A program made the position numbers and the translations under genes. A stretch of DNA of 64,000 bases from contig JANLPS010000019.1 of NCBI GenBank assembly GCA_031367385.1, forward strand, positions 15,263 to 79,262, in the 5' to 3' direction. Position 1 is the stretch's first letter; each line of letters begins with the position of its first letter. This document shows positions 1 to 64,000 of this stretch, in pieces. The notes below the pieces were generated by a model that saw only the letters and a list, made by a program, of their open reading frames with translations, was not told the DNA's origin and ran no database searches. The stretch is from Archangium sp. (lineage in GTDB: Bacteria; Myxococcota; Myxococcia; Myxococcales; Myxococcaceae).

Positions 1-867
1 GAGAACAAAGTTCAGCTTTGCAGCTTGCTGAGCATCAAGACCGGCGGCTGCGCAGAAGACTGCGCCTACTGCCCGCAAGCGGCGCGCTACAAGACCGGCG
101 TCAAGGCCGAGAAGTTGATGGCGGTCGACGAGGTGCTCGAGGCCGCGCAAAAGGCCCGAGACGCCGGGGCGACCCGGTTCTGCATGGGCGCCGCCTGGCG
201 AGAAGTGAAAGATGGCCCGCAGTTCGACTCGGTGCTCGAGATGGTGCGCGGCGTGAAATCGATGGGCATGGAGGCCTGCTGCACCCTCGGCATGGTCTCG
301 AAGGCCCAGGTCGCGCGGCTCAAAGACGCCGGCCTCGATGCCTACAACCACAACCTCGATACCGGTGAGAGCCACTACGGCGACATCATCTCGACGCGCA
401 CCTACCAAGACCGGCTCACGACCATCGCCTCGGTTCGCGAGGCGGGCATCGAGGTGTGCTCGGGCGGCATCATCGGGCTGGGCGAGAGCATCGAGGCGCG
501 CTGCGAGATGCTGGTGACCTTGGCCAACCAGCCGAAGCACCCCGAGTCGGTGCCGGTGAACGCGTTGGTCGCGGTCGAGGGCACGCCGCTCGCCGAGCAG
601 AAGCAGGTCGATTTCACCGAGATGGTGCGAATGATCGCCGTAGCGAGGCTGATGATGCCGGCCTCGATGGTGCGGCTGTCGGCCGGGCGCTCGCAGATGA
701 GCCAGGAGGCCCAGCTGCTGTGCATGATGGCCGGCGCGAACTCGCTGTTTTTCGGAGAGAAGCTGCTCACCACCGGCAACCCCGAGTACGCAGAAGACAT
801 GTCGCTGTTCGAGAAGGCGGGCATCGTGCCGCTGGAGCCGAACGTCGATGTGCCGACGCGGCAGTAA
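1..867 (+). CDS. bioB: Biotin synthase (radical SAM), 5'-truncated by the window
   Basis: CxxxCxxC motif ([10 protein letters not shown]), [24 protein letters not shown] and RLSAGR motifs; frame open from base 1. Confidence 0.97.
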
Positions 868-875
868 CGAAGACC

Positions 876-2021
876 GTGGCTGACGTGGTCGCGCAGTGGG
901 CTCGGTCGTCGCTCGAGGCGAGCGAGCGGCAGGGTTTGCGGCGTACCCTCGAGCCGCTGAGCTCGGCGCAGGGGCCCCGCATTTGCATTGGGGGGCGGTG
1001 GCTGACCAATTTTTCCTCGAACGATTACCTCGGCCTGGCGAACGACCCACTGTTGCGCGAGGCAGCGAAGGCGGCGATCGACCGCTTCGGCGTGGGCTCC
1101 GGCGCCTCACGCCTGGTGGTCGGAGACTCGCTCGAACATCAAGCCCTCGAAGCAGAGCTCGCCGCGTTCGAGCGCACCGAGTCGGCGCTGTTGTTCAACT
1201 CGGGGTACGCGGCCAACGTGGGGACGATTTCGGCGCTGGTGGGCCCGGGCGACGTGGTGTTCAGCGACGCGCTCAACCACGCGTCGATCATCGATGGCTG
1301 CCGGCTCTCACGCGCGCAGATCGTGGTGTACCCGCACCGCGATGTGGCAACCCTCGAGCGGCTCGTTGGAGGGCACCTGGGTCGGCGGCGGCTGGTGGTG
1401 ACCGACGCGGTCTTCTCGATGGACGGCGACCTGGCCCCGCTGCGCGAGCTTTCGACGCTCTGCGAGGAGCACGGCCTGGGGTTGATGGTCGACGAAGCGC
1501 ACGCCACGGGCGTTCTGGGCGTGGGCGGCGCCGGGCTCAGCGAAGCGCTGGGGGTCAGGCCTGACGTGGTGATGGGCACGCTCTCGAAGTCGATTGGCGC
1601 GATGGGGGCGTACGTCGCCGGGGCTTCAGTGCTTCGCGAGATGCTGCTCAACCAGGCGCGGTCGCTGGTGTTTTCGACCGCGCTCCCGGCGTCGATGTGC
1701 GCCGCGGCCCGAGCTGGCCTGCGGGCCTTGGGCGACGAAGAGCGGCGCTCGCGGCTGTGGCGCAACATGAACCAACTGGCGGCGGGCCTCGGGGTCGAGC
1801 CCCGGTCGAGTATTTTCTCGGTGATTCTGGGCGCTCCCGAGAAGGCGGTGGCGGCGGCGAGCGCGCTGCGTGAACGAGGCATCTTGGTGAAGCCGATTCG
1901 GCCCCCGACGGTGCCGGTGGGTACCAGTCGCCTTCGCATCGCGGTGACGGCGGGGCACACCGCCAATGAGGTGGCGGCTCTGGTCGATGGCCTTCGCGAT
2001 GTCAAAGCCATTCACTTCTGA
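876..2021 (+). CDS. bioF: 8-amino-7-oxononanoate synthase
   Basis: [38 protein letters not shown] and IRPPTVP motifs; directly after bioB; start GTG 876 is an estimate. Confidence 0.95.
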
Positions 2022-2644
2022 GGTCGAACCGCCGCGAGCAACGCGGCCATCTGCGGCGTCTTCGCGGCGACCTTGGCGAGCTGAGCGAACCACTCCAGGC
2101 CATGGCCGCTCGCGGTGACCTTGGCGAAGGTCGTCATCAGCGCGTCGACCGACTCGACCGAGCCCTCGATCGCGAGCACGCCCAGCACTGAGATCGAAGG
2201 CTCGATGCCGACGGCGACGGCCCGCAACGCCTCGACCATCGCGGGGTCAGCGGCCAGCGCCTGAAGCGATTGCGTCTTGAGCTTCGAGCCAAAAGCCGCG
2301 GTCGCGTTCAACTTGAGAAAACGCGTGAGCAATGACCTCCACGCGAGCTGCAGCTCGCCGTCACTGCCATCGCGCGGCAAGAGGGCCCGTGCCAAAAGAG
2401 AGAATTCGGTGGTCGCAGCGCCACGATCGAACGCCGCGAGCATGCCCCGAATCACCTCCGCCGGGAGGCCACCAGCGCTCCGCGCGAACCGATACCAATC
2501 GCGGCCCACGAAGTAGAGCGATGCCGCGGTCAGCACCTGTGCATCGACGTGAGGGAGCGAACGAAAAGCGGCAACCCAGCCCGTGACGTCGGAGGGCCGT
2601 GTGCGAAGGAGTTGAGTGGCCTCAGCGACCGAGCGTTTCTTCAT
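2012..2644 (-). CDS. Hypothetical protein (210 aa, helical)
   Basis: ORF with plausible composition filling the gap, convergent with bioF. Confidence 0.65.
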
Positions 2645-3033
2645 CAGTTCCAGCGGCGGCGTGCTGCTGCCAGGTGAGGGCTTCCTCCTGATTGGGCCAA
2701 CACGACGGCGTCATCGTCAATTTGCATTGGTAGACCTTCGTTCTGCCACACCCTTCTCAACGGTAAGTGCCCTTTGGGCTCTGCGCTTCAGGGCAGCCCA
2801 ATCTGACTGAACATACATTACGACAGCCTCGCGCTCGCCTTGTGCCACGGCCTTCGGAGCGGTCGCACAAGAACCGAAGTGTCGCGTTCCTTCTACTGCG
2901 AGGAGGCGTTGGGTGAGGGCCCTGACGGAGCTTGGTGCGGTGCCCTCGGCATGCCCGACCGGGCAGGCCCGAGGCTCGCCTTGTTCGTGTCGTAGGGCTG
3001 GTGATCGTCTCGCGGAAATGATGATTGAGCAAC

Positions 3034-3834
3034 ATGCTGCCGCGCCTGCAACTTTTCGAGTTCAACGATGCCGCGTGGGCCCCCAAGGTCTTGCGCGAGA
3101 CGATCATCGAAGCGTTGAGCCGAACGCTCGATTGGGCGCACGTGATGCGGCCCTTGGTGGGGCCCTTTCGTGAGTTTCTCGCCGCGAGCAAGGCCGGCAC
3201 CATCATCGACCTGGCTGCCGGGGCGGGGGGGCCAGCGGCCATCTTGCTGCACGAACTGCGACGCGCCGGGGCCACCCTGCCCAAGTTCGTGTTGACTGAC
3301 CTGCTGCCGGCGGTCGAGTCGTGGTCGCAGCTCAAAGAGCGCTTCCCCGCCTCAGTCGAGTATGTGGCTGAGCCGGTCGACGCGACCGCCATTCCTCCGA
3401 AGCTCGAGGGGGCGCGGCTGATCATCAACGCCCTCCACCACTTTCCTCCAGCGCTGGCGCAGCAGGTGCTGCTGGCGGCCTGCAAGGGCTCGCCCGGCAT
3501 TTTCGTGGCCGAGGGCCTGGTGCGAAACCCGCTGTCTTTCGCGGCGATGGCACCGGCGGGCGTGGTCTCGCTGATGCTGGGCCCGCTGGTCACCCGAGAG
3601 CACCGGCTCGAACGAATCTTCTACACCTGGCTGACGCCGCTCGCCCTGCTGGCCTCAGTGTGGGACGGCACGGTGAGCACCTTTCGCTGCTACAGCGAAG
3701 TGGAGCTTCGAGCGATGGTCGAGCCGCTGGGCGACAGCTGGCGGTGGGAGTTCGGGACCTACGAGTTCAACGCGTTGGGGCGCGGTACCTGGTTTTACGG
3801 TGTGCCGAGCCCAGTGGCGGTCAGCGCTTCTTGA
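3034..3834 (+). CDS. Class I SAM-dependent methyltransferase-like protein
   Basis: IIDLAAGAGGP motif I, LTDL, VDAT and ALHHF motifs. Confidence 0.85.
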   Translation: MLPRLQLFEFNDAAWAPKVLRETIIEALSRTLDWAHVMRPLVGPFREFLAASKAGTIIDLAAGAGGPAAILLHELRRAGATLPKFVLTDLLPAVESWSQLKERFPASVEYVAEPVDATAIPPKLEGARLIINALHHFPPALAQQVLLAACKGSPGIFVAEGLVRNPLSFAAMAPAGVVSLMLGPLVTREHRLERIFYTWLTPLALLASVWDGTVSTFRCYSEVELRAMVEPLGDSWRWEFGTYEFNALGRGTWFYGVPSPVAVSAS

Positions 3835-5026
3835 TGGCCTCGCGGAGCGTTCGCGCGAAGGTGGGCGTGGTCAGTAACACCGTGAGCCCCGAGGGAGTCG
3901 TGATCTCCACCCGAACGCAGCTCCGCGGAGCCCTGTCATCTCCGTGATGCGCTGCGACGGAGACCTTGGTGATCGCCCTGAGCGAGAAGTTGAACAGCAA
4001 TCGCAGCGTGCCCTTGCTCACTGCAAAGAAATTGATGATCAGGTCGGTGATCATCGCGTGGCTGATCGTCGGTTTCGCGCGTGAAGGGTCTCGGTTCAGT
4101 CCCCATCCGGTCACGGCGCCCCACGCTCGCGGCGGCCGAGGCTTCGTCGAATCATACGAGGTAGGCTCCGGTGAGCAGCGCGCCGCCGCGCCGACCGGAA
4201 GATCATCGATGACCTCGTAGCCCTCCGGCACCGACTCGAGCGCTCGCGTGACCCCGGCAGCTTCCGGCCACGCGGTCGTCGTGACGGTGAGCTCTCCGTA
4301 CTCGGCGAGACCCTTCAGACGCGTACCGAGCGTGATGCGCCGACGAGAGGCCTTCGAGAACCAGCTCCACGCGACCGTGGCTGGCTGGGGCACCTTGAGG
4401 GTGGAGGCGACCGAGCCGTCGAGGCCCAGGAGCTTGAGCGAACCGTGGTTGTTCGCGAGCACCGCGAAGTCACCTTCGGCGGTGAACCCCGCACTGTGCG
4501 CCGGCAGCAGGGTCAGCACCCGTGCCGTGAAAGAGCTCGGCTTGCGGGTCAGCTCGAGCAAGGCGAAGTGCGTTCGGCTGACGCTCGCGAGCCCGAAGAG
4601 CTTCCCCGCTCGCCGCGTCAGGGAGCGGAGCGACAGGGAGGCGTGGCCCTTTCCCGCATGCCGGTCGATCTGGTTCACCTTCAACGGAGCCGTCGCACGG
4701 GCCTTCTTGCCTTGCAAGGTCGCTTCGATGATCGCCGTGCCGTGCACCACGTGAAACGCGTCGCTCATCACCAGCGTGAGCAGGTCTCCTTCGAGGTGGT
4801 GGCTCAGCACGTGTCGATCATGACTTCGCGCGAGCGTATGCGTACGCTTCGTGCGGCCTTCGAAGATCACGATTTGCGCCGGCGTCTTCCCAGCCCAGGG
4901 GTGACCCACCCACACCGTGCGCTCGGGGGCCCGCGACACACTCTGGACTTGGGCGGTGGGCAACGCGGGCATTCGACCCGCTTCACCATGAGCAGATCGC
5001 GATTCAATGACGAGACGCAGCGGCAT
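3821..5026 (-). CDS. Hypothetical protein (~400 aa)
   Basis: Protein-like portion of ORF 3821..5617 beginning at MPLRLVIES; the upstream part overlaps the next gene. Confidence 0.6.
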   Translation of the reverse strand: MPLRLVIESRSAHGEAGRMPALPTAQVQSVSRAPERTVWVGHPWAGKTPAQIVIFEGRTKRTHTLARSHDRHVLSHHLEGDLLTLVMSDAFHVVHGTAIIEATLQGKKARATAPLKVNQIDRHAGKGHASLSLRSLTRRAGKLFGLASVSRTHFALLELTRKPSSFTARVLTLLPAHSAGFTAEGDFAVLANNHGSLKLLGLDGSVASTLKVPQPATVAWSWFSKASRRRITLGTRLKGLAEYGELTVTTTAWPEAAGVTRALESVPEGYEVIDDLPVGAAARCSPEPTSYDSTKPRPPRAWGAVTGWGLNRDPSRAKPTISHAMITDLIINFFAVSKGTLRLLFNFSLRAITKVSVAAHHGDDRAPRSCVRVEITTPSGLTVLLTTPTFARTLREAIKKR

Positions 5027-5132
5027 GGGCGGTTCTTGCCCCGAATGCCGCAGGCCCGCTACCCGCTTCTCAATGCCCTGCGGCCCCGGGCGCTGTCGGC
5101 TGAGGCGGCTGACTTCGACATTCTGGAGGCCC

Positions 5133-6011
5133 TCAGCGGCGCAGCGACAGCGCTTGCACCAGGTAGACCTCGAGGTGCCTGGGCGAGTGCCGCCGCAGCC
5201 AAGGGGCGCCCTCGAGCAGATCATCGACCTTGAAGCCCACGCCCTGGGCGAGTGACGCCACCGTCGAGTCGTCGTGCTCGGGGTCATTGAGCGAAGGCTC
5301 AGGCGTGCACAGCAGCAACCGGCCTCGGTGTCGCAGCGCTCGATGGGCTGAGACGAAGAAGTCACCGGGCGCCTCGAGCAGGTCGACCACGTTCTCGGCG
5401 ACCAGCGAATCGACGACGCCCTTTTGCACCGGCACCGCGGTCGCATCGCCGACCACCGGCAGCCCGCCCGAGCGCTGGCTCGCTTGCAGCACCGCGCGCA
5501 GCGACAGGTCGATGACCACCAGGCGTTTGGCCGCTGACAGCTTCTCCGAGAGCAGCCCCGCCCCGCAGCCGACCTCGACCACGCAGTCACCCTCGACTCG
5601 CGCCGCGAGCCATTCACGCACCGACTGCACTTCAGACAGGGTGATCAGCTCGGCAAGTGCCTGGCTGCCGACCCCTTCAATCATGGTCGGAGGCGCTCGC
5701 CCTTCGAGCTCTTCGCGGGTCCAATCGTCGCCGAAGCGCTGGGCCTCTTCGCCTGGCAACCCCTCGGCGAAGGCCCGCAGGGTGCTCAGCGAGAGATCAT
5801 CGGCCAGGCTCACCTCGGCCAGCGCCGCGAGCGCCGAGTCGTAGAACGACGCGCACCACCGCGCGGGCTCAGGCACCAGAATCGGTACACCGCCCAGCAC
5901 GGGGTAGACGCCACAGCTGCGGCACCGAAGCACGGTGCCAGCGGCGGCGAGCTTCTTCGAGCACCGAGGGCACCCGAGTACCGACAGTGACCACCCGACC
6001 ATGACGCTCAT
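5133..6011 (-). CDS. SAM-dependent methyltransferase with N-terminal Trm112-like Zn ribbon
   Basis: CPRC...CRSC..YPVLGGVPIL, then VEVGCGAG and VVGDA; ATGA overlap with the upstream pilin-like gene. Confidence 0.85.
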   Translation of the reverse strand: MSVMVGWSLSVLGCPRCSKKLAAAGTVLRCRSCGVYPVLGGVPILVPEPARWCASFYDSALAALAEVSLADDLSLSTLRAFAEGLPGEEAQRFGDDWTREELEGRAPPTMIEGVGSQALAELITLSEVQSVREWLAARVEGDCVVEVGCGAGLLSEKLSAAKRLVVIDLSLRAVLQASQRSGGLPVVGDATAVPVQKGVVDSLVAENVVDLLEAPGDFFVSAHRALRHRGRLLLCTPEPSLNDPEHDDSTVASLAQGVGFKVDDLLEGAPWLRRHSPRHLEVYLVQALSLRR

Positions 6012-6583
6012 TCGGAGACGTCGTCTCGCTCGTGAAACAGCTCGCCAGGCGCAATGGTTTGCCCGGCGTGCTCGCGCGCCGCCGACGAGATGCTCCACAC
6101 GTCGAGCGTGTCATCGGTGTCGATGTTGCCGGCGCACGCTCCGACGAAGGTGCAATCAGGGCACTCGCCTTCGACCCCGGGCAACTGGTCTCCAGCCAAG
6201 GGTGGCAGGCTGTCTTCATCGACCGGAGCGCTCTCGCGAGAGGTCGGGTTGATGATCAACTCGGGGCCTCCGAAGTACGTGTACCGCTTCGACCCGGCCG
6301 TCGAGAACATCGACAGGTCGGCGGCGTCATCGGCGTAGTCGGCTTTCTCGGCGAAGTAGGCCTGCTGGGCGACGTACATCGACTTGAGGGTGGTCTTGCA
6401 CTCGGCTTGTTTCGAGCGGGCCTGAAAGCGAACGAAGTTGGGTATCGCGATCGCCGCCAGCACGCCCGAGCACATGCAGAACACCAGCAACCCGCCGACG
6501 ATCAACGCGATGATCAGCAGCGTCTTGTTCGAGTTGCCCACCGGCTTCGGCGGAGGAGGCACCACGCCTGACGTGGGCGTCAT
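6008..6583 (-). CDS. Type IV pilin-like membrane protein without a canonical prepilin leader
   Basis: LAAIAIPNFVRFQARSKQAECKTTLK resembles myxobacterial PilA helix 1; C-terminal GNIDTDDTLDVWSI; no GFTLIE motif. Confidence 0.8.
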   Translation of the reverse strand: MTPTSGVVPPPPKPVGNSNKTLLIIALIVGGLLVFCMCSGVLAAIAIPNFVRFQARSKQAECKTTLKSMYVAQQAYFAEKADYADDAADLSMFSTAGSKRYTYFGGPELIINPTSRESAPVDEDSLPPLAGDQLPGVEGECPDCTFVGACAGNIDTDDTLDVWSISSAAREHAGQTIAPGELFHERDDVSE

Positions 6584-7326
6584 GGCAGGTCGTCACACGG
6601 CGTACCGAGGGGCTGACCGTCGAAGACGCCGAGGTCCAAGTAGACCATGCGCACGTTGCTTGGCTCGTCGAGCGGCACGTTGATCAGCTTGATCTCCTTC
6701 TTGCCCTGCACCCACTTCGGGTCTTTGCCGGTGACCAGCCGCAGCTCTCCGGTCTTGGTCGAGAAGATCATGCCCTCTGAGTCGTCGACGATGTCTTTGA
6801 GCGGCTGCATCTTCAGTTTGCCGCGGGGGCCGATGAAGAGCCGAAAGTCTCGACGCGAGTCGTCGGTCGAACGAAAGCGATCGATGAAGTAGTAGTTGGC
6901 CTTTTCATCGCGCATCAAGTGCTCGGGCAAGCGCAAGAACCTGCGGGTCAGAATCTTGGCGCTCTCGAGCACTTTCTGGCCCTCTTCGGGCGAGAGCGCG
7001 GTGAACTTGGTGGTCTTGTCATCATCAGCGCAGGCGACGGCCAGCTCTTTGTTGCCAGCGGGTACTGTGACCGACGCGGTGCTTTTGATTCGAGGGTCCC
7101 AGAAGTAGGCATCGGCCTTGGTGTCGTCTGAGCTGCCGCCCTTGACCGGCACTTGGTAGAGCGCCTTGTCATCACCGTAGAACAGCGCGCCGTTGGTCAT
7201 GTTCTTCGGGTCCCACGCGATGACGTGCTTCTTGCCATCGGTGCCGACGGTGAGCTTGAACGACGACACATCGACAGGCGTGGGGGTTTGCGCGACCACC
7301 ACCAACGTCAGCAGGAGCAGGTTCAT
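6580..7326 (-). CDS. Secreted hypothetical protein, paralog A
   Basis: Hydrophobic N-terminal signal; motifs shared with 9508..10314 (LFYGD, YYF.D, F.GPRGK, LGV.DG.P.GTPCDDLP). Confidence 0.85.
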   Translation of the reverse strand: MNLLLLTLVVVAQTPTPVDVSSFKLTVGTDGKKHVIAWDPKNMTNGALFYGDDKALYQVPVKGGSSDDTKADAYFWDPRIKSTASVTVPAGNKELAVACADDDKTTKFTALSPEEGQKVLESAKILTRRFLRLPEHLMRDEKANYYFIDRFRSTDDSRRDFRLFIGPRGKLKMQPLKDIVDDSEGMIFSTKTGELRLVTGKDPKWVQGKKEIKLINVPLDEPSNVRMVYLDLGVFDGQPLGTPCDDLP

Positions 7327-7400
7327 GGCGGCGCACTATGCCATGGAGAGCGTCAGAAGCGACAAAGCCCGGTGAACTGAGCGATAAGACTCGGCGCGCG

Positions 7401-8996
7401 ATGAACGACGACGTGTTGAGCCCAGGCATGGTGGTCGCCGAGACCTACGACGTCGAGAAGATCATCGGCCGTGGGGCGATGGGCCAGGTGTACAGCGCGC
7501 ACCACCGGCGGCTCCCGGGGTTGCGGGTGGCGATCAAAGTGATGACCGGACAGGCGCTGGGGTCAGACCGGCTGTTGCGCTTTCGCCGTGAAGCCGAGAT
7601 CGCCGCCAAGCTCTCGCACCCCAACATCGTGCAGATCATCGACTACAACACCCTGCCCTCTGGGCAGCCGTACCTGGTGATGGAGTTCTTGCGCGGCGAG
7701 AACCTGCACCAGCGGCTCAAGGCCGGCCCGCTCAAGCTCGACGTGCTCAAGCGCATCGTGCGCGAGGTGGGCGCGGCGCTCGACGCGGCGCACCAAGCAG
7801 GGGTGGTGCACCGCGACCTCAAGCCCGAGAACATTTATCTGGTGCCGACGCCGACGGGTGATCAGGCCAAGGTGCTCGACTTCGGCATCTCGAAGTTGAA
7901 CGACGGCTCGGGGGTGAAGACCTCTGATTCGATGATCATCGGCACGCCGCGCTACATGTCGCCCGAGCAGGCGATGGGTCTCAACAGCCAGCTCACCGCG
8001 CGCAGCGACATCTTCTCGTTCGCGACGATTTGCTATGAAGCGCTGACCGGTCAGCCGATGTTCGATTCAGAGAACGTGGCGCAGCTGCTCTACCAGGTCG
8101 CGCAGGTGCCGCATCACCCGCTGTTGGCGCTGGTGCCAGAGCTGCCGCAAAACGTGGCGAGGGCGATCGAGAACGCGCTCGAGAAAGACCCTGCCCGGCG
8201 AACGCCCGACGTGCTCACCTTCGTGCGCGAGTTTGCCGGAGGCGCGGTGATCAAGCGGGCGCCCACCGAAGCACCTGCCGCGGCGCTCGAGCCGGTCTCG
8301 CGTACGCAGCAGCCAACGCGCGACGAGCGGGTCGCTCCAGTGCCGCGCGATGAACAAGCGCCGCCGGCGCAGAGCCCAACGACGAGATCACTCGCGCCTG
8401 TAATCGTCACCGTGCTGGCCGCCGTGTTGGTCGTCGGAGGCGCGATCGCCTTCGCCGTGACGCTCAATCAGGTGGCCCCGAAGCCAGCGCCTGGGCCGAG
8501 CGGCGCGCTCACGCCCGTGGCAGGTCAGCCGACGCCCACGCCCGATCCATTGGCCGAGCCAATGGCCGCTCCAGTGGCCGAGCCAGCTCCGGTCGAGCCC
8601 GATGCCGCAGGGCCGCTCCCCTCGCCCGACCCACCGCCTTCGCAAGTGGTGCCGCGCGTCGAACCGAGAGCCACACGGGTGATCAAGGCGAAGCCGATCG
8701 ACACCACGCCCCTGACCGAAGAAGAAGAGACGTTGCTGACCAGAATGCGTGCCGAACGACGAGCCGAAAACTGGCGAGCGCTGATGAACGCGATGATGCA
8801 GGTGCTCCAGTTGCCCAGAACCAGCCGGGCGCGCCAAGAAGGCCTGCTGCTGATCTTCGAGGCCGCCTGTGCGCGACGAGAGACCTCGGTCACCTCGCTC
8901 TTCAACCGCCTGGTGACCGACTACCCCGACACGGCGAATCAAGCGGTCGAGGCCTGCCACCGTCACCTGCCAGACCAAGCCTTCGATCGACCCTGA
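7401..8996 (+). CDS. Membrane Ser/Thr protein kinase, paralog A
   Basis: GRGAMG, VAIK, HRDLKPEN, DFG and GTPRYMSPEQ motifs; TM helix, Pro-rich linker, helical C-terminal domain. Confidence 0.95.
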   Translation: MNDDVLSPGMVVAETYDVEKIIGRGAMGQVYSAHHRRLPGLRVAIKVMTGQALGSDRLLRFRREAEIAAKLSHPNIVQIIDYNTLPSGQPYLVMEFLRGENLHQRLKAGPLKLDVLKRIVREVGAALDAAHQAGVVHRDLKPENIYLVPTPTGDQAKVLDFGISKLNDGSGVKTSDSMIIGTPRYMSPEQAMGLNSQLTARSDIFSFATICYEALTGQPMFDSENVAQLLYQVAQVPHHPLLALVPELPQNVARAIENALEKDPARRTPDVLTFVREFAGGAVIKRAPTEAPAAALEPVSRTQQPTRDERVAPVPRDEQAPPAQSPTTRSLAPVIVTVLAAVLVVGGAIAFAVTLNQVAPKPAPGPSGALTPVAGQPTPTPDPLAEPMAAPVAEPAPVEPDAAGPLPSPDPPPSQVVPRVEPRATRVIKAKPIDTTPLTEEEETLLTRMRAERRAENWRALMNAMMQVLQLPRTSRARQEGLLLIFEAACARRETSVTSLFNRLVTDYPDTANQAVEACHRHLPDQAFDRP

Positions 8997-9034
8997 AGCG
9001 CGCAACTTCGCGGGGTGCTTGAAGACAATGAGCC

Positions 9035-9496
9035 ATGGCCCTCTCAATCGCAGACACTGGCACTCGCTTGAAGCTCGCGGTTCGTGATGCCGACATCAAT
9101 GGCAACGGCACCTTGGCGACCCAAGAGATCAAAACCGCACTTTCTCAGAAAATCATCACCAAGGCCGAGCGCGACTTTCTGACGCGCGTCGCGGCCGATG
9201 CGGGCAACTCGCGCGGCGGCCTCGAGCTCACCAACTACGACCGCAAAATCGACACCTTCGTGTCGGTCGCGAAGACCGCCGACAAGGCCGGCACCACCGA
9301 CGGCGTGCTGAGCAAGGCCGAGGTGAAGGCCTCTGCGAACGAAGTCAAGGTGGGCACCACCACCGTCTGGGCCGCGCGGTCGATGTTGACGAAATTCGAA
9401 CGGGTCTCGGCCACCTCGACGCCGCCGTTGACCGAGGCCGATCTCGACAAGGTTTCGGAGATGTGGAACTCGATTGAGCAGGCCGTCACGCCGTAA
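9035..9496 (+). CDS. Small EF-hand-like protein
   Basis: DINGNGTLATQE canonical loop and a second DKAGTTDGVLSKAE loop; no signal peptide. Confidence 0.65.
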   Translation: MALSIADTGTRLKLAVRDADINGNGTLATQEIKTALSQKIITKAERDFLTRVAADAGNSRGGLELTNYDRKIDTFVSVAKTADKAGTTDGVLSKAEVKASANEVKVGTTTVWAARSMLTKFERVSATSTPPLTEADLDKVSEMWNSIEQAVTP

Positions 9497-9507
9497 AGCA
9501 GCAGCGG

Positions 9508-10314
9508 TCACGGCAAGTCGTCGCACGGCGTGCCGATGGGCACCCCGTCGTAGACGCCGAGATCATTCATCACCAGGGTCGCGTTGCGCGGGTCATCGAG
9601 ATCGAGCCGCACCAGGGTGGTCGTCTTGCCGCCCTTGACCCACTTCGAAGGGTCGGGCTTGGGCGCCGGTTCTCCGTCGACCGCCTGAGCGTTGATGACA
9701 AGGCGAAGCTCGCCGTTCTTCGTGGTGAGCACCAGGCCGGCCGAGTCATCTGCGACGTCTTTGAGCGGCTGAGACACCATCTTGCCGCGCGGGCCGACGA
9801 AGACCCGAACGTCGCGACGCTCAGGGGTCTTGGTGCGCAGCTGATCAACGAAATAATAGACGCCCGTTTCATCGCGCAGCAGCGAGATGGGCCGTCGTTG
9901 CCAGCGCGGCTCGAAGAAGCTCGCCTCGTTCACCATCTTCGCGGCGGGCTGGGGAGAAACCGGCGTGAACGTGCGCTTGGTCTTGCACTCGACCTCGTAG
10001 CTTTTGCCCGAGTCGCGCATGGTGAGCGAAGGCCGGTGAATCGGGCTGCGAGGGTCATTGAAGACGACTGACCAGGTCTCGGTACCCGACGCGCCTCCGC
10101 CGCTTTTTTCGAGCCGGTAGAACGACTTGCCGTCGCCGTAGAAGAGCGGCTCGGGCACCGGGTGGTCGGTGATGACGTAGACCAGGTAGTGCTGGTTGCC
10201 ATCGGTGAGCACCGCCATGTTCGGCAGCATCGACGTCACATCGAACTTCGCGGGGCCCGCGGGCGCGGGGGTTTGCGCGAGGAGCACGAGCAGCGAAAGG
10301 CCAAGAGCGTTCAT
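9508..10314 (-). CDS. Secreted hypothetical protein, paralog B
   Basis: Signal peptide; homologous to 6580..7326 with identical C-terminal GTPCDDLP. Confidence 0.85.
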   Translation of the reverse strand: MNALGLSLLVLLAQTPAPAGPAKFDVTSMLPNMAVLTDGNQHYLVYVITDHPVPEPLFYGDGKSFYRLEKSGGGASGTETWSVVFNDPRSPIHRPSLTMRDSGKSYEVECKTKRTFTPVSPQPAAKMVNEASFFEPRWQRRPISLLRDETGVYYFVDQLRTKTPERRDVRVFVGPRGKMVSQPLKDVADDSAGLVLTTKNGELRLVINAQAVDGEPAPKPDPSKWVKGGKTTTLVRLDLDDPRNATLVMNDLGVYDGVPIGTPCDDLP

Positions 10315-10353
10315 GGAGCGCAGCCTAAACCGAGATATAGAGCTTCGGCGCGC

Positions 10354-11952
10354 ATGACTGGGCCCAGTTCACCATTGACGGCGGGGATGATCGTCGCCGA
10401 GACGTACGACGTCGAGCGGCTGCTCGGCAAAGGCGGCATGGGCGAGGTGTGGCTCGCGCGGCACCTGCGGCTGGCTGGCAAGCAGGTGGCAATCAAGGTC
10501 TTGCGGGCGCTGGCGCAGAACCCCAGCGCAGAGCTGCTGTCGCGTTTTCGCCGCGAGGCTGAGATCGCCGCGCGCCTCGAGCACCCGAACATCGTGCAGG
10601 TGCTCGACTTCAATCAGCTGCCCAGCGGTGAGCCGTACCTGGTGATGGAGTTCTTGAAAGGCGAGAGCCTCGCCGATCGCCTTCGCGCGAGCGGCGGGTC
10701 GATGCACCCAACCCAGGTGCAGGGCATCGTGCTCCAGGTCGGCTCGGCGTTGCAGACCGCGCACGCGGCCGGCGTGGTGCACCGCGACCTCAAGCCCGAC
10801 AATATTTTTCTGGTGCCCACCGCGCTGGGAGACCAGATCAAAGTGCTCGACTTCGGCATCTCGAAGCTGGCGCAGGCGAGCACGCTGCAGACGACGGAGC
10901 AGACCCTGTTGGGCACTCCGCTCTACATGTCACCCGAGCAGGCGCTGGGGCAGAACCGCGACACGACCGCGCAGAGCGATATTTTTTCGTTGGGCTCGAT
11001 TTGTTACGAGCTGCTGACCGGCACGGCGCCCTTCGTCGCGGAGTCGATTGCGCAGGTGGTCTTTCGCATCGCGTACCAGCCGCACGTGCCGCTGCAGCAG
11101 ATCATCTCAGGGGTGCCCGCCAACGTGGTGAACGCGGTAGAGCACGCGTTGATCAAAGATCGCGCGGCCCGAACGCCGAACATCGCGACGTTCATTCGTG
11201 AATTGACCGGCCAAGAGCTGACCGACACGGGGCGAGAGCCCAACTCGGGCGTGTACCAACCGGGCATGCAGGTCACTGACTCGCTGATGAACAACGCGAC
11301 GGTCGCTCCCTCGGGCGCCGCCCCGGCCTCGAAGGTGACTCCCTTTTCGAGATCAATGGCGCCAGTGAGCCGAGTCAGCACCGATGCCGGTGCCACCGCT
11401 GCCAAACCTTCGAGCGCCAAGTGGGTGCTGGCGGGCCTCGTGGCGGTGGCTGTGCTCGCGGCGGGTGTGGTGGTCGCGATGCGGCAGCCAGGCACCGCCC
11501 AACCGGTCAGGGTCATCGACGCCGGTCACGCGATCAGCGTCGTCGAGGCGGTCATCGATGCGGGGCCTGCCGTCGCGGTCGTCGAACCGGTCATCGACGC
11601 GGGGGTCGCCGTTGCAGTCATCGCTCCGCCTCCGACGGTGAAAGTCACGGTCGCTCCAGAGCCACCGATGCCTGAAGGTGACAAGCGCTTCGTCGACGAG
11701 ATGAAGGCCCTCAAGCGCGACAAGCTTTGGGAAAAAATGAAAGGCGTGGCGGCGACCGCGCGAAACAGCCTCAAGAGCACGGCGGGCAAGCGAGCGGTGG
11801 TGTTGCTCGCGCTCGAGGCCGACTGTGCGCTCAAAGACATCTCGTCGGCCACCAGCGACTACCGCCGGCTCAACGGCTTTGGCGAATCGGCGGCACTGAA
11901 CAGTGCAATTCCCATCTGTCATCAGTATCTGCCTGATTGGGACCCGCGGTAA
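10354..11952 (+). CDS. Membrane Ser/Thr protein kinase, paralog B
   Basis: GKGGMG, HRDLKPDN, DFG and GTPLYMSPEQ motifs; TM helix; VIDAG repeats; close paralog of 7401..8996. Confidence 0.95.
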   Translation: MTGPSSPLTAGMIVAETYDVERLLGKGGMGEVWLARHLRLAGKQVAIKVLRALAQNPSAELLSRFRREAEIAARLEHPNIVQVLDFNQLPSGEPYLVMEFLKGESLADRLRASGGSMHPTQVQGIVLQVGSALQTAHAAGVVHRDLKPDNIFLVPTALGDQIKVLDFGISKLAQASTLQTTEQTLLGTPLYMSPEQALGQNRDTTAQSDIFSLGSICYELLTGTAPFVAESIAQVVFRIAYQPHVPLQQIISGVPANVVNAVEHALIKDRAARTPNIATFIRELTGQELTDTGREPNSGVYQPGMQVTDSLMNNATVAPSGAAPASKVTPFSRSMAPVSRVSTDAGATAAKPSSAKWVLAGLVAVAVLAAGVVVAMRQPGTAQPVRVIDAGHAISVVEAVIDAGPAVAVVEPVIDAGVAVAVIAPPPTVKVTVAPEPPMPEGDKRFVDEMKALKRDKLWEKMKGVAATARNSLKSTAGKRAVVLLALEADCALKDISSATSDYRRLNGFGESAALNSAIPICHQYLPDWDPR

Positions 11953-11968
11953 CGAAAGCCAAACGACC

Positions 11969-12931
11969 ATGACTCCTCGACGAATCATCTTTTCACTGAG
12001 CGTGGCCTGCGTCGCCCTCACCAGCTGCAACTTCACCGCGGGTGGCGGTGGCGGCACCGGCGGCGGCTCGGGAGGCGGCACCGGGGCGAGCTTCACCTTC
12101 AACAAGGGCTTCACCTACGTGCGCAAAGACGATCGCAACGTCTACATCGCCGACGAGGCCGATTTTCAGACCAATGCGACCCTCACGTCGAGCGGCGGCG
12201 TGAGCAACCCAAGCCTCTCGAAGGATGGGAAGCGCATCGTCTTCGTGCAGAAGGCGGGCACGACCACCACGATTCAAACCGTGTTGACCGCGGGCAGCAC
12301 GCCCAGCACGGTGTTGACGTCAGACACCCTCAAGAAGAACTTTCGCCAGCCCGTCTTCTCGCCCAGCGGCACGCAAATCGCGTTCGCGTATGACGACGGC
12401 AACTCGACCAGCATCGGGTTGGTCAACAGCGACGGCTCGAACTTTCAAAAGCTGATCGGCGGCGGAGCCCTCGCCTACTCGCTGCCCAGCTTCGCGCCCG
12501 ATGGCAACTCGGTGGTGGCGGCCGCCGGCACCGTGGGCCTCGAGCTCAAGCAAATCGAGCGCATCACTTTGGCGACGGGCCTCGCGACGAGCGTCACCAA
12601 CACGCTCGGGGCTGAAGCGACGAACATCGCGAATCGCTTCTCGGTCTCACCCGATGGCACCAAGGCCGCGTTCGACGGCCAGGTCAGCTCGGGCGTGACT
12701 CGCATCTTCGTCATCGACTTGAGCACCAAGGTCGTCACCAAGGTCAACGAGTACATGGGCGAGCCGAACACGAACGACTCCTTTCCCACCTGGTACAGCA
12801 ACGGCGCGTTGGCCTTCGGCTCTGACTCGGGTGGCAACGACAACGTGTACCGCACGACCCTCACCGGCACCGAGCGCAAGCTGCTGGTGCCCAAGGCGAT
12901 CGAGGCCTGGTACGGGCCGACCGCGCAGTGA
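11969..12931 (+). CDS. TolB-like/PD40 beta-propeller lipoprotein
   Basis: Lipobox LTSC, Gly linker, repeated P..SPDG..IAF blades. Confidence 0.85.
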   Translation: MTPRRIIFSLSVACVALTSCNFTAGGGGGTGGGSGGGTGASFTFNKGFTYVRKDDRNVYIADEADFQTNATLTSSGGVSNPSLSKDGKRIVFVQKAGTTTTIQTVLTAGSTPSTVLTSDTLKKNFRQPVFSPSGTQIAFAYDDGNSTSIGLVNSDGSNFQKLIGGGALAYSLPSFAPDGNSVVAAAGTVGLELKQIERITLATGLATSVTNTLGAEATNIANRFSVSPDGTKAAFDGQVSSGVTRIFVIDLSTKVVTKVNEYMGEPNTNDSFPTWYSNGALAFGSDSGGNDNVYRTTLTGTERKLLVPKAIEAWYGPTAQ

Positions 12932-13284
12932 AGTCGGCTGAAGACATCGCGAAGGCCTGGCTCGAGGCCTTCAACGCACATGACGTGCCGAAGGTGGTGG
13001 CGCTCTACGCCGATGACTGCACCCACACCTCGCCGAAGATTCGCGCGCTGCACCCGCAGACCGGGGGCAAGCTGCATGGCAAGGCCGCCCTGACCACCTG
13101 GTGGGACGACGCGATGAAGCGCCTGCCGGGCATTCGGTACGAGCTGACAGCGTTGACCGCCGACTCGCGGCAGGTGTTGGTTGAGTATCTGCGGCACGCT
13201 CCGAATGAGCCGGTGATGCCGGTGGCCGAGGTCTTCGAAGTACGCGACGGCTACATCACCGCGTCGCGCGTCTATCACGGGTAG
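12928..13284 (+). CDS. SnoaL-like/NTF2 family protein
   Basis: WLEAFNAHD..ALYADD, GKAAL..WW and EVRDGYI motifs; GTGA overlap with the upstream gene. Confidence 0.88.
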   Translation: MKSAEDIAKAWLEAFNAHDVPKVVALYADDCTHTSPKIRALHPQTGGKLHGKAALTTWWDDAMKRLPGIRYELTALTADSRQVLVEYLRHAPNEPVMPVAEVFEVRDGYITASRVYHG

Positions 13285-13377
13285 CGAACAGCTCCTGACA
13301 GTGGAGCCGCGGCGTCAGAGGTGCGCGATGATCGCCTGTACGACGTGCGAGTGACGGGGCTTCAATCGGTGTTCGGC
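13283..13377 (+). repeat. Chimeric duplicated segment (copy of 18559-18596 fused to a copy of 19834-19890)
   Basis: Manual alignment gives 35/38 and 51/57 identical bases. Confidence 0.9.
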
Positions 13378-13382
13378 CTTGA

Positions 13383-16300
13383 TCAGTCGCTGGTGATGAG
13401 TCCCCGAAAGGTCTCGTACCCTTTTCCGGTAATCTGGGCCGCGCCACCGGTCTGGCCATCCCAAAACTTGATGGTGCCACCTTCATTCACGCCGTTGAAG
13501 AGATGCCCTTCCCACCCCGGGCCACTCTCAGCGGCGATGATGGCTCGGGTACCTGGGCCGCCGTTGAGCAATTGCTGCGAGACGCTCTCGATCGAGCCCC
13601 TGGGGCCGAAGGTGCGCCCGAACAGCCGCTCGAGCCCCGTGACGCCCTGAACCCGCGGGGCGGCCGGCGCAGCAATCGGGAACCCATTGATCGTGGAGTC
13701 GGTTGCGACGCAGCACTTCGCGCAATTGGTCGTGCTGCCACTCGGGTTGATGCCGCGAGGGCCAAACACGGGCGAATACACCGGGCGCGGGGGCACCACG
13801 ACTGGCTTGCTCATCGCTGGTCGCCCCGGCACGCCCATCGGAAATGGAGTGAAGACGTCGGAGGGTTTGAATGGCTTGCCGGCCCCACCGAGCTCGCCGC
13901 TCGACGGTTCGCCGCCCCCAGTCGGAGCTGGGCGTACCGGCTTTAGCTTCTCGAGGGCTTCAGGGTCGGTGAACGTCAGTGGGTTCGCATCGACGTACGC
14001 GTAGGTATTGAAGCCGCCCTCGATGCCGCCGGGGTCATTCTGCAGGTAGCGCCCAAGGCGCGGGTCGTACACGCGGCGCCAGTTGTGAAAGAGACCTGAC
14101 TCGGCGTCGAACACCTGACCGGGGTAGCGGAGATTGACGATGAGCGCGGGAGCGGTGGCCCGCAGCCGCACCGAGCCCCCGTTACCGAAGATTCGGCTCG
14201 ACGACAGCACGCCGGTTGGTTTGGTGGTGCCGAATGCGCTGTAGGGCCACTGCCACACCGTTCGAGCACCATCGTCGGTGACCAGCCGGGGCGTATTCAG
14301 ATTGTCGGCATGAATCGCCCACAAGCGCCCACCTGCAAAGAGGCCAATGGGCATGGCCTGCCCGTCTTCACCCGGCAGCCAGATGAATTCGACGCGGTCG
14401 AACGAGCGCTCTGCACTGGGCCCATATTCGCCGAGCAGGTTGGGCACCGGCCCAGAGTCCGAGTACAGAAGACTTTGGCCGACGGTGCTCCACCACCCAG
14501 CCAACGACTTGAAGACCCGCTGGCCACGCGCATTGTGCCGGTATTTCACCGCGCCAGACGAGCGAACGAGGTGCGCGGAGGCCCTGACCAGTCGATTCGA
14601 GGTGTCGTAGTCGAAAGACCGCGAGCCATCGGTGAGTAGATTGCCGTTGGCATCGAACACGAACCGGCGGCGATCTGCAGAAGCAAGATGCCCCCACCAA
14701 CTCGGAGTCAGACGCGACGTCTCGCGCGTGCCGAGAAGCCGGTTGCTCGATGGGTCGATGCTGTTCTCACCCGTGGTCGTTTTGTTGATCAGCACTGCGC
14801 TGTCGTCGAAGACGCCGTCGAGGTCGAGCTCGTTCGTGCTGTTCTCGCTCGACGTCAGTCGATTGCCGTTCGAGTCGTATGAGTACGTGACCGTGTCTCC
14901 AAAACGTTCGAAGCGACTGATGCGACCGCGCGCGTCGTAGGCGACCTGCCACGAGATCGGCACGACGCCTCGTTGGGCGCGCAGATTCTGCGTGAGGCCG
15001 ATGATGCGGCCCTCTGCGTCATACGTGTAGGTCGAGAGCTCGGTACTGGTGACGCGCCCTTCAGGGTCAAACGTGCGCTGCGCGACCTCGCCATTGAACC
15101 ATCGCCACGATTTGACCTGGTTCAGTGCGTTGTAGGCGAGCTCGCGTACGAAGGGAGCGGTCTGGCCGCGGCCCGGCAGGCGCACATCGACCTGCGTCGT
15201 TTGGCCGCTCGTGTTCTGCGCATAGGTGACGACGAGCCCACTGGGGTAGGTGATCTGCGCGAGCCCGCCGCCTGGGTGGTAGGCGTACGAAACCCCGAGC
15301 GTGCTGAGCACACGAACCCCTTCGCGGACCACCTGGGTCTTGGTCAGAATGCGACCCAATTCATCGCGGGTGAACGTCGTATGGCCGCTGGAGTCTTCGA
15401 AGCGTGAGACGTCACCCGCCGGGTCATAGACGAGGGTGTCTCGCGTGCCGTCTGCGTGAGTGATCGCAGTGGGCCGATTGAGCGCGTCGAAGAGCGTGCT
15501 GGTGACGAGGCCCTTGGCATCTCTTCGTGAGAACACGTTGCCGTTCGCGTCGCGGGTGAACGTGGTGCCGCCGGTGTCAGGGCTGTTTTGCGCAATGACC
15601 TCACCAAAACCGTTTCGCGTGTACTGCGTCTTGATGCCCCTCGGGTCGGTGGCCGAGGTCACCTCATTGCTCGGGCTCCAGGTGTATGTGGCTTGGCCGC
15701 GGTCGGTGAACGTCGTCGCGATCGGTCGCCCCAGGGGGTCGAGGGTCTCCTGGGTCATCTGGCCCAACGAGTTGGTGGCGCTGATCAGCTCGCCGTTGAG
15801 GTCATATGCATACGTACTGGTCTTGCCGTTCGAGTCGCTCGACGACACGACCCGATTGAGCGCATTGATGCCGCGGGTGACAGACAGCGGCGAGCCGCCG
15901 GTGGCCCCAGTCGCCTCTTCGCGCAAGGGGTTGCCCATGCCGTCGCGGGTGTAGGTGACCTTGCCGCCTCGGCTGTCACTCACGCGCGAGAGGCGCTGGG
16001 CGTCGTCGTATTCGTAGTGAACGACGTTGCCGTTGGGCAGGGTGACCGACTCAATCGTGCCAATCGGCGTGTAGGCGAAGGCGACCTGCTCACCACCCTT
16101 GGTGATCTGCCGAACGCGGTTTCGTTCATCGTAGGTGAACGTCGTGGTGACGCCGGTGGGTTCAACCCGGGCCACCATGTTGCCCGCGCTGTCGTACTGA
16201 AACTCGGTTTGCTCACCGAGGGCGTTGCGGAGCGACGAGAGGTTGCCAGCTGAATCGTAGCTGAGCTGGCTCGTTGCGCCCTTGGGGTCGGTGACAACGT

Positions 16301-18413
16301 CGATGAGCCCGCTCTGGTTGTACGACCAGCGCGAGGTTCGGGTCTGCCCAGTGGCCGTATCGGTGATTGCCTGGCTGAGCATCGTGCCCGCGTCGTCATA
16401 GCCGTAGACGGTGACGCGCCCCGGTTCGGTGAGCTTGCTGGGCAGCTTGAAGTCAGGGTGCCACTGCGTCTGTGAGAGCTGCGCCACCGACGTGTTCGAC
16501 GCCAGCGTGCTCGAGGTGAGCAGCTTGCGACCCGTGTCCCATTGAAATGAGGCTTGGGTGCCCAAGAAGTCGTTCTGCGTCGAGACCAGCGTCGTACCAG
16601 GCGTGAACGTGCGGCTGGCCACAGACTGGCCGCTAAAGGCGCCATTCGATTCGAGCAACTGCACGTCTCCATCGCCGCCGCGCCAGGTCGAGCTGCGCAG
16701 GGTGTTCAGCGGGTCGGTCACGAGCGTCGTCGCGGTGAAAGCCGACGAGCCGACCTGGCTGCCCTCGATCAGCTTGGGCCCCTCGCTGGTGAGCTTCTCG
16801 TCGTACACGAAGGAGTACGCCTGCGTGTGACCGGCGTGCTCGGTCGAGGTGGCTCGGCCCGCGAGGTCATAGGTAAAGCTCGCGTAGCGAACGCCACGTT
16901 CGTCGATGATGCCCGTCAAGGCGCCGGGGTGCGCCACGTCTTCGTAGACGAAGATTCGGCCTGCACCGTCGGGGTAGAGAACATCGCTCAAGCGGTTCAA
17001 CCCATCGAACGAATACTCAATCGTTCTGCCGTCGGGCGTGGTCACCACTCTGAGCCGGCCATCGGCGTCGTACGCGAACGTCAAGGCCCGACCGAACGCG
17101 TTTCGCACGCTGATCAGCTGCGCATTCTCGTTGTAGAGCAGTGTCATCGCCCAGCCGTTGCGCTGCGTGACTGACATCAGCCTGCCGGCGTCGTCGAAGA
17201 GCGAACGCTCCAGGTCGTCGCCGCGGGTGTAGATGAAGCCGTTGGCGACTTCTTCGAGCGCATCGCTTCGATTGTCGGCCACCCACGGGCTTGGCGGGGT
17301 CGCTCGCTCGAAGCTGACGCGGCTGCCGTCGCCGAAGTGAATGATCGTCTTTCGCTCGGCCCTGTCGGCCCACGTCATCCACTCGTGGCTCCAGTGCGCA
17401 CCGAGCTCGAAAGCGAACTTCGAATAGCTGCGGTAGAAGCGGGTGATCGACAGCGGGTGAGGCGTCTTGTCTTGCCAGTCGACCTCGGTCTGCGTCTTCT
17501 CACCCGTCACCGCGCTCACCGGGTTGCCATTTTGGCCTTCGCAGACGTCGGCTTCTTCGACGGTGATTTCGTGAGTCGCTGGGGTCTTGCAGCCCGCGCA
17601 GGTCGCCGTCAGCCGATCGGTCATCGCCGTATACGGCGGCACGTAGGTGAAGACGAACAGACCCTCGCTGTTGGTGGTACCGACGAGCACCAGGCCGCTG
17701 TCGCTGGTGACGGTGACCGTTTTACCGGCGGCGCCAATGCCGCCTTGCGAGACGCGCGCGGTTTGAGTCAGCGCGGGGCCGGTGATCATCGTCTTGGTGG
17801 TCGATGCGCCGGTCAGGCTGATGACGGGCGAGGCCTTGCACCTGAAGCCCGAGGGAGTCGAAGCACGAACGAGCTCCGCACCCTCTTCGCACTCCCAATA
17901 CTTGCTTCTGTAGAGCAGCGATCTGTCCAACTTCCTCGAAGCGGAGATGTTGCCGTCGGAGTCTTGCGTCGTGCCCCAGCTCTGCAACCAGAAGACCTTC
18001 GAGTCGAACGCGGGGCTGATCGTCGATTCAACCTGAGAAATGCACACGATGTGCGCAGCGGTGTAGCCGTAGTCGAAGGGCTCGAGCACTGGCTCATCGG
18101 CCGAGTGAAAATACTGGGCGAAGACGAACTTCGTGTAGCACTTGGCCGCGGCCGAAAAGCCTTCCTCCGTCAGCAGTTTCTTGTCGGTGCACTGTCTGCC
18201 GAGCGGAGTCTGGCGATAGGTGCCTTGAAAAAAGCATGCGCACACCATGTCGATGTTCGTCGGGCCGCCGTAGTAGTAGTCGACGCACACTTGCGTTCTG
18301 TAGTCGGAGAGCACTGGCTCAACGCAGCTGCCCGGTGTTTCGCAGTCGGCCAGGGCCGAGGTGCTCATGACGGCAGTCAAGATGCCAGCCACGACGCCGC
18401 ATGAAGCTCTCAC
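13383..18413 (-). CDS. Rhs/YD-repeat polymorphic toxin with signal peptide, DUF6531-like domain and C-terminal papain-fold (Tox-PL-like) domain
   Basis: NPVSAVTGEK...LGAHWSH; many YD repeats; core NLRYPGQ...YDPRLGRY..DP...N.YAYV.ANP..FTDPEAL; tip NCAKC...GHLFN...DGQTG. Confidence 0.92.
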   Translation of the reverse strand: MRASCGVVAGILTAVMSTSALADCETPGSCVEPVLSDYRTQVCVDYYYGGPTNIDMVCACFFQGTYRQTPLGRQCTDKKLLTEEGFSAAAKCYTKFVFAQYFHSADEPVLEPFDYGYTAAHIVCISQVESTISPAFDSKVFWLQSWGTTQDSDGNISASRKLDRSLLYRSKYWECEEGAELVRASTPSGFRCKASPVISLTGASTTKTMITGPALTQTARVSQGGIGAAGKTVTVTSDSGLVLVGTTNSEGLFVFTYVPPYTAMTDRLTATCAGCKTPATHEITVEEADVCEGQNGNPVSAVTGEKTQTEVDWQDKTPHPLSITRFYRSYSKFAFELGAHWSHEWMTWADRAERKTIIHFGDGSRVSFERATPPSPWVADNRSDALEEVANGFIYTRGDDLERSLFDDAGRLMSVTQRNGWAMTLLYNENAQLISVRNAFGRALTFAYDADGRLRVVTTPDGRTIEYSFDGLNRLSDVLYPDGAGRIFVYEDVAHPGALTGIIDERGVRYASFTYDLAGRATSTEHAGHTQAYSFVYDEKLTSEGPKLIEGSQVGSSAFTATTLVTDPLNTLRSSTWRGGDGDVQLLESNGAFSGQSVASRTFTPGTTLVSTQNDFLGTQASFQWDTGRKLLTSSTLASNTSVAQLSQTQWHPDFKLPSKLTEPGRVTVYGYDDAGTMLSQAITDTATGQTRTSRWSYNQSGLIDVVTDPKGATSQLSYDSAGNLSSLRNALGEQTEFQYDSAGNMVARVEPTGVTTTFTYDERNRVRQITKGGEQVAFAYTPIGTIESVTLPNGNVVHYEYDDAQRLSRVSDSRGGKVTYTRDGMGNPLREEATGATGGSPLSVTRGINALNRVVSSSDSNGKTSTYAYDLNGELISATNSLGQMTQETLDPLGRPIATTFTDRGQATYTWSPSNEVTSATDPRGIKTQYTRNGFGEVIAQNSPDTGGTTFTRDANGNVFSRRDAKGLVTSTLFDALNRPTAITHADGTRDTLVYDPAGDVSRFEDSSGHTTFTRDELGRILTKTQVVREGVRVLSTLGVSYAYHPGGGLAQITYPSGLVVTYAQNTSGQTTQVDVRLPGRGQTAPFVRELAYNALNQVKSWRWFNGEVAQRTFDPEGRVTSTELSTYTYDAEGRIIGLTQNLRAQRGVVPISWQVAYDARGRISRFERFGDTVTYSYDSNGNRLTSSENSTNELDLDGVFDDSAVLINKTTTGENSIDPSSNRLLGTRETSRLTPSWWGHLASADRRRFVFDANGNLLTDGSRSFDYDTSNRLVRASAHLVRSSGAVKYRHNARGQRVFKSLAGWWSTVGQSLLYSDSGPVPNLLGEYGPSAERSFDRVEFIWLPGEDGQAMPIGLFAGGRLWAIHADNLNTPRLVTDDGARTVWQWPYSAFGTTKPTGVLSSSRIFGNGGSVRLRATAPALIVNLRYPGQVFDAESGLFHNWRRVYDPRLGRYLQNDPGGIEGGFNTYAYVDANPLTFTDPEALEKLKPVRPAPTGGGEPSSGELGGAGKPFKPSDVFTPFPMGVPGRPAMSKPVVVPPRPVYSPVFGPRGINPSGSTTNCAKCCVATDSTINGFPIAAPAAPRVQGVTGLERLFGRTFGPRGSIESVSQQLLNGGPGTRAIIAAESGPGWEGHLFNGVNEGGTIKFWDGQTGGAAQITGKGYETFRGLITSD

Positions 18414-18558
18414 GAGTCACCCGCTGTGAAGGAGTTGGCGGCGCCCTTTCCACGCGCTGTGCCAGCGCTTTCGCGCTGATATCTGGGGCCTTTTCTGAGG
18501 TGTGAACAGGCGTGTCCACTCCACTGGTGCATCTCTGCTCCAAGATCAGCTGGCGTTC

Positions 18559-18609
18559 AGCGCACAGCTCCCGACAGTGGAGCCTCGGCGTCAGAGCGCA
18601 CGCTGAGGC
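18559..18609 (+). repeat. Second copy of the 38-bp repeat, whose 3' part forms the left arm of a hairpin (18582-18609)
   Basis: gcctcggcgt-N8-acgctgaggc inverted repeat; 18559-18596 matches 13283-13320. Confidence 0.8.
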
Positions 18610-18631
18610 AAACTTGAGCGCAAGCTGACGT

Positions 18632-18659
18632 TTGACTTTGTCTCTTCGCAGGCCAGACT
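18632..18659 (+). promoter_or_regulatory. Possible sigma70-type promoter for the lipoprotein operon (leaderless)
   Basis: TTGACT-N16-CAGACT, 7 nt before GTG 18667; no SD sequence. Confidence 0.35.
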
Positions 18660-18666
18660 CCCGCGC

Positions 18667-20850
18667 GTGAAAATGCGGTTTTTTGCGGTGCTCGCGCTCA
18701 GCTCGAGCGTGGGCTGTGGTTCGAGCTTCTACTCGCGGCCTGATGTGAAGGTGCAGGTGGTGCCGTCGGGCGCGCTGATCTTGCCGATGCCCAAGAGCGT
18801 CATCACCGACACCGAGTTGGTCTTGGCGGGGCCGAGCCAGGCACGGGTGCAACGCCGAAGCGACGGCGTGGTGCAGCTCGACGTCACTACGGGCGAGATT
18901 CATCTCCAATCAGACGACTTCGGCGGCGTGATGAAGGTCTACGAACCGGTTCGCATTTGCTACGACGTCGATCAAGCTGCCAAGACCGCCACCGTCACCG
19001 GGTACGGCGTGCGGCCCGGCGGGTCGAATCGCTACCAAGACCGAGGCAACGTCACCGGGTGCGCGACATTCACCTCGGCGCCCGACGCCGGCGTGGCTGC
19101 GGCCCTCGCGGCGGCGGCGCTGCTGGCCGACACCGGGGGCTCGGAGCACTTCAACTTCGGCGCGGTGACCGTGACCGGCTCAATCGACGAGCCGATCGCC
19201 TCGAAGAGCGGCGTCTTCGCGTCGGTCTCCACCACCCAGGGCCTCTGGTCTGCGTACCCTGACGTGGCCGACAAGATGGAGTCGCTCACCCGAACCCTGG
19301 TGGTGCGCGGCACGATGAATGGCGCGGTGCCTGACCAGCTGGCGGTGAGCCTCTCGCCCGATGAGCAGCCCTTCTTGTCTGCGGTGACGAGCTCGGGCAG
19401 CGACTATTTCTGGCACTCCCGTGACGACCGCGTGTACCGAATTTCGAACGACTCGGTCGTGCTCTCACTGCAGTACCTGGGCGTCGGCGGCGCCAACCTC
19501 TCTCGCGACCCACTGGTGCACGGCGCGATTGGCTCGACGGTCGGAGACCTGCTCGAAGGCAGCGCATGGACGGGGGTGTTCGAGACCCATGATGGCTCGA
19601 CGGTGTGGCTGTCGATTCGCACGCAACCGGCCGCGAGCGCTGATTTCAAAGTGGCGCAGCCGTTCACCGCCCTCTCGGTGCTGGCGCCGAATGCGCGAGC
19701 GGTGCGGGTCTGCTTCTCCGAGCAGCTGGCCCCGGCCTCGTTGAACGCTTCGTCGTTCAGCTTCGAGCCGGCCATCGTCGTGAGTGAAGTCTCGCTGTCG
19801 GCCTCGAAGCTCTGCGCGTCACTCACCACGCCGGTGCGCGACGATCGCCCATACCGCGTTCGAGTGACGGGGCTTCAATCGGTGTTCGGCAACGCACTGC
19901 CGCCCAGAGGCCTCACCTTCAGCCTGAACAGCAAGCGAAACGGGTTGATCGATTTTCTGTTTGAGCTCTTCGACGGGTTCGACCGCGAGGCCTTGGTGCA
20001 CATCGTGCCGACCAGCAGCGGCGGAGCGGTCGGGCTCGTCACCGGCCCCTCCGGCCAATCGCTCTGGCGTACGAGCAACGGGTTCGCTTTTGCGTTGCCC
20101 CTCGAAGGGCCCCCGGGCAAGGCGGCCCGCGACATCGAAGACGTTCAGGGTCACGGCCTGTGGGTGGTGAGCTCGAAGAACGACGCCGGCATCACCCGGG
20201 TCTCGCACTACGACGACTCGGCGACCGAGATCATCGACCTCTCCGCGCAGGTCAATGACCTGGTCTGCCTCGGCGACGGCTCGGCGCTGACGGTCAACGA
20301 GGCGCAAGACGATTCACGGCTCTTCAACGGCGTCGCGACGCCGCTCCCGGCTGCGTTTCATTTGAAGAAAGCCAGCGGCTTCATCAGGGGCAGCGCCGAT
20401 GTGCTGATCAACACTGGCACCGCCACCGAGCGCCGACAGGTCAGCGACGGCGCGTTGGTGGCCACCTACCCCGTGCCCAACGTGAAGATCGTCGTCGACG
20501 ACTACCTCTGTGCCTTCGGCCTCTACCGCGGCATCGCCGACGGGGGAGTCACACAGGTCTCGACCTTGCCCTGCCTCGACTTGATCAAAACCCCCGGCGG
20601 TCAGGTGGTGATGACCGGAGGCGAGGTGCTGCCGATTCAGCTCTACACCGTGAAGGGCAATTCAGTGACCCTGGTCAGTTTCAAGGTGGGCTCCCAGGCC
20701 GATCACCCACAAGTCACCCGGCCGCGCTTCAGCACCGGCGGCGTGTTCTTCAACGCCGAGAGCGTGCCAGGCAGCATACCCTTTCGGTCGAGCCTCGAGT
20801 TCGCCACCACCGCGCAATGGCAAGCGCTCACCGATGGGGGCCTGCAATGA
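18667..20850 (+). CDS. Large lipoprotein with Ig-like (Big_5/SbsA-like) domain and beta-rich C-terminus
   Basis: Lipobox SVGC; VRVCFSEQLAPASL...Y.VRVTGLQS..GN Ig-like pattern. Confidence 0.75.
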   Translation: MKMRFFAVLALSSSVGCGSSFYSRPDVKVQVVPSGALILPMPKSVITDTELVLAGPSQARVQRRSDGVVQLDVTTGEIHLQSDDFGGVMKVYEPVRICYDVDQAAKTATVTGYGVRPGGSNRYQDRGNVTGCATFTSAPDAGVAAALAAAALLADTGGSEHFNFGAVTVTGSIDEPIASKSGVFASVSTTQGLWSAYPDVADKMESLTRTLVVRGTMNGAVPDQLAVSLSPDEQPFLSAVTSSGSDYFWHSRDDRVYRISNDSVVLSLQYLGVGGANLSRDPLVHGAIGSTVGDLLEGSAWTGVFETHDGSTVWLSIRTQPAASADFKVAQPFTALSVLAPNARAVRVCFSEQLAPASLNASSFSFEPAIVVSEVSLSASKLCASLTTPVRDDRPYRVRVTGLQSVFGNALPPRGLTFSLNSKRNGLIDFLFELFDGFDREALVHIVPTSSGGAVGLVTGPSGQSLWRTSNGFAFALPLEGPPGKAARDIEDVQGHGLWVVSSKNDAGITRVSHYDDSATEIIDLSAQVNDLVCLGDGSALTVNEAQDDSRLFNGVATPLPAAFHLKKASGFIRGSADVLINTGTATERRQVSDGALVATYPVPNVKIVVDDYLCAFGLYRGIADGGVTQVSTLPCLDLIKTPGGQVVMTGGEVLPIQLYTVKGNSVTLVSFKVGSQADHPQVTRPRFSTGGVFFNAESVPGSIPFRSSLEFATTAQWQALTDGGLQ

Positions 20851-21458
20851 GATCTTTTCTCTGTACCGCTTCGCTGGCTCTGATTGCCTGTGGCCCACCC
20901 GGCGGTTCGGCGGTGTCGGTCTTCACGCTCAAGCAAGGTGGCGATGGCCCAGACCTGGTGAAGCACATCAACCGCTCTCCGAGCGCGCGGTGGCTGTACC
21001 AGGTGACCGTGAGCGGGTTTTCGTCAGCGTCTGAGAACTACTTCGAGGGCACGGTTCAGATACCCGATGGGCCGGTGGTCGACCGGTTGGTGACCGAGAC
21101 CCAGGTCGTGTACCAAGAACAAAGTGACTCCGGTCAGTATTACTGGGGCTCGTCAGACGGCGATCTGCTGCAGCACCCGCTGGTGACGCTGAGCTACCCG
21201 CTGAAGGTCAACCGCGCGTGGAGCACCGGCACCGCCGCTTTCCCCGAGTGGTACCAGTACTCGGTCGAGGCGGTCGAAAAGGTCGAGACGCCCGCCGGCA
21301 CCTTCGATGCGGCGAGGGTCGTGCAGTTCAATTCGCGCGCGAACAGCACGGTCACCCGCTGGTACGTCGACGACCTGGGGCTGGTGCAGCGCAGCGCCGA
21401 AACCGGCAACGGGGTCAGCACGACGCTCCTGTTGAGCTACCAATTGGAGGCCAAGTGA
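20847..21458 (+). CDS. Lipoprotein with V.TPAGTF beta domain (DUF3108/TapB-like)
   Basis: Lipobox LIAC; EKVETPAGTFDA...WYVDDLGLV; ATGA overlap. Confidence 0.75.
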   Translation: MRSFLCTASLALIACGPPGGSAVSVFTLKQGGDGPDLVKHINRSPSARWLYQVTVSGFSSASENYFEGTVQIPDGPVVDRLVTETQVVYQEQSDSGQYYWGSSDGDLLQHPLVTLSYPLKVNRAWSTGTAAFPEWYQYSVEAVEKVETPAGTFDAARVVQFNSRANSTVTRWYVDDLGLVQRSAETGNGVSTTLLLSYQLEAK

Positions 21459-21916
21459 AAGCGCTTCTCGGGGTCACCCTGCTCGCCGTGAGCCTCTGCG
21501 GCTGTGACGGTGACTGCAGTGTCTCGCAGGCGACGGGGCTGCTGGCGCCGTTCAGTCAAGGCTGCAACGCGGGGTCAGTCATCGACGGCGACAACATCAA
21601 CTTTTCGATTCTGATCGGGCTCGGCGACAGCGATGCGAACCTCTACAAGAGCCTCGACTTCGACATCGTGGGCCCGTTCTACCTGGGCCGGCGACAGACC
21701 GCGGCGGTGTCGGTCTCTCCCCTGGGTCACTACAGCAGCGAGACCTTCGCGCACGGGGTGGTCGACCTGATCATCGACGGCGCTGATTATTCGAAGTCGT
21801 TCGATCGGCACTTCAACATCAATATCGTGAACCTCGAGGTGCACGATGACTCGACCCAGCAAGCCGGCGTTCTCAAAGGCTCGATCTCGGTCATCGCGAC
21901 CACGGCGACGCCATGA
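21455..21916 (+). CDS. Small hypothetical lipoprotein
   Basis: GTG start with GGAGG SD, lipobox LCGC, 4-nt overlaps on both sides. Confidence 0.75.
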   Translation: MKALLGVTLLAVSLCGCDGDCSVSQATGLLAPFSQGCNAGSVIDGDNINFSILIGLGDSDANLYKSLDFDIVGPFYLGRRQTAAVSVSPLGHYSSETFAHGVVDLIIDGADYSKSFDRHFNINIVNLEVHDDSTQQAGVLKGSISVIATTATP

Positions 21917-24759
21917 AGCGACTCCTGGTGGCGCTGTTGATGATCACGGGGTGCCGGCCTGGCTCTTCAGGCGCCGAGCCCGACCCGCGGCTGGGCGTGC
22001 TCTTCGCGCAAAACGAAGAAGTGAATGCGCTGCCCAACGAGGGCTCGGCCAACTTCGTGGTCAGCGACTTCGACGTCGACAGCCGGGGCGCTGTGCACTT
22101 CATCGCGGCCTGGGGCCCGACTCGTCAGTTCGGGAGCGCGACGCCGCACTTCAACAGCTCGAGATATTGGCGGGTGACCAAAGACGGCAAGGTCGAAGAG
22201 AAAGCAGGGCCGAAATATGCGTCGGCGGCGACCACTCGCTTGGCGGTGCAGGTAGGCAGCGATGATCAGCCTTCGGTGGTGCAGTACGACGGGCTGGGTG
22301 CGGGCAAGGTCATCTCGTTCTTCGCGTACGACGCGGCCAGTGACAGCTGGTCTGAGAAGCCCCTCTTCTATTCAGAGCGACCCGACGGCATGACCACCAG
22401 GCGCTTCGGCGTGCATGAGCAGGTTCGGGTCTTGGGCGGCGGCCAGTACGTCGTGCAGCTCGAAAATCGGCTGCTTCACTCGACGACCGATGGGTGGGCC
22501 GAGCTCGCCAGACCACCGGGAGCGATCGACCTCAAGCTGGTGAACGCCGACGACGCCAGCGTGCGCGTGGTGTGGACCGAAGCAGGAAACCGCGTCGGCA
22601 CCGCGACGTATTCGCGTTCGACCTGGGCGATGGATGCGAAGCGCACCTTCGCTCGGCTGTCTGGAGTGCCGAAGTTGGGGGACAACTTCAACGTCGCCGG
22701 CTCGCCGCAGGCCTTCACCCTCGACCTCGACGTCGACGCGATTTGGATGACCTACCGTTTCACCGGCACGACGCTGAGCCGGGTCGACACCAACGGCTTG
22801 AGCCCGGGCACTCGCGTACCGTTGTTGCTCACCCGCCACCCGACGCGCGCGCTCCGTGGGTACACCACCGGCGTCTTCGAGGGCCGTGACGTGGGCAAGG
22901 TCGGCACTCTGCAGCCTGGGGTCATCTCGTTGACCTGCCCCCCAACGAGCGCTCCCGCAACCGACAGCCCGTTTCCCGACACCTCGGAGGCCCGCAAATG
23001 CTCGAACCGGCCCGTCGACCTGCGCATGAAGCCCGAGCCAGATCTGTCAGGCATGGTGCTGGTGACCTTCGATCGCACGCAAGACATCGTGACCCGCGGC
23101 TACGTGAAGCACGTGCCTTTTCCTGTGGTGGCAGACCCGTTCTTCGGCGAGGTGGGCGTGAATACCGGCGCCTTCCCCGGTGATGATGGCGGTACTGACC
23201 TCGGCACGACCAACCAATCGGTCGTCACCGGCCGCGTCGTGCTGGTCGGCCAGGCGGGGCAGTCGGGCGTCACCCTCAAGCTCTTCTCGGCGGGCGACAA
23301 CCTCAACAGCGAGCCCGTCGACGTCGCTGACGATGGCACGTTCACTTCGGGCATCAAGGCCGCCGGCGCCTATCGCCTCGAGGTCACCTGCTCAGGCTTC
23401 GTGTCTCAGACCATCGCCGTCACGGTGACGCAGGGCCCGAGCAACGTGGGCACCCTCGTGCTCGATGCGCAGGGCATTCTCGAAGTGCCCTTCGACCCTG
23501 CGGCCCAGACGCTGGGGGTCACCCTCTCGGGCAGAGTGTTTCAACTGAGCGGAGGAACGATGACCATGGTCACTCCTTCAGCGCTGGCCAGAAAAGTGGT
23601 GGGCACCAACGTCTCAGCGACTCCGGCGCCGATCTTCACCACCGCCACGCAGCTCGACGAGGCGATGATCGGCTGGGTCTCTGGCGGAGTGCCCCAATAC
23701 ATCGCGCCTGGGTACGACTTCGCCACCGCCAACTCAGGGGTCTCGCTCAATGACTTCAGGTTGATGGGCGCCAGCGCACCGGTCGTCGCCACAGGGCCGA
23801 TCGACGGGGTGACACCGCGAGATTGGAAGCAGCAAGGAATGACCCTGGTCAGTGCTGCAGTCGACGTCGCGTACGCCGCGTCGAACTCGAATTGCACCGG
23901 TTTGTACAAGTGGGTCGTCGACACCGCCGGTGATGGCGGCATTCGAGGCCTGTACCGAGTCAACTGCGCCAGTGGTGCTTTCGCGCCCTTGGTGGGCGAC
24001 CTGCCGACGCCGCCGCTCAACGTGGTGCCCAGCGAATATCGGGTGACCGTGCTCGAGGGCACCTCGTGCGGAGAAGCCGGCGGCTACCTGAACCCCTGCA
24101 AGCTGTTCGTGATGACCAACGGCACCTCGCTGCTGACCTCGAGCAAGGCCGTCGATTACCGGCCGCCTCTGATCGAGCGGGTGGGCAGCGTCGGCACGGC
24201 GTACACCGCCACCGGGGCCCTCGCCGGCAGCAACCTCGCGTTGCCCTCGCGCTACGCGATTGGTGAACGGCCTGCCTACGCGCTGAGCGGAGGGCCGATG
24301 CTGATTCGAACCACCACCGGGTTCACTTTTCTCTCGCCGCCGCAAGCGCCGCTTGAAATCGCGGCGAATGTGATTCGCAGCTTCGAAGCGCCGGGCGGCG
24401 TGGCGTTCTATTCGGCCGCGGCGGGCGCGACCGACTGCTCGGCGGGCTGCACGCTCGAGCTGTTGACCTCGCGCTTCAATCAGCCGCCCCTGCGCACCCA
24501 TGTGCTCGAGAACGCGACTGGCGACGAGACGGCGGTGTTTTCGGTCACGGGGTGGGTGGCCTATTCGACGCGTACCTGGCCTGAATGCCCAGACGCTCCG
24601 TGCCCGGTCGTCACGGTGTCATTGCCTGATGCAGGGAGCCGAGCGCTCACCCGCGGCGCGATGGCAGCGTTGCCAGTGCTCCCAGCGATGAAGCCGGCGA
24701 TTTTTCTGCGCTTCAACCCCGACGGTGGGGCCGCGGTGCCTTCGACGTACAGGCCCTAG
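21913..24759 (+). CDS. Large lipoprotein with carboxypeptidase-regulatory-like domain
   Basis: Lipobox ITGC; VTGRV...GVTL...DGTF...GAYRLEVTCSGF pattern. Confidence 0.78.
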   Translation: MKRLLVALLMITGCRPGSSGAEPDPRLGVLFAQNEEVNALPNEGSANFVVSDFDVDSRGAVHFIAAWGPTRQFGSATPHFNSSRYWRVTKDGKVEEKAGPKYASAATTRLAVQVGSDDQPSVVQYDGLGAGKVISFFAYDAASDSWSEKPLFYSERPDGMTTRRFGVHEQVRVLGGGQYVVQLENRLLHSTTDGWAELARPPGAIDLKLVNADDASVRVVWTEAGNRVGTATYSRSTWAMDAKRTFARLSGVPKLGDNFNVAGSPQAFTLDLDVDAIWMTYRFTGTTLSRVDTNGLSPGTRVPLLLTRHPTRALRGYTTGVFEGRDVGKVGTLQPGVISLTCPPTSAPATDSPFPDTSEARKCSNRPVDLRMKPEPDLSGMVLVTFDRTQDIVTRGYVKHVPFPVVADPFFGEVGVNTGAFPGDDGGTDLGTTNQSVVTGRVVLVGQAGQSGVTLKLFSAGDNLNSEPVDVADDGTFTSGIKAAGAYRLEVTCSGFVSQTIAVTVTQGPSNVGTLVLDAQGILEVPFDPAAQTLGVTLSGRVFQLSGGTMTMVTPSALARKVVGTNVSATPAPIFTTATQLDEAMIGWVSGGVPQYIAPGYDFATANSGVSLNDFRLMGASAPVVATGPIDGVTPRDWKQQGMTLVSAAVDVAYAASNSNCTGLYKWVVDTAGDGGIRGLYRVNCASGAFAPLVGDLPTPPLNVVPSEYRVTVLEGTSCGEAGGYLNPCKLFVMTNGTSLLTSSKAVDYRPPLIERVGSVGTAYTATGALAGSNLALPSRYAIGERPAYALSGGPMLIRTTTGFTFLSPPQAPLEIAANVIRSFEAPGGVAFYSAAAGATDCSAGCTLELLTSRFNQPPLRTHVLENATGDETAVFSVTGWVAYSTRTWPECPDAPCPVVTVSLPDAGSRALTRGAMAALPVLPAMKPAIFLRFNPDGGAAVPSTYRP

Positions 24760-24846
24760 GGTATGAGCCTGTCTTCTGCGGCCACTCGAGGGGTGGCCCA
24801 TTGGTGATTGACAGCCCCCGTCGCAGCCCCTAAGCGCGCACTGGCC

Positions 24847-25722
<876 letters not shown>

Positions 25723-25775
25723 TTTAGAACGCGGTTCGACGACGGGCGGGCCAAAAGCCGTTACGCTGCAGGCTC

Positions 25776-27281
25776 ATGTCTCGCGATTCGACTTTCGTTG
25801 GTGAGCCGCCCCGCGGTGATGAGCGGCGCGAAGAGAAGTCAAAGGTCGCTTCTCCGCTGGCACCGATGCCGCAGAAGCGCCCGAACGCGATACCAGCGGC
25901 AGGAGGCAACCGGCCGCCTACGGGGGCTCCACCGCGAAGCCAGGCGGCGCCGCCTCGAAGCGCAGCCCCTCCGGGCCGTTCTGCCAACCCCGCGCCCCGG
26001 GCTGAGAAGAAGCCTCGGTTCTTCCCCCATCAGCCGCGGTCGGTGTCTGAGACGGGGCTCTCGCAATCGCTCATCGAAGAGCTGGTGCTCAAGGCGCTCT
26101 TCTTCGCCGGTGAGCTGCGCGGAGCGGAAATCGCCCATCGGATCAAGCTGCCCCAGCTGATCGTCGACGAGATCATCGAAGGGTTGCGGCGCTCGAAGTA
26201 CGTCGACTTGAAGGGCGGCGCCGGCATGGGCGTCGGCAAGTCGGGCATGATCTACACGCTCACCACCTTCGCCACCGACCTGATGCGGCAGATTCTCGAT
26301 CGCAACCGGTACAACGGGCCCGCGCCGGTGCCGATGAATGACTGGTTCGAGGCGGTGAAGCACCAGACCGTGCGCGGCATTCGCATCGATCGCACGCGCA
26401 TGGAGGCCAACTTCGGCGACCTGATCGTGAAGGACTACATCTTCGACGGCCTCGGGCCGGCGATGAACTCAGGGCGGGCGATCTTCTTTTACGGGCCTCC
26501 GGGCAACGGCAAGACCGCGCTCTGTCAGTCGCTGGTGCAGTGCTACGAGGGCGACATCTGGGTGCCGCACGCGCTCATCGTCGATGACTTCATCATTCGC
26601 TTTTACGACTCGACGATTCACAAGCCGATCGAAGACGACAACTCTGGCAACGCGCCCGATTCGCGGTGGGTGCGGGTGCGGCGGCCGTTGGTGGTGGTGG
26701 GCGGCGAGCTCACGCTGCAGACGCTCGATTTGATCTACTCGCCCGACGTGAAGTTCTACGAGGCGCCATTTCAGCTCAAGGCGACGAACGGCATGTTGTT
26801 GATCGACGACTTCGGCCGTCAGCAGATCAGCCCCAAAGACCTCCTGAACCGGTGGATCGTGCCGCTCGAGAGCGACGTCGATTACCTGACCCTGCACACC
26901 GGCAAAAAGCTGCAGGTGCCGTTCAACGTGTTCGTGGCGTTCTCGACCAACTTAGACCCAGCGGCCCTGGTTGACGACGCGTTCTTGCGGCGGGTTCGCT
27001 ACAAGCTGGCGGTCGAGCCTCCTGACGACGCGCAATTTCACCAAATCTGGGAGTCGGTCTGCCGCAAGAAGCAGGTGGCCTACGACGAAGAGGCGATCAA
27101 CTGGTTGATCGACGCGCATTACCGGCCAGTGAACCGGCCCTACGCAGCGTGCCAGCCTCGTGACTTGCTCGATCAGGTCATCGACATCGCGCACTATCGA
27201 AACGAAGCGCCGCAGCTCAGTGAAGAGCTGCTCGACGGCGCCGCGCGCAACTACTTCGTGCGCTTCGACAAGAACGAGTGA
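25776..27281 (+). CDS. AAA+ ATPase with N-terminal winged-helix-like region
   Basis: Walker A GPPGNGKT, Walker B LLIDDFGRQ, FSTNL and DAFLRR motifs. Confidence 0.9.
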   Translation: MSRDSTFVGEPPRGDERREEKSKVASPLAPMPQKRPNAIPAAGGNRPPTGAPPRSQAAPPRSAAPPGRSANPAPRAEKKPRFFPHQPRSVSETGLSQSLIEELVLKALFFAGELRGAEIAHRIKLPQLIVDEIIEGLRRSKYVDLKGGAGMGVGKSGMIYTLTTFATDLMRQILDRNRYNGPAPVPMNDWFEAVKHQTVRGIRIDRTRMEANFGDLIVKDYIFDGLGPAMNSGRAIFFYGPPGNGKTALCQSLVQCYEGDIWVPHALIVDDFIIRFYDSTIHKPIEDDNSGNAPDSRWVRVRRPLVVVGGELTLQTLDLIYSPDVKFYEAPFQLKATNGMLLIDDFGRQQISPKDLLNRWIVPLESDVDYLTLHTGKKLQVPFNVFVAFSTNLDPAALVDDAFLRRVRYKLAVEPPDDAQFHQIWESVCRKKQVAYDEEAINWLIDAHYRPVNRPYAACQPRDLLDQVIDIAHYRNEAPQLSEELLDGAARNYFVRFDKNE

Positions 27282-28130
27282 TCAGGTCTTGCTGAGCACT
27301 TTGCGAATGCTCAAGTCGAGGTCGCCGGTGAGCACGGGGAGCAGGTCATCGAGGGTGCTCGCGCCGATCGACAGCCGCTCGGCCAACAAGCGCCGCGTCT
27401 CTTTGAGGAGCTTGGCGCGAATCGCAGAGAGCCATCGAGCGGCGGTGCTGCGGCCGATGTCTTGAACCCGGGCGATGCGGTCGAGGCCCATGCCTTCGAC
27501 GACGTGCAAGCGCAGCAGGGCTCGTTCTTTCGGGTCGAGCCCGAGCAACACTTCGCGAAACACCTCGTTGAACACCCCGCGCGAGTTGTTGCGCAGCACC
27601 TCGAGCTCGGGGTCGGCCAGCGGCGGCGTGGCGACATCGGCGACGACTTCGCGCTTTCGACGGCGATCGCCTTCACGGCGGGCGTTGAGGCCGGCGCGAA
27701 CGGCGGTGGCGGCGAGCCAGCCTCCGAGTGAGCCACGGCCGGAGTATTCGACCAGCCGCGGGGTCTCGCCGACCAGCAACCGGCTCTGGAGGTCGAGGGT
27801 CAAGTCGACTGCGTTGACGCTGCCACGGTGGCGCTGTTCGATGCGCTCGCACTCCCGGCGAAGGCGAAGCTCGAGCTCGGTGACGGCCGCGGAGTCGTGC
27901 GCGAGCGCGGCGTGGGCCAGGTAGAGGTCGGCGACGGGGGCTTCATCGAGCTCGTCGTGTGCGAAGCGTTCACCAAGAAATTGAGCGAAGTCGTGCGGGT
28001 CGACGCGAAAGCGGGGCCAGGCCTCTTTGCCTCGGGCGAGGTGGGTGGTGAGCAGCGCTTCGGTGAGGCCGGGCGGCGTCTTCGTGGCCTTTCGGCCGAG
28101 GAGAAACGCGCTGACGAGAGTGTCGGTCAC
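27282..28130 (-). CDS. ECF-type sigma-70 factor, Myxococcales type
   Basis: DLYLAHA..., Y.GRG.L..WL (region 2) and ERALLRLH..EG..LDRIA...GRSTAARW (region 4); start GTG is an estimate. Confidence 0.85.
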   Translation of the reverse strand: MTDTLVSAFLLGRKATKTPPGLTEALLTTHLARGKEAWPRFRVDPHDFAQFLGERFAHDELDEAPVADLYLAHAALAHDSAAVTELELRLRRECERIEQRHRGSVNAVDLTLDLQSRLLVGETPRLVEYSGRGSLGGWLAATAVRAGLNARREGDRRRKREVVADVATPPLADPELEVLRNNSRGVFNEVFREVLLGLDPKERALLRLHVVEGMGLDRIARVQDIGRSTAARWLSAIRAKLLKETRRLLAERLSIGASTLDDLLPVLTGDLDLSIRKVLSKT

Positions 28131-28225
28131 GGGGAGCCTTGATGGTACTCGGTTCTTCGGCTGAAGCGGAGAGGACAGTCTGTGCGGTGCGTGCCGAGGG
28201 ACTCTGGCTCGGCAGACTCGCGGAA

Positions 28226-28370
28226 GCCGTTCGTGCTGAGCGACTCGAAGCACCCTTCAGGTACCGGCGACGGTCGCGTGACCCGGGCTTCACCCTTCGA
28301 GAACCTCAGGATGAGCGGCCAGATTCGCACCCACTCCGTTCGCTCCTTCGAGCGCCTCAGGGTGAGCGGC
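28226..28370. repeat. Cluster of three REP-like palindromic units (one inverted, two direct)
   Basis: gccgttcgtgctgagcgactcgaagca (28226-28252), cccttcgagaacctcaggatgagcggc (28293-28319), tccttcgagcgcctcagggtgagcggc (28344-28370). Confidence 0.75.
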
Positions 28371-31300
28371 CCAGCCACCCACGCAACACCCGCAGCGCCA
28401 TGCGCACATGCTCGAAGCGCTGCGCCAGCGACCCCAGCTCCGACGGAGCCGTCACCGACTCGACCCGCGCCGCCGCCGCCTCTCGCCAGGCCTTCGCCTC
28501 GTCGACCTGCCCCGTCTTCTCGAGCCGCCGTGCCTCCGCGTACTGCAGCTGCGCGCGGTACACCTCCAACGCCGAGAGAAACCCGAGGTCGGTTGGCGCC
28601 AGCAACGGCTTGCTCGCCTCGAAATCGTCAACCGCCGTCGCGTCTTTGCGCATCGCCTTCAACGTGCCCCGCGCGCCGAGGGCCAGCGCGGCATGCCGCT
28701 TGTCGCCCACCAACTGAAACAGCCCCAGCGCCTCGTCGAGCAGCTCAGCCGCCTGAGGCAGCGACGCCTGCTCCATCATCAACAGCGCCTGGTTCAAGAG
28801 ACACACGCCCTCGAAGCGCCGGTTGCCCACCTCGCGATGAATGCCGATGGCGCGCCGGTAGAGCACCACGGCCAGATCATTCGCCTCTCGGTCTCGCTCG
28901 AGGTCAGCCAGGTTGGTGACCGCGATGCCCTCGCTGCGGCGATTGCCGACCTCGCGGTGCACCGCGATCGCCTGAGTGCAGCTCTGCTCCGCCGCCTCCC
29001 AATCTCCGTTCGCCTGCTGCAGCACCGCCAAATTCGTGAGCGTCACGCCTTCGAAGCGGCGGTCGCCGGAGAGGCGGTGCAGCCGCAAGGCCTCGGCTCC
29101 GAGCCTCGCAGCATGTTCGCTGCCTTGCTCCTGGGCGATCGCGCTCAAATTCGCGATCACCCGGCCGCGCATGCGGGTGTCATCGGCCTGCTCGAGCAGC
29201 GTGAGGGCCCGCTCGTACAGCCCCGTGGCGATGGGCAGCGCGCCTTCTTGCTTTCTCACTGACGCCAGGTACGCCAGCGCCCGGCCCGCGGGGCCCGCCT
29301 CGAGCGGCTGCGCCATCAGCTCTTCTAAATCAGCCGCGGCGTCTGCCAACCGCCCCCGCGAGAACAGCACCCGCGCCCGCGCCTCGAGCGCCGGAGCCCG
29401 CTCCTCGGGGGTCTTCAACTTGCTCAACACCGAATCGAGCATCGCGAGGTGAGCGCCGTACGGCCCCCGAACGACGAACATCGCATCGAGCGCGAGCAAC
29501 ACCCGCAGCGCCTGCTTCGGGCCATCACCCGGTCGCCCGAGCCAGTGCTCCCAGGCGCGGGCCAGGTTCTCTCGCTCGACCGACAGCACATCGAGCACCG
29601 ACGCGCCCTTCTCTGCTTCGGGCCCGAGGCGCTCACCAAGCGCCAGGTAGTGCTCGGCGTGCCGCAGCCGTGCCGGCGCCTCGTGATGCGGCAATCGGCT
29701 CACCAAGCGCGACCGAATCGCCTCGTACATGCCGTAGCGAGGCAACCGTGACTTGGGCGAGAACCCCACTCGCACGAGTGACTTCGCCCGAAGTTGGTGA
29801 AGCACTTTGAGCACCTGATCTGGGTGGGCGAGCGAGGGGTCGGGGCTCCAGCGAATCACGTTGATCGCTGCGTCAGCGGTGAAGCCGCCCGAGAAGACGG
29901 CGCATTGCACCAGCGCCGAGCGCTCCTCGTCACTCAGCCGCGACCAGGTGGTGTCGAAGGCCGCGTCGATAGGCACGAACCCGTTCGAGCCACCTGACAT
30001 CGATTGATCTTCGGCCGCGCTGAGCGACTCGAGCGGGGCCTGCGCCATCTGCGCCGCCGCGAGCTCAATCGCGAGGGGTATGCCCTCGAGGCGCCGAACC
30101 AATTTTCGCACCAGCTCCCGCGCCGATCGCGAGGTGGGGAAGCGTGGGTTGAGCGCCGTGGCCCGCTCGAAGAACAACACCATCGCGTCACTGTCGGTCT
30201 GGCCCTGTGAATCGAGCGGCAGGGGCGTGACCTCGTACGAGCGTTCTGACTGGTTGCCGAGGGCGACCTGCGAGCACACCAGAAACGACGCGTCTTTCGC
30301 GATTCGCAGCCACTCGGTCATCGCCAGGTCGAGCGCCAGCGGCAGCACCTCGGCGTGATCGATGACCAGCAAGCACTCGCGCCTCGAGGCGAGCACGTGC
30401 CCGATCGAATCGACCGGAGCCCCCGCGGCCGGCAACGCGACCCCCAGCGCATCGGCGATCGACAGACACACGTCTTCGATGCCGCGCGCACCAGTCAAAT
30501 CGGCGAGCCACACCCGGCCTCGAAACCGCGAGACCTGTTGCCGCGACACCTCTCGCGCCAGCCGTGATTTGCCGACGCCCCCCGGCCCCACCAGGGTGAT
30601 CAACCGCGAGCCGTAGCCAATCAGCTGATGCAGATCAGCAAGCTCAGCGGCGCGGCCGATCAACCGATGCTCGTCATCTGGCAGCTGCGCGGGCGCGTCG
30701 CGTTCAGCCGAGAGATCATTCGCTCGCGCGATCTTCTGACCATGCGCGCTGCGGGCCTTCGCCAACGCGCTGGGGCCATCGGGCGAAGTGGCTTCGCGCT
30801 CGAGCGAGTGCGCGGTGTCGTGCGCGGTCGGCTCTTCATCTGAGGTCAACCCGACGACCTGCCCCGCTTGAGGGAAGAGCACCCGCATCAGCTCGGCGAT
30901 CGCCTCGGCCCCCGAGGGCAGCCCGAGCCGGCCCACTTCGGTGTCGATCGCCTCGACCAGCTCAGCGCCGCGAGAGAAGCGGTCTTCTGGTTTACGGGCG
31001 AGGGCCTTGAGCACGAGCGCGTCGACCTCGGCCGGCACGTCGAGGCGGTACAACGAGGGCGGAGGCACCTGCCCCGCGAACACCCGCTGCAGCGTCTGCG
31101 CCTCGGTTTCGCCGCGAAAGAGGCGGCGGGTCGTGAGCGCCTCCCAGAGGCACACGCCGAGCGCGAAGAGATCGCTGCGCCCATCGACTACGCGCCCCTG
31201 CGCTTGTTCGAGCGACATGTACGCGAGCTTGCCCTTGAGGGTGCCAGGCACGGTGCGCATCAAGCTCTGCTCAGCGCGCGCGACGCCGAAGTCGATCAAC

Positions 31301-31920
31301 TTCACCTCGCCCTTGCGCGAGAGCAGCACATTGTGCGGCGTCACGTCGCGGTGCACCAACCCGAGCGGGAGCCCTTCAGCGTCGAGCGCGTGATGCGCGT
31401 AGTCGAGCGCGCTGGCCAGGGCCGAGCCGATCGCCAGCACCACCTCGAGCTTGGGAGACAGCCGCGCCTCGAGCACCCGCCGCATCACCTCGAAGAGGCT
31501 GGCGCCTTCGACGTACTCCATGCGTACGAACCACTCGCCGTCGACCTCGCCCAGCTCATCGATGCGAACGATGTTCGGGTGCCGCAGCCGCGCCGCGATG
31601 CGCGTCTCGTCGAGAAACGCGTGCAGCATGTCGGGGTTGTCGAGCAGGCTGCCCAAGATGCGCTTGAGCACGACCGGCCGCTCTGACGGGCCGCGCGCCA
31701 AGAAAACCTCGCCCATGCCGCCGCGCCCCAAGAGGTTGATCAACTTGTAAGGGCCGAAGCGGGTTCGGTTGCCGTGCTGCTCTGACAGCTCGTTGAAGAC
31801 GGCGGCGCACTCATCGCAGTCGCTGATGTGCAGCCAGGCCGCAGCCTCGTCGGCGCGGCCCAGCCGCTGCTCGAGAATGGCCCCGAGTTGATCCTCTGTC
31901 AGACAGTCTTGGCGGATCAT
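28357..31920 (-). CDS. Ser/Thr kinase - STAND NTPase - TPR protein with N-terminal HxxxCxxC zinc finger
   Basis: HISDCDEC; HRDVTPHN and DFG; GPGGVGKS, LLVIDHAE and GIPLAIELAA; C-terminal TPR-like repeats; alternative start at 31935. Confidence 0.92.
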   Translation of the reverse strand: MIRQDCLTEDQLGAILEQRLGRADEAAAWLHISDCDECAAVFNELSEQHGNRTRFGPYKLINLLGRGGMGEVFLARGPSERPVVLKRILGSLLDNPDMLHAFLDETRIAARLRHPNIVRIDELGEVDGEWFVRMEYVEGASLFEVMRRVLEARLSPKLEVVLAIGSALASALDYAHHALDAEGLPLGLVHRDVTPHNVLLSRKGEVKLIDFGVARAEQSLMRTVPGTLKGKLAYMSLEQAQGRVVDGRSDLFALGVCLWEALTTRRLFRGETEAQTLQRVFAGQVPPPSLYRLDVPAEVDALVLKALARKPEDRFSRGAELVEAIDTEVGRLGLPSGAEAIAELMRVLFPQAGQVVGLTSDEEPTAHDTAHSLEREATSPDGPSALAKARSAHGQKIARANDLSAERDAPAQLPDDEHRLIGRAAELADLHQLIGYGSRLITLVGPGGVGKSRLAREVSRQQVSRFRGRVWLADLTGARGIEDVCLSIADALGVALPAAGAPVDSIGHVLASRRECLLVIDHAEVLPLALDLAMTEWLRIAKDASFLVCSQVALGNQSERSYEVTPLPLDSQGQTDSDAMVLFFERATALNPRFPTSRSARELVRKLVRRLEGIPLAIELAAAQMAQAPLESLSAAEDQSMSGGSNGFVPIDAAFDTTWSRLSDEERSALVQCAVFSGGFTADAAINVIRWSPDPSLAHPDQVLKVLHQLRAKSLVRVGFSPKSRLPRYGMYEAIRSRLVSRLPHHEAPARLRHAEHYLALGERLGPEAEKGASVLDVLSVERENLARAWEHWLGRPGDGPKQALRVLLALDAMFVVRGPYGAHLAMLDSVLSKLKTPEERAPALEARARVLFSRGRLADAAADLEELMAQPLEAGPAGRALAYLASVRKQEGALPIATGLYERALTLLEQADDTRMRGRVIANLSAIAQEQGSEHAARLGAEALRLHRLSGDRRFEGVTLTNLAVLQQANGDWEAAEQSCTQAIAVHREVGNRRSEGIAVTNLADLERDREANDLAVVLYRRAIGIHREVGNRRFEGVCLLNQALLMMEQASLPQAAELLDEALGLFQLVGDKRHAALALGARGTLKAMRKDATAVDDFEASKPLLAPTDLGFLSALEVYRAQLQYAEARRLEKTGQVDEAKAWREAAAARVESVTAPSELGSLAQRFEHVRMALRVLRGWLGRSP

Positions 31921-31994
31921 CAGGCGAAAACCCACGCAATCATTGGCTGTAGGCGGGTGTGCGCACGCCTGAGAATTATCTTTTTCTGAGAAGG

Positions 31995-32021
31995 TAACAA
32001 AGGCGGGCAGGCTGACGATAA
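31995..32021 (+). promoter_or_regulatory. Sigma28/FliA-like promoter
   Basis: TAAC-N15-GACGATAA versus consensus TAAA-N15-GCCGATAA, followed by GGAGG SD and ATG 32041. Confidence 0.5.
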
Positions 32022-32040
32022 CGCCATTGGAGGCTAGCGC

Positions 32041-33360
32041 ATGAGCGTTTCATCGGTCGGGCAAGCGGGCAGCGCAGGTGAGGTCGTCGAGCTCGAGAAT
32101 GACGACGCGCCCCCGGCGCCGGCGGTGGCTGACGCGGCACCGGCCGTTCAAGAGAGCGGCTTCGACGACGCCAGGGCCCAGACGCTGGTGCTCAACCCCC
32201 AGGCGCCGCTGCTCGAGGTCGTCGATCGCTCGTCTATCGACTCCGAGGGCAAGAAGAAGGGCACCAACGACGACTCGATTGGCGATGGGCGCACCATCGG
32301 CAGCCGGCGTACTGACGTCATACCCACCATGGTTGCGACGGGGCCCGTCGACGTCGCTGCGGTGACCGAGGGGTTGTCTGACGCCGCGAAAGAACAGGTG
32401 ACCAAGCTGTTGGCCGACCCGGCGACGGCGAGCGACGCGTCGTACGCGTTCACCTCGGCGACGTTCGGCAAGCTCGAGGCTGATCAGCGCGAAAAATTCG
32501 TCGACATCATGGCGACTGGTGGCCCCCGCGCGACGCAGCTGTTGGCGATGGGGTGCGAGATCTGCGGTGACATCTCGTCTCTGCGCGCATGCGACGGGTC
32601 GACCGTGCTCGACAACCTCGACAGAATGGTGAAGCGCCCCGACCTCGCCCCCTATGTGGCCGACGTGCTGGCCGACATGGTGCTCCCGGAGCGCATCTGG
32701 CAGGGCAAGGCGCCGACCTGTACCGCGGCGACGATGCAGTTCGAGCTCGCGATGCGGCAGCCCGCCGAATTCAGCCGGCTGATGTGCGGCCTGGCGATCG
32801 ACGGCTCGGTGAAAATGGCGGGCGGGGGTACGCTCGAGACCCAGCCCGGCGCGGCGCTCAACGGCAGCATCGTCGCCGGCGACAAGCGCTCTCCGACGGA
32901 GGCGGTGTTTCAGGCCGCCCTGATGGAGTTCGCCAACGGCACCGAGACTTACGACTTCAACAAGATGCAGAGCACCACCGCGAATGGCTCTACGCACCGC
33001 GGCCTCAATGGTGATCAGATTCAAACCGCGCTCACGAACCTCTTCAACGTGAGCTACCGCACCACCAAGACCACCACCCCCGAGGAAGCCGTTGGGGCGC
33101 TGAAAAGCCTGAGCCGGGGCGTCAGCGCCAACCGCCCGGTGCTGATCGACCTGGTGGTTGACGACACCACGAACCATTGCGTGGCCTTCGAGGGGCTCAA
33201 CAATGGGCGCATTCAGCTGCGCGACCCAGAGACCGGCGAGCGTACCAGCCTCTCGACCCAAGAGTTCTTGGAGCAAGTCGCCGCAGTGCACGTCGCTCCG
33301 CTGCGGCGCGTGACCCGCAATGACCCGGTCACCGAGAACGGGCGAATCTTCATTCAGTAA
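32041..33360 (+). CDS. Putative papain-like/C39-like cysteine peptidase-fold protein
   Basis: WQGKAPTC...NHCV...LRDP (Q, C, H, D order); disordered N-terminus; no Sec signal. Confidence 0.6.
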   Translation: MSVSSVGQAGSAGEVVELENDDAPPAPAVADAAPAVQESGFDDARAQTLVLNPQAPLLEVVDRSSIDSEGKKKGTNDDSIGDGRTIGSRRTDVIPTMVATGPVDVAAVTEGLSDAAKEQVTKLLADPATASDASYAFTSATFGKLEADQREKFVDIMATGGPRATQLLAMGCEICGDISSLRACDGSTVLDNLDRMVKRPDLAPYVADVLADMVLPERIWQGKAPTCTAATMQFELAMRQPAEFSRLMCGLAIDGSVKMAGGGTLETQPGAALNGSIVAGDKRSPTEAVFQAALMEFANGTETYDFNKMQSTTANGSTHRGLNGDQIQTALTNLFNVSYRTTKTTTPEEAVGALKSLSRGVSANRPVLIDLVVDDTTNHCVAFEGLNNGRIQLRDPETGERTSLSTQEFLEQVAAVHVAPLRRVTRNDPVTENGRIFIQ

Positions 33361-33371
33361 AGAGGAGAAAA

Positions 33372-33399
33372 GGGACGGTCGAAGGTCGGTGGTGTCGAG
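33372..33399 (+). promoter_or_regulatory. Repeated upstream motif, ECF promoter-like (copy 1)
   Basis: GGGAC-N18-TCGAG; 22/28 identical to 35521-35548. Confidence 0.5.
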
Positions 33400-33451
33400 C
33401 TGAGTAGGAAGAAGTTTCTCATTCTCTCTTACTCCGCGAGCCCCACCCACC

Positions 33452-35512
33452 ATGGACATTTCGGCCACCAGCAGCGTCACCCGCCCCATCGCCTCTGAAG
33501 TCGTCGACGCAGCGCCCGACACCGCGGCGACGACGGCGACGCAGCCCGCCGACTCCAGCGCTGCGAGCAGCTTCGCCACCGCCAAAGACGTGCCGGTGGT
33601 GCTCGACGCGCAGGCAGACGCGCTGACCGTGTCGGCCGATTCGCCCAGCTACCGGGTCTCGTGCTCGGGAGGCACCTTGATCGCGACTGGTGATGCGCAA
33701 CCGGGGCAAAGCCAGGGCGCCAAAGACGCGTACGCCACGATGCAGTTCACCGAGACCCACGTCGAGTCGAAAGAATACCAGGCGCTCACCTGGGCCTTCG
33801 ACGGCGCGCCCGACAAGCAGCTGGCCACCCAGGTCAAGGCCGACGCGCTGGCGTACCTCGAGAAGACGCCGGGCCTCAAAGACGCGTGTGACGCGGCGGT
33901 CGTCGCGTGTGGTGCGGTGCCCTCGAAAGTCGAAGGCTTCAAAGTCGACTTCGCGCTCAATCACTTCGAGAACGTCGGCGCCGCGAAGGGCCTGAAGTGG
34001 GGTGAGACCGAGAAGCAGGTCAAAGACATGCTGAAGACGAGCCGGGCAGAGGCTGCCGAGAAGAAGATCACGGTGCTCGACACCAAGGGTGGCAACGGCC
34101 AGAAGATCAGCGGCTACGTGGTCGCGAACGATCGCAAGGTCGTCAACATGGACGGCTCGAACAACACCATCGACATGTGCAGCGTGCCGTTCCCCCGGCC
34201 CTCGGGGCACTCCGATGCGATTCTCGGTGGCAATCACAACTCGGGTCAGGTCGACATGGTCGGCACCGTGCTGATCAGGGCCGGCAGCGAAAACACGTGG
34301 ACGGTGAAAGACCCCTCGCAGCGCCCCGCGCTGAACCCTCCCGCGACCGAGGTGGCCGGGTTGATCAAGCCCGAGCTTGCCGCCGCCGCCAAGAAATCGA
34401 GCATCGTGCTCGAGGGCAACTCGGCTGACTGGTCGGTGCTCGCCAACGGCGCGACCGCGACCTACACGAATACCAAGACCAAGACCTCGGTGTGCATACC
34501 CGCCGGGGCGCAAGGCCAGGTCTCGTACGCAGCCTCCTCGGCGCTCGACAAGATGGCGGCTGACCTGAAGGCCGGCGTGAAGCCAGCCGAGGTCTCGGTG
34601 TGCCTCGACCCGAACACCATCACCAAGCCCAAGCCGAAGACGGTGACGCCTCCCACCGACGGAGGCCCTGAGCCGACCAGCACGCCGGTCACGAGCAAGC
34701 CCGGGCCGGCCGTTGAGTCGCAGCCAGAGCTGAGCGCCTCATTCGACCAACTGTTGTCGTCGGTGCCCCCGAAGATGGCGAAGCGGTTAATCTTGGCGTG
34801 GCTCAAGAAAATGGGCATCACGCCGAACCCTGACGGCACGCTGGCCTCATTGAAAGAGCAGCTGGCGGGCCTCATGAAGAGCGTCGGCCCAGCGAAGGCG
34901 GCGATCATCGAGAACTCGATTCGCCGCGAGGCCAAGAAAGAAATGGCCATGCTGCCCAAGTCGCCAGAGAAGCTGCTCCAGCCCTTGAGCAAAGCGCCGG
35001 TCAGCACCACCGCGACGACGCCCACCACCACCTCGAAGACCTCGCCCTTCTACGACCCCTACGCGATGGCCGGCCAGCCGACGACCGAGCAGCTGGTGGC
35101 GGCGCAGGCGAAGGCCAACCTCGAGCCAGACCCGGTGAAGCGCGCGGCGATGCTGCAGACCATCGATGGTGTCTATGAGTCGAAGAAGCAGCACGCGGTC
35201 GCGGCGCAGATCGAACAACGCGCGCAGCAAGACAGCGCCGCGAGAGACATGTGCGGCACTGAAAAAGAGCGAAGCCGTCAGCTGATGACCGACAACGGGC
35301 TCAACTCCGCGGCGATCAACCAGGCGATGACGTTGATCGACGAGCAGTTCCTCGCCGCGAAGATCAACGCGATGGAGCACGGCGTGCCGTTCACCTCGTT
35401 CAAGTCGACCGCGGCTGAAGACGCGATCGCCCACGCCCTGCAGGTGATGCACGCCGACATGGCCCAGACCGGCATCACCGCCGAAGCGTGGATGGCGCGG
35501 CAACGCGGGTAG
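33452..35512 (+). CDS. Hypothetical protein (686 aa), low-complexity N-terminus
   Basis: Long ORF with strong GC3 bias; Pro/Thr-rich linkers; no recognisable family. Confidence 0.8.
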   Translation: MDISATSSVTRPIASEVVDAAPDTAATTATQPADSSAASSFATAKDVPVVLDAQADALTVSADSPSYRVSCSGGTLIATGDAQPGQSQGAKDAYATMQFTETHVESKEYQALTWAFDGAPDKQLATQVKADALAYLEKTPGLKDACDAAVVACGAVPSKVEGFKVDFALNHFENVGAAKGLKWGETEKQVKDMLKTSRAEAAEKKITVLDTKGGNGQKISGYVVANDRKVVNMDGSNNTIDMCSVPFPRPSGHSDAILGGNHNSGQVDMVGTVLIRAGSENTWTVKDPSQRPALNPPATEVAGLIKPELAAAAKKSSIVLEGNSADWSVLANGATATYTNTKTKTSVCIPAGAQGQVSYAASSALDKMAADLKAGVKPAEVSVCLDPNTITKPKPKTVTPPTDGGPEPTSTPVTSKPGPAVESQPELSASFDQLLSSVPPKMAKRLILAWLKKMGITPNPDGTLASLKEQLAGLMKSVGPAKAAIIENSIRREAKKEMAMLPKSPEKLLQPLSKAPVSTTATTPTTTSKTSPFYDPYAMAGQPTTEQLVAAQAKANLEPDPVKRAAMLQTIDGVYESKKQHAVAAQIEQRAQQDSAARDMCGTEKERSRQLMTDNGLNSAAINQAMTLIDEQFLAAKINAMEHGVPFTSFKSTAAEDAIAHALQVMHADMAQTGITAEAWMARQRG

Positions 35513-35520
35513 GCGGGTAT

Positions 35521-35548
35521 GGGACGATCGGTGGTCGGCGGGTTCGAG
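35521..35548 (+). promoter_or_regulatory. Repeated upstream motif, ECF promoter-like (copy 2)
   Basis: GGGAC-N18-TCGAG upstream of ATG 35589. Confidence 0.5.
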
Positions 35549-35588
35549 TGAAGAGAAGCCCCTTTCATCTTCGCCAGAGGTCGCCCCC

Positions 35589-36950
35589 ATGAAGCTCGCC
35601 AGCGCAGCGCTTGTTCTGATGATGGCGACGAGCTGTGACTTCGGCGCCGCCATGGTCATCACCACCGATTTCGAGGGAGCGACCGACGCTGGTCGCCGAT
35701 TCGCCGATGGTGGTGTGCGCGCCGACGCCGGTGCGGGCGTGGCGGTGCTCGATGCAGGCAGGCGGCCCCAGGTCGACGCGGGCGAGCCAGGGTGTTTTCG
35801 CGACGCCGATTGCCGACCGAATTTTCACTGCAAGGGCAATGGCGAGTTCGCGGGCGAATGCATCGCCGACCCCGGTACGTGCACCCACACCACCTGTGGC
35901 ACCTCGTGCGGCACCGTCGCTGACGTCTGCGGCGGTACCATTGCGTGCGGCGCGTGCGCCTGCGTGAAGGGCATTTGCGGCAGCTCGTGCGGCGAAATCT
36001 CAGACGGGTGCGGCGGCACGCTCGACTGCGGCACCTGCAACGCCTGCGTCCCGCTCTCCTGTGGCGCCTCGTGCGGCACCATTCCAAATGGGTGTGGGCG
36101 ACACCTCGACTGTGGCGCGTGCCCCACCTGCTCGGCCACCATCGGTAACTACCGCAGCCACACCAGCAACGAAGAATTCATCGACCCTCCGACGGCCGTG
36201 GGCGCGCCGGGGCCGATCAGCGGGTTCTCGGCATTGAGCTCACCAGTGCCAGTCGGAGCCACCACCATCGCGCTGAGCGGGTCGGTGCCGAACGCGCAGA
36301 CCTGCTGCTGGCAAGTCGAAGGCGCGGCGGGTGGGCTCACCACCGGCTCGGTGGCTCCAGGGGTTGACGGCGCGATCTCAGCGACGCTGCCGATCTTCTG
36401 CGGCAAGAACACGGTGCGTTTGGTCTGCGGCAACGGCGCCGGCTCGCGGGTGCTCATTCGCGAGCTCGATGCCCCCTGTCAGCCCAAAGACCTGCGCGTC
36501 ACCCTCGGGTGGGACGATCAAGGCACCGACATGGAGCTGCACCTGGTTCGCGACCACGGGCACGTCAATACGGAGCTCGATTGCACCTGGTACACCTGCG
36601 TGAACCGCAACATCGGCTGGAGCGCGACGCCGGCCTCGAACCCGATCAAAGACGTCGATGACGTGACTTACGACGGGCCAGAGAACATCTACCTCGACAC
36701 CGCAGCGCCCGGCACCTACCACGTGTTGGTCGAATACTGGGGCAGCGGCGCACCCTCGAAGAACACCATCACCGTCGCGGTTAAAGAGAAGACCGTCGGG
36801 TCGATCAGCAGAACGCTGCAAGTGCATGAGGTGTGGTACGTCGGCACCGTAACTTTCCCCAGTGGCGCGATTGCGGCGGTCGACACCGTGACCGACTGCG
36901 CCGCCAGCTGGCGAAAAACGACGCATGGCTGTGATTTGACGCTGCCGTAG
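35589..36950 (+). CDS. Cys-rich lipoprotein with C-terminal YfaP/DUF2135-like domain
   Basis: Lipobox ATSC; three CG.SCG....CG....CG.C repeats; LRVTLGWD...DMELH...DVDD...GPENI. Confidence 0.85.
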   Translation: MKLASAALVLMMATSCDFGAAMVITTDFEGATDAGRRFADGGVRADAGAGVAVLDAGRRPQVDAGEPGCFRDADCRPNFHCKGNGEFAGECIADPGTCTHTTCGTSCGTVADVCGGTIACGACACVKGICGSSCGEISDGCGGTLDCGTCNACVPLSCGASCGTIPNGCGRHLDCGACPTCSATIGNYRSHTSNEEFIDPPTAVGAPGPISGFSALSSPVPVGATTIALSGSVPNAQTCCWQVEGAAGGLTTGSVAPGVDGAISATLPIFCGKNTVRLVCGNGAGSRVLIRELDAPCQPKDLRVTLGWDDQGTDMELHLVRDHGHVNTELDCTWYTCVNRNIGWSATPASNPIKDVDDVTYDGPENIYLDTAAPGTYHVLVEYWGSGAPSKNTITVAVKEKTVGSISRTLQVHEVWYVGTVTFPSGAIAAVDTVTDCAASWRKTTHGCDLTLP

Positions 36951-37068
36951 CGATTGTTGCGTCAACTGATGCGGCCGCGGCATCGAAGGCCGAGCCCATG
37001 TCACGTCACGTGCGAATCACTCCGATTCTCGAGCAGCGGTGGGCGTGTTGCTCTACGGTACGCGCCCC

Positions 37069-37788
37069 GTGACCCCCCGGCTCCTCTTCGCTTGCCTGGC
37101 ATTGGTGACGGCCTCGGGCTGCATCACCGTGTACCAGCCCTTGGTGTCGCTGCAGCGGCCCTTCGCGGTCGACCCCGAGTTGGCCAACTTCGAGGGCCAG
37201 AACATCTTGGTGCGCTGCGTGCCCGGCGACTACGTCGAGCTGCCCGATGCGCAGCAACTCTGTCAGCAGATGCGCGAGCTCTACGAAGCGCAGAGCGCGA
37301 AGGTCGAGACCGATGTACCGCGAAAGAACACGGGGTTTCTGACCACCAAGTTCAAGCCTGATCTGATCGTCGAGCTGCGCGGCCGGCTCTTGAAACGGGA
37401 GACCAGCAATTTTCTGATCAACCTGCTCTTTTTGGCCTCGGCGTCGCTGATACCCACGACCGAAGAGATCGAGATCGCGCAAGACGTGATCATTCGCGAC
37501 GCGAGCGGCTTTCAGTTGGCGCAAGACTCGCTGCAGGCGCGCTTCGTGCGGCAGTACGGGCTGGGCGTGTGGGGCGTCAACGCGCTGGTCGATCTGATCG
37601 TGCGACCCAAGAATCAGAAGATCACCGGAGACGGCTACCGGAGGGATTTCAGCGCGGATTTTTACGGTCACCTGAGCGAGCTCGCGTTTCATGCCCGCAT
37701 GCGCTCGGCGATCATGCATGAGTTTGATCAGCCGTTGACCGTCGCGCCCCCTGCTTCGACGGCCCCTGTGCCGAAGGCCAAGCCGTGA
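37069..37788 (+). CDS. Lipoprotein, gene 1 of the motor-like operon
   Basis: Lipobox ASGC; internal hydrophobic hairpin; GTGA overlap with the next gene. Confidence 0.8.
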   Translation: MTPRLLFACLALVTASGCITVYQPLVSLQRPFAVDPELANFEGQNILVRCVPGDYVELPDAQQLCQQMRELYEAQSAKVETDVPRKNTGFLTTKFKPDLIVELRGRLLKRETSNFLINLLFLASASLIPTTEEIEIAQDVIIRDASGFQLAQDSLQARFVRQYGLGVWGVNALVDLIVRPKNQKITGDGYRRDFSADFYGHLSELAFHARMRSAIMHEFDQPLTVAPPASTAPVPKAKP

Positions 37789-38414
37789 AGCTGCTGCCGA
37801 TGGCCCTGGTGTTGAGCGGCTGCGCCTACGACCCGTCACCCGGCTTGTCACACACGCGCCGTGAAGCACGAAACTTCGAGTGCCAACGCCTGGGGCAAGA
37901 AGAGGCCCACGACCGGTACCCGGGCGACATACCACCGGTGCCGCCGCGGCAGATGGCGCAGGCGATGACCGAAGCGCTGGTGTGCGAGCCGCGCTTCATT
38001 TCAATCGATGATCGCGCCCCGCGTGACGAGGCGATCTTGTCGACCCTTCGCCGTGATGTCGGGGCACTGACCGAGCTTGCCAGCACCCTCACTCCGGGAG
38101 CGCTGGTCTGGCACGTCGATGCGTTTTACCCGGAGCAGGCGGTGGCCTCGAAGATCTCAATCGCCGCGAAGACCGAGCTGTTCGAGCGCGGCCGCGCGGT
38201 GTCAGACCGCGTACCGACCCTGGCCGCCGGAGACATCTCGGTGCTCAGCCGGCTGCCTCCCAACCAGGCCTATGCGACCGCCTGCACGCGCTATTTCGCG
38301 GAGCACGTCTTGGGCGAGCACGACGTTTTTCTCGGGCTGATGGTGGTCGACCCCCGAGAGACCCAGCTGCACGCGGGCGTCTGCCAGGCCGGCAAGTGGC
38401 GGTGGGTGCAATGA
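37785..38414 (+). CDS. Lipoprotein, gene 2
   Basis: Lipobox LSGC; 4-nt overlaps on both sides. Confidence 0.8.
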   Translation: MKLLPMALVLSGCAYDPSPGLSHTRREARNFECQRLGQEEAHDRYPGDIPPVPPRQMAQAMTEALVCEPRFISIDDRAPRDEAILSTLRRDVGALTELASTLTPGALVWHVDAFYPEQAVASKISIAAKTELFERGRAVSDRVPTLAAGDISVLSRLPPNQAYATACTRYFAEHVLGEHDVFLGLMVVDPRETQLHAGVCQAGKWRWVQ

Positions 38415-39601
38415 AGCGCGCTCTCTTGGCAATGCTGGTGTCATCGGTCGCCTTCGCCAACCCCGACCCCAAGACGCCCGACGCGCAGCGAGCGCAGATC
38501 GAAGCCGTGCGTGCAGAGATCGCCGCGCAAATTCAACTGCAAGCCTACGACCTCATCGACGAGCTGGTCTTCGAGTGGCTGCAGAACCCACCCTTTGGCG
38601 TGGCCACCCCGCTGGTGTTGGCCGACGTCGGAGTGCCGGTCAGCTTCGGCAGTGGCCTGCAGGCGCTGATCGAAAATCACCTCACCTCAGTCGTGCTCAA
38701 GAACCCGCGCTCGAACGTCGTGCTGACCCACTGCCCGGCGTGCACCGCGATGGTGGTGCACTCTGGCGCGAAGGGCACGGTGGTCTCGCGCGGGGTCGAT
38801 TCACCCGAGGCGTTGGCCGAAGCCGGCACCGCCGCACAAAGCAAGCATGCGTTGTTTCTCGACTTCGAGGTCGAGGGCAGCGCGATGGTCTTGCGCGTGC
38901 GAATCACCTCGCTCGAGCCTTCGTTGCCCATCGTCTACGCGAAGACGCTGACCACCTCGACCGGCAGCGCCGCCTTGCTGCGTACCGGAGATCGTCTGAA
39001 GAGCGCCGCCGACGCGCGCAAAGAATACACCGACATTCTCGAGAACCGCAGCACCTGGACGATACCGATCAAAGTCGGCGTGAAGACCTACCCGCCGGGC
39101 TTTCAAAGCATCCCCGCGCCCCCATTCATTTGGATCAGCGGGGGCGTCGAGGCGGGCTTCAACCAGGCGCGCGCGTGGTTGGCGAGCTTCTCGGTGGGGG
39201 TGAGCTGGGCACCGCAGTCGCACACCGCGTGGTCGGCCCAAGCGCGCGTCGCCCGGCTGCTCACCGGTACGGTCAGCTCGCTCACGCACCCAGATCTGTA
39301 CTTCTTTCTCGGCGCGTCGATCGTCTCGGTCTACGGCAACTCAGCCCTGTTGTTCTCAGACGATGACGTGAGCATCGACGAGCTCACCAGAATCATCACC
39401 AACAACCCCAACCAGACCCCGTCGCGCACGTTCGGCGCGTTTCAAATCGGCCTCGAGCTTCGGGTGAAGAACCGCATCGGCGTCGGCGTCTACCTCGAGA
39501 CGATACCCGCGCTGGCCAGTGACAGAAACATCGGCAACTACCTGAACCTGGGCCTGCTTCGTTTTCAGACCTTCGGTGCCGAGGTGTCGTTTTGCTTCTG
39601 A
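38411..39601 (+). CDS. Secreted protein with probable C-terminal outer-membrane beta-barrel, gene 3
   Basis: Signal peptide VAFA; CPAC motif; amphipathic beta-strands; ends GAEVSFCF. Confidence 0.7.
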   Translation: MKRALLAMLVSSVAFANPDPKTPDAQRAQIEAVRAEIAAQIQLQAYDLIDELVFEWLQNPPFGVATPLVLADVGVPVSFGSGLQALIENHLTSVVLKNPRSNVVLTHCPACTAMVVHSGAKGTVVSRGVDSPEALAEAGTAAQSKHALFLDFEVEGSAMVLRVRITSLEPSLPIVYAKTLTTSTGSAALLRTGDRLKSAADARKEYTDILENRSTWTIPIKVGVKTYPPGFQSIPAPPFIWISGGVEAGFNQARAWLASFSVGVSWAPQSHTAWSAQARVARLLTGTVSSLTHPDLYFFLGASIVSVYGNSALLFSDDDVSIDELTRIITNNPNQTPSRTFGAFQIGLELRVKNRIGVGVYLETIPALASDRNIGNYLNLGLLRFQTFGAEVSFCF

Positions 39602-40572
39602 ACGTTCGGTTGATCTGTGTGTCGGCGCTGGTCCTCGCTCCGGCGGTGGCCCAGGCGCAACGCGAGATCACCCGCAATGCGTTGCTGCGCTTCGAAGAGA
39701 CCATGTCGCTGCGCCGCGAAGAAGGGGCGCGCGAGGTCAAAGAGCTGCTGCCGGCGATCGTGATCAGCGTCACGCCCGCGTTCGAACAGACCCGGGCCTG
39801 GTACCCGACCGCCGCCCTGGCCTCGCTGGTGCACGTCTTCGGAGCCCCCTCGTTGCGCTCGTGCGAGGCCTGCATGGCGCCCCATGCGTACATCGCGAAT
39901 GGCCGCTTCGAGCAGTCGTCGACCGCGTTGACCGCGGCCGAAATCACCCGGCTCGATGCGCTGGCGAGAGGTAAGAGCGCTCCCGCGCGAATCGCGATCT
40001 GGCTCGACGAAACGACCGAAGGGGTCTCGCTCAAGGTCATCGACTTGCAGAACAGCCGCATCGTGATGGCCCAGAACTTCGACCCGAGCTTGAGCGAGCA
40101 GGCCCGCACCACCAAGGGGCAGACCTTCGCCGAAGAGCTCGACCGCCGGCAGCGCGGAGACAGCCTCACCCACACCTTCATCGACGTGGCGCTCTACCCG
40201 GGGCAGCACATCTCGCTCGACTGGGCCGAGCAGTGGGGCGACACCAACGCGAACCTGTCGGGCGTTTCGCTCTCGCTCTTCGACCCCGTGCTGGGCGTTG
40301 GCGCCGAATATTTTCGCGTCATACCGCAAGCGTTGAACCTGATGGTCGGCGCGAAGGTCTTGCTCAGCGTGCCCACGGCGTTGATTCAAGCCATCGCTGG
40401 GTCGAGAGGCCAGGTGCCGACCTTGTTCGACCCGATCATCACCGGCGTGTTCATGGTGCGCCTGCCCATCGCCAGCTCGAATTACGGCGTCATTCTCTCG
40501 GTCTCGACCAACGGCCGTGTCGGCCTTGGCTTCTCGTTGATGAACCTCTCATTGCTACCCTTCTTGCCATGA
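39592..40572 (+). CDS. Secreted protein with beta-rich C-terminus, gene 4
   Basis: Signal peptide AVAQA; CEAC motif; beta-strand-like C-terminal half. Confidence 0.7.
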   Translation: MLLNVRLICVSALVLAPAVAQAQREITRNALLRFEETMSLRREEGAREVKELLPAIVISVTPAFEQTRAWYPTAALASLVHVFGAPSLRSCEACMAPHAYIANGRFEQSSTALTAAEITRLDALARGKSAPARIAIWLDETTEGVSLKVIDLQNSRIVMAQNFDPSLSEQARTTKGQTFAEELDRRQRGDSLTHTFIDVALYPGQHISLDWAEQWGDTNANLSGVSLSLFDPVLGVGAEYFRVIPQALNLMVGAKVLLSVPTALIQAIAGSRGQVPTLFDPIITGVFMVRLPIASSNYGVILSVSTNGRVGLGFSLMNLSLLPFLP

Positions 40573-41204
40573 ACCGACTCCTGCTTTTCACCGTGGCGGC
40601 GATGTGCGCCTCTGGCTGCGCGGCACGAAATTACACCTACTTTCTGGTCGACCCGAACCCGCAGCGGCACCCTGCGCTCAAAGAAGAGGGCACGCTGATG
40701 CGGCCCTTCGCGTACGGCTCGACCACCGTGATGAAGGTCAGGTGGAACGACGGCAACCTGATCACCGAGGTCGACGTGCCGGTGATGGCCTCGGGTCAGC
40801 GAATCGTGATCGAGCACGGCGCGGGCAGCAGCGAGGTGAAGACGATACCGGCGATGCGGGTGGTGCCTCCGACGCCGACGCCGGCTGACACGGCGTTGAT
40901 CGAGGCGTACCGCGCGCGTGGGTTGCGCATCAACGAAGACGCACCCGACGTGAGCATCATTCGCGCCCGCACCGAGATGCAAGACGCGATCAAGACCGGC
41001 AACTACCAGATCGCCCTCGAGTGGGCCGAGACGGTGCTGCAGCGCTACAAGTCGCACCCCGAATTCTTACGAGCCAAGGCCTCGCTGCTGTTGATGATGG
41101 GCGAGCGCGACAAGGCGATTGAAGTGTACGAGCAGGTCGAGGGCATCGAGAGCGACCCTGCTGTTCGAAAGAAACTCGAAGAGCTGCAACGCCAGCAGAA
41201 GTAG
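40569..41204 (+). CDS. TPR lipoprotein, gene 5
   Basis: Lipobox ASGC; TPR-like A.LL..MG..DKA..VYE helix pair; ATGA overlap. Confidence 0.8.
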   Translation: MNRLLLFTVAAMCASGCAARNYTYFLVDPNPQRHPALKEEGTLMRPFAYGSTTVMKVRWNDGNLITEVDVPVMASGQRIVIEHGAGSSEVKTIPAMRVVPPTPTPADTALIEAYRARGLRINEDAPDVSIIRARTEMQDAIKTGNYQIALEWAETVLQRYKSHPEFLRAKASLLLMMGERDKAIEVYEQVEGIESDPAVRKKLEELQRQQK

Positions 41205-41214
41205 GAGAAACGTC

Positions 41215-41925
41215 ATGCAGATCATTGGTCTCGTCATGTTGGGGTTCATCGTGTGGTTCGGGTTCACCGACCGCACTGGCAGCGGCGTCATCTCGGCGTT
41301 CGACTCGCACGCATTCGTGATGGTGCTGGTCGGCTCGGCTGCGGCGGTGATGGTCAGCTCGACCGGCAAGACCGCCTTGCGCACGATCACCGCGCTGCGA
41401 GAATTGATCCCCGGGTTTCGGCTCTTTGGGCGGGTCACTTCGGCGATGGAGGCCGAGCGTGAAGCGGTCTGCGCGGCCTGGCGAGAAGGCAAGCGCAGCC
41501 AGGCGTTGGCCATCGCCGAGCGCAGCACCTACCCGGCGGTGAAGCAGGTCGCCGAGCTGCTGCTCACTCGCTCACCCGCGGTCGCCAGCGCGAAGGTGTT
41601 TCTCGAATTGCGTCACGGCGAGATCAGCTTCTGGCAGCCGCCGATCAACAACTGGGAGATGCTCTCGAAGCTCGGCCCCTCGTTCGGCATGGTCGGTACC
41701 ATCACCGGCATGATTCAGCTCTTTCGAAACATGAGCTCAGACAATTTGAACATCGGCGCGGCAATGTCACTCGCGTTGCTGGCCACCTTGTACGGAGTCG
41801 CATTCGGCGCCGGCGTCGCCGCCCCCATCGGGCACTACTTGAACGGCTTGCTCGACGAGCGGCTCGGGTTTCTCGAGCGCTGCGAAACCAGCGTCAATGA
41901 GCTCGTCGCCCGCGGAGCCATCTAA
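41215..41925 (+). CDS. motA: MotA/PomA-like stator A subunit, gene 6
   Basis: Four TM segments; GPSFGMVGTITGMIQL and IGAAMSLALLATLYG signatures; AGGAG SD. Confidence 0.88.
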   Translation: MQIIGLVMLGFIVWFGFTDRTGSGVISAFDSHAFVMVLVGSAAAVMVSSTGKTALRTITALRELIPGFRLFGRVTSAMEAEREAVCAAWREGKRSQALAIAERSTYPAVKQVAELLLTRSPAVASAKVFLELRHGEISFWQPPINNWEMLSKLGPSFGMVGTITGMIQLFRNMSSDNLNIGAAMSLALLATLYGVAFGAGVAAPIGHYLNGLLDERLGFLERCETSVNELVARGAI

Positions 41926-41928
41926 CCC

Positions 41929-42552
41929 ATGCAACGCCGCAAGATGGGCAATGAGGAAGGGTGGCTGCTCAGCTACGCCGACCTGATCACCAACTTGCTC
42001 TTGTTCTTCGTCGTGCTGCTCACCGCCGCGAACTTGAGCAAGGGGCGCATGCAACAGATTGCCAAGAGCATCTCGGGGCAAGAGAGCCCGCAGAGCCTCG
42101 AGTCGATGCGCAAAGAAATCGACGCGCAGATTCAAAAGCAGAAGCTGCAGGAGCTCGTCGCGACCACCGTCTCTGAAGCGGGCCTCGAATTGTCACTCAA
42201 TTCGGGCCTGGTGTTCGACTCTGGCAAGGCCGCGATTCGCCCCGAGCTCGAGCAGACCATCAACGCGATGCTCACCACGCTGACCCCCTACTCCTCGAAG
42301 TACCAATTCGCGGTCGAGGGCCATACCGACCCGACGCCAATCAACGGCGGGGCCTTCGCCAGCAACTGGGAGCTCTCGAGCGCACGCGCCATCGTGGTGC
42401 GGCAACGGCTCGAAGACGTCGGCATCTCGCGCGGCCGGGTTCGCGTCGAAGGGTACGCCGATACGAAGCCGTTGCCTGAAGAGCAGCTCAAAGGGTTGAC
42501 CCCTGAAGAACGCATGGCCCGGCTCCGCCGCGTCGTGGTGAGGATCTACTGA
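41929..42552 (+). CDS. motB: MotB-like stator B subunit with OmpA-like peptidoglycan-binding domain, gene 7
   Basis: WLLSYADLITNLLLFFVVL (conserved Asp); VEGHTD, NWELSSARA and GYADTKP motifs. Confidence 0.92.
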   Translation: MQRRKMGNEEGWLLSYADLITNLLLFFVVLLTAANLSKGRMQQIAKSISGQESPQSLESMRKEIDAQIQKQKLQELVATTVSEAGLELSLNSGLVFDSGKAAIRPELEQTINAMLTTLTPYSSKYQFAVEGHTDPTPINGGAFASNWELSSARAIVVRQRLEDVGISRGRVRVEGYADTKPLPEEQLKGLTPEERMARLRRVVVRIY

Positions 42553-44384
42553 TGCGTCTGTTTCTGATCAGCACCCTGGTGTCTCTCACCGCGCTCGCGC
42601 AGACCGCGACGCAGCCCGCGCCGATACCGGGCAAGCACATCCCCGCTCCGGTGTTGATGGAGCTGCGGGCACTCGAGAATCAATTCGACCTCTCGCTTGG
42701 CCGCGACTGCGCGCCTGAGAAGTGCATCTCGAAGGGGTGCGTGTATCAAGACCACGCGGTCGTCGACATGCCGCGCAACGCATCGCTGCCAGGCCTGGGT
42801 CAAACCGAAGGCCCGGGCAGCGTGCCGATTCAGGAGTACCTGACCGTCGCGCACTGTGACTTCGCGCACGAGAAGTCGGTGTCGCCGCGTGATGTGGCCG
42901 CGTTGGTGAAGCGCCTCGAGCAGCGCCTGGCCAAGGGCTGGCTGCAGGTCACCGTGGGTCACCAGATTCTCGAGCCGATCTCCGAGAGCCTGCGTGACTC
43001 GCCGCCTCCGCCGCCGGTCGTCGAGCCGGTGAAGCCGAAAGAGCCCGTGGCCGCACCACCGCCTCCCCCAAAGTGGGACGCCGAGGTCGCGCTGCGAGAG
43101 CTGTGGGTGGCCCTGTTGCCCCACTTCTCGTGGATGGCGGCGATCGGGTTGCTCACCGCGGCGACGTTGATGATCATCTGGGCCCTGCGGCGGCTGGGCA
43201 GCCAGACCCTCGAAGAGAAGGCGATGCTCGCGCAGCTCAACGCGGGCACCTTGACGGGTGCTCCGGCGGCTGAAGACCCGGCCGAGAAGAAAGAAGAAGA
43301 GGCGAAGACCGATGGTCTCTCGCTCGAAGATCAAGCCAATGCGGCCTTCGTGGCCGAGCAACATACCCAGTGGGGTTCACGCTTCGACAAGGCCGATCTC
43401 GCCAAAGACGACAGCGTGGTGGTCGAGCTGTTGCGCGAGTGGCTCAGGGCCGGCGAGTTTCCCCTGCTGGCGAAGGCGATCTTCACCTTTGGCGATCGCC
43501 TCTCGGTCGCCTTCCCCTCCGACGGGGAGTACGCGGTGCGCAAGGTCGAGTTCGCCGAATATCTGCGCTCACTCGACCGCACGATGCTGCCTTCAGACTC
43601 AGCCTTTTATCGGCAGCTGAGCCAACACGCGATCGCGGCCTCGCTGAACGCCCAATCTGACGCAGGCATTTATCTCAGCCTTCGAGAAGAGTTCGGCAGC
43701 GCGGGCATCGCGAGCTTGATCGAGCGGCTGCCCGAGCGTCACGGTGCGCTGCTCTTCGGCCTGGTGCCCTCTGACGTGCAAGACGAGGTCGCCCGAGCGC
43801 TGCCCGCCGACGTGCGGCTCGAGACGGCCCGTCAGCTGTTGCTCACCAACCGCATCTCTCGAGAAGAGCGCGGTCACTTGTTCGAGGCCATCGACGCGGC
43901 GCGGGCTGGGCTGGCGCTGCCGCTGACTCCGCCGGCGAGTGACAACGACGTCATCGACCGTGGCCGCGAGTTCGACGCCGCCGGCGCGCTGTCGATGCTG
44001 CTGCCTTTCATCGACGCAAAAGACCGCCGGTCGCTCTTTCTCACCGCGTACCAGCGCTCGAACGGCGCGTTGCCGCACTGGTACGAGAGCATTCTGTACC
44101 CCGACATGCTGCTCAAGGTGCCCAGCGAACTGCAGGCCGACATGCTCCTCGAGGTCGACGTCAAAGGCCTGGCGGGCTGGTCATCGTTGCAGTCGCCGGC
44201 CTGGCAAGAGCACTTCTTGGCGGCCTTAAGCCCGTCATTGCAGAACGCGCTGCGGGCCAGCATGGCGTTTCGCTCGCGGGCCGATCAGCTCAACGCCGCC
44301 CGAAAAGGCCAAGCCGAGTTGGTCGCCTCGGTGAAGAAGCTCGTCACGCAAGGCAAGGTCACCTTCTCTGAGATCGTGGCCTGA
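42552..44384 (+). CDS. Membrane-anchored protein with periplasmic N-domain and cytoplasmic FliG-M/FliG-C-like domains, gene 8
   Basis: Signal peptide, Pro-rich linker, TM followed by RR; C-terminal PDMLLKV..ELQADMLLEVD...FLAALS...GQAELVASVKKLVTQGKV resembles FliG-C. Confidence 0.7.
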   Translation: MRLFLISTLVSLTALAQTATQPAPIPGKHIPAPVLMELRALENQFDLSLGRDCAPEKCISKGCVYQDHAVVDMPRNASLPGLGQTEGPGSVPIQEYLTVAHCDFAHEKSVSPRDVAALVKRLEQRLAKGWLQVTVGHQILEPISESLRDSPPPPPVVEPVKPKEPVAAPPPPPKWDAEVALRELWVALLPHFSWMAAIGLLTAATLMIIWALRRLGSQTLEEKAMLAQLNAGTLTGAPAAEDPAEKKEEEAKTDGLSLEDQANAAFVAEQHTQWGSRFDKADLAKDDSVVVELLREWLRAGEFPLLAKAIFTFGDRLSVAFPSDGEYAVRKVEFAEYLRSLDRTMLPSDSAFYRQLSQHAIAASLNAQSDAGIYLSLREEFGSAGIASLIERLPERHGALLFGLVPSDVQDEVARALPADVRLETARQLLLTNRISREERGHLFEAIDAARAGLALPLTPPASDNDVIDRGREFDAAGALSMLLPFIDAKDRRSLFLTAYQRSNGALPHWYESILYPDMLLKVPSELQADMLLEVDVKGLAGWSSLQSPAWQEHFLAALSPSLQNALRASMAFRSRADQLNAARKGQAELVASVKKLVTQGKVTFSEIVA

Positions 44385-44431
44385 ACGTGGTTCGACGGGC
44401 TCACCGTGAGAGTCACGGGCACAGGCGCACC

Positions 44432-46438
44432 ATGAGAGTTGCGGTTCTCGCGCTGCTCTTCGCGGCTTGCGAAAAAGTGCCCATCGTCGACATCGGAGCG
44501 ACCTTTTCACTCTCCGATGCGACCTGGTTTCAAGACGAAGAGACCCTGTTCATTTTCTACCGGGTCGAAGCCCTGCAGGGCCTGGGGCCGAAGAGCCAGA
44601 TCGAGGTCACCTACCGCACCGACGACCTCGAGCAGCCGTGGGCGAACATCGCTGATCTGCCCGCGGTGCATACCCACCTGCCGGTGAGCTGTGGTCAGTA
44701 CATGCTGTGTGGCAGCACCAGCCTTCACGTCAAGACCGTGCCACGCGATGTCGGCATTCGGCTGCGCTACCACCATGACGGCTCACTCGCGGCCGAGTCG
44801 ACCGTGACCTTCAACGTCGTGGGCTCAGGCCCAGCGCACCTGAGCCGGAGCCTGCTGATCTACGGCGTGTTCGATGCCACCAACACCCACGTGCAGTGGC
44901 GCGCGCGACACCAATTTCCGACCTTGCGAAATCAGCAGGTTCAAGACCTGGGGCTGCGACGATTTTTTCGCGTCGAGACCCCGAGCGTGGGTGACCTGCA
45001 GGGCCAAATCGACGGCAACCCGTACGCCTACGCCTTCGCGCGCAGGTGCCCCGACCACTTCATACCTCTGGGTTGGGCCGTGGCCGCCACCACGACCCGC
45101 GCCATCTTCGCGGCCGAGAGCGTGCCGGTCACCGCCTTCGACGCGCCAGTCATCTGCGGTGAATCGACAGTGACCGACGCCAAGGGCACCTTCAGCGCCG
45201 CGGCCCTCGCGCAGAAGAACCCTCAGACCCGGGCCGCGTTTCCCTCGCTGCGCAGCCCGATCACCGAGAACACCCCGATTGGTTTTTCAATCGAGCCTTG
45301 CGAGCGCACCATCGACGCGGCTGAGCTGGCGATGCAGAAGCAGCGGCTGCAGTTGGTTGGGGCTCCAATCATCTGCAACGACCACTGGCAAGACCCGGCC
45401 TTCGTTGACCGCGTGGTATCGACCCTTCGCACCGCCATCGACGGCGTGCGCACCGGCGGCAAAGACATGGTGCTCTCACTGGCCGTTCATCACGACGACA
45501 CCACCGGCCAGTTTCAAGCCACGGTCGAAAAGGCCCTCGCGCAGATCTTGCCGTTCGAGCGCGAGAAGAGCTCCCCCCGCCTCAGCGGGGCGTTCGTCTT
45601 CGACACCGTCGCGCACCTGGTGTCTGACAAGGCGGTCGCGCGCTTGGCGCTCTGGTGCCCGTCGAACATCGCGGCGGTCGACCTCGATACCGTGAGCAAC
45701 GCGTCGCTGCGCTCCTGCCCGGTGTTGCCCGACATCCCTGATCTCATTCTCGGGCCGATCAAGCTGAGCAGCTTGCCAATCTTGCCGACCCGCGCCCAGT
45801 TCGACACCTTCATCGCGAAGTACTCGGCCCAGCTGACCGGCAGCGTCACCCAGATTCACTACCTCGCCCCAGAGCGCACGCCGACGTCGGCCAACATCCC
45901 CATCGGTGACTTCGGCGTGGTGACCTTCTTCAACAATGAGTCGTTCGCCGCCGCGGCGACCGATGCCTTCTCGTTCTGCACCACTGAAGATTCACGCGTC
46001 AGCTTCATCGCGGTGCGGGTCGCCGATTTTCCCAACAACCCGTTTCCCCTCTCGACGTTGCCCGACTTTCACTCGCAGATGCCGCGCGACACCTACCAAC
46101 TGGGCATCGGGTGGGACTTTCCGTTTCTGTTGCGGCTCGAGTACCAGGTGGTGCTGGCCGGGGCGGCGTCGGCCTTTTCGGTCTCGGTGCCTTTCGGCAT
46201 CGGCGCGCCCAGCAAGGGGTACTACGGCGCCCAGCTGTGGGAAACCGGCGAGATACCGCTGACCGACGCCCTCACCCAGTGCACGCGCTTCTGTGACCTG
46301 CCGACCTTCGATTCTGCCGGCGTCTACAACGTGAGCTCGCACTTCCGCTCCACCTACGGGCATCAGTGCTACCGCCCGGCGTACCCAGTGTTCGACGCGG
46401 CCCACATTGGCGAGGGGGGGTTCCCGCTTGATCCTTAG
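44432..46438 (+). CDS. Large Cys-containing lipoprotein, gene 9
   Basis: Lipobox FAAC; about 670 aa, beta-rich. Confidence 0.8.
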   Translation: MRVAVLALLFAACEKVPIVDIGATFSLSDATWFQDEETLFIFYRVEALQGLGPKSQIEVTYRTDDLEQPWANIADLPAVHTHLPVSCGQYMLCGSTSLHVKTVPRDVGIRLRYHHDGSLAAESTVTFNVVGSGPAHLSRSLLIYGVFDATNTHVQWRARHQFPTLRNQQVQDLGLRRFFRVETPSVGDLQGQIDGNPYAYAFARRCPDHFIPLGWAVAATTTRAIFAAESVPVTAFDAPVICGESTVTDAKGTFSAAALAQKNPQTRAAFPSLRSPITENTPIGFSIEPCERTIDAAELAMQKQRLQLVGAPIICNDHWQDPAFVDRVVSTLRTAIDGVRTGGKDMVLSLAVHHDDTTGQFQATVEKALAQILPFEREKSSPRLSGAFVFDTVAHLVSDKAVARLALWCPSNIAAVDLDTVSNASLRSCPVLPDIPDLILGPIKLSSLPILPTRAQFDTFIAKYSAQLTGSVTQIHYLAPERTPTSANIPIGDFGVVTFFNNESFAAAATDAFSFCTTEDSRVSFIAVRVADFPNNPFPLSTLPDFHSQMPRDTYQLGIGWDFPFLLRLEYQVVLAGAASAFSVSVPFGIGAPSKGYYGAQLWETGEIPLTDALTQCTRFCDLPTFDSAGVYNVSSHFRSTYGHQCYRPAYPVFDAAHIGEGGFPLDP

Positions 46439-47195
46439 CGTCCTCCTGATGGTGGCGTTGTCGGTCGACCCCCCGCCTCCTCCAGACGACACCTCGCTGA
46501 CTTCGCAACGCACCGCCTTCGACGCGTTGACCGAGCGCGCCCTGGGCACCGCTTCACGCGCCGTGCGCTTCGACTGGAGACGCACCACCGTCGGCTTCGG
46601 CGTTTCTTCGAGCATCGTGCTCGACCTCAACAATTTCTCGAGCGGCCGCGTCGGAGGCTTCGCGCGAATACCGGCCGGGAGCTTTTTGATCGAGCTCGCC
46701 ATCACCCGGGTCATCAGCTGGGGCAGCGCCAGCTCGTACCAGCTCTCATTGACCCCCTACCGGCAGTACGGCCGACCGAGCCGGGTGGAGCTCGACCTCA
46801 ACGTCAGCTACCCGCTCTTCGAGGGCGTCGCGACGGCGAAGCTGGGCTTCATCCCCGCGGCGCAGTTCGTGTTTTCAATCACCGCGGGCCTTCGGTACCT
46901 CTACTACCCAGGCTCGCTCTCGAAGATGACGGCGCCCCAAGTCGCTGGTGCGCTCTTCGCCCCGAACCTGGGAGAAACCGAGGTCGCCAACATGGAGCCC
47001 CAGCTCTTGCCGAGCATGCAGATCGATCGCGGCCGGTACCAAGTGATGGCTGGGTTCTCGCTCGACGTGTTCTTTCAGCCGGGTCTGTTCGTGACCCCCC
47101 GGGTGCTGCTGGGCATACCCGTCACCACGCTTGGCAACGGGCAGGGCGTTGGCCTGTGGTGGGAGCTCAGCCTGCTGGCCGGGTGGCAGTTGTGA
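46428..47195 (+). CDS. Probable small outer-membrane beta-barrel protein, gene 10
   Basis: Signal-like N-terminus, alternating beta-strands, ends ELSLLAGWQL; TTG start is an estimate. Confidence 0.65.
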   Translation: MILSVLLMVALSVDPPPPPDDTSLTSQRTAFDALTERALGTASRAVRFDWRRTTVGFGVSSSIVLDLNNFSSGRVGGFARIPAGSFLIELAITRVISWGSASSYQLSLTPYRQYGRPSRVELDLNVSYPLFEGVATAKLGFIPAAQFVFSITAGLRYLYYPGSLSKMTAPQVAGALFAPNLGETEVANMEPQLLPSMQIDRGRYQVMAGFSLDVFFQPGLFVTPRVLLGIPVTTLGNGQGVGLWWELSLLAGWQL

Positions 47196-49114
47196 CCGGA
47201 GCGCTGGGGCTCGCGGTGATGCTCTGCGCGCTGACGGTCTCGGCGCAATCGACCGACTTGCAGCCCACCGTTTTTTACAATGCGCGCATGGCACTGCGTG
47301 AAGGCGAGCCCGCGGAGTCGCTCAAGTTGTGGCTCTTGCGAAACAGCATCGTCGACCAGGGCATCGCGCCCAGCAATGACACCGATTTTCACTCGGTGCT
47401 GTGGGTCGCGCTCGGAGACCTGGGGCTGTGCCAAGACGGCATCGCCAAAGACGAGCACGGCGGCGCGGGGCTCTGGCCGCTCGCGATGCACAACTGGGTG
47501 CTGACCTCGGTGGCAAAGGGCGGGCCCGTCGACAACCCGTCACCCTTCGATGCGTTCGAAGCCGGGCTGCAGCAGCGCTTCATCTCGCTGCATGACGTGC
47601 TCTCGAGCGAAGAGCTGCGTTCGGCGAGCTTCTTTCGAACCAACTGCTGGGCGCCGCAGGTGGTGATGCTCGATCAGGGCCAGCCCGTCGTCACTGAGCT
47701 GACTGATCGCCTCGTCTCGGGCCCCTTCTTGAAGTCACTGCTCGAGCGCGCGCTGCGAACGATGTCGAAGACCAAGGTGCAGAATCGGGCGATTCTCGAA
47801 GCACGGTTGTTCGATCTCGACCTGGCGATGGCGGCGCTGCTCGAGCGGCAAGCCGCACAGCTTGCCCAGCAGCGAGCCCAAGATGCCCGCGGCGCCGGGG
47901 CCTCGGAGCGAGCGGTCAAAGACCTCGAGACCCGAACCAGGCGATGGTCGGTCACCACCAAGCAGGCCGAGTTTCTTCGTCGAGCGCTGACCTGGCCGGT
48001 GCGCGATTGGCTGGTGCTAAGCCAACCCCGGCGACTCTCGTTGTTCGCGCAGGCACGGGCGGTCTCGAATGACGAGCACCCCGGTGACCCGCAGCCCTTC
48101 GAGGCGTTGCTGTTGGGCCTCATCGACGAGCTGATCGAGCGAAAAGCCGGCGCTGAGCTCGAGCTGTGGCTTGGGTGGCTCGACGCCAGCAAGGTCACCT
48201 CGCGACGCCAAGCGCTGATCACCGGAGAGCGCGGCAAACGAATTCTCGAGCTCGACGCCGAGTCTGGCTTTCGCGAGCGCTCGGTGATTGCGCTGCACCG
48301 CGGGCTGGCGTTTCTCGAAGCGGGCGACATGCGTGAAGCGTTGATTTCGTTCGCCTTTGCGATGGCCCACGCCGAGAGCTCGCGCGAGCCCACCGTCACC
48401 ATGTCGCTGGCACGTCGCTGGGTCTCGTACGTACTGGCGCGCTACGAGGCGACCGACGAGGTCATCGCCACGCTGAAGGCCTTGGTACCCTCGCAAGAGT
48501 ACAACTCGGTCGTCGAAGACTTGATCTGGCGCGCGGCGCTCAACGCCGATTTGCCATCGTTCAATCGATTGATGGCGACGACCCGGCGTGGAGGCTCGTT
48601 CGATGCGCGGGCCATTCGCCTCAGGCTCCTCGCGCAAGGCAACGCCGGAGCGTTGGCCACCCAGCTTCGAGACGCGGTGAAAGAAGAACCGTTCTTCACC
48701 GTTCGCTTCGTTCGGCAGGTCATCGAAAAGCTCGAGGCCGAAGAGGTCGACGTGCGACGCGCGAACGTGCCGCTGATCAAGCTGATGGTGCAGGTGCTCG
48801 ACGCGGTCATCGGGCAGGCGCAAGGCAACTCGGCCCACGCGCGCGCCGCCGAAGAGCTGCTTGGCCGCACCCAGGGGTTGCTCGAGGGGCTCAAGGCCTT
48901 CGAGCCATCGGTCACCGGCAAGGCGCGCGCCCTCTCGCCAAACCACGAAGCGTTCGCGGGCAATATTCGGCTCGCGCCGACCGACCCGCTGCCGTGGCCC
49001 TTTCAAATGCCTGACCCCGAGCCGCCCTCGGCGTTCACGCCGATCACCATCACGCCCGTCGAGTGGCGCGACCCCCAAGGCGCCCTGGTGTTCGGGTGGA
49101 GGCTCTCGGAGTGA
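47192..49114 (+). CDS. Secreted alpha-helical/TPR-like protein, gene 11
   Basis: Signal peptide VSA-Q; helical repeats; GTGA overlaps on both sides. Confidence 0.75.
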   Translation: MTGALGLAVMLCALTVSAQSTDLQPTVFYNARMALREGEPAESLKLWLLRNSIVDQGIAPSNDTDFHSVLWVALGDLGLCQDGIAKDEHGGAGLWPLAMHNWVLTSVAKGGPVDNPSPFDAFEAGLQQRFISLHDVLSSEELRSASFFRTNCWAPQVVMLDQGQPVVTELTDRLVSGPFLKSLLERALRTMSKTKVQNRAILEARLFDLDLAMAALLERQAAQLAQQRAQDARGAGASERAVKDLETRTRRWSVTTKQAEFLRRALTWPVRDWLVLSQPRRLSLFAQARAVSNDEHPGDPQPFEALLLGLIDELIERKAGAELELWLGWLDASKVTSRRQALITGERGKRILELDAESGFRERSVIALHRGLAFLEAGDMREALISFAFAMAHAESSREPTVTMSLARRWVSYVLARYEATDEVIATLKALVPSQEYNSVVEDLIWRAALNADLPSFNRLMATTRRGGSFDARAIRLRLLAQGNAGALATQLRDAVKEEPFFTVRFVRQVIEKLEAEEVDVRRANVPLIKLMVQVLDAVIGQAQGNSAHARAAEELLGRTQGLLEGLKAFEPSVTGKARALSPNHEAFAGNIRLAPTDPLPWPFQMPDPEPPSAFTPITITPVEWRDPQGALVFGWRLSE

Positions 49115-49743
49115 CGCCTCGTGAGCTGCGCAAGTCGATTCGGGCCTCTCAACGCGCGCTGCGTGCACGCGTCGCGGCGATGCCGCAGATTCAAAAGGCC
49201 CGGCGAACGACTCGGCTCAAACGCCTTCGACGCGCGCTGACCGTCGCGGTGGTGCTCTTGCTGCTCAGCTTCATTCGCTGCGACTGCGGCCAGGGCCCCC
49301 TGCCCGAGCCGTTCGTGGTTGACGCGGGAGCGCCCCTCAAAGAGCCCATCAAGCCCAAGCCACCACTGGTTAAAACCCTGAAACCAGGCGCGCTCAGCGG
49401 CAAGGTCGCGCTCGCGCCACGCGATGGGTTCGACCCGAATGCCCGCACCTCACCCGATTGGCTCGACGCGTTCAGGCTGCAGGTCGCCGCACGAAGCCCG
49501 CGGTTGGCCGAGTGCTTTCAAGGCACCGACCACCCCGGTGCGCTCCGCTGGGCGACCGCGGTCAACCCCGACAGTGGCGCGGTGTCAGACCAGTCGTTCG
49601 AGCCGATTGGTGCGTCGATTGACCTGACCCACGAGCAGAAGGTGTGCCTGAGCCGCGTGCTCGCCTCGCCACCGTACAAGGTCGTGACCACGCCGACAGA
49701 CAAGGCCTTGCCCAACCGGGTCAGTTTGATCATCGAGTTCTAA
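49111..49743 (+). CDS. Bitopic membrane protein with Pro-rich linker and TonB-C/AgmX-like domain, gene 12
   Basis: Basic N-terminus, TM helix, Pro/Lys linker, RLAECF...G.L....V.P.SG.V....CL...L pattern. Confidence 0.6.
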   Translation: MTPRELRKSIRASQRALRARVAAMPQIQKARRTTRLKRLRRALTVAVVLLLLSFIRCDCGQGPLPEPFVVDAGAPLKEPIKPKPPLVKTLKPGALSGKVALAPRDGFDPNARTSPDWLDAFRLQVAARSPRLAECFQGTDHPGALRWATAVNPDSGAVSDQSFEPIGASIDLTHEQKVCLSRVLASPPYKVVTTPTDKALPNRVSLIIEF

Positions 49744-49788
49744 AAAGGGCGCTCGTCGGGCGGGGCGGCATCGCCTAGATCTGGGGCC

Positions 49789-50724
49789 ATGCTTTCAATC
49801 GGCATCTTGGGTGGCGGGCCCGCGGGTATGTCAGCCGCGCTGTGGCTCAAGCAACTCGGCCTTCACCCCGTGGTGATCGAAGCCGAATCACAGCTGGGCG
49901 GCATGCAGCGCACCTCGAACTACGCCAACCCGTTTCTGCTCGGGCACTTCGGCAAGACCGCCAACGAGCTCGCCAAGCTCTTCGAAGATCATCTGGCGCA
50001 AGAGCGAATCGAGCGAATTCACGCGCGCGTCACGGGCCTCGAAGCGACTGATCAGCGGGTGCTCGTCGCCACCGCCGAACGGGGCCTCTCCTTCGCGGCC
50101 ACCATCGTCTGCTTCGGCACCCGGTGGAGATCGCTCGACGTACCAGGAGCAGCCGAAGCCCAGCGCGCGCGCACCTTGCGCTACATGGGGCATGGCTCAG
50201 ACGTTCACGATGCGAAAGGCAAACGCGTGGTGGTCATCGGCGGAGGCGACAACGCCTTCGCCATCGCCGCCGAGGCCTCGACCTCCGCGAGCTCCGTGGT
50301 CGTGCTCTCACGCAGCGCACCGAGAGCCCAGCCGTTGATCATGGCCTCGGCCAAGCAACCCAACGTCGAAGTTCGACTCGGTCAGAGCGTCGAACACTTC
50401 GAGCCTGGGGTGATCACCTTGAACGATGAGAGAACCCTGCCCTTCGACCTCGCCTACATCGCGCTCGGCTTCGCACCCAACACCGAAGCGCTCGCGACCT
50501 GGCTGCCACGTCTCGAGCGCGACCGGGAGGGGTACCTGATCACCGATCTGCACGGGCGCACCGCGGTGCCGCGCGTCTGGGCCGCTGGAGACATCTGCAA
50601 CCCGATTCACCCCTGCACCGCGACCGCCATCGGCCAGGGCGCCACCGCCGCGCAAGACGTCGAGCGGGTGCTGCGCGCTCAAGTCTTGAGCGAGAACGGC
50701 GTGAAGTTGGTGTCGACGTCGTAG
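49789..50724 (+). CDS. Thioredoxin-reductase-like FAD/NAD(P) oxidoreductase (no CxxC)
   Basis: GGGPAG, VIGGGDNA and WAAGD motifs. Confidence 0.88.
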   Translation: MLSIGILGGGPAGMSAALWLKQLGLHPVVIEAESQLGGMQRTSNYANPFLLGHFGKTANELAKLFEDHLAQERIERIHARVTGLEATDQRVLVATAERGLSFAATIVCFGTRWRSLDVPGAAEAQRARTLRYMGHGSDVHDAKGKRVVVIGGGDNAFAIAAEASTSASSVVVLSRSAPRAQPLIMASAKQPNVEVRLGQSVEHFEPGVITLNDERTLPFDLAYIALGFAPNTEALATWLPRLERDREGYLITDLHGRTAVPRVWAAGDICNPIHPCTATAIGQGATAAQDVERVLRAQVLSENGVKLVSTS

Positions 50725-51377
50725 TGATCTTCGTTCTCTTTGCGCTTCAAGAAGCCGACGACGCGGTAGGTGATCGGCGTGGCAAGAATCTCCCACCCGA
50801 CCTTCACGGCGTAGTTGCCCATCATCACGGTGATCAGCAGCTCTGGCGCCCAGGCCCCCAAGAAGGCCAGCGGGTAGAAGACGAGCGTGTCAGCCGCTTC
50901 TCCGACGATGGTCGAGCCGATGGTGCGCACCCACAAGAAGCGGCCCTTGGTCTTCACCTTGAGCTTCGCCAGCACCAAGGAGTTCGCGAATTCACCGCAG
51001 GCGTACGCGAGCAGCGAAGCCCCCGAGGTGCGCCAGGTCGAGCCGAAGATCGCCTCGACGTTCGCCTGCCCGTGCCACATCGGCGAGGGCGGTATGTGCA
51101 CGATGATGAAGCTCATCAACGAGGCGAAGGCGAGCGCTCCGAAGCCGGCCCACACCACTTTTCGCGACCGCGCGTAGCCGTAGACCTCGGTCAGCACGTC
51201 ACCGAACAAATAGCTGAGCGGAAAGAAGAGGTTGCCGGCGCCGAAGGTGAAGCCGCCGACCTGGGCGACTTTGGTGATGCCGATCAGGTTCGAGCACAGC
51301 AGCACGCACACGAACGCGGCCATGATCAAGTCGTAGTACTTGTAGGTTCTCTGTGTTGGAGCGACGTCTGAAACCAT
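50679..51377 (-). CDS. Queuosine precursor transporter (YhhQ/QPTR family)
   Basis: FPLSYLFGDVLTEVYGY, ASLLAY..GEF.N and RTIGST.VGE..DT motifs. Confidence 0.93.
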   Translation of the reverse strand: MVSDVAPTQRTYKYYDLIMAAFVCVLLCSNLIGITKVAQVGGFTFGAGNLFFPLSYLFGDVLTEVYGYARSRKVVWAGFGALAFASLMSFIIVHIPPSPMWHGQANVEAIFGSTWRTSGASLLAYACGEFANSLVLAKLKVKTKGRFLWVRTIGSTIVGEAADTLVFYPLAFLGAWAPELLITVMMGNYAVKVGWEILATPITYRVVGFLKRKENEDHYDVDTNFTPFSLKT

Positions 51378-51448
51378 GGGCAGGCCCGTGTAACCGCGAA
51401 CCGCTCGCGCGGCGAACGAATATCACCGTGTGATACACAGCACCCGGC

Positions 51449-52396
51449 ATGGCGCACGCTCCTCACGACCACCACGATCATGAACACGGGGCAGAGGGCC
51501 ACACGCACAGCCACGTGTCTTCGAGCACGCCGACGCGCCGGTTGACGATCGCCCTGTTGCTCACCGGCACCTTCATGGTCGTCGAAGTGGTCGCCGGCTG
51601 GTTCACCGGGAGCTTGGCCTTGCTCTCAGACGCGGGCCACATGCTCACCGACGCCGGAGCACTCGGCGTCGCCATCTTCGCCCAACACATCGCCCAGCGT
51701 TCGCGCAGCCACCGCCGCACTTTTGGTTTTCGCCGGGCCGAGGTGTTGGCCGCTCTCGCCAACGGAGTCGTGCTCGGCGTCAGCTCGGTCTTCATCGTCA
51801 TCGAAGCGATTCGGCGCTTCGGTCAGCCGCCCGAAGTGCAGGGCCTGCCGATGCTGGTGGTCGCATCGATTGGCCTGGTGCTCAACCTCATCTCAGCTCG
51901 GCTGCTCAGCCATGGTGCCCAGACCAATGCCAACGTTCGGGCCGCCGCCGCGCATGTCATCGCCGATGCCGCGGGGTCGGTTGCTGCGATCATCGCCGGA
52001 GTGCTGGTGATGACGATGGGGTGGTACATCGCCGACCCCATCGTCTCCATCGCCATCTCGGTGCTGATCTCCTGGTCAGCGTTGAAGTTGGTCAGAGAGG
52101 CGCTCGACGTGCTGATGGAGGGCACACCGCCGGGCCTCGACGCCGCGCAGATTGAAAAAACAGTCGCGCAGACCCCAGGCGTTTCGTCTGTGCACGATCT
52201 TCACGTGTGGTCGGTTTCAGACGGCATGCCGATGATCACCGTGCACGTCGTGCTCGACGGCAATCACCACGGCACCGAGGTCGCCGCCGCGGTGAATCAG
52301 CGAATTCGCGACGCCCACGGAGTCGCGCACGTCACCGTGCAACCCGAGGCGCCCCCACTCGCCTCGGGGCTGGTTCACCTCGGCATTCTGCGCTGA
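51449..52396 (+). CDS. Cation diffusion facilitator (CzcD/ZitB-like) metal exporter
   Basis: His-rich N-terminus; SLALLSDAGHMLTD, HV.AD and HDLHVW motifs. Confidence 0.95.
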   Translation: MAHAPHDHHDHEHGAEGHTHSHVSSSTPTRRLTIALLLTGTFMVVEVVAGWFTGSLALLSDAGHMLTDAGALGVAIFAQHIAQRSRSHRRTFGFRRAEVLAALANGVVLGVSSVFIVIEAIRRFGQPPEVQGLPMLVVASIGLVLNLISARLLSHGAQTNANVRAAAAHVIADAAGSVAAIIAGVLVMTMGWYIADPIVSIAISVLISWSALKLVREALDVLMEGTPPGLDAAQIEKTVAQTPGVSSVHDLHVWSVSDGMPMITVHVVLDGNHHGTEVAAAVNQRIRDAHGVAHVTVQPEAPPLASGLVHLGILR

Positions 52397-52433
52397 CGCC
52401 ATCTGAGCGCGACCGCTCGTCGGCGACCTGGCT

Positions 52434-52496
52434 TGTCCCAACGATGGGACAGTGATGTAAAGACAGAAGTGACAATTTTGTCGCAACGTTGCGACA
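52434..52496. promoter_or_regulatory. Pair of related 18-bp palindromes
   Basis: tgtcccaacgatgggaca (52434-52451) and perfect palindrome tgtcgcaacgttgcgaca (52479-52496). Confidence 0.6.
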
Positions 52497-52512
52497 GTTT
52501 TGGGGTCACGGA

Positions 52513-53883
52513 CTACTGCGGTATCACCACCACCAACTGACTGTTGTGCCCCGCTGCGGTCACTGCCGCGCGCAGCAGCGTCTTCGGGTCGACCTGCGAG
52601 AGCCGAATCGCAACGACCTGATCGAGCTCCTCTGGCCAGAGCCCGTAATACGGCTCGAACGGCACCCTTTCACCACCGGTGATGACCCCGTGATCATCGA
52701 CCACCGCAAAGTCGCACTCCGCGCCGCACACCTCGTCGGCCGGGCCCAGGCGCACCCGCGCGAAGCTCGTCTGTGACAGCAGCCCCTTGAAATCAGCCGG
52801 CACCACGATGCCCTCGGGGGCCACGCGGGTTTGCACTCCGTGCAACTCGACCTCACGAACCCCCTTCTGGGCCAGGGCCTTGAAGAGCCCCTGCATCGAC
52901 TGGGCGGTCGCATTCTTGCCCACATCGACGGCCTGCACCCGCTCGGTCTCGAGCTCGTCGACACTGACTTCGCCGTCGTCGAGCCGCATCGAGGCCTCCC
53001 ATTCGGCCGCAGGGCCCTCGAGCGAGATCAACCCCTCTGGCGCCGCCCCGCTGGCGAGGGCCTGACGACCCGCCTCGGGCACCGCCAAGGTGACCCGCGC
53101 CGCCAACACCAGCACCGGCACGAGCAGCAACCCCAGCAGCGAGGCCACCGCCGTGTTGTTCTTTCGCAGCAGCAGCGTGAAGGCGCCAAGCACCGTCAGT
53201 GCGAGCACCAACACGCCCCAGGCGACCACCTGAGCCTGGTTCATCTCAACGAGCCCTTGAAAGACCAGCGGCCCGCGATCGCTCGGCGCCGCATGCGCCA
53301 TCGCTTGATGCGCGTGCGACCACGTCACCTCTTGGCCCGCCACGCCCACCAGCCACGCGCTGAACGCGCCGTACACCAAAGCGAGCGCCAGATTGTATCG
53401 ACGGGTCTCGACGTCATCGCTGGTCAACCGAGCCATGAACTCGACCGCGAAAGACCCCGCTGCCAATGACAGCAAGGCCGCCGCGAGCAGCAGGCCATAC
53501 ATCCACGTCGACCAGGCCTCGCTGAGGCCGGCGTGCATGATCGCCGCGCGGTCAGCCGGGTTCACATTGGCGATGGCGTCGAGCAAACCGCCGATCGCCA
53601 GCCGCGTGGCCAGCGCGCCCGCCGCGGGCAACACCGCCGCGAGCAGCCCCGCGACCGGAGCGACCCACGGCCGCCATCGACTCGCCGCGAACACCGTCGC
53701 CGCCGCGAGCACGCTCAGCACTGCTCCGGCGGCGGTCAGCGCGTACATCCCCGCGCCGCCTTCTTGAAAGGTCTCGACCAGCCGCCCCGAGAAAATCGCC
53801 AGCCCGAACACGCCCAACGGCACGGTCAGCAGGGGCACCGCGGCTGCCAGCACCGAGATGACCACCGAAGGTTTTGGGGGCAT
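52513..53883 (-). CDS. Polytopic membrane protein with duplicated MotA/ExbB/GldL-like segments
   Basis: Multiple TMs; NVNPADRAAIMHAGLSEA and AAPSDRGPLVFQGLVE repeats; soluble C-terminus. Confidence 0.6.
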   Translation of the reverse strand: MPPKPSVVISVLAAAVPLLTVPLGVFGLAIFSGRLVETFQEGGAGMYALTAAGAVLSVLAAATVFAASRWRPWVAPVAGLLAAVLPAAGALATRLAIGGLLDAIANVNPADRAAIMHAGLSEAWSTWMYGLLLAAALLSLAAGSFAVEFMARLTSDDVETRRYNLALALVYGAFSAWLVGVAGQEVTWSHAHQAMAHAAPSDRGPLVFQGLVEMNQAQVVAWGVLVLALTVLGAFTLLLRKNNTAVASLLGLLLVPVLVLAARVTLAVPEAGRQALASGAAPEGLISLEGPAAEWEASMRLDDGEVSVDELETERVQAVDVGKNATAQSMQGLFKALAQKGVREVELHGVQTRVAPEGIVVPADFKGLLSQTSFARVRLGPADEVCGAECDFAVVDDHGVITGGERVPFEPYYGLWPEELDQVVAIRLSQVDPKTLLRAAVTAAGHNSQLVVVIPQ

Positions 53884-53903
53884 CGCGCGGGTTTATCACC
53901 AGG

Positions 53904-54272
53904 TCACGAGTGGAGCCACGGCAGCACGTCACCCGCCACGTTCCAGACGGCGTCTCCAGACGCCTGCGCGCCGATGGCGGTCAGCGAGACGTACTTGAAG
54001 TCAGGGGAGCCGCCGCAGATGGCCTGGTTCTCCCACTCGCTCTTGGGTATGCGCATGGCCTGCAACGCCGTACCGAGCCACTGGTGCCAGAGAAGGCCCG
54101 CGTAGGTCTCCACCGGCACTGGGGTCGGCCTCTGCAGGTCCGACGCCCACGGCGGGTTTCGCCTTCGGTAGTTGTCTGTCGACGATCGGCGGGCGAGCCG
54201 GGTTGGTAAACATCGAGTTGAACAGGCGCACGGCGCCCGTCTGCGCGACGACGCCTTCTGCGCCGTTGCCGC
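53904..54272 (-). pseudogene. Possible internally deleted relic of a myxobacterial DUF1552-type gene
   Basis: Fragments LFNSMF...RPPIVDR and GLLWHQWLGTALQAM..P..E.E...VW...G..LPWL in different frames, with no proper start. Confidence 0.35.
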
Positions 54273-54998
54273 CTAAAATCGCCCGGCCACGCCCACGAGA
54301 CAAGCGTCGCGCCAGGCCCCCAACGTGGGCGCCAGAGTGATCGCCCCCGCGGTGTTCTTGTCGAACATGTACGCATGCCACGCTCGCTCAATCGGCGTTT
54401 CGTACACGAGCAAATAGAACACGCCCGCCGCGACCCCGGCTGCACCAGCCACGTACGCGCCAACACGGGTGTTGTGGTCTTCTTTGAGCAGCCCGCCCGC
54501 GACCCCAAAGATGCCGAAGTAGGCCGTCCCCAACGCCATCGTGATGATCGCCGCCCGATGCCGGCTGGACATCGCCTTTTGAACGCTGGCTTCGAACAGC
54601 GTCTCAGCCTCGGCCAAGAAGACCGCGGGGCTCGACTTCTGGGCGACTCGAAGCCGTTCGAGCTCGTCCCAGAGGTCGTATTCGTCTGGCCGCGCGAACA
54701 GCAGAGGCACGCTGATCGAGAGCGCGCCGACCCCGATGACCACTTCTGTCACTTGCTGAGCAATGCCCGTCAGTTCGCTCTGCTGGGTCAGCGACCCGTG
54801 CAGAATCAGCCCGAGGCCTCCGATGGCACCGAAGCCTGCATTCAACCGTCGCTCGTAGACGACGATGTCGCGCACCTCGAACACATTCATTCGAAGCTTC
54901 TCGATCTGAATCTCGAGGGCCAGCCGGTCGCCTGAGGTCTCGGCCGGGTTCGAAACGGCGCTCGCGCCCAAACAAACGGCCATCATGACGCTCAGCAT
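54273..54998 (-). CDS. Hypothetical exported/membrane protein
   Basis: Signal-like N-terminus, hydrophobic hairpins, C-terminal strand LVGVAGRF. Confidence 0.65.
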   Translation of the reverse strand: MLSVMMAVCLGASAVSNPAETSGDRLALEIQIEKLRMNVFEVRDIVVYERRLNAGFGAIGGLGLILHGSLTQQSELTGIAQQVTEVVIGVGALSISVPLLFARPDEYDLWDELERLRVAQKSSPAVFLAEAETLFEASVQKAMSSRHRAAIITMALGTAYFGIFGVAGGLLKEDHNTRVGAYVAGAAGVAAGVFYLLVYETPIERAWHAYMFDKNTAGAITLAPTLGAWRDACLVGVAGRF

Positions 54999-55039
54999 CG
55001 TCGACCTCCCGGGGCCGATGCATTACGCATCGAACCCCT

Positions 55040-55882
55040 ATGCGCAACAGGTCACTCGTGGCATGCCTTGCTTCCGTGCTTCAGGGCTGTGCGACAACCA
55101 ACTCGGCCTTCTCTGAACAGATGGGCGATTTCGGGTGGAGCCAGGTGCGTGCGGCCGTACCCGGCGCTGCGTATCGCAGCCTGTTCGAGGCGATGCCCTT
55201 GGGCGCGTCGTCACCTGCGTGCGAGGTCTTTTCGTCGCTGACCGGCGGCCCAGACGACGTGCCGATTCTGGTGGTGGTGCACGGCATCGGAGGCGACGGA
55301 GCGGAGTGGGAGAACTCGCTCTCGCTGCTCCTTCGCGCCGAGCCACGGGCGACCTTCATGTTTCGGTGGGTCTCGATGGGCAGTCGCGACGCGATGGTTT
55401 CGCGGCTGGCCATGGGCGTCTCGCGCCTCTCGCACTGCACCCATCACCCGATCTTGATTCTCGCGCACAGCGCAGGTGGAGTGCTCGCGTCGTACGCGAC
55501 CGCCTCGATCGTTGCCGAGAGCGAGGTCACCCTGGTGACGGTGGCGTCGCCTCTGGCGGGCACGCTCGCACGACGGCCGGCCGACTCCGGCGAGGAGCAA
55601 TTGTATTTCTTGTTTGATTTGGGCAGCCGAATCGGCGCGTACCCGCCGGCCGCACCCGGTGTGCACGTGTTTCACTTGGCCACGCAGTACCCGGCTGACC
55701 ACGTCATGGCGCCAGGCAAAGACGGCACTGCACCGAATGACCCGCAGGTGGGCGTGCCCGGCGCGACGCACCTCACGTTGCCGGCTGATCTCTCGCACGT
55801 CGGGGCGTTGAGCTGGGTCGCACGTCGAATGGCACGCGAGCACTGGCTGGGCTGGCTGACCACGGTGCCCTCTGGCGACTGA
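55040..55882 (+). CDS. Alpha/beta-hydrolase lipoprotein
   Basis: Lipobox LQGC; VHGIGG oxyanion motif; AHSAGG nucleophile elbow. Confidence 0.85.
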   Translation: MRNRSLVACLASVLQGCATTNSAFSEQMGDFGWSQVRAAVPGAAYRSLFEAMPLGASSPACEVFSSLTGGPDDVPILVVVHGIGGDGAEWENSLSLLLRAEPRATFMFRWVSMGSRDAMVSRLAMGVSRLSHCTHHPILILAHSAGGVLASYATASIVAESEVTLVTVASPLAGTLARRPADSGEEQLYFLFDLGSRIGAYPPAAPGVHVFHLATQYPADHVMAPGKDGTAPNDPQVGVPGATHLTLPADLSHVGALSWVARRMAREHWLGWLTTVPSGD

Positions 55883-55927
55883 ACATGTGGGTGCGCAGCA
55901 GTTTCGAAATGGTCAACAAGGTGCCGT

Positions 55928-56509
55928 ATGCCTGCGGAGAAAAGACGAGTGACACCGAGCCCCACCCAGCGCTGCGTCGAGTGCAAACGGCACCCGAGCG
56001 GCGAGCACCGCGTCACCGATTTTTGCGAATACTGCGGCAGCGCGCTCAAAGCCGTCGTCGACCCCGATGTCGAAAGAGTAACCATCGGGTGCTACCGGTG
56101 CGCCAAACGCTTCGAGGTCGTCAAAGGCAGCGGAGTGACCTTCTGCGCAGCGTGTGAAGTCGCCCGGGCCAATGCGCCCCCGCCGCCCAAACCACCCCCG
56201 CCGTCACTTTGGAGCCACCCGTGGCCGAAGGCCTTCATCGCAGGCAGCGTCACCACCTCCGGCGTCATTCTGGCGTTCAAATTCGTCAGCTCGTTCATTC
56301 CCCCCGCGGGCAACGAGCAAGGTCAACTCATCAGCCTCTTCGTCACCATCGGGGGCGTCTTCGCCATCGCCGCAGTCCTGGGTGTGCTGGCCGTCTTGGT
56401 TCTGCCGCCTGAGATGCGCGAGGCGCCCGACCTGCCTCAAGTGCCCTTCACCGCGGGAGTCATCGCCGCAGTCGCAATTCTGTCGTGGGTCGCCACGCTG
56501 ATGCGGTGA
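55928..56509 (+). CDS. Zinc-ribbon membrane protein
   Basis: Four CxxC motifs, Pro linker, three TM segments. Confidence 0.7.
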   Translation: MPAEKRRVTPSPTQRCVECKRHPSGEHRVTDFCEYCGSALKAVVDPDVERVTIGCYRCAKRFEVVKGSGVTFCAACEVARANAPPPPKPPPPSLWSHPWPKAFIAGSVTTSGVILAFKFVSSFIPPAGNEQGQLISLFVTIGGVFAIAAVLGVLAVLVLPPEMREAPDLPQVPFTAGVIAAVAILSWVATLMR

Positions 56510-56531
56510 CGCCGGCGAACGCAGCTCGTGG

Positions 56532-57353
56532 CTACTTCACGAAGCTGACCAGCTGATTCACGCTCAGCGGCACGGCGGTCGCGCCAGACTGCACCTTCGC
56601 GTCGAACTGCACCTGCGCGTTGCCCCGCTGCACCGCGTTGAAGATGCCCATGCCCGCGCTCATGAAGTTCACCGTGACCGGCAGCGCCACCGTCTTGGTG
56701 CCCTTGCCGTCGAGCGCGCCCAAGTCTCCCGTGCCGATCGACCCCAGGTTCGAGCCGGCCAGGTTCAAGTTGCCCACCACTCCGGCGATCGGCAGCGCGA
56801 AGGTGTTCTTGTTCGTCACCGTGAGTGGAAACTCGAAGGTCACGCCGGTAATCGACAGGTTCGAGACGCGCGGGTTGCCGAACGCGATCGCTGGCACCTT
56901 CGGCACCTCGAACTCACCCGCATGCGCCAGCGGCAAGCGAATCACCCCGATCGGCGTCTGAATGCCCAGCGAGCCCTCGGCTCGGTACTTCGCCATGTCT
57001 TTGTTCAAGAACGTCTCGAGCACCGCGACCACGTCTTGAAACTTGAACGCCGCGGGAAAATGCAGCTCGGTCGAGCCACTCGCGGGTATCTGCAACCCCT
57101 GCTTCGGAGCACCTGCCACCACCTGCTTGTCTTCGATGAACAGCGCGTAATCAACCGACGCCAGCGAGATGCCCACCGCGTTCGGGTTGTCGAGCGACCA
57201 CACTGTGTCGAGCGTGAGCCCGGCCAACGAGAGGTCTCCCAGGCCCAGACGCTTGAAGGCGAAGGTCGGCTCGCGAAACGCCGTTCGCAAGAAGTTCGTC
57301 AGCTCGGCGCAGCCCGCCAGGCCCATCACCACCACCAGCAGCGTCTTTTTCAT
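56532..57353 (-). CDS. LEA type 2 (WHy) double-domain lipoprotein
   Basis: Lipobox LAGC; NPN and NKN motifs in two tandem domains. Confidence 0.88.
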   Translation of the reverse strand: MKKTLLVVVMGLAGCAELTNFLRTAFREPTFAFKRLGLGDLSLAGLTLDTVWSLDNPNAVGISLASVDYALFIEDKQVVAGAPKQGLQIPASGSTELHFPAAFKFQDVVAVLETFLNKDMAKYRAEGSLGIQTPIGVIRLPLAHAGEFEVPKVPAIAFGNPRVSNLSITGVTFEFPLTVTNKNTFALPIAGVVGNLNLAGSNLGSIGTGDLGALDGKGTKTVALPVTVNFMSAGMGIFNAVQRGNAQVQFDAKVQSGATAVPLSVNQLVSFVK

Positions 57354-57430
57354 TTCAGTCTCCGGTGTCGCCCAGGCTGGCCAGTTCAGCCAGTAAATTC
57401 ATCGCCTTGCAAACTTACTTGCATCAATAC

Positions 57431-57450
57431 ACATAAAGACATATTCATTG
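57431..57450 (+). promoter_or_regulatory. Possible SahR operator
   Basis: AT-rich ACATAAAG-N4-ATTCATTG just upstream of the ArsR-methyltransferase gene; only one half-site is good. Confidence 0.35.
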
Positions 57451-57458
57451 CTTCGCCC

Positions 57459-58487
57459 GTGACCACGCCTTCTCTCACCCGCGCAGCCGCCCAGAGCCGA
57501 CTGCCCCCGCGCGTCGACCTCTTTCGCATCTTCGCGGAGCCCGACCGCCTGCAAATGCTGGCCCTCTGCGCCGACGACGAGCTCTCGGTCTCTGAGCTGG
57601 CCACGCTGCTCAACGACAGCCAGCCGCAAATCAGCCGCAAGGTGGCGCCGCTGCGCGAGGCGGGGTTGCTTGAATCGCGCCGCGACGGCACCCGCATTTT
57701 TCTGCGCACGATTCGCGAAGTGGCTGAGGCCGACCCGGTGGTCGCCGATGCGCAGGCCGAAGGTCGCAGACTCTGTCTGGTCGACGGCAGCCTGGCCCGC
57801 GTGCCCGGCATCATCGCCGCGCGCGAAGACACCGGTCGCTCGCACTTCGAGGTGGCGACTCCGCCCGCGCAGACCACCGCGACGTCTTCACCCGAGCACC
57901 TGGCCCACCTGGCGGCCTTGGCCCCGTTGATGCCCGGCCGTCAGCTCGCCATCGACGTCGGCACCGGTGACGGGCTGGTGCTCGATGTGCTGGCGCCGCT
58001 CTACCAACGCGTCATCGCGGTCGAGCGCAGCCGGGCTCAGCTCGCGCGCGTCTCAGACCGGGTCGCCTCGCGGGGCTTTCACCACGTCTCGCTCTTCTCC
58101 GGCAGCTACGACGACTCCGCGTTGCTCGAGCGCGTCGACGCCGCGGGAGGCGCCGACCTGGTCTTCGCCGGTCGCACTCTTCACCACGCCTCACGCCCCG
58201 GCCAAGCCATCGCCTCGTTCGCCCGCCTGCTCAAGCGCGGTGGGCACCTGGTGGTGCTCGACTACCTGCCCCACGCGAACGACGAGCTGCGCGGCGAAAA
58301 CGGAGACGTCTGGCTCGGCTTTCCCTCCGACGGGCTCGTGCGCTTCTTCGAAGATGCCGGGCTGATTCAGGTCGGCACCGTCGCGATACCGACTGCCTTT
58401 CACCCCTCTGGCCCTGACGCCGCGCTCAACTGGCACGGCTGGGTCGCGCAAAAACCGCCCTTCCTCTCGCCGACCGCGAGAGTTTAA
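57459..58487 (+). CDS. sahR: ArsR-family regulator fused to a SAM-binding methyltransferase domain (SahR-like)
   Basis: ELSVSEL..LL..SQP.ISR....LREAGL; DVGTGDG; located upstream of ahcY. Confidence 0.85.
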   Translation: MTTPSLTRAAAQSRLPPRVDLFRIFAEPDRLQMLALCADDELSVSELATLLNDSQPQISRKVAPLREAGLLESRRDGTRIFLRTIREVAEADPVVADAQAEGRRLCLVDGSLARVPGIIAAREDTGRSHFEVATPPAQTTATSSPEHLAHLAALAPLMPGRQLAIDVGTGDGLVLDVLAPLYQRVIAVERSRAQLARVSDRVASRGFHHVSLFSGSYDDSALLERVDAAGGADLVFAGRTLHHASRPGQAIASFARLLKRGGHLVVLDYLPHANDELRGENGDVWLGFPSDGLVRFFEDAGLIQVGTVAIPTAFHPSGPDAALNWHGWVAQKPPFLSPTARV

Positions 58488-58515
58488 CCCCCGCAGTACT
58501 CACTGAAAGCAGACC

Positions 58516-59856
<1,341 letters not shown>

Positions 59857-59876
59857 GCGGCGCCTGACCCTTCGCT

Positions 59877-59901
59877 GGGCCGGGAGCACCACTCCCGGCC
59901 C
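59877..59901 (+). terminator. GC-rich hairpin after ahcY
   Basis: gggccgggag-cacca-ctcccggccc, 10-bp stem; no U-tract. Confidence 0.55.
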
Positions 59902-60146
59902 TCGCAAGGCGAGAATCGAACAAGTTATTTTTGATGGTCGACGCCGAGCGGGCGGCTGGTCGCGAACGGCACCATCGGGAGTTGAGCTTGTCGTCGGTGT
60001 CGTCACGCCACCCACATTCGCTCGAGGTCGGCGCTCACCTGCGCCCACCGCCCTGGGTCGCACTGTCAGCAAAACCCCGACCTCGATTCTGGCCTGCGGG
60101 TCTACGACTCATTCATCTATTGTTGGGCCTCACCTGAAGGAGACCC

Positions 60147-61292
60147 ATGAAGACGTCTCAGATTCATCTCAAGCGCAGTGACTGGTCGCCCACTGAAGTC
60201 GCTCGTCTCAGGCAGATAGAGCCACAAGTCGTGCTGGGGTTCGGCAATGTCGATTGGCTGTCGACTGACGGGTTCTTGGCAAAGCTGAACCGCGAAGTGG
60301 GTGCGCCATGCTTCGTCGGGTGCTCGACCGCGGGCGAAATCACCAACAAGGGTCGCTTCGATGACACCTTGGTGCTGACGGCCATTCACTTCGACGATGC
60401 CCATTCGAAGGTCGAAGCCCGCATCTTCGCGGTACAAAAGAGTCAGACCGAGACGGGCGCGGTCATCGGTCAAGCCTTTGCTCGGCCGCACCTCAAGGCC
60501 ATTCTTCTCTTCACGTCGATTGGCTCGCTCGACGGCTCTGCCTTGCTCGAAGAGCTCAAGCGCGTGGTGGGCCCAGAAGTACACATCAGCGGGGGCATCG
60601 CGGGTGACTCTGGCCGATTCAAGCAATCGGTCGTCTTCAACGGCGCCGAGGCTTCGACGACGGGCGTTCTCGCAGTGGCATTTTACGGCGAATCGCTCAC
60701 GACCCAGCACGGAGTTGGCACCGGGTTTCAAGCTTTCGGCAACGTGCGAACGGTCACGAAAGCCTCGAATAGCACCGTGCTCGAAATCGACGGTCGACCG
60801 GCGCTCGATGTCTACAAAGAGGCCTTGGGCAAGCATGCAGCCGAGCTCCCGGCCAACGGCCTGATGTTTCCTTTCTCGGTGCTCGATGAAAACAACCACG
60901 AGTCGGGGCTGATTCGCGCCGTGATGACGATCGACGAGCCGACGAAGGCCATCGTCCTGGCTGGCGACTTGAAGAGCGGCTCACGAGTCAAGCTGATGCG
61001 CGCCCACAATCAGTCACTCGTCGAGGGTGCGCGCAGCGCTGCCACGCACGCGGCGGGCCTCAAGGTGCCTCCCCACTCTCTGGGGCTGATGATTAGCTGT
61101 GTCGCCCGCAAGTTCGTCATGGGAGACGCAATCGACGATGAGCTCGAAGCGGTGACGGCTGAGCTCAAGAATTGTGACGACTACACAGGCTTCTACGCGT
61201 ACGGCGAATTTGGGCCGTTCTACAGCCAGCAAGATTGCCAGCTCCACAATCAGACCATCACCATCATGGTTCTGAGCGAGGCCCAGGCCTGA
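60147..61292 (+). CDS. FIST_N/FIST_C sensory protein (NosP-like)
   Basis: GCSTAGEI, GGIAGD, SCVARK, GFYAYGE and LHNQT motifs. Confidence 0.93.
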   Translation: MKTSQIHLKRSDWSPTEVARLRQIEPQVVLGFGNVDWLSTDGFLAKLNREVGAPCFVGCSTAGEITNKGRFDDTLVLTAIHFDDAHSKVEARIFAVQKSQTETGAVIGQAFARPHLKAILLFTSIGSLDGSALLEELKRVVGPEVHISGGIAGDSGRFKQSVVFNGAEASTTGVLAVAFYGESLTTQHGVGTGFQAFGNVRTVTKASNSTVLEIDGRPALDVYKEALGKHAAELPANGLMFPFSVLDENNHESGLIRAVMTIDEPTKAIVLAGDLKSGSRVKLMRAHNQSLVEGARSAATHAAGLKVPPHSLGLMISCVARKFVMGDAIDDELEAVTAELKNCDDYTGFYAYGEFGPFYSQQDCQLHNQTITIMVLSEAQA

Positions 61293-61307
61293 TTTGGCGA
61301 ACCGACC

Positions 61308-62936
61308 TTGATCAACCGGTATCTTCGTCGACAGGTTCAGAAGTACCTGGGCCTCGACGATGCAAGTCAGCTGAGCGCGGTCGCAGAATGGCTCAAGACC
61401 CACGACGTGGCTCTCCAGTCAGAGCCGGTAGGGCATTTTCTCGAGGGCTTTGACGGGTTCATCACGTCTCTCGACCGAAGCTTCAGCGAGTTTGAGCGGG
61501 TCGTCAAAGCCCGCGAGACCTCGCTCGACATCGCCGAGACCGAGCTGACCTCGCTCAACGAGCAACTGACCCGCGAGGCCGAGCTGCGTTCGCGGGTGCT
61601 CTCTCGCCTGCAAGAGATCGTCGCCGCGCTCGACGAGGGCGGTCGCTCAGAGCCTCTGGGTACCCACGCCGAGCTCGAGCAGCTGACCACCAATGTCGAA
61701 GAATTGGCGCGCTCGCACCGGTCGCGCCTCAGAGACATTCGGCTCATTTTTGCCGAGAGCCTGCGGCTTTCAACGAGCAAGACGTGGCTCGAGCTTGCAG
61801 ACAACCTCTCGGCCTCGGCACAAGTCATTCTCGAGGTGCCGATGACCGTGCTCAGCTTTGCGTCGGGCGAGCTGCTTCGGCGTGGCGAGGGTTCGAGATA
61901 CCAGAGCCTCTCTTCGGTCGAGACTGAGCGAAGCACCACTCAGAGCAAACTTCAGGAGACGTGCACCTGGTTGTTTCCGCTCAGGCTCTCAGACACTGAG
62001 GCGCCGGGGTTGTTGCTGCAGCTCTTCGTGCCCGGCATTACGGCCTCGCAGCGGGAGCGCTTCACGAGCTTGTTCAGCGCGCTGGCTCCGGCGGTTTTCT
62101 CGACCTGCGAATTGATTCGTTTCGTTGGTGAAGTTCAGCGACGTTCACAGCTCGAAGCTGAGCTCAACACCGCGCGGCTTGTGCAGCAGACGCTCATGCC
62201 CGCCGATCAGGTGCAACTCGGGTCGCTGCTCGAGGTGCGCGCGTTCTTTCAAACAGCCAGTGAGTGCGGCGGCGACTGGTGGAGCTGCTACCAGCTGCCA
62301 GAGGGCCGTCAGCTGGTACTGGTGGGTGACGTCTCGGGGCACGGCACCGCGAGCGCGCTGGTGACAGCGTTGGCGAAGGGTTTTTGCGATGCAGCCGTCT
62401 GCGAGCCTTCTTTCAGCTCAACCAAGTTGCTCGAGCGGCTCGACGCTCTGCTCGCGGGCGTCAGCCACGGCACCCAGCGTGCGATGAGCCTGGTGGTCGC
62501 GCTGTTCGACCCTCAGGCGTGTACCTGCGAAATCAGCAGCGCCGGCCACCCCCCCGTTCATTGGGTGTCGCGCCAGGCTGATGGCTCAACGAAGGTGACC
62601 GCACTCGCGGGTTGCGGAGATCTGCTCGGGGTCGCGCGCGCCCAAGACCAGAAGGCGCAGTTCATGACCATCGTCCGCCACTACCAGCCAGGAGACACCT
62701 GGGTGCTTTATTCAGACGGGCTGGTCGAGGTGAAGTCGCCAGAGGGCCAGCAGTTCGGCAATGGCCGCCTCGCAAGAATGCTCAGAACCCAAGCGCCGAC
62801 GGCCTCGGCCCAGCAGACGCGCGACGCCATTCAGTCGGCATTTACGAAGTTCGTGGGGTCGTCGTTGCCCGACGATGACGTCACGGTCGTGGTAGTCAAA
62901 TCAACCGAACAAATCCCATCGGAGCCGACGCCATGA
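61308..62936 (+). CDS. PP2C/SpoIIE-family phosphatase with N-terminal coiled coil
   Basis: GGDWW, GDVSGHG, SAGHPP, YSDGLVE and DDVT motifs. Confidence 0.93.
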   Translation: MINRYLRRQVQKYLGLDDASQLSAVAEWLKTHDVALQSEPVGHFLEGFDGFITSLDRSFSEFERVVKARETSLDIAETELTSLNEQLTREAELRSRVLSRLQEIVAALDEGGRSEPLGTHAELEQLTTNVEELARSHRSRLRDIRLIFAESLRLSTSKTWLELADNLSASAQVILEVPMTVLSFASGELLRRGEGSRYQSLSSVETERSTTQSKLQETCTWLFPLRLSDTEAPGLLLQLFVPGITASQRERFTSLFSALAPAVFSTCELIRFVGEVQRRSQLEAELNTARLVQQTLMPADQVQLGSLLEVRAFFQTASECGGDWWSCYQLPEGRQLVLVGDVSGHGTASALVTALAKGFCDAAVCEPSFSSTKLLERLDALLAGVSHGTQRAMSLVVALFDPQACTCEISSAGHPPVHWVSRQADGSTKVTALAGCGDLLGVARAQDQKAQFMTIVRHYQPGDTWVLYSDGLVEVKSPEGQQFGNGRLARMLRTQAPTASAQQTRDAIQSAFTKFVGSSLPDDDVTVVVVKSTEQIPSEPTP

Positions 62937-64000
62937 CCTCGTTGAGCGTTGAACGCCGAACCAGCCCTGAAGGCGTACTCCTCAGACTCACCGGCCGCAT
63001 CGATGAGACGATGACGGCTGATCAACTCCAGTCTACGGCCGCGACCACCGTGATCGACTTAGATGGTGTCTCGCTCATCACTTCTTTCGGGGTGCGCGAG
63101 TGGCTGCGATCTGTCGAGCTGTGCCGCGGCTACTTGGGTTTCGTGAATTGCAGGCCGGCGCTGGTGAATCAATTCAACATGATCGGGCGCTTCGCGGGGC
63201 GCGGCCAGTTGCTCTCATTCTACGCCCCGTATCTGTGCCCCAGTTGCAACGCCAATTTCGAAGCGCTGCTCGATGTTCGAAAGCACTACAGTCTGCTCTC
63301 GGCCAACCAACTACCTGTTCAGCACTGCCCTCAGTGCCAGGCCGAGGCCGAGCTCGACGATTTGCCCGAGGCGTTGCTCAGCTACATCACGGCCAACCCG
63401 AAGCCGAACCCACCGCGCGGCGTAGACGTCTTGCTCTCGGGTCGAGCCGTGATGGCCGCTCCAGCCCGCGACGTGTTTCGGGTGCAACAAGAAGTCGAAG
63501 AGCGGGCGACCATCTTGTGGCTTTCGGGGCCCCTCGACAAACACGCGCGCCTCGGCCGAGTCACCGGAGGCCTCGAGGGTGCGGTGCTGGTGGTGCTTCA
63601 AGACGTTTCGCGCATCGACGCTCACGGCGCGCGAGCGCTCCTCGAGCTCAACTCAGCCGCGGTCACCTTCTTGGCGCTGCTGCGACTGCCAGAGGCCGTC
63701 TACGCGTCATTGCCACCCGAGGTCGCCCAGCAGCTGCCAATTGCGAGCATCATGACGCGAGGGTGGTGCGGGCACTGCAAAGACGCCTTCTCAGTTGAGC
63801 ATACGGGCTCGCTGACACTCTGTCGTACCTGCGGCGCGGCCTTGAACCTGCCCCAAGTCAACGCCAACACCGTTTTCCCGGTCGGGCTGAGCTCTCTGCT
63901 GACCCAGCGAACCGGGCCTCGAGAAGCCAGCAAGGGGAGTTTTTTGGAGCGCTTCGAGATCATCAAACCCCTCGGGAGCGGGGGGATGGCCGAGGTGTTC
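62933..64000 (+). CDS. Tandem STAS/Zn-ribbon protein fused to a Ser/Thr kinase, 3'-truncated by the window
   Basis: Own translation: LTGRIDE...DLDGVSLITSFGVREW, CPSC/CPQC, second STAS-like unit, CGHC/CRTC, then RFEIIKPLGSGGMAEVF at the window end; ATGA overlap; absent from the ORF track. Confidence 0.85.
   Translation, partial: MTSLSVERRTSPEGVLLRLTGRIDETMTADQLQSTAATTVIDLDGVSLITSFGVREWLRSVELCRGYLGFVNCRPALVNQFNMIGRFAGRGQLLSFYAPYLCPSCNANFEALLDVRKHYSLLSANQLPVQHCPQCQAEAELDDLPEALLSYITANPKPNPPRGVDVLLSGRAVMAAPARDVFRVQQEVEERATILWLSGPLDKHARLGRVTGGLEGAVLVVLQDVSRIDAHGARALLELNSAAVTFLALLRLPEAVYASLPPEVAQQLPIASIMTRGWCGHCKDAFSVEHTGSLTLCRTCGAALNLPQVNANTVFPVGLSSLLTQRTGPREASKGSFLERFEIIKPLGSGGMAEVF

Follow-up and report, generated by a model that had tools for sequence, protein, structure and literature searches.

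The protein encoded by the gene that we call X is a remote homologue of FliG, the protein that takes up torque in the flagellum. The homology covers FliG-M and FliG-C and appears to extend into FliG-N, the protein is anchored by one transmembrane helix, its gene is strictly linked to motA and motB, and it is present in genomes without flagellar genes. In this study, we propose, at a probability of roughly 0.6, that X forms an inner-membrane ring that the adjacent MotA and MotB would turn as a switchless rotor without a flagellum. The gene lies in a twelve-gene operon of the window, that is, the whole stretch of 64,000 nucleotides that was analysed (Table 1; operon proteins other than X, MotA and MotB are named below by the first coordinate of their genes).

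Table 1. Features of gene X and the other members of its operon (positions in the window)
Feature	Position	Strand	Description
Likely lipoprotein, conserved	37039..37788	+	No family match; start uncertain
Likely lipoprotein, conserved	37785..38414	+	No family match
Exported protein	38411..39601	+	LpoB/TolB-N-like domain and predicted 8-stranded outer-membrane barrel
Exported protein	39592..40572	+	Likely architecture as the 38411 protein
Likely lipoprotein, C-terminal TPR	40569..41204	+	TPR_2 E 5e-5, below cut-off
MotA	41215..41925	+	236 aa; R90 and both catalytic-type prolines kept; Leu at E98
MotB	41929..42552	+	207 aa; MotB_plug and OmpA peptidoglycan-binding domain; stop overlaps X start
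Gene X	42552..44384	+	610-aa ORF; FliG-like protein joined to a likely C-terminal half of FliF; predicted to be a rotor subunit
Likely Sec signal peptide of X	42552..42599	+	aa 1-16, AxA site
Exported domain of X	42633..42980	+	aa 28-143, alpha-beta-beta-alpha-beta, likely FliF RBM3 (S-ring) relative
Pro-rich periplasmic linker of X	42981..43079	+	aa 144-176; from sequence and low pLDDT
Sole transmembrane helix of X	43122..43193	+	aa 191-213 and R213-R214; putative counterpart of FliF TM2
FliF-C-tail-like helices of X	43323..43454	+	aa 258-301, ending in conserved Trp motif
FliG-N-like region of X	43455..43700	+	aa ~302-383; from profile and structure alignments
FliG-M-like armadillo domain of X	43701..43910	+	aa ~384-453; EHPQ motif replaced
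FliG-C-like domain of X	43968..44381	+	aa ~473-610; structure matches to 1lkv, 1qc7
Torque-helix equivalent of X	44232-44261	+	aa 561-570; without R281/D288/D289
Likely lipoprotein, Cys-rich, conserved	44432..46438	+	668 aa; no family match
Conserved exported protein	46407..47195	+	Possible outer-membrane barrel by eye; start uncertain
Conserved exported protein	47192..49114	+	640 aa; no family match
Single-pass protein, Pro-rich linker	49111..49743	+	TM 39-61; likely TonB-C/AgmX-like C-terminal domain

FliG homology and layout of X

The ORF of X was verified, and all peptides quoted in an earlier sequence-only reading of this DNA were found in it. Its GC3 (0.83) is similar to that of neighbouring genes, and a sequence search gave 217 relatives at E<=0.001. 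When the X-family profile was searched against the PDB, a colinear match to T. maritima FliG-M and FliG-C was obtained (E 2e-16, ~220 positions). A profile-profile comparison of X with FliG gave a probability of 97.4% over 299 columns. A Foldseek search with the AlphaFold model of X, a check that the sequence-only reading had proposed, returned FliG or FliF entries in all of the top 12 rows. The model also aligned with FliG-C in 1qc7 (Z 10.4, rmsd 2.2 A, 88 aligned) and 1lkv (Z 10.7, rmsd 3.4, 120 aligned). In whole-chain structure alignments, X 301-610 corresponded to FliG 5-325 in 8umd, and X 300-604 to 10-325 in 3hjl. The FliG-N alignments reach FliG residue 5-19, but column confidence is low and the whole-chain rmsd is high. 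These results bear out the likeness to FliG-M and FliG-C that had been read from the sequence, with armadillo repeats, linker helix and C-terminal helical bundle in colinear order.

A profile built from only 104 close relatives of X found nothing in the PDB, which indicates that distant members are needed in the profile. The Pfam cut-off for FliG_C was passed by 7 of 67 distant X members and by 7 of 8 proteins of subtype II, which is paralogous to the subtype of X, and FliG_C matched 11 of 70 close relatives. At the EHPQ (FliM-binding) columns, the close relatives have an L-P-P-R consensus instead. X is not a soluble FliG that docks on a separate FliF, as its signal peptide and transmembrane helix are in the same chain.

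The likely signal peptide, the Pro-rich linker and the transmembrane helix followed by two Arg residues had all been described beforehand and were recovered here. The N-terminus is hydrophobic up to the AxA site by eye, with AxAQ present in the family consensus, and low pLDDT marks the linker. A single transmembrane segment was found at 191-213 (hydropathy 1.99), and of 70 family members, 64 have Arg at position 213 and 56 have Arg at position 214. The exported Cys-containing domain had been estimated at ~160 aa. Its export and Cys residues stand, but the folded part in the AlphaFold model is only ~115 aa. Cys 53, 58, 63 and 102 are invariant (70 of 70 family members), and a 22-aa insert with an invariant P80-G81 lies between strands 1 and 2.

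The FliF-like part and the stator

X is likely a natural fusion of the C-terminal half of FliF with FliG, although the FliF part rests on weaker evidence. The assignment is based on the signal peptide, the S-ring-motif topology, the one transmembrane helix and the FliF-tail-like segment ahead of the FliG part. The exported domain aligned with the FliF S-ring of 8z5v (Z 8.7, rmsd 3.5, 95 aligned) and, in a tie, with the CzrB CTD (Z 9.5, rmsd 2.2, 80 aligned). This fold is common, and FliF RBM3 scores no better than the C-terminal domain of CDF proteins or KH domains. The Atlas lead for the domain was YscJ_FliF_C (0.84). FliF was not enriched in the sequence profile of the domain (best FliF rank 57), and a TIGR00206 (FliF) search gave no match at the X locus. 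The RBM3 insert of FliF sits between strands 1 and 2 (PMC4768692), and the position of the insert in X fits this. In 11 of 24 FliF proteins, the RBM3 insert holds a G-x-P-G motif at the place of P80-G81 in X; since short motifs recur, this likeness is at most suggestive.

The profile of X 185-305 was searched against 20,930 sequences, and 10 of 24 FliF proteins were among the top 14 non-self matches, always on the FliF C-terminus. With the transmembrane helix removed from the profile, 7 FliF proteins were still in the top 25. Matches were weak one by one (best 17 bits, E 0.008), and in the profile-profile comparison the stretch reached E 6e-4 over 25 columns. At the level of sequence, the FliF-tail enrichment appears clear collectively, with weak individual scores. 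W297 is kept in 50 of 55 close relatives. TM1, RBM1 and RBM2 of FliF are absent from X, which has a single folded periplasmic domain and one transmembrane helix. The self-anchored FliF and FliG-like rotor that had been proposed earlier gains new support from the segment after the membrane and from the RBM-type fold of the exported domain.

E. coli FliG R281, D288 and D289 align with S562, A569 and S570 of X, in agreement with the earlier remark that the torque helix lacks the usual Arg and acidic pair. In 55 close relatives, the R281 position is mostly Thr (21), Ser (20) or Ala (13), and the torque-helix charges are absent throughout the X family of this subtype. Subtype II keeps R/K281 in 8 of 10, D/E288 in 8 of 10 and D/E289 in 10 of 10 proteins, plus MotA R90. 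In MotA of X-type loci, E98 was found in 0 of 57 and R90 in 46 of 57. FliG R281 and MotA E98 are partners in E. coli (PMC12505986), and both are lost in this subtype. This paired loss fits the earlier idea of a re-evolved stator interface. With D288 and D289 lost and MotA R90 retained, this subtype does not have an intact canonical torque interface. X has conserved acidic residues at D518, E526, D530, E534 and D536, and MotA has K93 and R94 near R90.

The ion-conducting residues of MotA and MotB are intact in X-type loci, and MotB Asp18, which corresponds to E. coli D32, is present in 58 of 58. The best matches were PomA/MotA for MotA and MotD/MotB for MotB (E 1e-36), and not the TolQ/ExbB and TolR/ExbD type. 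Across carriers, MotA and MotB are 48-80% identical. MotA of X-type loci formed its own branch in a quick tree that had a long, unstable outgroup and some flagellar-labelled rows picked by score only.

Operon, distribution and alternative readings

The model of the 38411 protein aligned with the OprF barrel (Z 15.6, rmsd 2.1, 126 aligned) and with LpoB (Z 10.1, rmsd 3.7, 132 aligned). The 38411 and 39592 proteins match one subtype-II family (probability 98.1 and 94.7), and a direct comparison of the two was not significant. In subtype II, an OMP_myx_plus-like barrel is encoded, whose matches (E 1e-7 to 1e-9) do not reach the cut-off. The 49111 protein scored 0.94 in the Atlas against clusters in which TonB_C is present in 31% and 43% of the proteins, and its subtype-II counterpart gave a weak AgmX/PglI match (E 0.012). 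The 49111 family had no Pfam match, and a TonB match was found only at E 0.085 in 1 of 36 members. PDB profile searches for genes 37039, 38411, 39592, 44432, 46407, 47192 and 49111 gave nothing meaningful, with no family or PDB match for the 46407 protein, and Pfam and NCBIfam scans of relatives of these operon proteins gave stray sub-threshold matches only. Half of the operon genes (37039, 37785, 39592, 44432, 46407 and 47192; 6 of 12) had no match in any library searched. No FliM/FliN, export gate, rod, hook or filament gene lies within the operon, nor does a nuclease or helicase gene.

Gene order was identical in 63 genomic loci of Myxococcota, Bradymonadia and Silvanigrellaceae; it is fixed across phyla, with X directly after flagellar-type motA/motB. 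Of the X-type loci in the host family, 58 of 60 had a MotB plug gene within 3 kb, an arrangement seen for 0 of 45 high-scoring (flagellar-type) MotB. X was carried by 54 of 184 genomes in this family (12 of 15 in one genus). The P-ring gene flgI was absent from 36 of 55 carriers in the family. Ten carrier assemblies of 1-3 contigs are without it, and 25 genomes with flgI are without X. Flagellin was found in 28 of 51 carrier genomes, and flagellated carriers hold a separate full FliF, FliG and MotAB besides X. In five genomes without rod/hook genes, the MotB-plug genes adjoin an X-type gene in 7 of 7 cases. Flagellin, FliF and rod/hook genes were not found in complete Archangium genomes. A search of the genome of origin (562 contigs) for flagellin, FliF, true FliM, FlgI and rod/hook genes found none; this could be an assembly gap, as flgI and a flagellar motB are both present in the closest relative, a member of the same genus. 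The FliG_C and FliM matches of the genome sit in a type III secretion locus and are not flagellar. The same genome holds seven separate ExbB/TolQ-family genes and six OMP_myx_plus matches outside the operon. Archangium, Hyalangium and Pseudobacteriovorax are cultured carriers. A metagenome scan with one distant X member as query gave no confirmed locus. A literature search found no description of such a system, and the stator list of PMC12505986 could include family members.

X might instead transduce energy without a ring in the manner of TonB or TolA, one or a few copies gripping the rotating MotA pentamer and pulling outer-membrane partners by the Pro-rich linker. That linker, a single RBM-like domain of common fold, the torque-helix charges lost in this subtype, and a TonB-C-like protein and a TolB-N/LpoB-like barrel protein in the operon would suit such a role. 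We consider it unlikely, as the whole FliG N-M-C architecture appears to be kept, subtype II retains the torque charges and the operon already has a separate TonB-like gene. In addition, FliG in flagella polymerises by armadillo stacking, and TonB and TolA couple inside the membrane and not via a cytoplasmic FliG domain, both of which count against it. An MgtE-N-like cytoplasmic sensor, gating the MotAB ion channel with no mechanical role, is quite improbable. MgtE_N was the best single-sequence Pfam match of X (E 8e-4) and the commonest in the family (64 of 70 close relatives), and in subtype II 2 of 8 proteins score above its cut-off. However, in the PDB search described above MgtE reached E 5e-5 over ~65 positions, so that the FliG match is 11 orders of magnitude stronger at profile level, and FliG was ranked first by structure searches. 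X also has no CBS domains or MgtE membrane domain, and the FliF-like tail and nine envelope genes would be left unexplained. A match to MgtE-N alone, named beforehand as the result that would speak against FliG, was therefore not what we obtained.

The patchy distribution and a match of MotB to ZorB models (E 2e-20) would be in line with a Zorya-like role of the operon as a sensor, against phages or for envelope damage, with peptidoglycan-anchored MotAB signalling via X. This is improbable: MotB is far closer to flagellar MotD/MotB, no ZorA match was obtained for MotA, PADLOC matched none of the 11 operon proteins other than MotB, and a nuclease or helicase gene is lacking. The fixed gene order and a GC content as in the window also argue against it. 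Finally, flagellin in about half of the carriers and the flagellar genes of the closest relative could point to X as an accessory or decaying remnant of a flagellar system. This very improbable reading is already largely refuted by the carrier assemblies of 1-3 contigs without flgI, the complete Archangium genomes, the separate motor genes of flagellated carriers, the 25 genomes with flgI and no X, and the conservation of MotA and MotB with key residues intact.

Proposed machine and known systems

For the rotor reading, the exported domain of X is predicted to build a ring in the manner of the S-ring motif. The segment after the membrane is predicted to be the FliF tail, the usual binding partner of FliG-N, to which it is covalently joined in X. 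By analogy with the flagellar motor, X would oligomerise via its RBM and armadillo repeats, MotB would grip peptidoglycan, and ion flow past MotB Asp18 would turn the MotA pentamer, which would drive FliG-C of X via an altered charge interface. Partnership between the stator and X is highly probable, and a rotating ring of X is probable. Since FliM/FliN are absent from the operon and the EHPQ motif is absent, rotation would be one-directional and outside chemotaxis control. Nothing would be secreted through the ring, as RBM1/RBM2, the collar, the export gate and the rod are all absent. An engineered Vibrio FliF-FliG fusion forms rings, and its FliG part is floppy without FliM/FliN (PMC10941966). 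In the least certain steps, force may reach the outer-membrane barrels by way of the TonB-C-like protein and lipoproteins in the periplasm, and surface complexes may be moved or remodelled as by Agl-Glt or Tol-type machines. This output is suggested only by the fold likeness of neighbour proteins, and surface motility or adhesion as the output is a tentative proposal.

Chances are about even that X represents a class of rotary machine that is driven by ions and works on the envelope outside the flagellum, with a one-gene FliF-FliG ring, private MotAB, a re-evolved interface, at least three subtypes, and TonB-like and lipoprotein links to outer-membrane complexes. The class may span predatory Myxococcota and Bdellovibrionota-type lineages, and may be a second surface-motility or prey-contact motor in some. 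MotAB stators of the flagellar type are regarded as specific to the flagellum (PMC12505986). If the rotor reading is true, a conserved intact stator with a one-chain rotor in the absence of flagella would be a motor core on a different load. No simpler natural rotor-stator pair would then be known, and ideas on the origin or re-use of the flagellar motor could be tested on it. X with MotA and MotB would be a three-gene rotor-stator suited to reconstitution. The two subtypes offer a natural experiment on the charge interface, as one keeps the charges and the other has lost the matching pair. Since cultured carriers exist, function can be tested directly.

The X system is outside every known system compared, while its component families are known. 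With the flagellar motor core (FliF MS-ring, FliG and MotA5B2/PomAB) it shares FliG-M and FliG-C and likely FliG-N, RBM3, TM2 and the FliF C-tail, as well as a MotA with R90 and both prolines and a MotB that has the plug, the catalytic Asp and an OmpA domain. It differs in being one polypeptide without TM1, RBM1, RBM2 or the full beta-collar, in lacking EHPQ and, in the operon, FliM/FliN, export gate, rod, hook and filament, in the torque charges lost in this subtype, and in its predicted dedicated outer-membrane partners. A natural FliF-FliG fusion has reportedly been found in Chlorobium tepidum. The Chlamydiaceae FliF-FliG fusion of ~330 aa has two transmembrane helices, no SpoIIIAG-like RBM3 and a FliG-M-like region only, and the flagellar genes listed for Chlamydia include no stator (PMC4768692). 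Engineered Salmonella and Vibrio FliF-FliG fusions assemble rings (PMC4768692, PMC10941966). As in the Chlamydiaceae and engineered fusions, the likely FliF part of X is covalently joined to FliG; unlike the Chlamydiaceae fusion, X keeps an RBM3-like domain, has one transmembrane helix, extends through FliG-C and has its own MotAB.

The MgtE N-terminal domain shares a related armadillo-like helical repeat, but X is colinear with FliG over two domains and has no CBS or transporter domain. Zorya ZorAB is likewise a peptidoglycan-anchored 5:2 ion motor used outside motility, but the X system has no ZorA tail and no ZorC/D/E, and adds the FliG-like partner and nine envelope genes. With the myxobacterial Agl-Glt gliding machine and Tol/Ton, the X system shares an ion motor and probably also a TonB-C/AgmX-like single-pass protein, a TPR lipoprotein and small outer-membrane barrels. 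It differs from them in its plug-bearing, peptidoglycan-anchored MotA/MotB, which is not of the TolQR/AglRQS type, and in its FliG-like partner.

X is homologous to FliG

X, the product of the eighth gene in a twelve-gene operon, is homologous to FliG, and the main weight of this conclusion is placed on the sequence profile. Searching 1.84 billion representatives with a profile returned 168 family members; at E<=0.001, 217 relatives were found, most of them annotated as hypothetical proteins and coming from Archangium, Hyalangium and other Myxococcaceae. The X-family profile was built from 70 sequences (63 scanned full-length matches of the large search, four more, and three closer relatives), none of which was a FliG. 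It matched T. maritima FliG-MC colinearly over ~220 positions (E 2e-16), and against the PDB its best MgtE entry (5e-5) ranked below nine FliG entries. Against a 20-sequence FliG profile, the X profile gave 97.4% probability across an alignment of 299 columns that spans X 287-607. These results bear out the likeness to FliG-M and FliG-C proposed in the sequence-only reading. Among Pfam models, FliG_C passed the cut-off in 7/67 distant members (MgtE_N in 1/67). X alone scored better with MgtE_N (E 8e-4) than with FliG_C (E 0.015) and fell below the cut-off for both. Over 70 close relatives at E<=1, MgtE_N matched 64, FliG_C 11 and FliG_M 7.

The N-terminus of X is hydrophobic and includes an AxA site; two arginines follow the protein's single transmembrane segment (191-213). 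In the AlphaFold model (mean pLDDT 82.8, pTM 0.56), residues 28-143 are predicted to form an alpha-beta-beta-alpha-beta domain, with a Pro-rich linker between it and the membrane helix; on the cytoplasmic side come an acidic linker of low confidence (232-253) and, over 258-610, a helical region. The top 12 Foldseek rows were all FliG or FliF entries. In VIA-align, X 300-610 superposed on full-length FliG, and the match to FliG-C reached Z 10.4 (rmsd 2.2, 88/89 residues). For helical folds such scores are of middling strength, so most of the weight rests on the sequence profile. In a few assemblies (L047, L072 and L182), X and its neighbours are broken by frameshifts; in L047 and L182 several genes are affected together, pointing to sequencing error. 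Protein P0215, in which MotB reads through into X, is a case of the same sort.

Features of the window and of related loci (L, locus opened; G, genome)
Feature	Position	Strand	Description
Ser/Thr kinase fusion	window 28357-31935	-	1192 aa; fused to NB-ARC/AAA domain and TPR repeats
Two large ORFs	window 32041-35512	+	439 and 686 aa; low-complexity N-termini; no Pfam match
Cys-rich exported protein	window 35589-36950	+	453 aa; weak DUF2135 match; directly upstream of operon
Twelve-gene operon	window 37039-49743		overlaps at 8/11 junctions; widest gap 47 bases
X	window 42552-44384	+	610-aa ORF; start overlaps motB stop by one base
Type III secretion locus	L001:209-2448 (G000:C61)		SctJ-like gene, then 466-aa protein with FliG_C at 24.7 bits (above cut-off)
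Subtype II example	L110:2591-12602		barrel protein-TPR-motA-motB-X
FliG-like variants	L178:8211-10889; L179:7899-10307; L180:8292-10667; L181:9098-11659		790-890-aa proteins; C-terminal FliG-like domain, 70-82 bits to FliG
Loci with two motB-like genes	L184:3872-8001; L183:899-2906		motA, then two motB-like genes

A probable FliF-like front half of X

The front half of X likely corresponds to the C-terminal half of FliF. E. coli FliF 450-550 (TM2 to the end) aligns to X 194-301 at 12 bits. As a control, a profile of X 185-305 was scored against 24 FliF and 20 FliG sequences together with the own genome's 20,886 ORFs. Of the top 14 non-self ranks, 10 went to FliF, always at its C-terminal end and with a best single score of only 17 bits; with the membrane helix removed, FliF held 7 of the top 25. 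A sequence profile of the exported domain showed no FliF enrichment. In the model, this domain has the RBM topology, and strands 1 and 2 are separated by a 22-residue insert; FliF RBM3 and SpoIIIAG carry an insert at the same place (PMC4768692). It matched the FliF S-ring domain at Z 8.7 (95 residues) and Z 7.9 (97 residues) and SpoIIIAG at Z 6.5 (96 residues); CDF C-terminal and KH domains equalled FliF, with Z 9.5 and 8.7 over ~80 residues. The best family in the ESM Atlas was YscJ_FliF_C (0.84), which serves as a lead only. X runs from an RBM3-like domain through the membrane helix and a FliF-like tail into FliG from its N-domain, the order in which flagellar operons carry the 3' half of fliF and then fliG. 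The FliF reading is persuasive because of this shared order.

The operon, its subtypes and its carriers

Gene order was kept in all 63 genomic loci found; motB was detected at 60 of them, motA at 58 and the other genes at 44-57. The genes missed lay at contig ends, save two divergent genes, one since recovered. The annotated carriers were Myxococcota, Bradymonadia, Silvanigrellaceae and unassigned Deltaproteobacteria, with no Myxococcus or Corallococcus among these annotations. The operon's MotB has plug and OmpA domains and the catalytic Asp (58/58), and its MotA best matches PomA/MotA with both prolines (57/57). Gene 38411 (operon genes are named by window start) is modelled with an LpoB/TolB-N-like domain and an 8-stranded barrel, gene 40569 encodes a protein with a TPR, gene 49111 encodes a single-pass protein with a likely TonB-C-like domain, and four genes begin, judged by eye, with a lipobox-like sequence. 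For six of the twelve genes, the libraries searched gave no match. The gene directly upstream of the operon was present at 0/63 related loci and has paralogues elsewhere in the own genome.

A relative was present in 88/401 sampled Myxococcota genomes. Besides subtype I, to which the present operon belongs, a weaker class, subtype II, was opened at ten loci (L110-L119), which share the core order barrel protein-TPR-motA-motB-X with subtype I and have an OMP_myx_plus-like barrel nearby at 7/10 and a TonB/AgmX-like gene at 4/10; both subtypes co-occur in some Archangium genomes. In subtype III (L172-L177, loci of the phylum to which a Silvanigrellaceae genome belongs), motAB is divergent from the rest of the operon at 6/6 loci. 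Among other variants, the L178-L181 class had motAB within the 20 kb opened at 1/4 loci and lacked it at 3/4. In L184, motA is preceded by yet another fusion variant, a 441-aa frame whose C-half is FliG-like and which weakly matches the FliF tail.

In E. coli, MotA E98 pairs with FliG R281, and R90 with D288/D289 (PMC12505986). At the R281, D288 and D289 positions, subtype-I X (n=55) has T/S/A, mostly A, and mostly N/S, respectively. Subtype-I MotA has L or V at the E98 position in 56/57, so one charge pair, FliG R281 with MotA E98, was lost on both sides, as the earlier suspicion of an altered stator interface had it. MotA R90 is mostly kept (46/57), and its usual partner D288/D289 is gone. 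Subtype II retains R/K at 281 (8/10) and D/E at 288 (8/10) and 289 (10/10); subtype III has R/K281 in 16/24 and does not keep the acids. The EHPQ motif is replaced in X of all subtypes.

Myxobacteria are generally regarded as non-flagellated. In the own genome (562 contigs, 98% complete), there was no match to flagellin, flgI or rod/hook genes, and its FliF, FliM and FliG_C matches were confined to a type III secretion locus. There, a FliM-like domain lies 5 kb beyond the FliG_C-matching gene; we take these two genes to be probably SctQ- and SctK-like, respectively. Because the sole same-genus genome has both flgI and flagellar motB, the absence may be of recent date or due to a gap in the assembly. 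Across the wider genome set, it is firm that many X carriers lack flagellar genes: flagellin was missing in 23/51 genomes tested (the own genome and those of 50 of the 63 loci). One carrier genome, G024, had 23 flagellin matches. In the host family, flgI was matched in 45/190 genomes (44 strong). Here, 60 X-type loci occurred in 55 genomes, of which 36 lacked flgI, including ten assemblies of 1-3 contigs; X and flgI occurred together in 19 genomes, and flgI without X in 25. A MotB plug lay <=3 kb from X at 58/60 loci. High-scoring MotB plugs were in flgI genomes (44/45) and never beside X (0/45), and 58/64 mid-scoring plugs adjoined X. Three of the other six were opened and proved to be a frameshifted X locus, another FliG fusion and a short contig. 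These figures, pooled from genome sets differing by a few genomes and leaving out seven weak plug matches, are given as counts with no statistical test because kin are not independent.

Proposed mechanism and known systems

The partnership of X with MotAB is well supported by linkage. Given the parts of the system and what is established about the flagellar motor, we infer that X would form a ring in the inner membrane, which peptidoglycan-anchored MotAB would drive at FliG-C; such a rotor would have neither switch nor export. Its force would then pass via periplasmic partners to outer-membrane barrels; this output is a guess that takes its lead from the Glt/Tol-like neighbours. In the main rival explanation, X would be a TonB-like transducer that forms no ring. 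For the ring-forming rotor, an engineered FliF-FliG fusion assembles into rings (PMC10941966).

The operon encodes a real, conserved and apparently undescribed envelope machine on a flagellar rotor-stator core, with a predicted function. Full-text searches, whose scope leaves out most subscription journals, turned up neither an account of the operon nor one of a membrane-anchored FliG that has a stator of its own; the accessible part of the stator phylogeny in PMC12505986 does not mention a FliG-like membrane partner of this kind. By the tests run, the operon is not a member of the flagellum, the Agl-Glt/Tol/Ton systems or Zorya. In the Chlamydia FliF-FliG fusion, FliF is joined to FliG as proposed for X, but the domain make-up described differs (PMC4768692).
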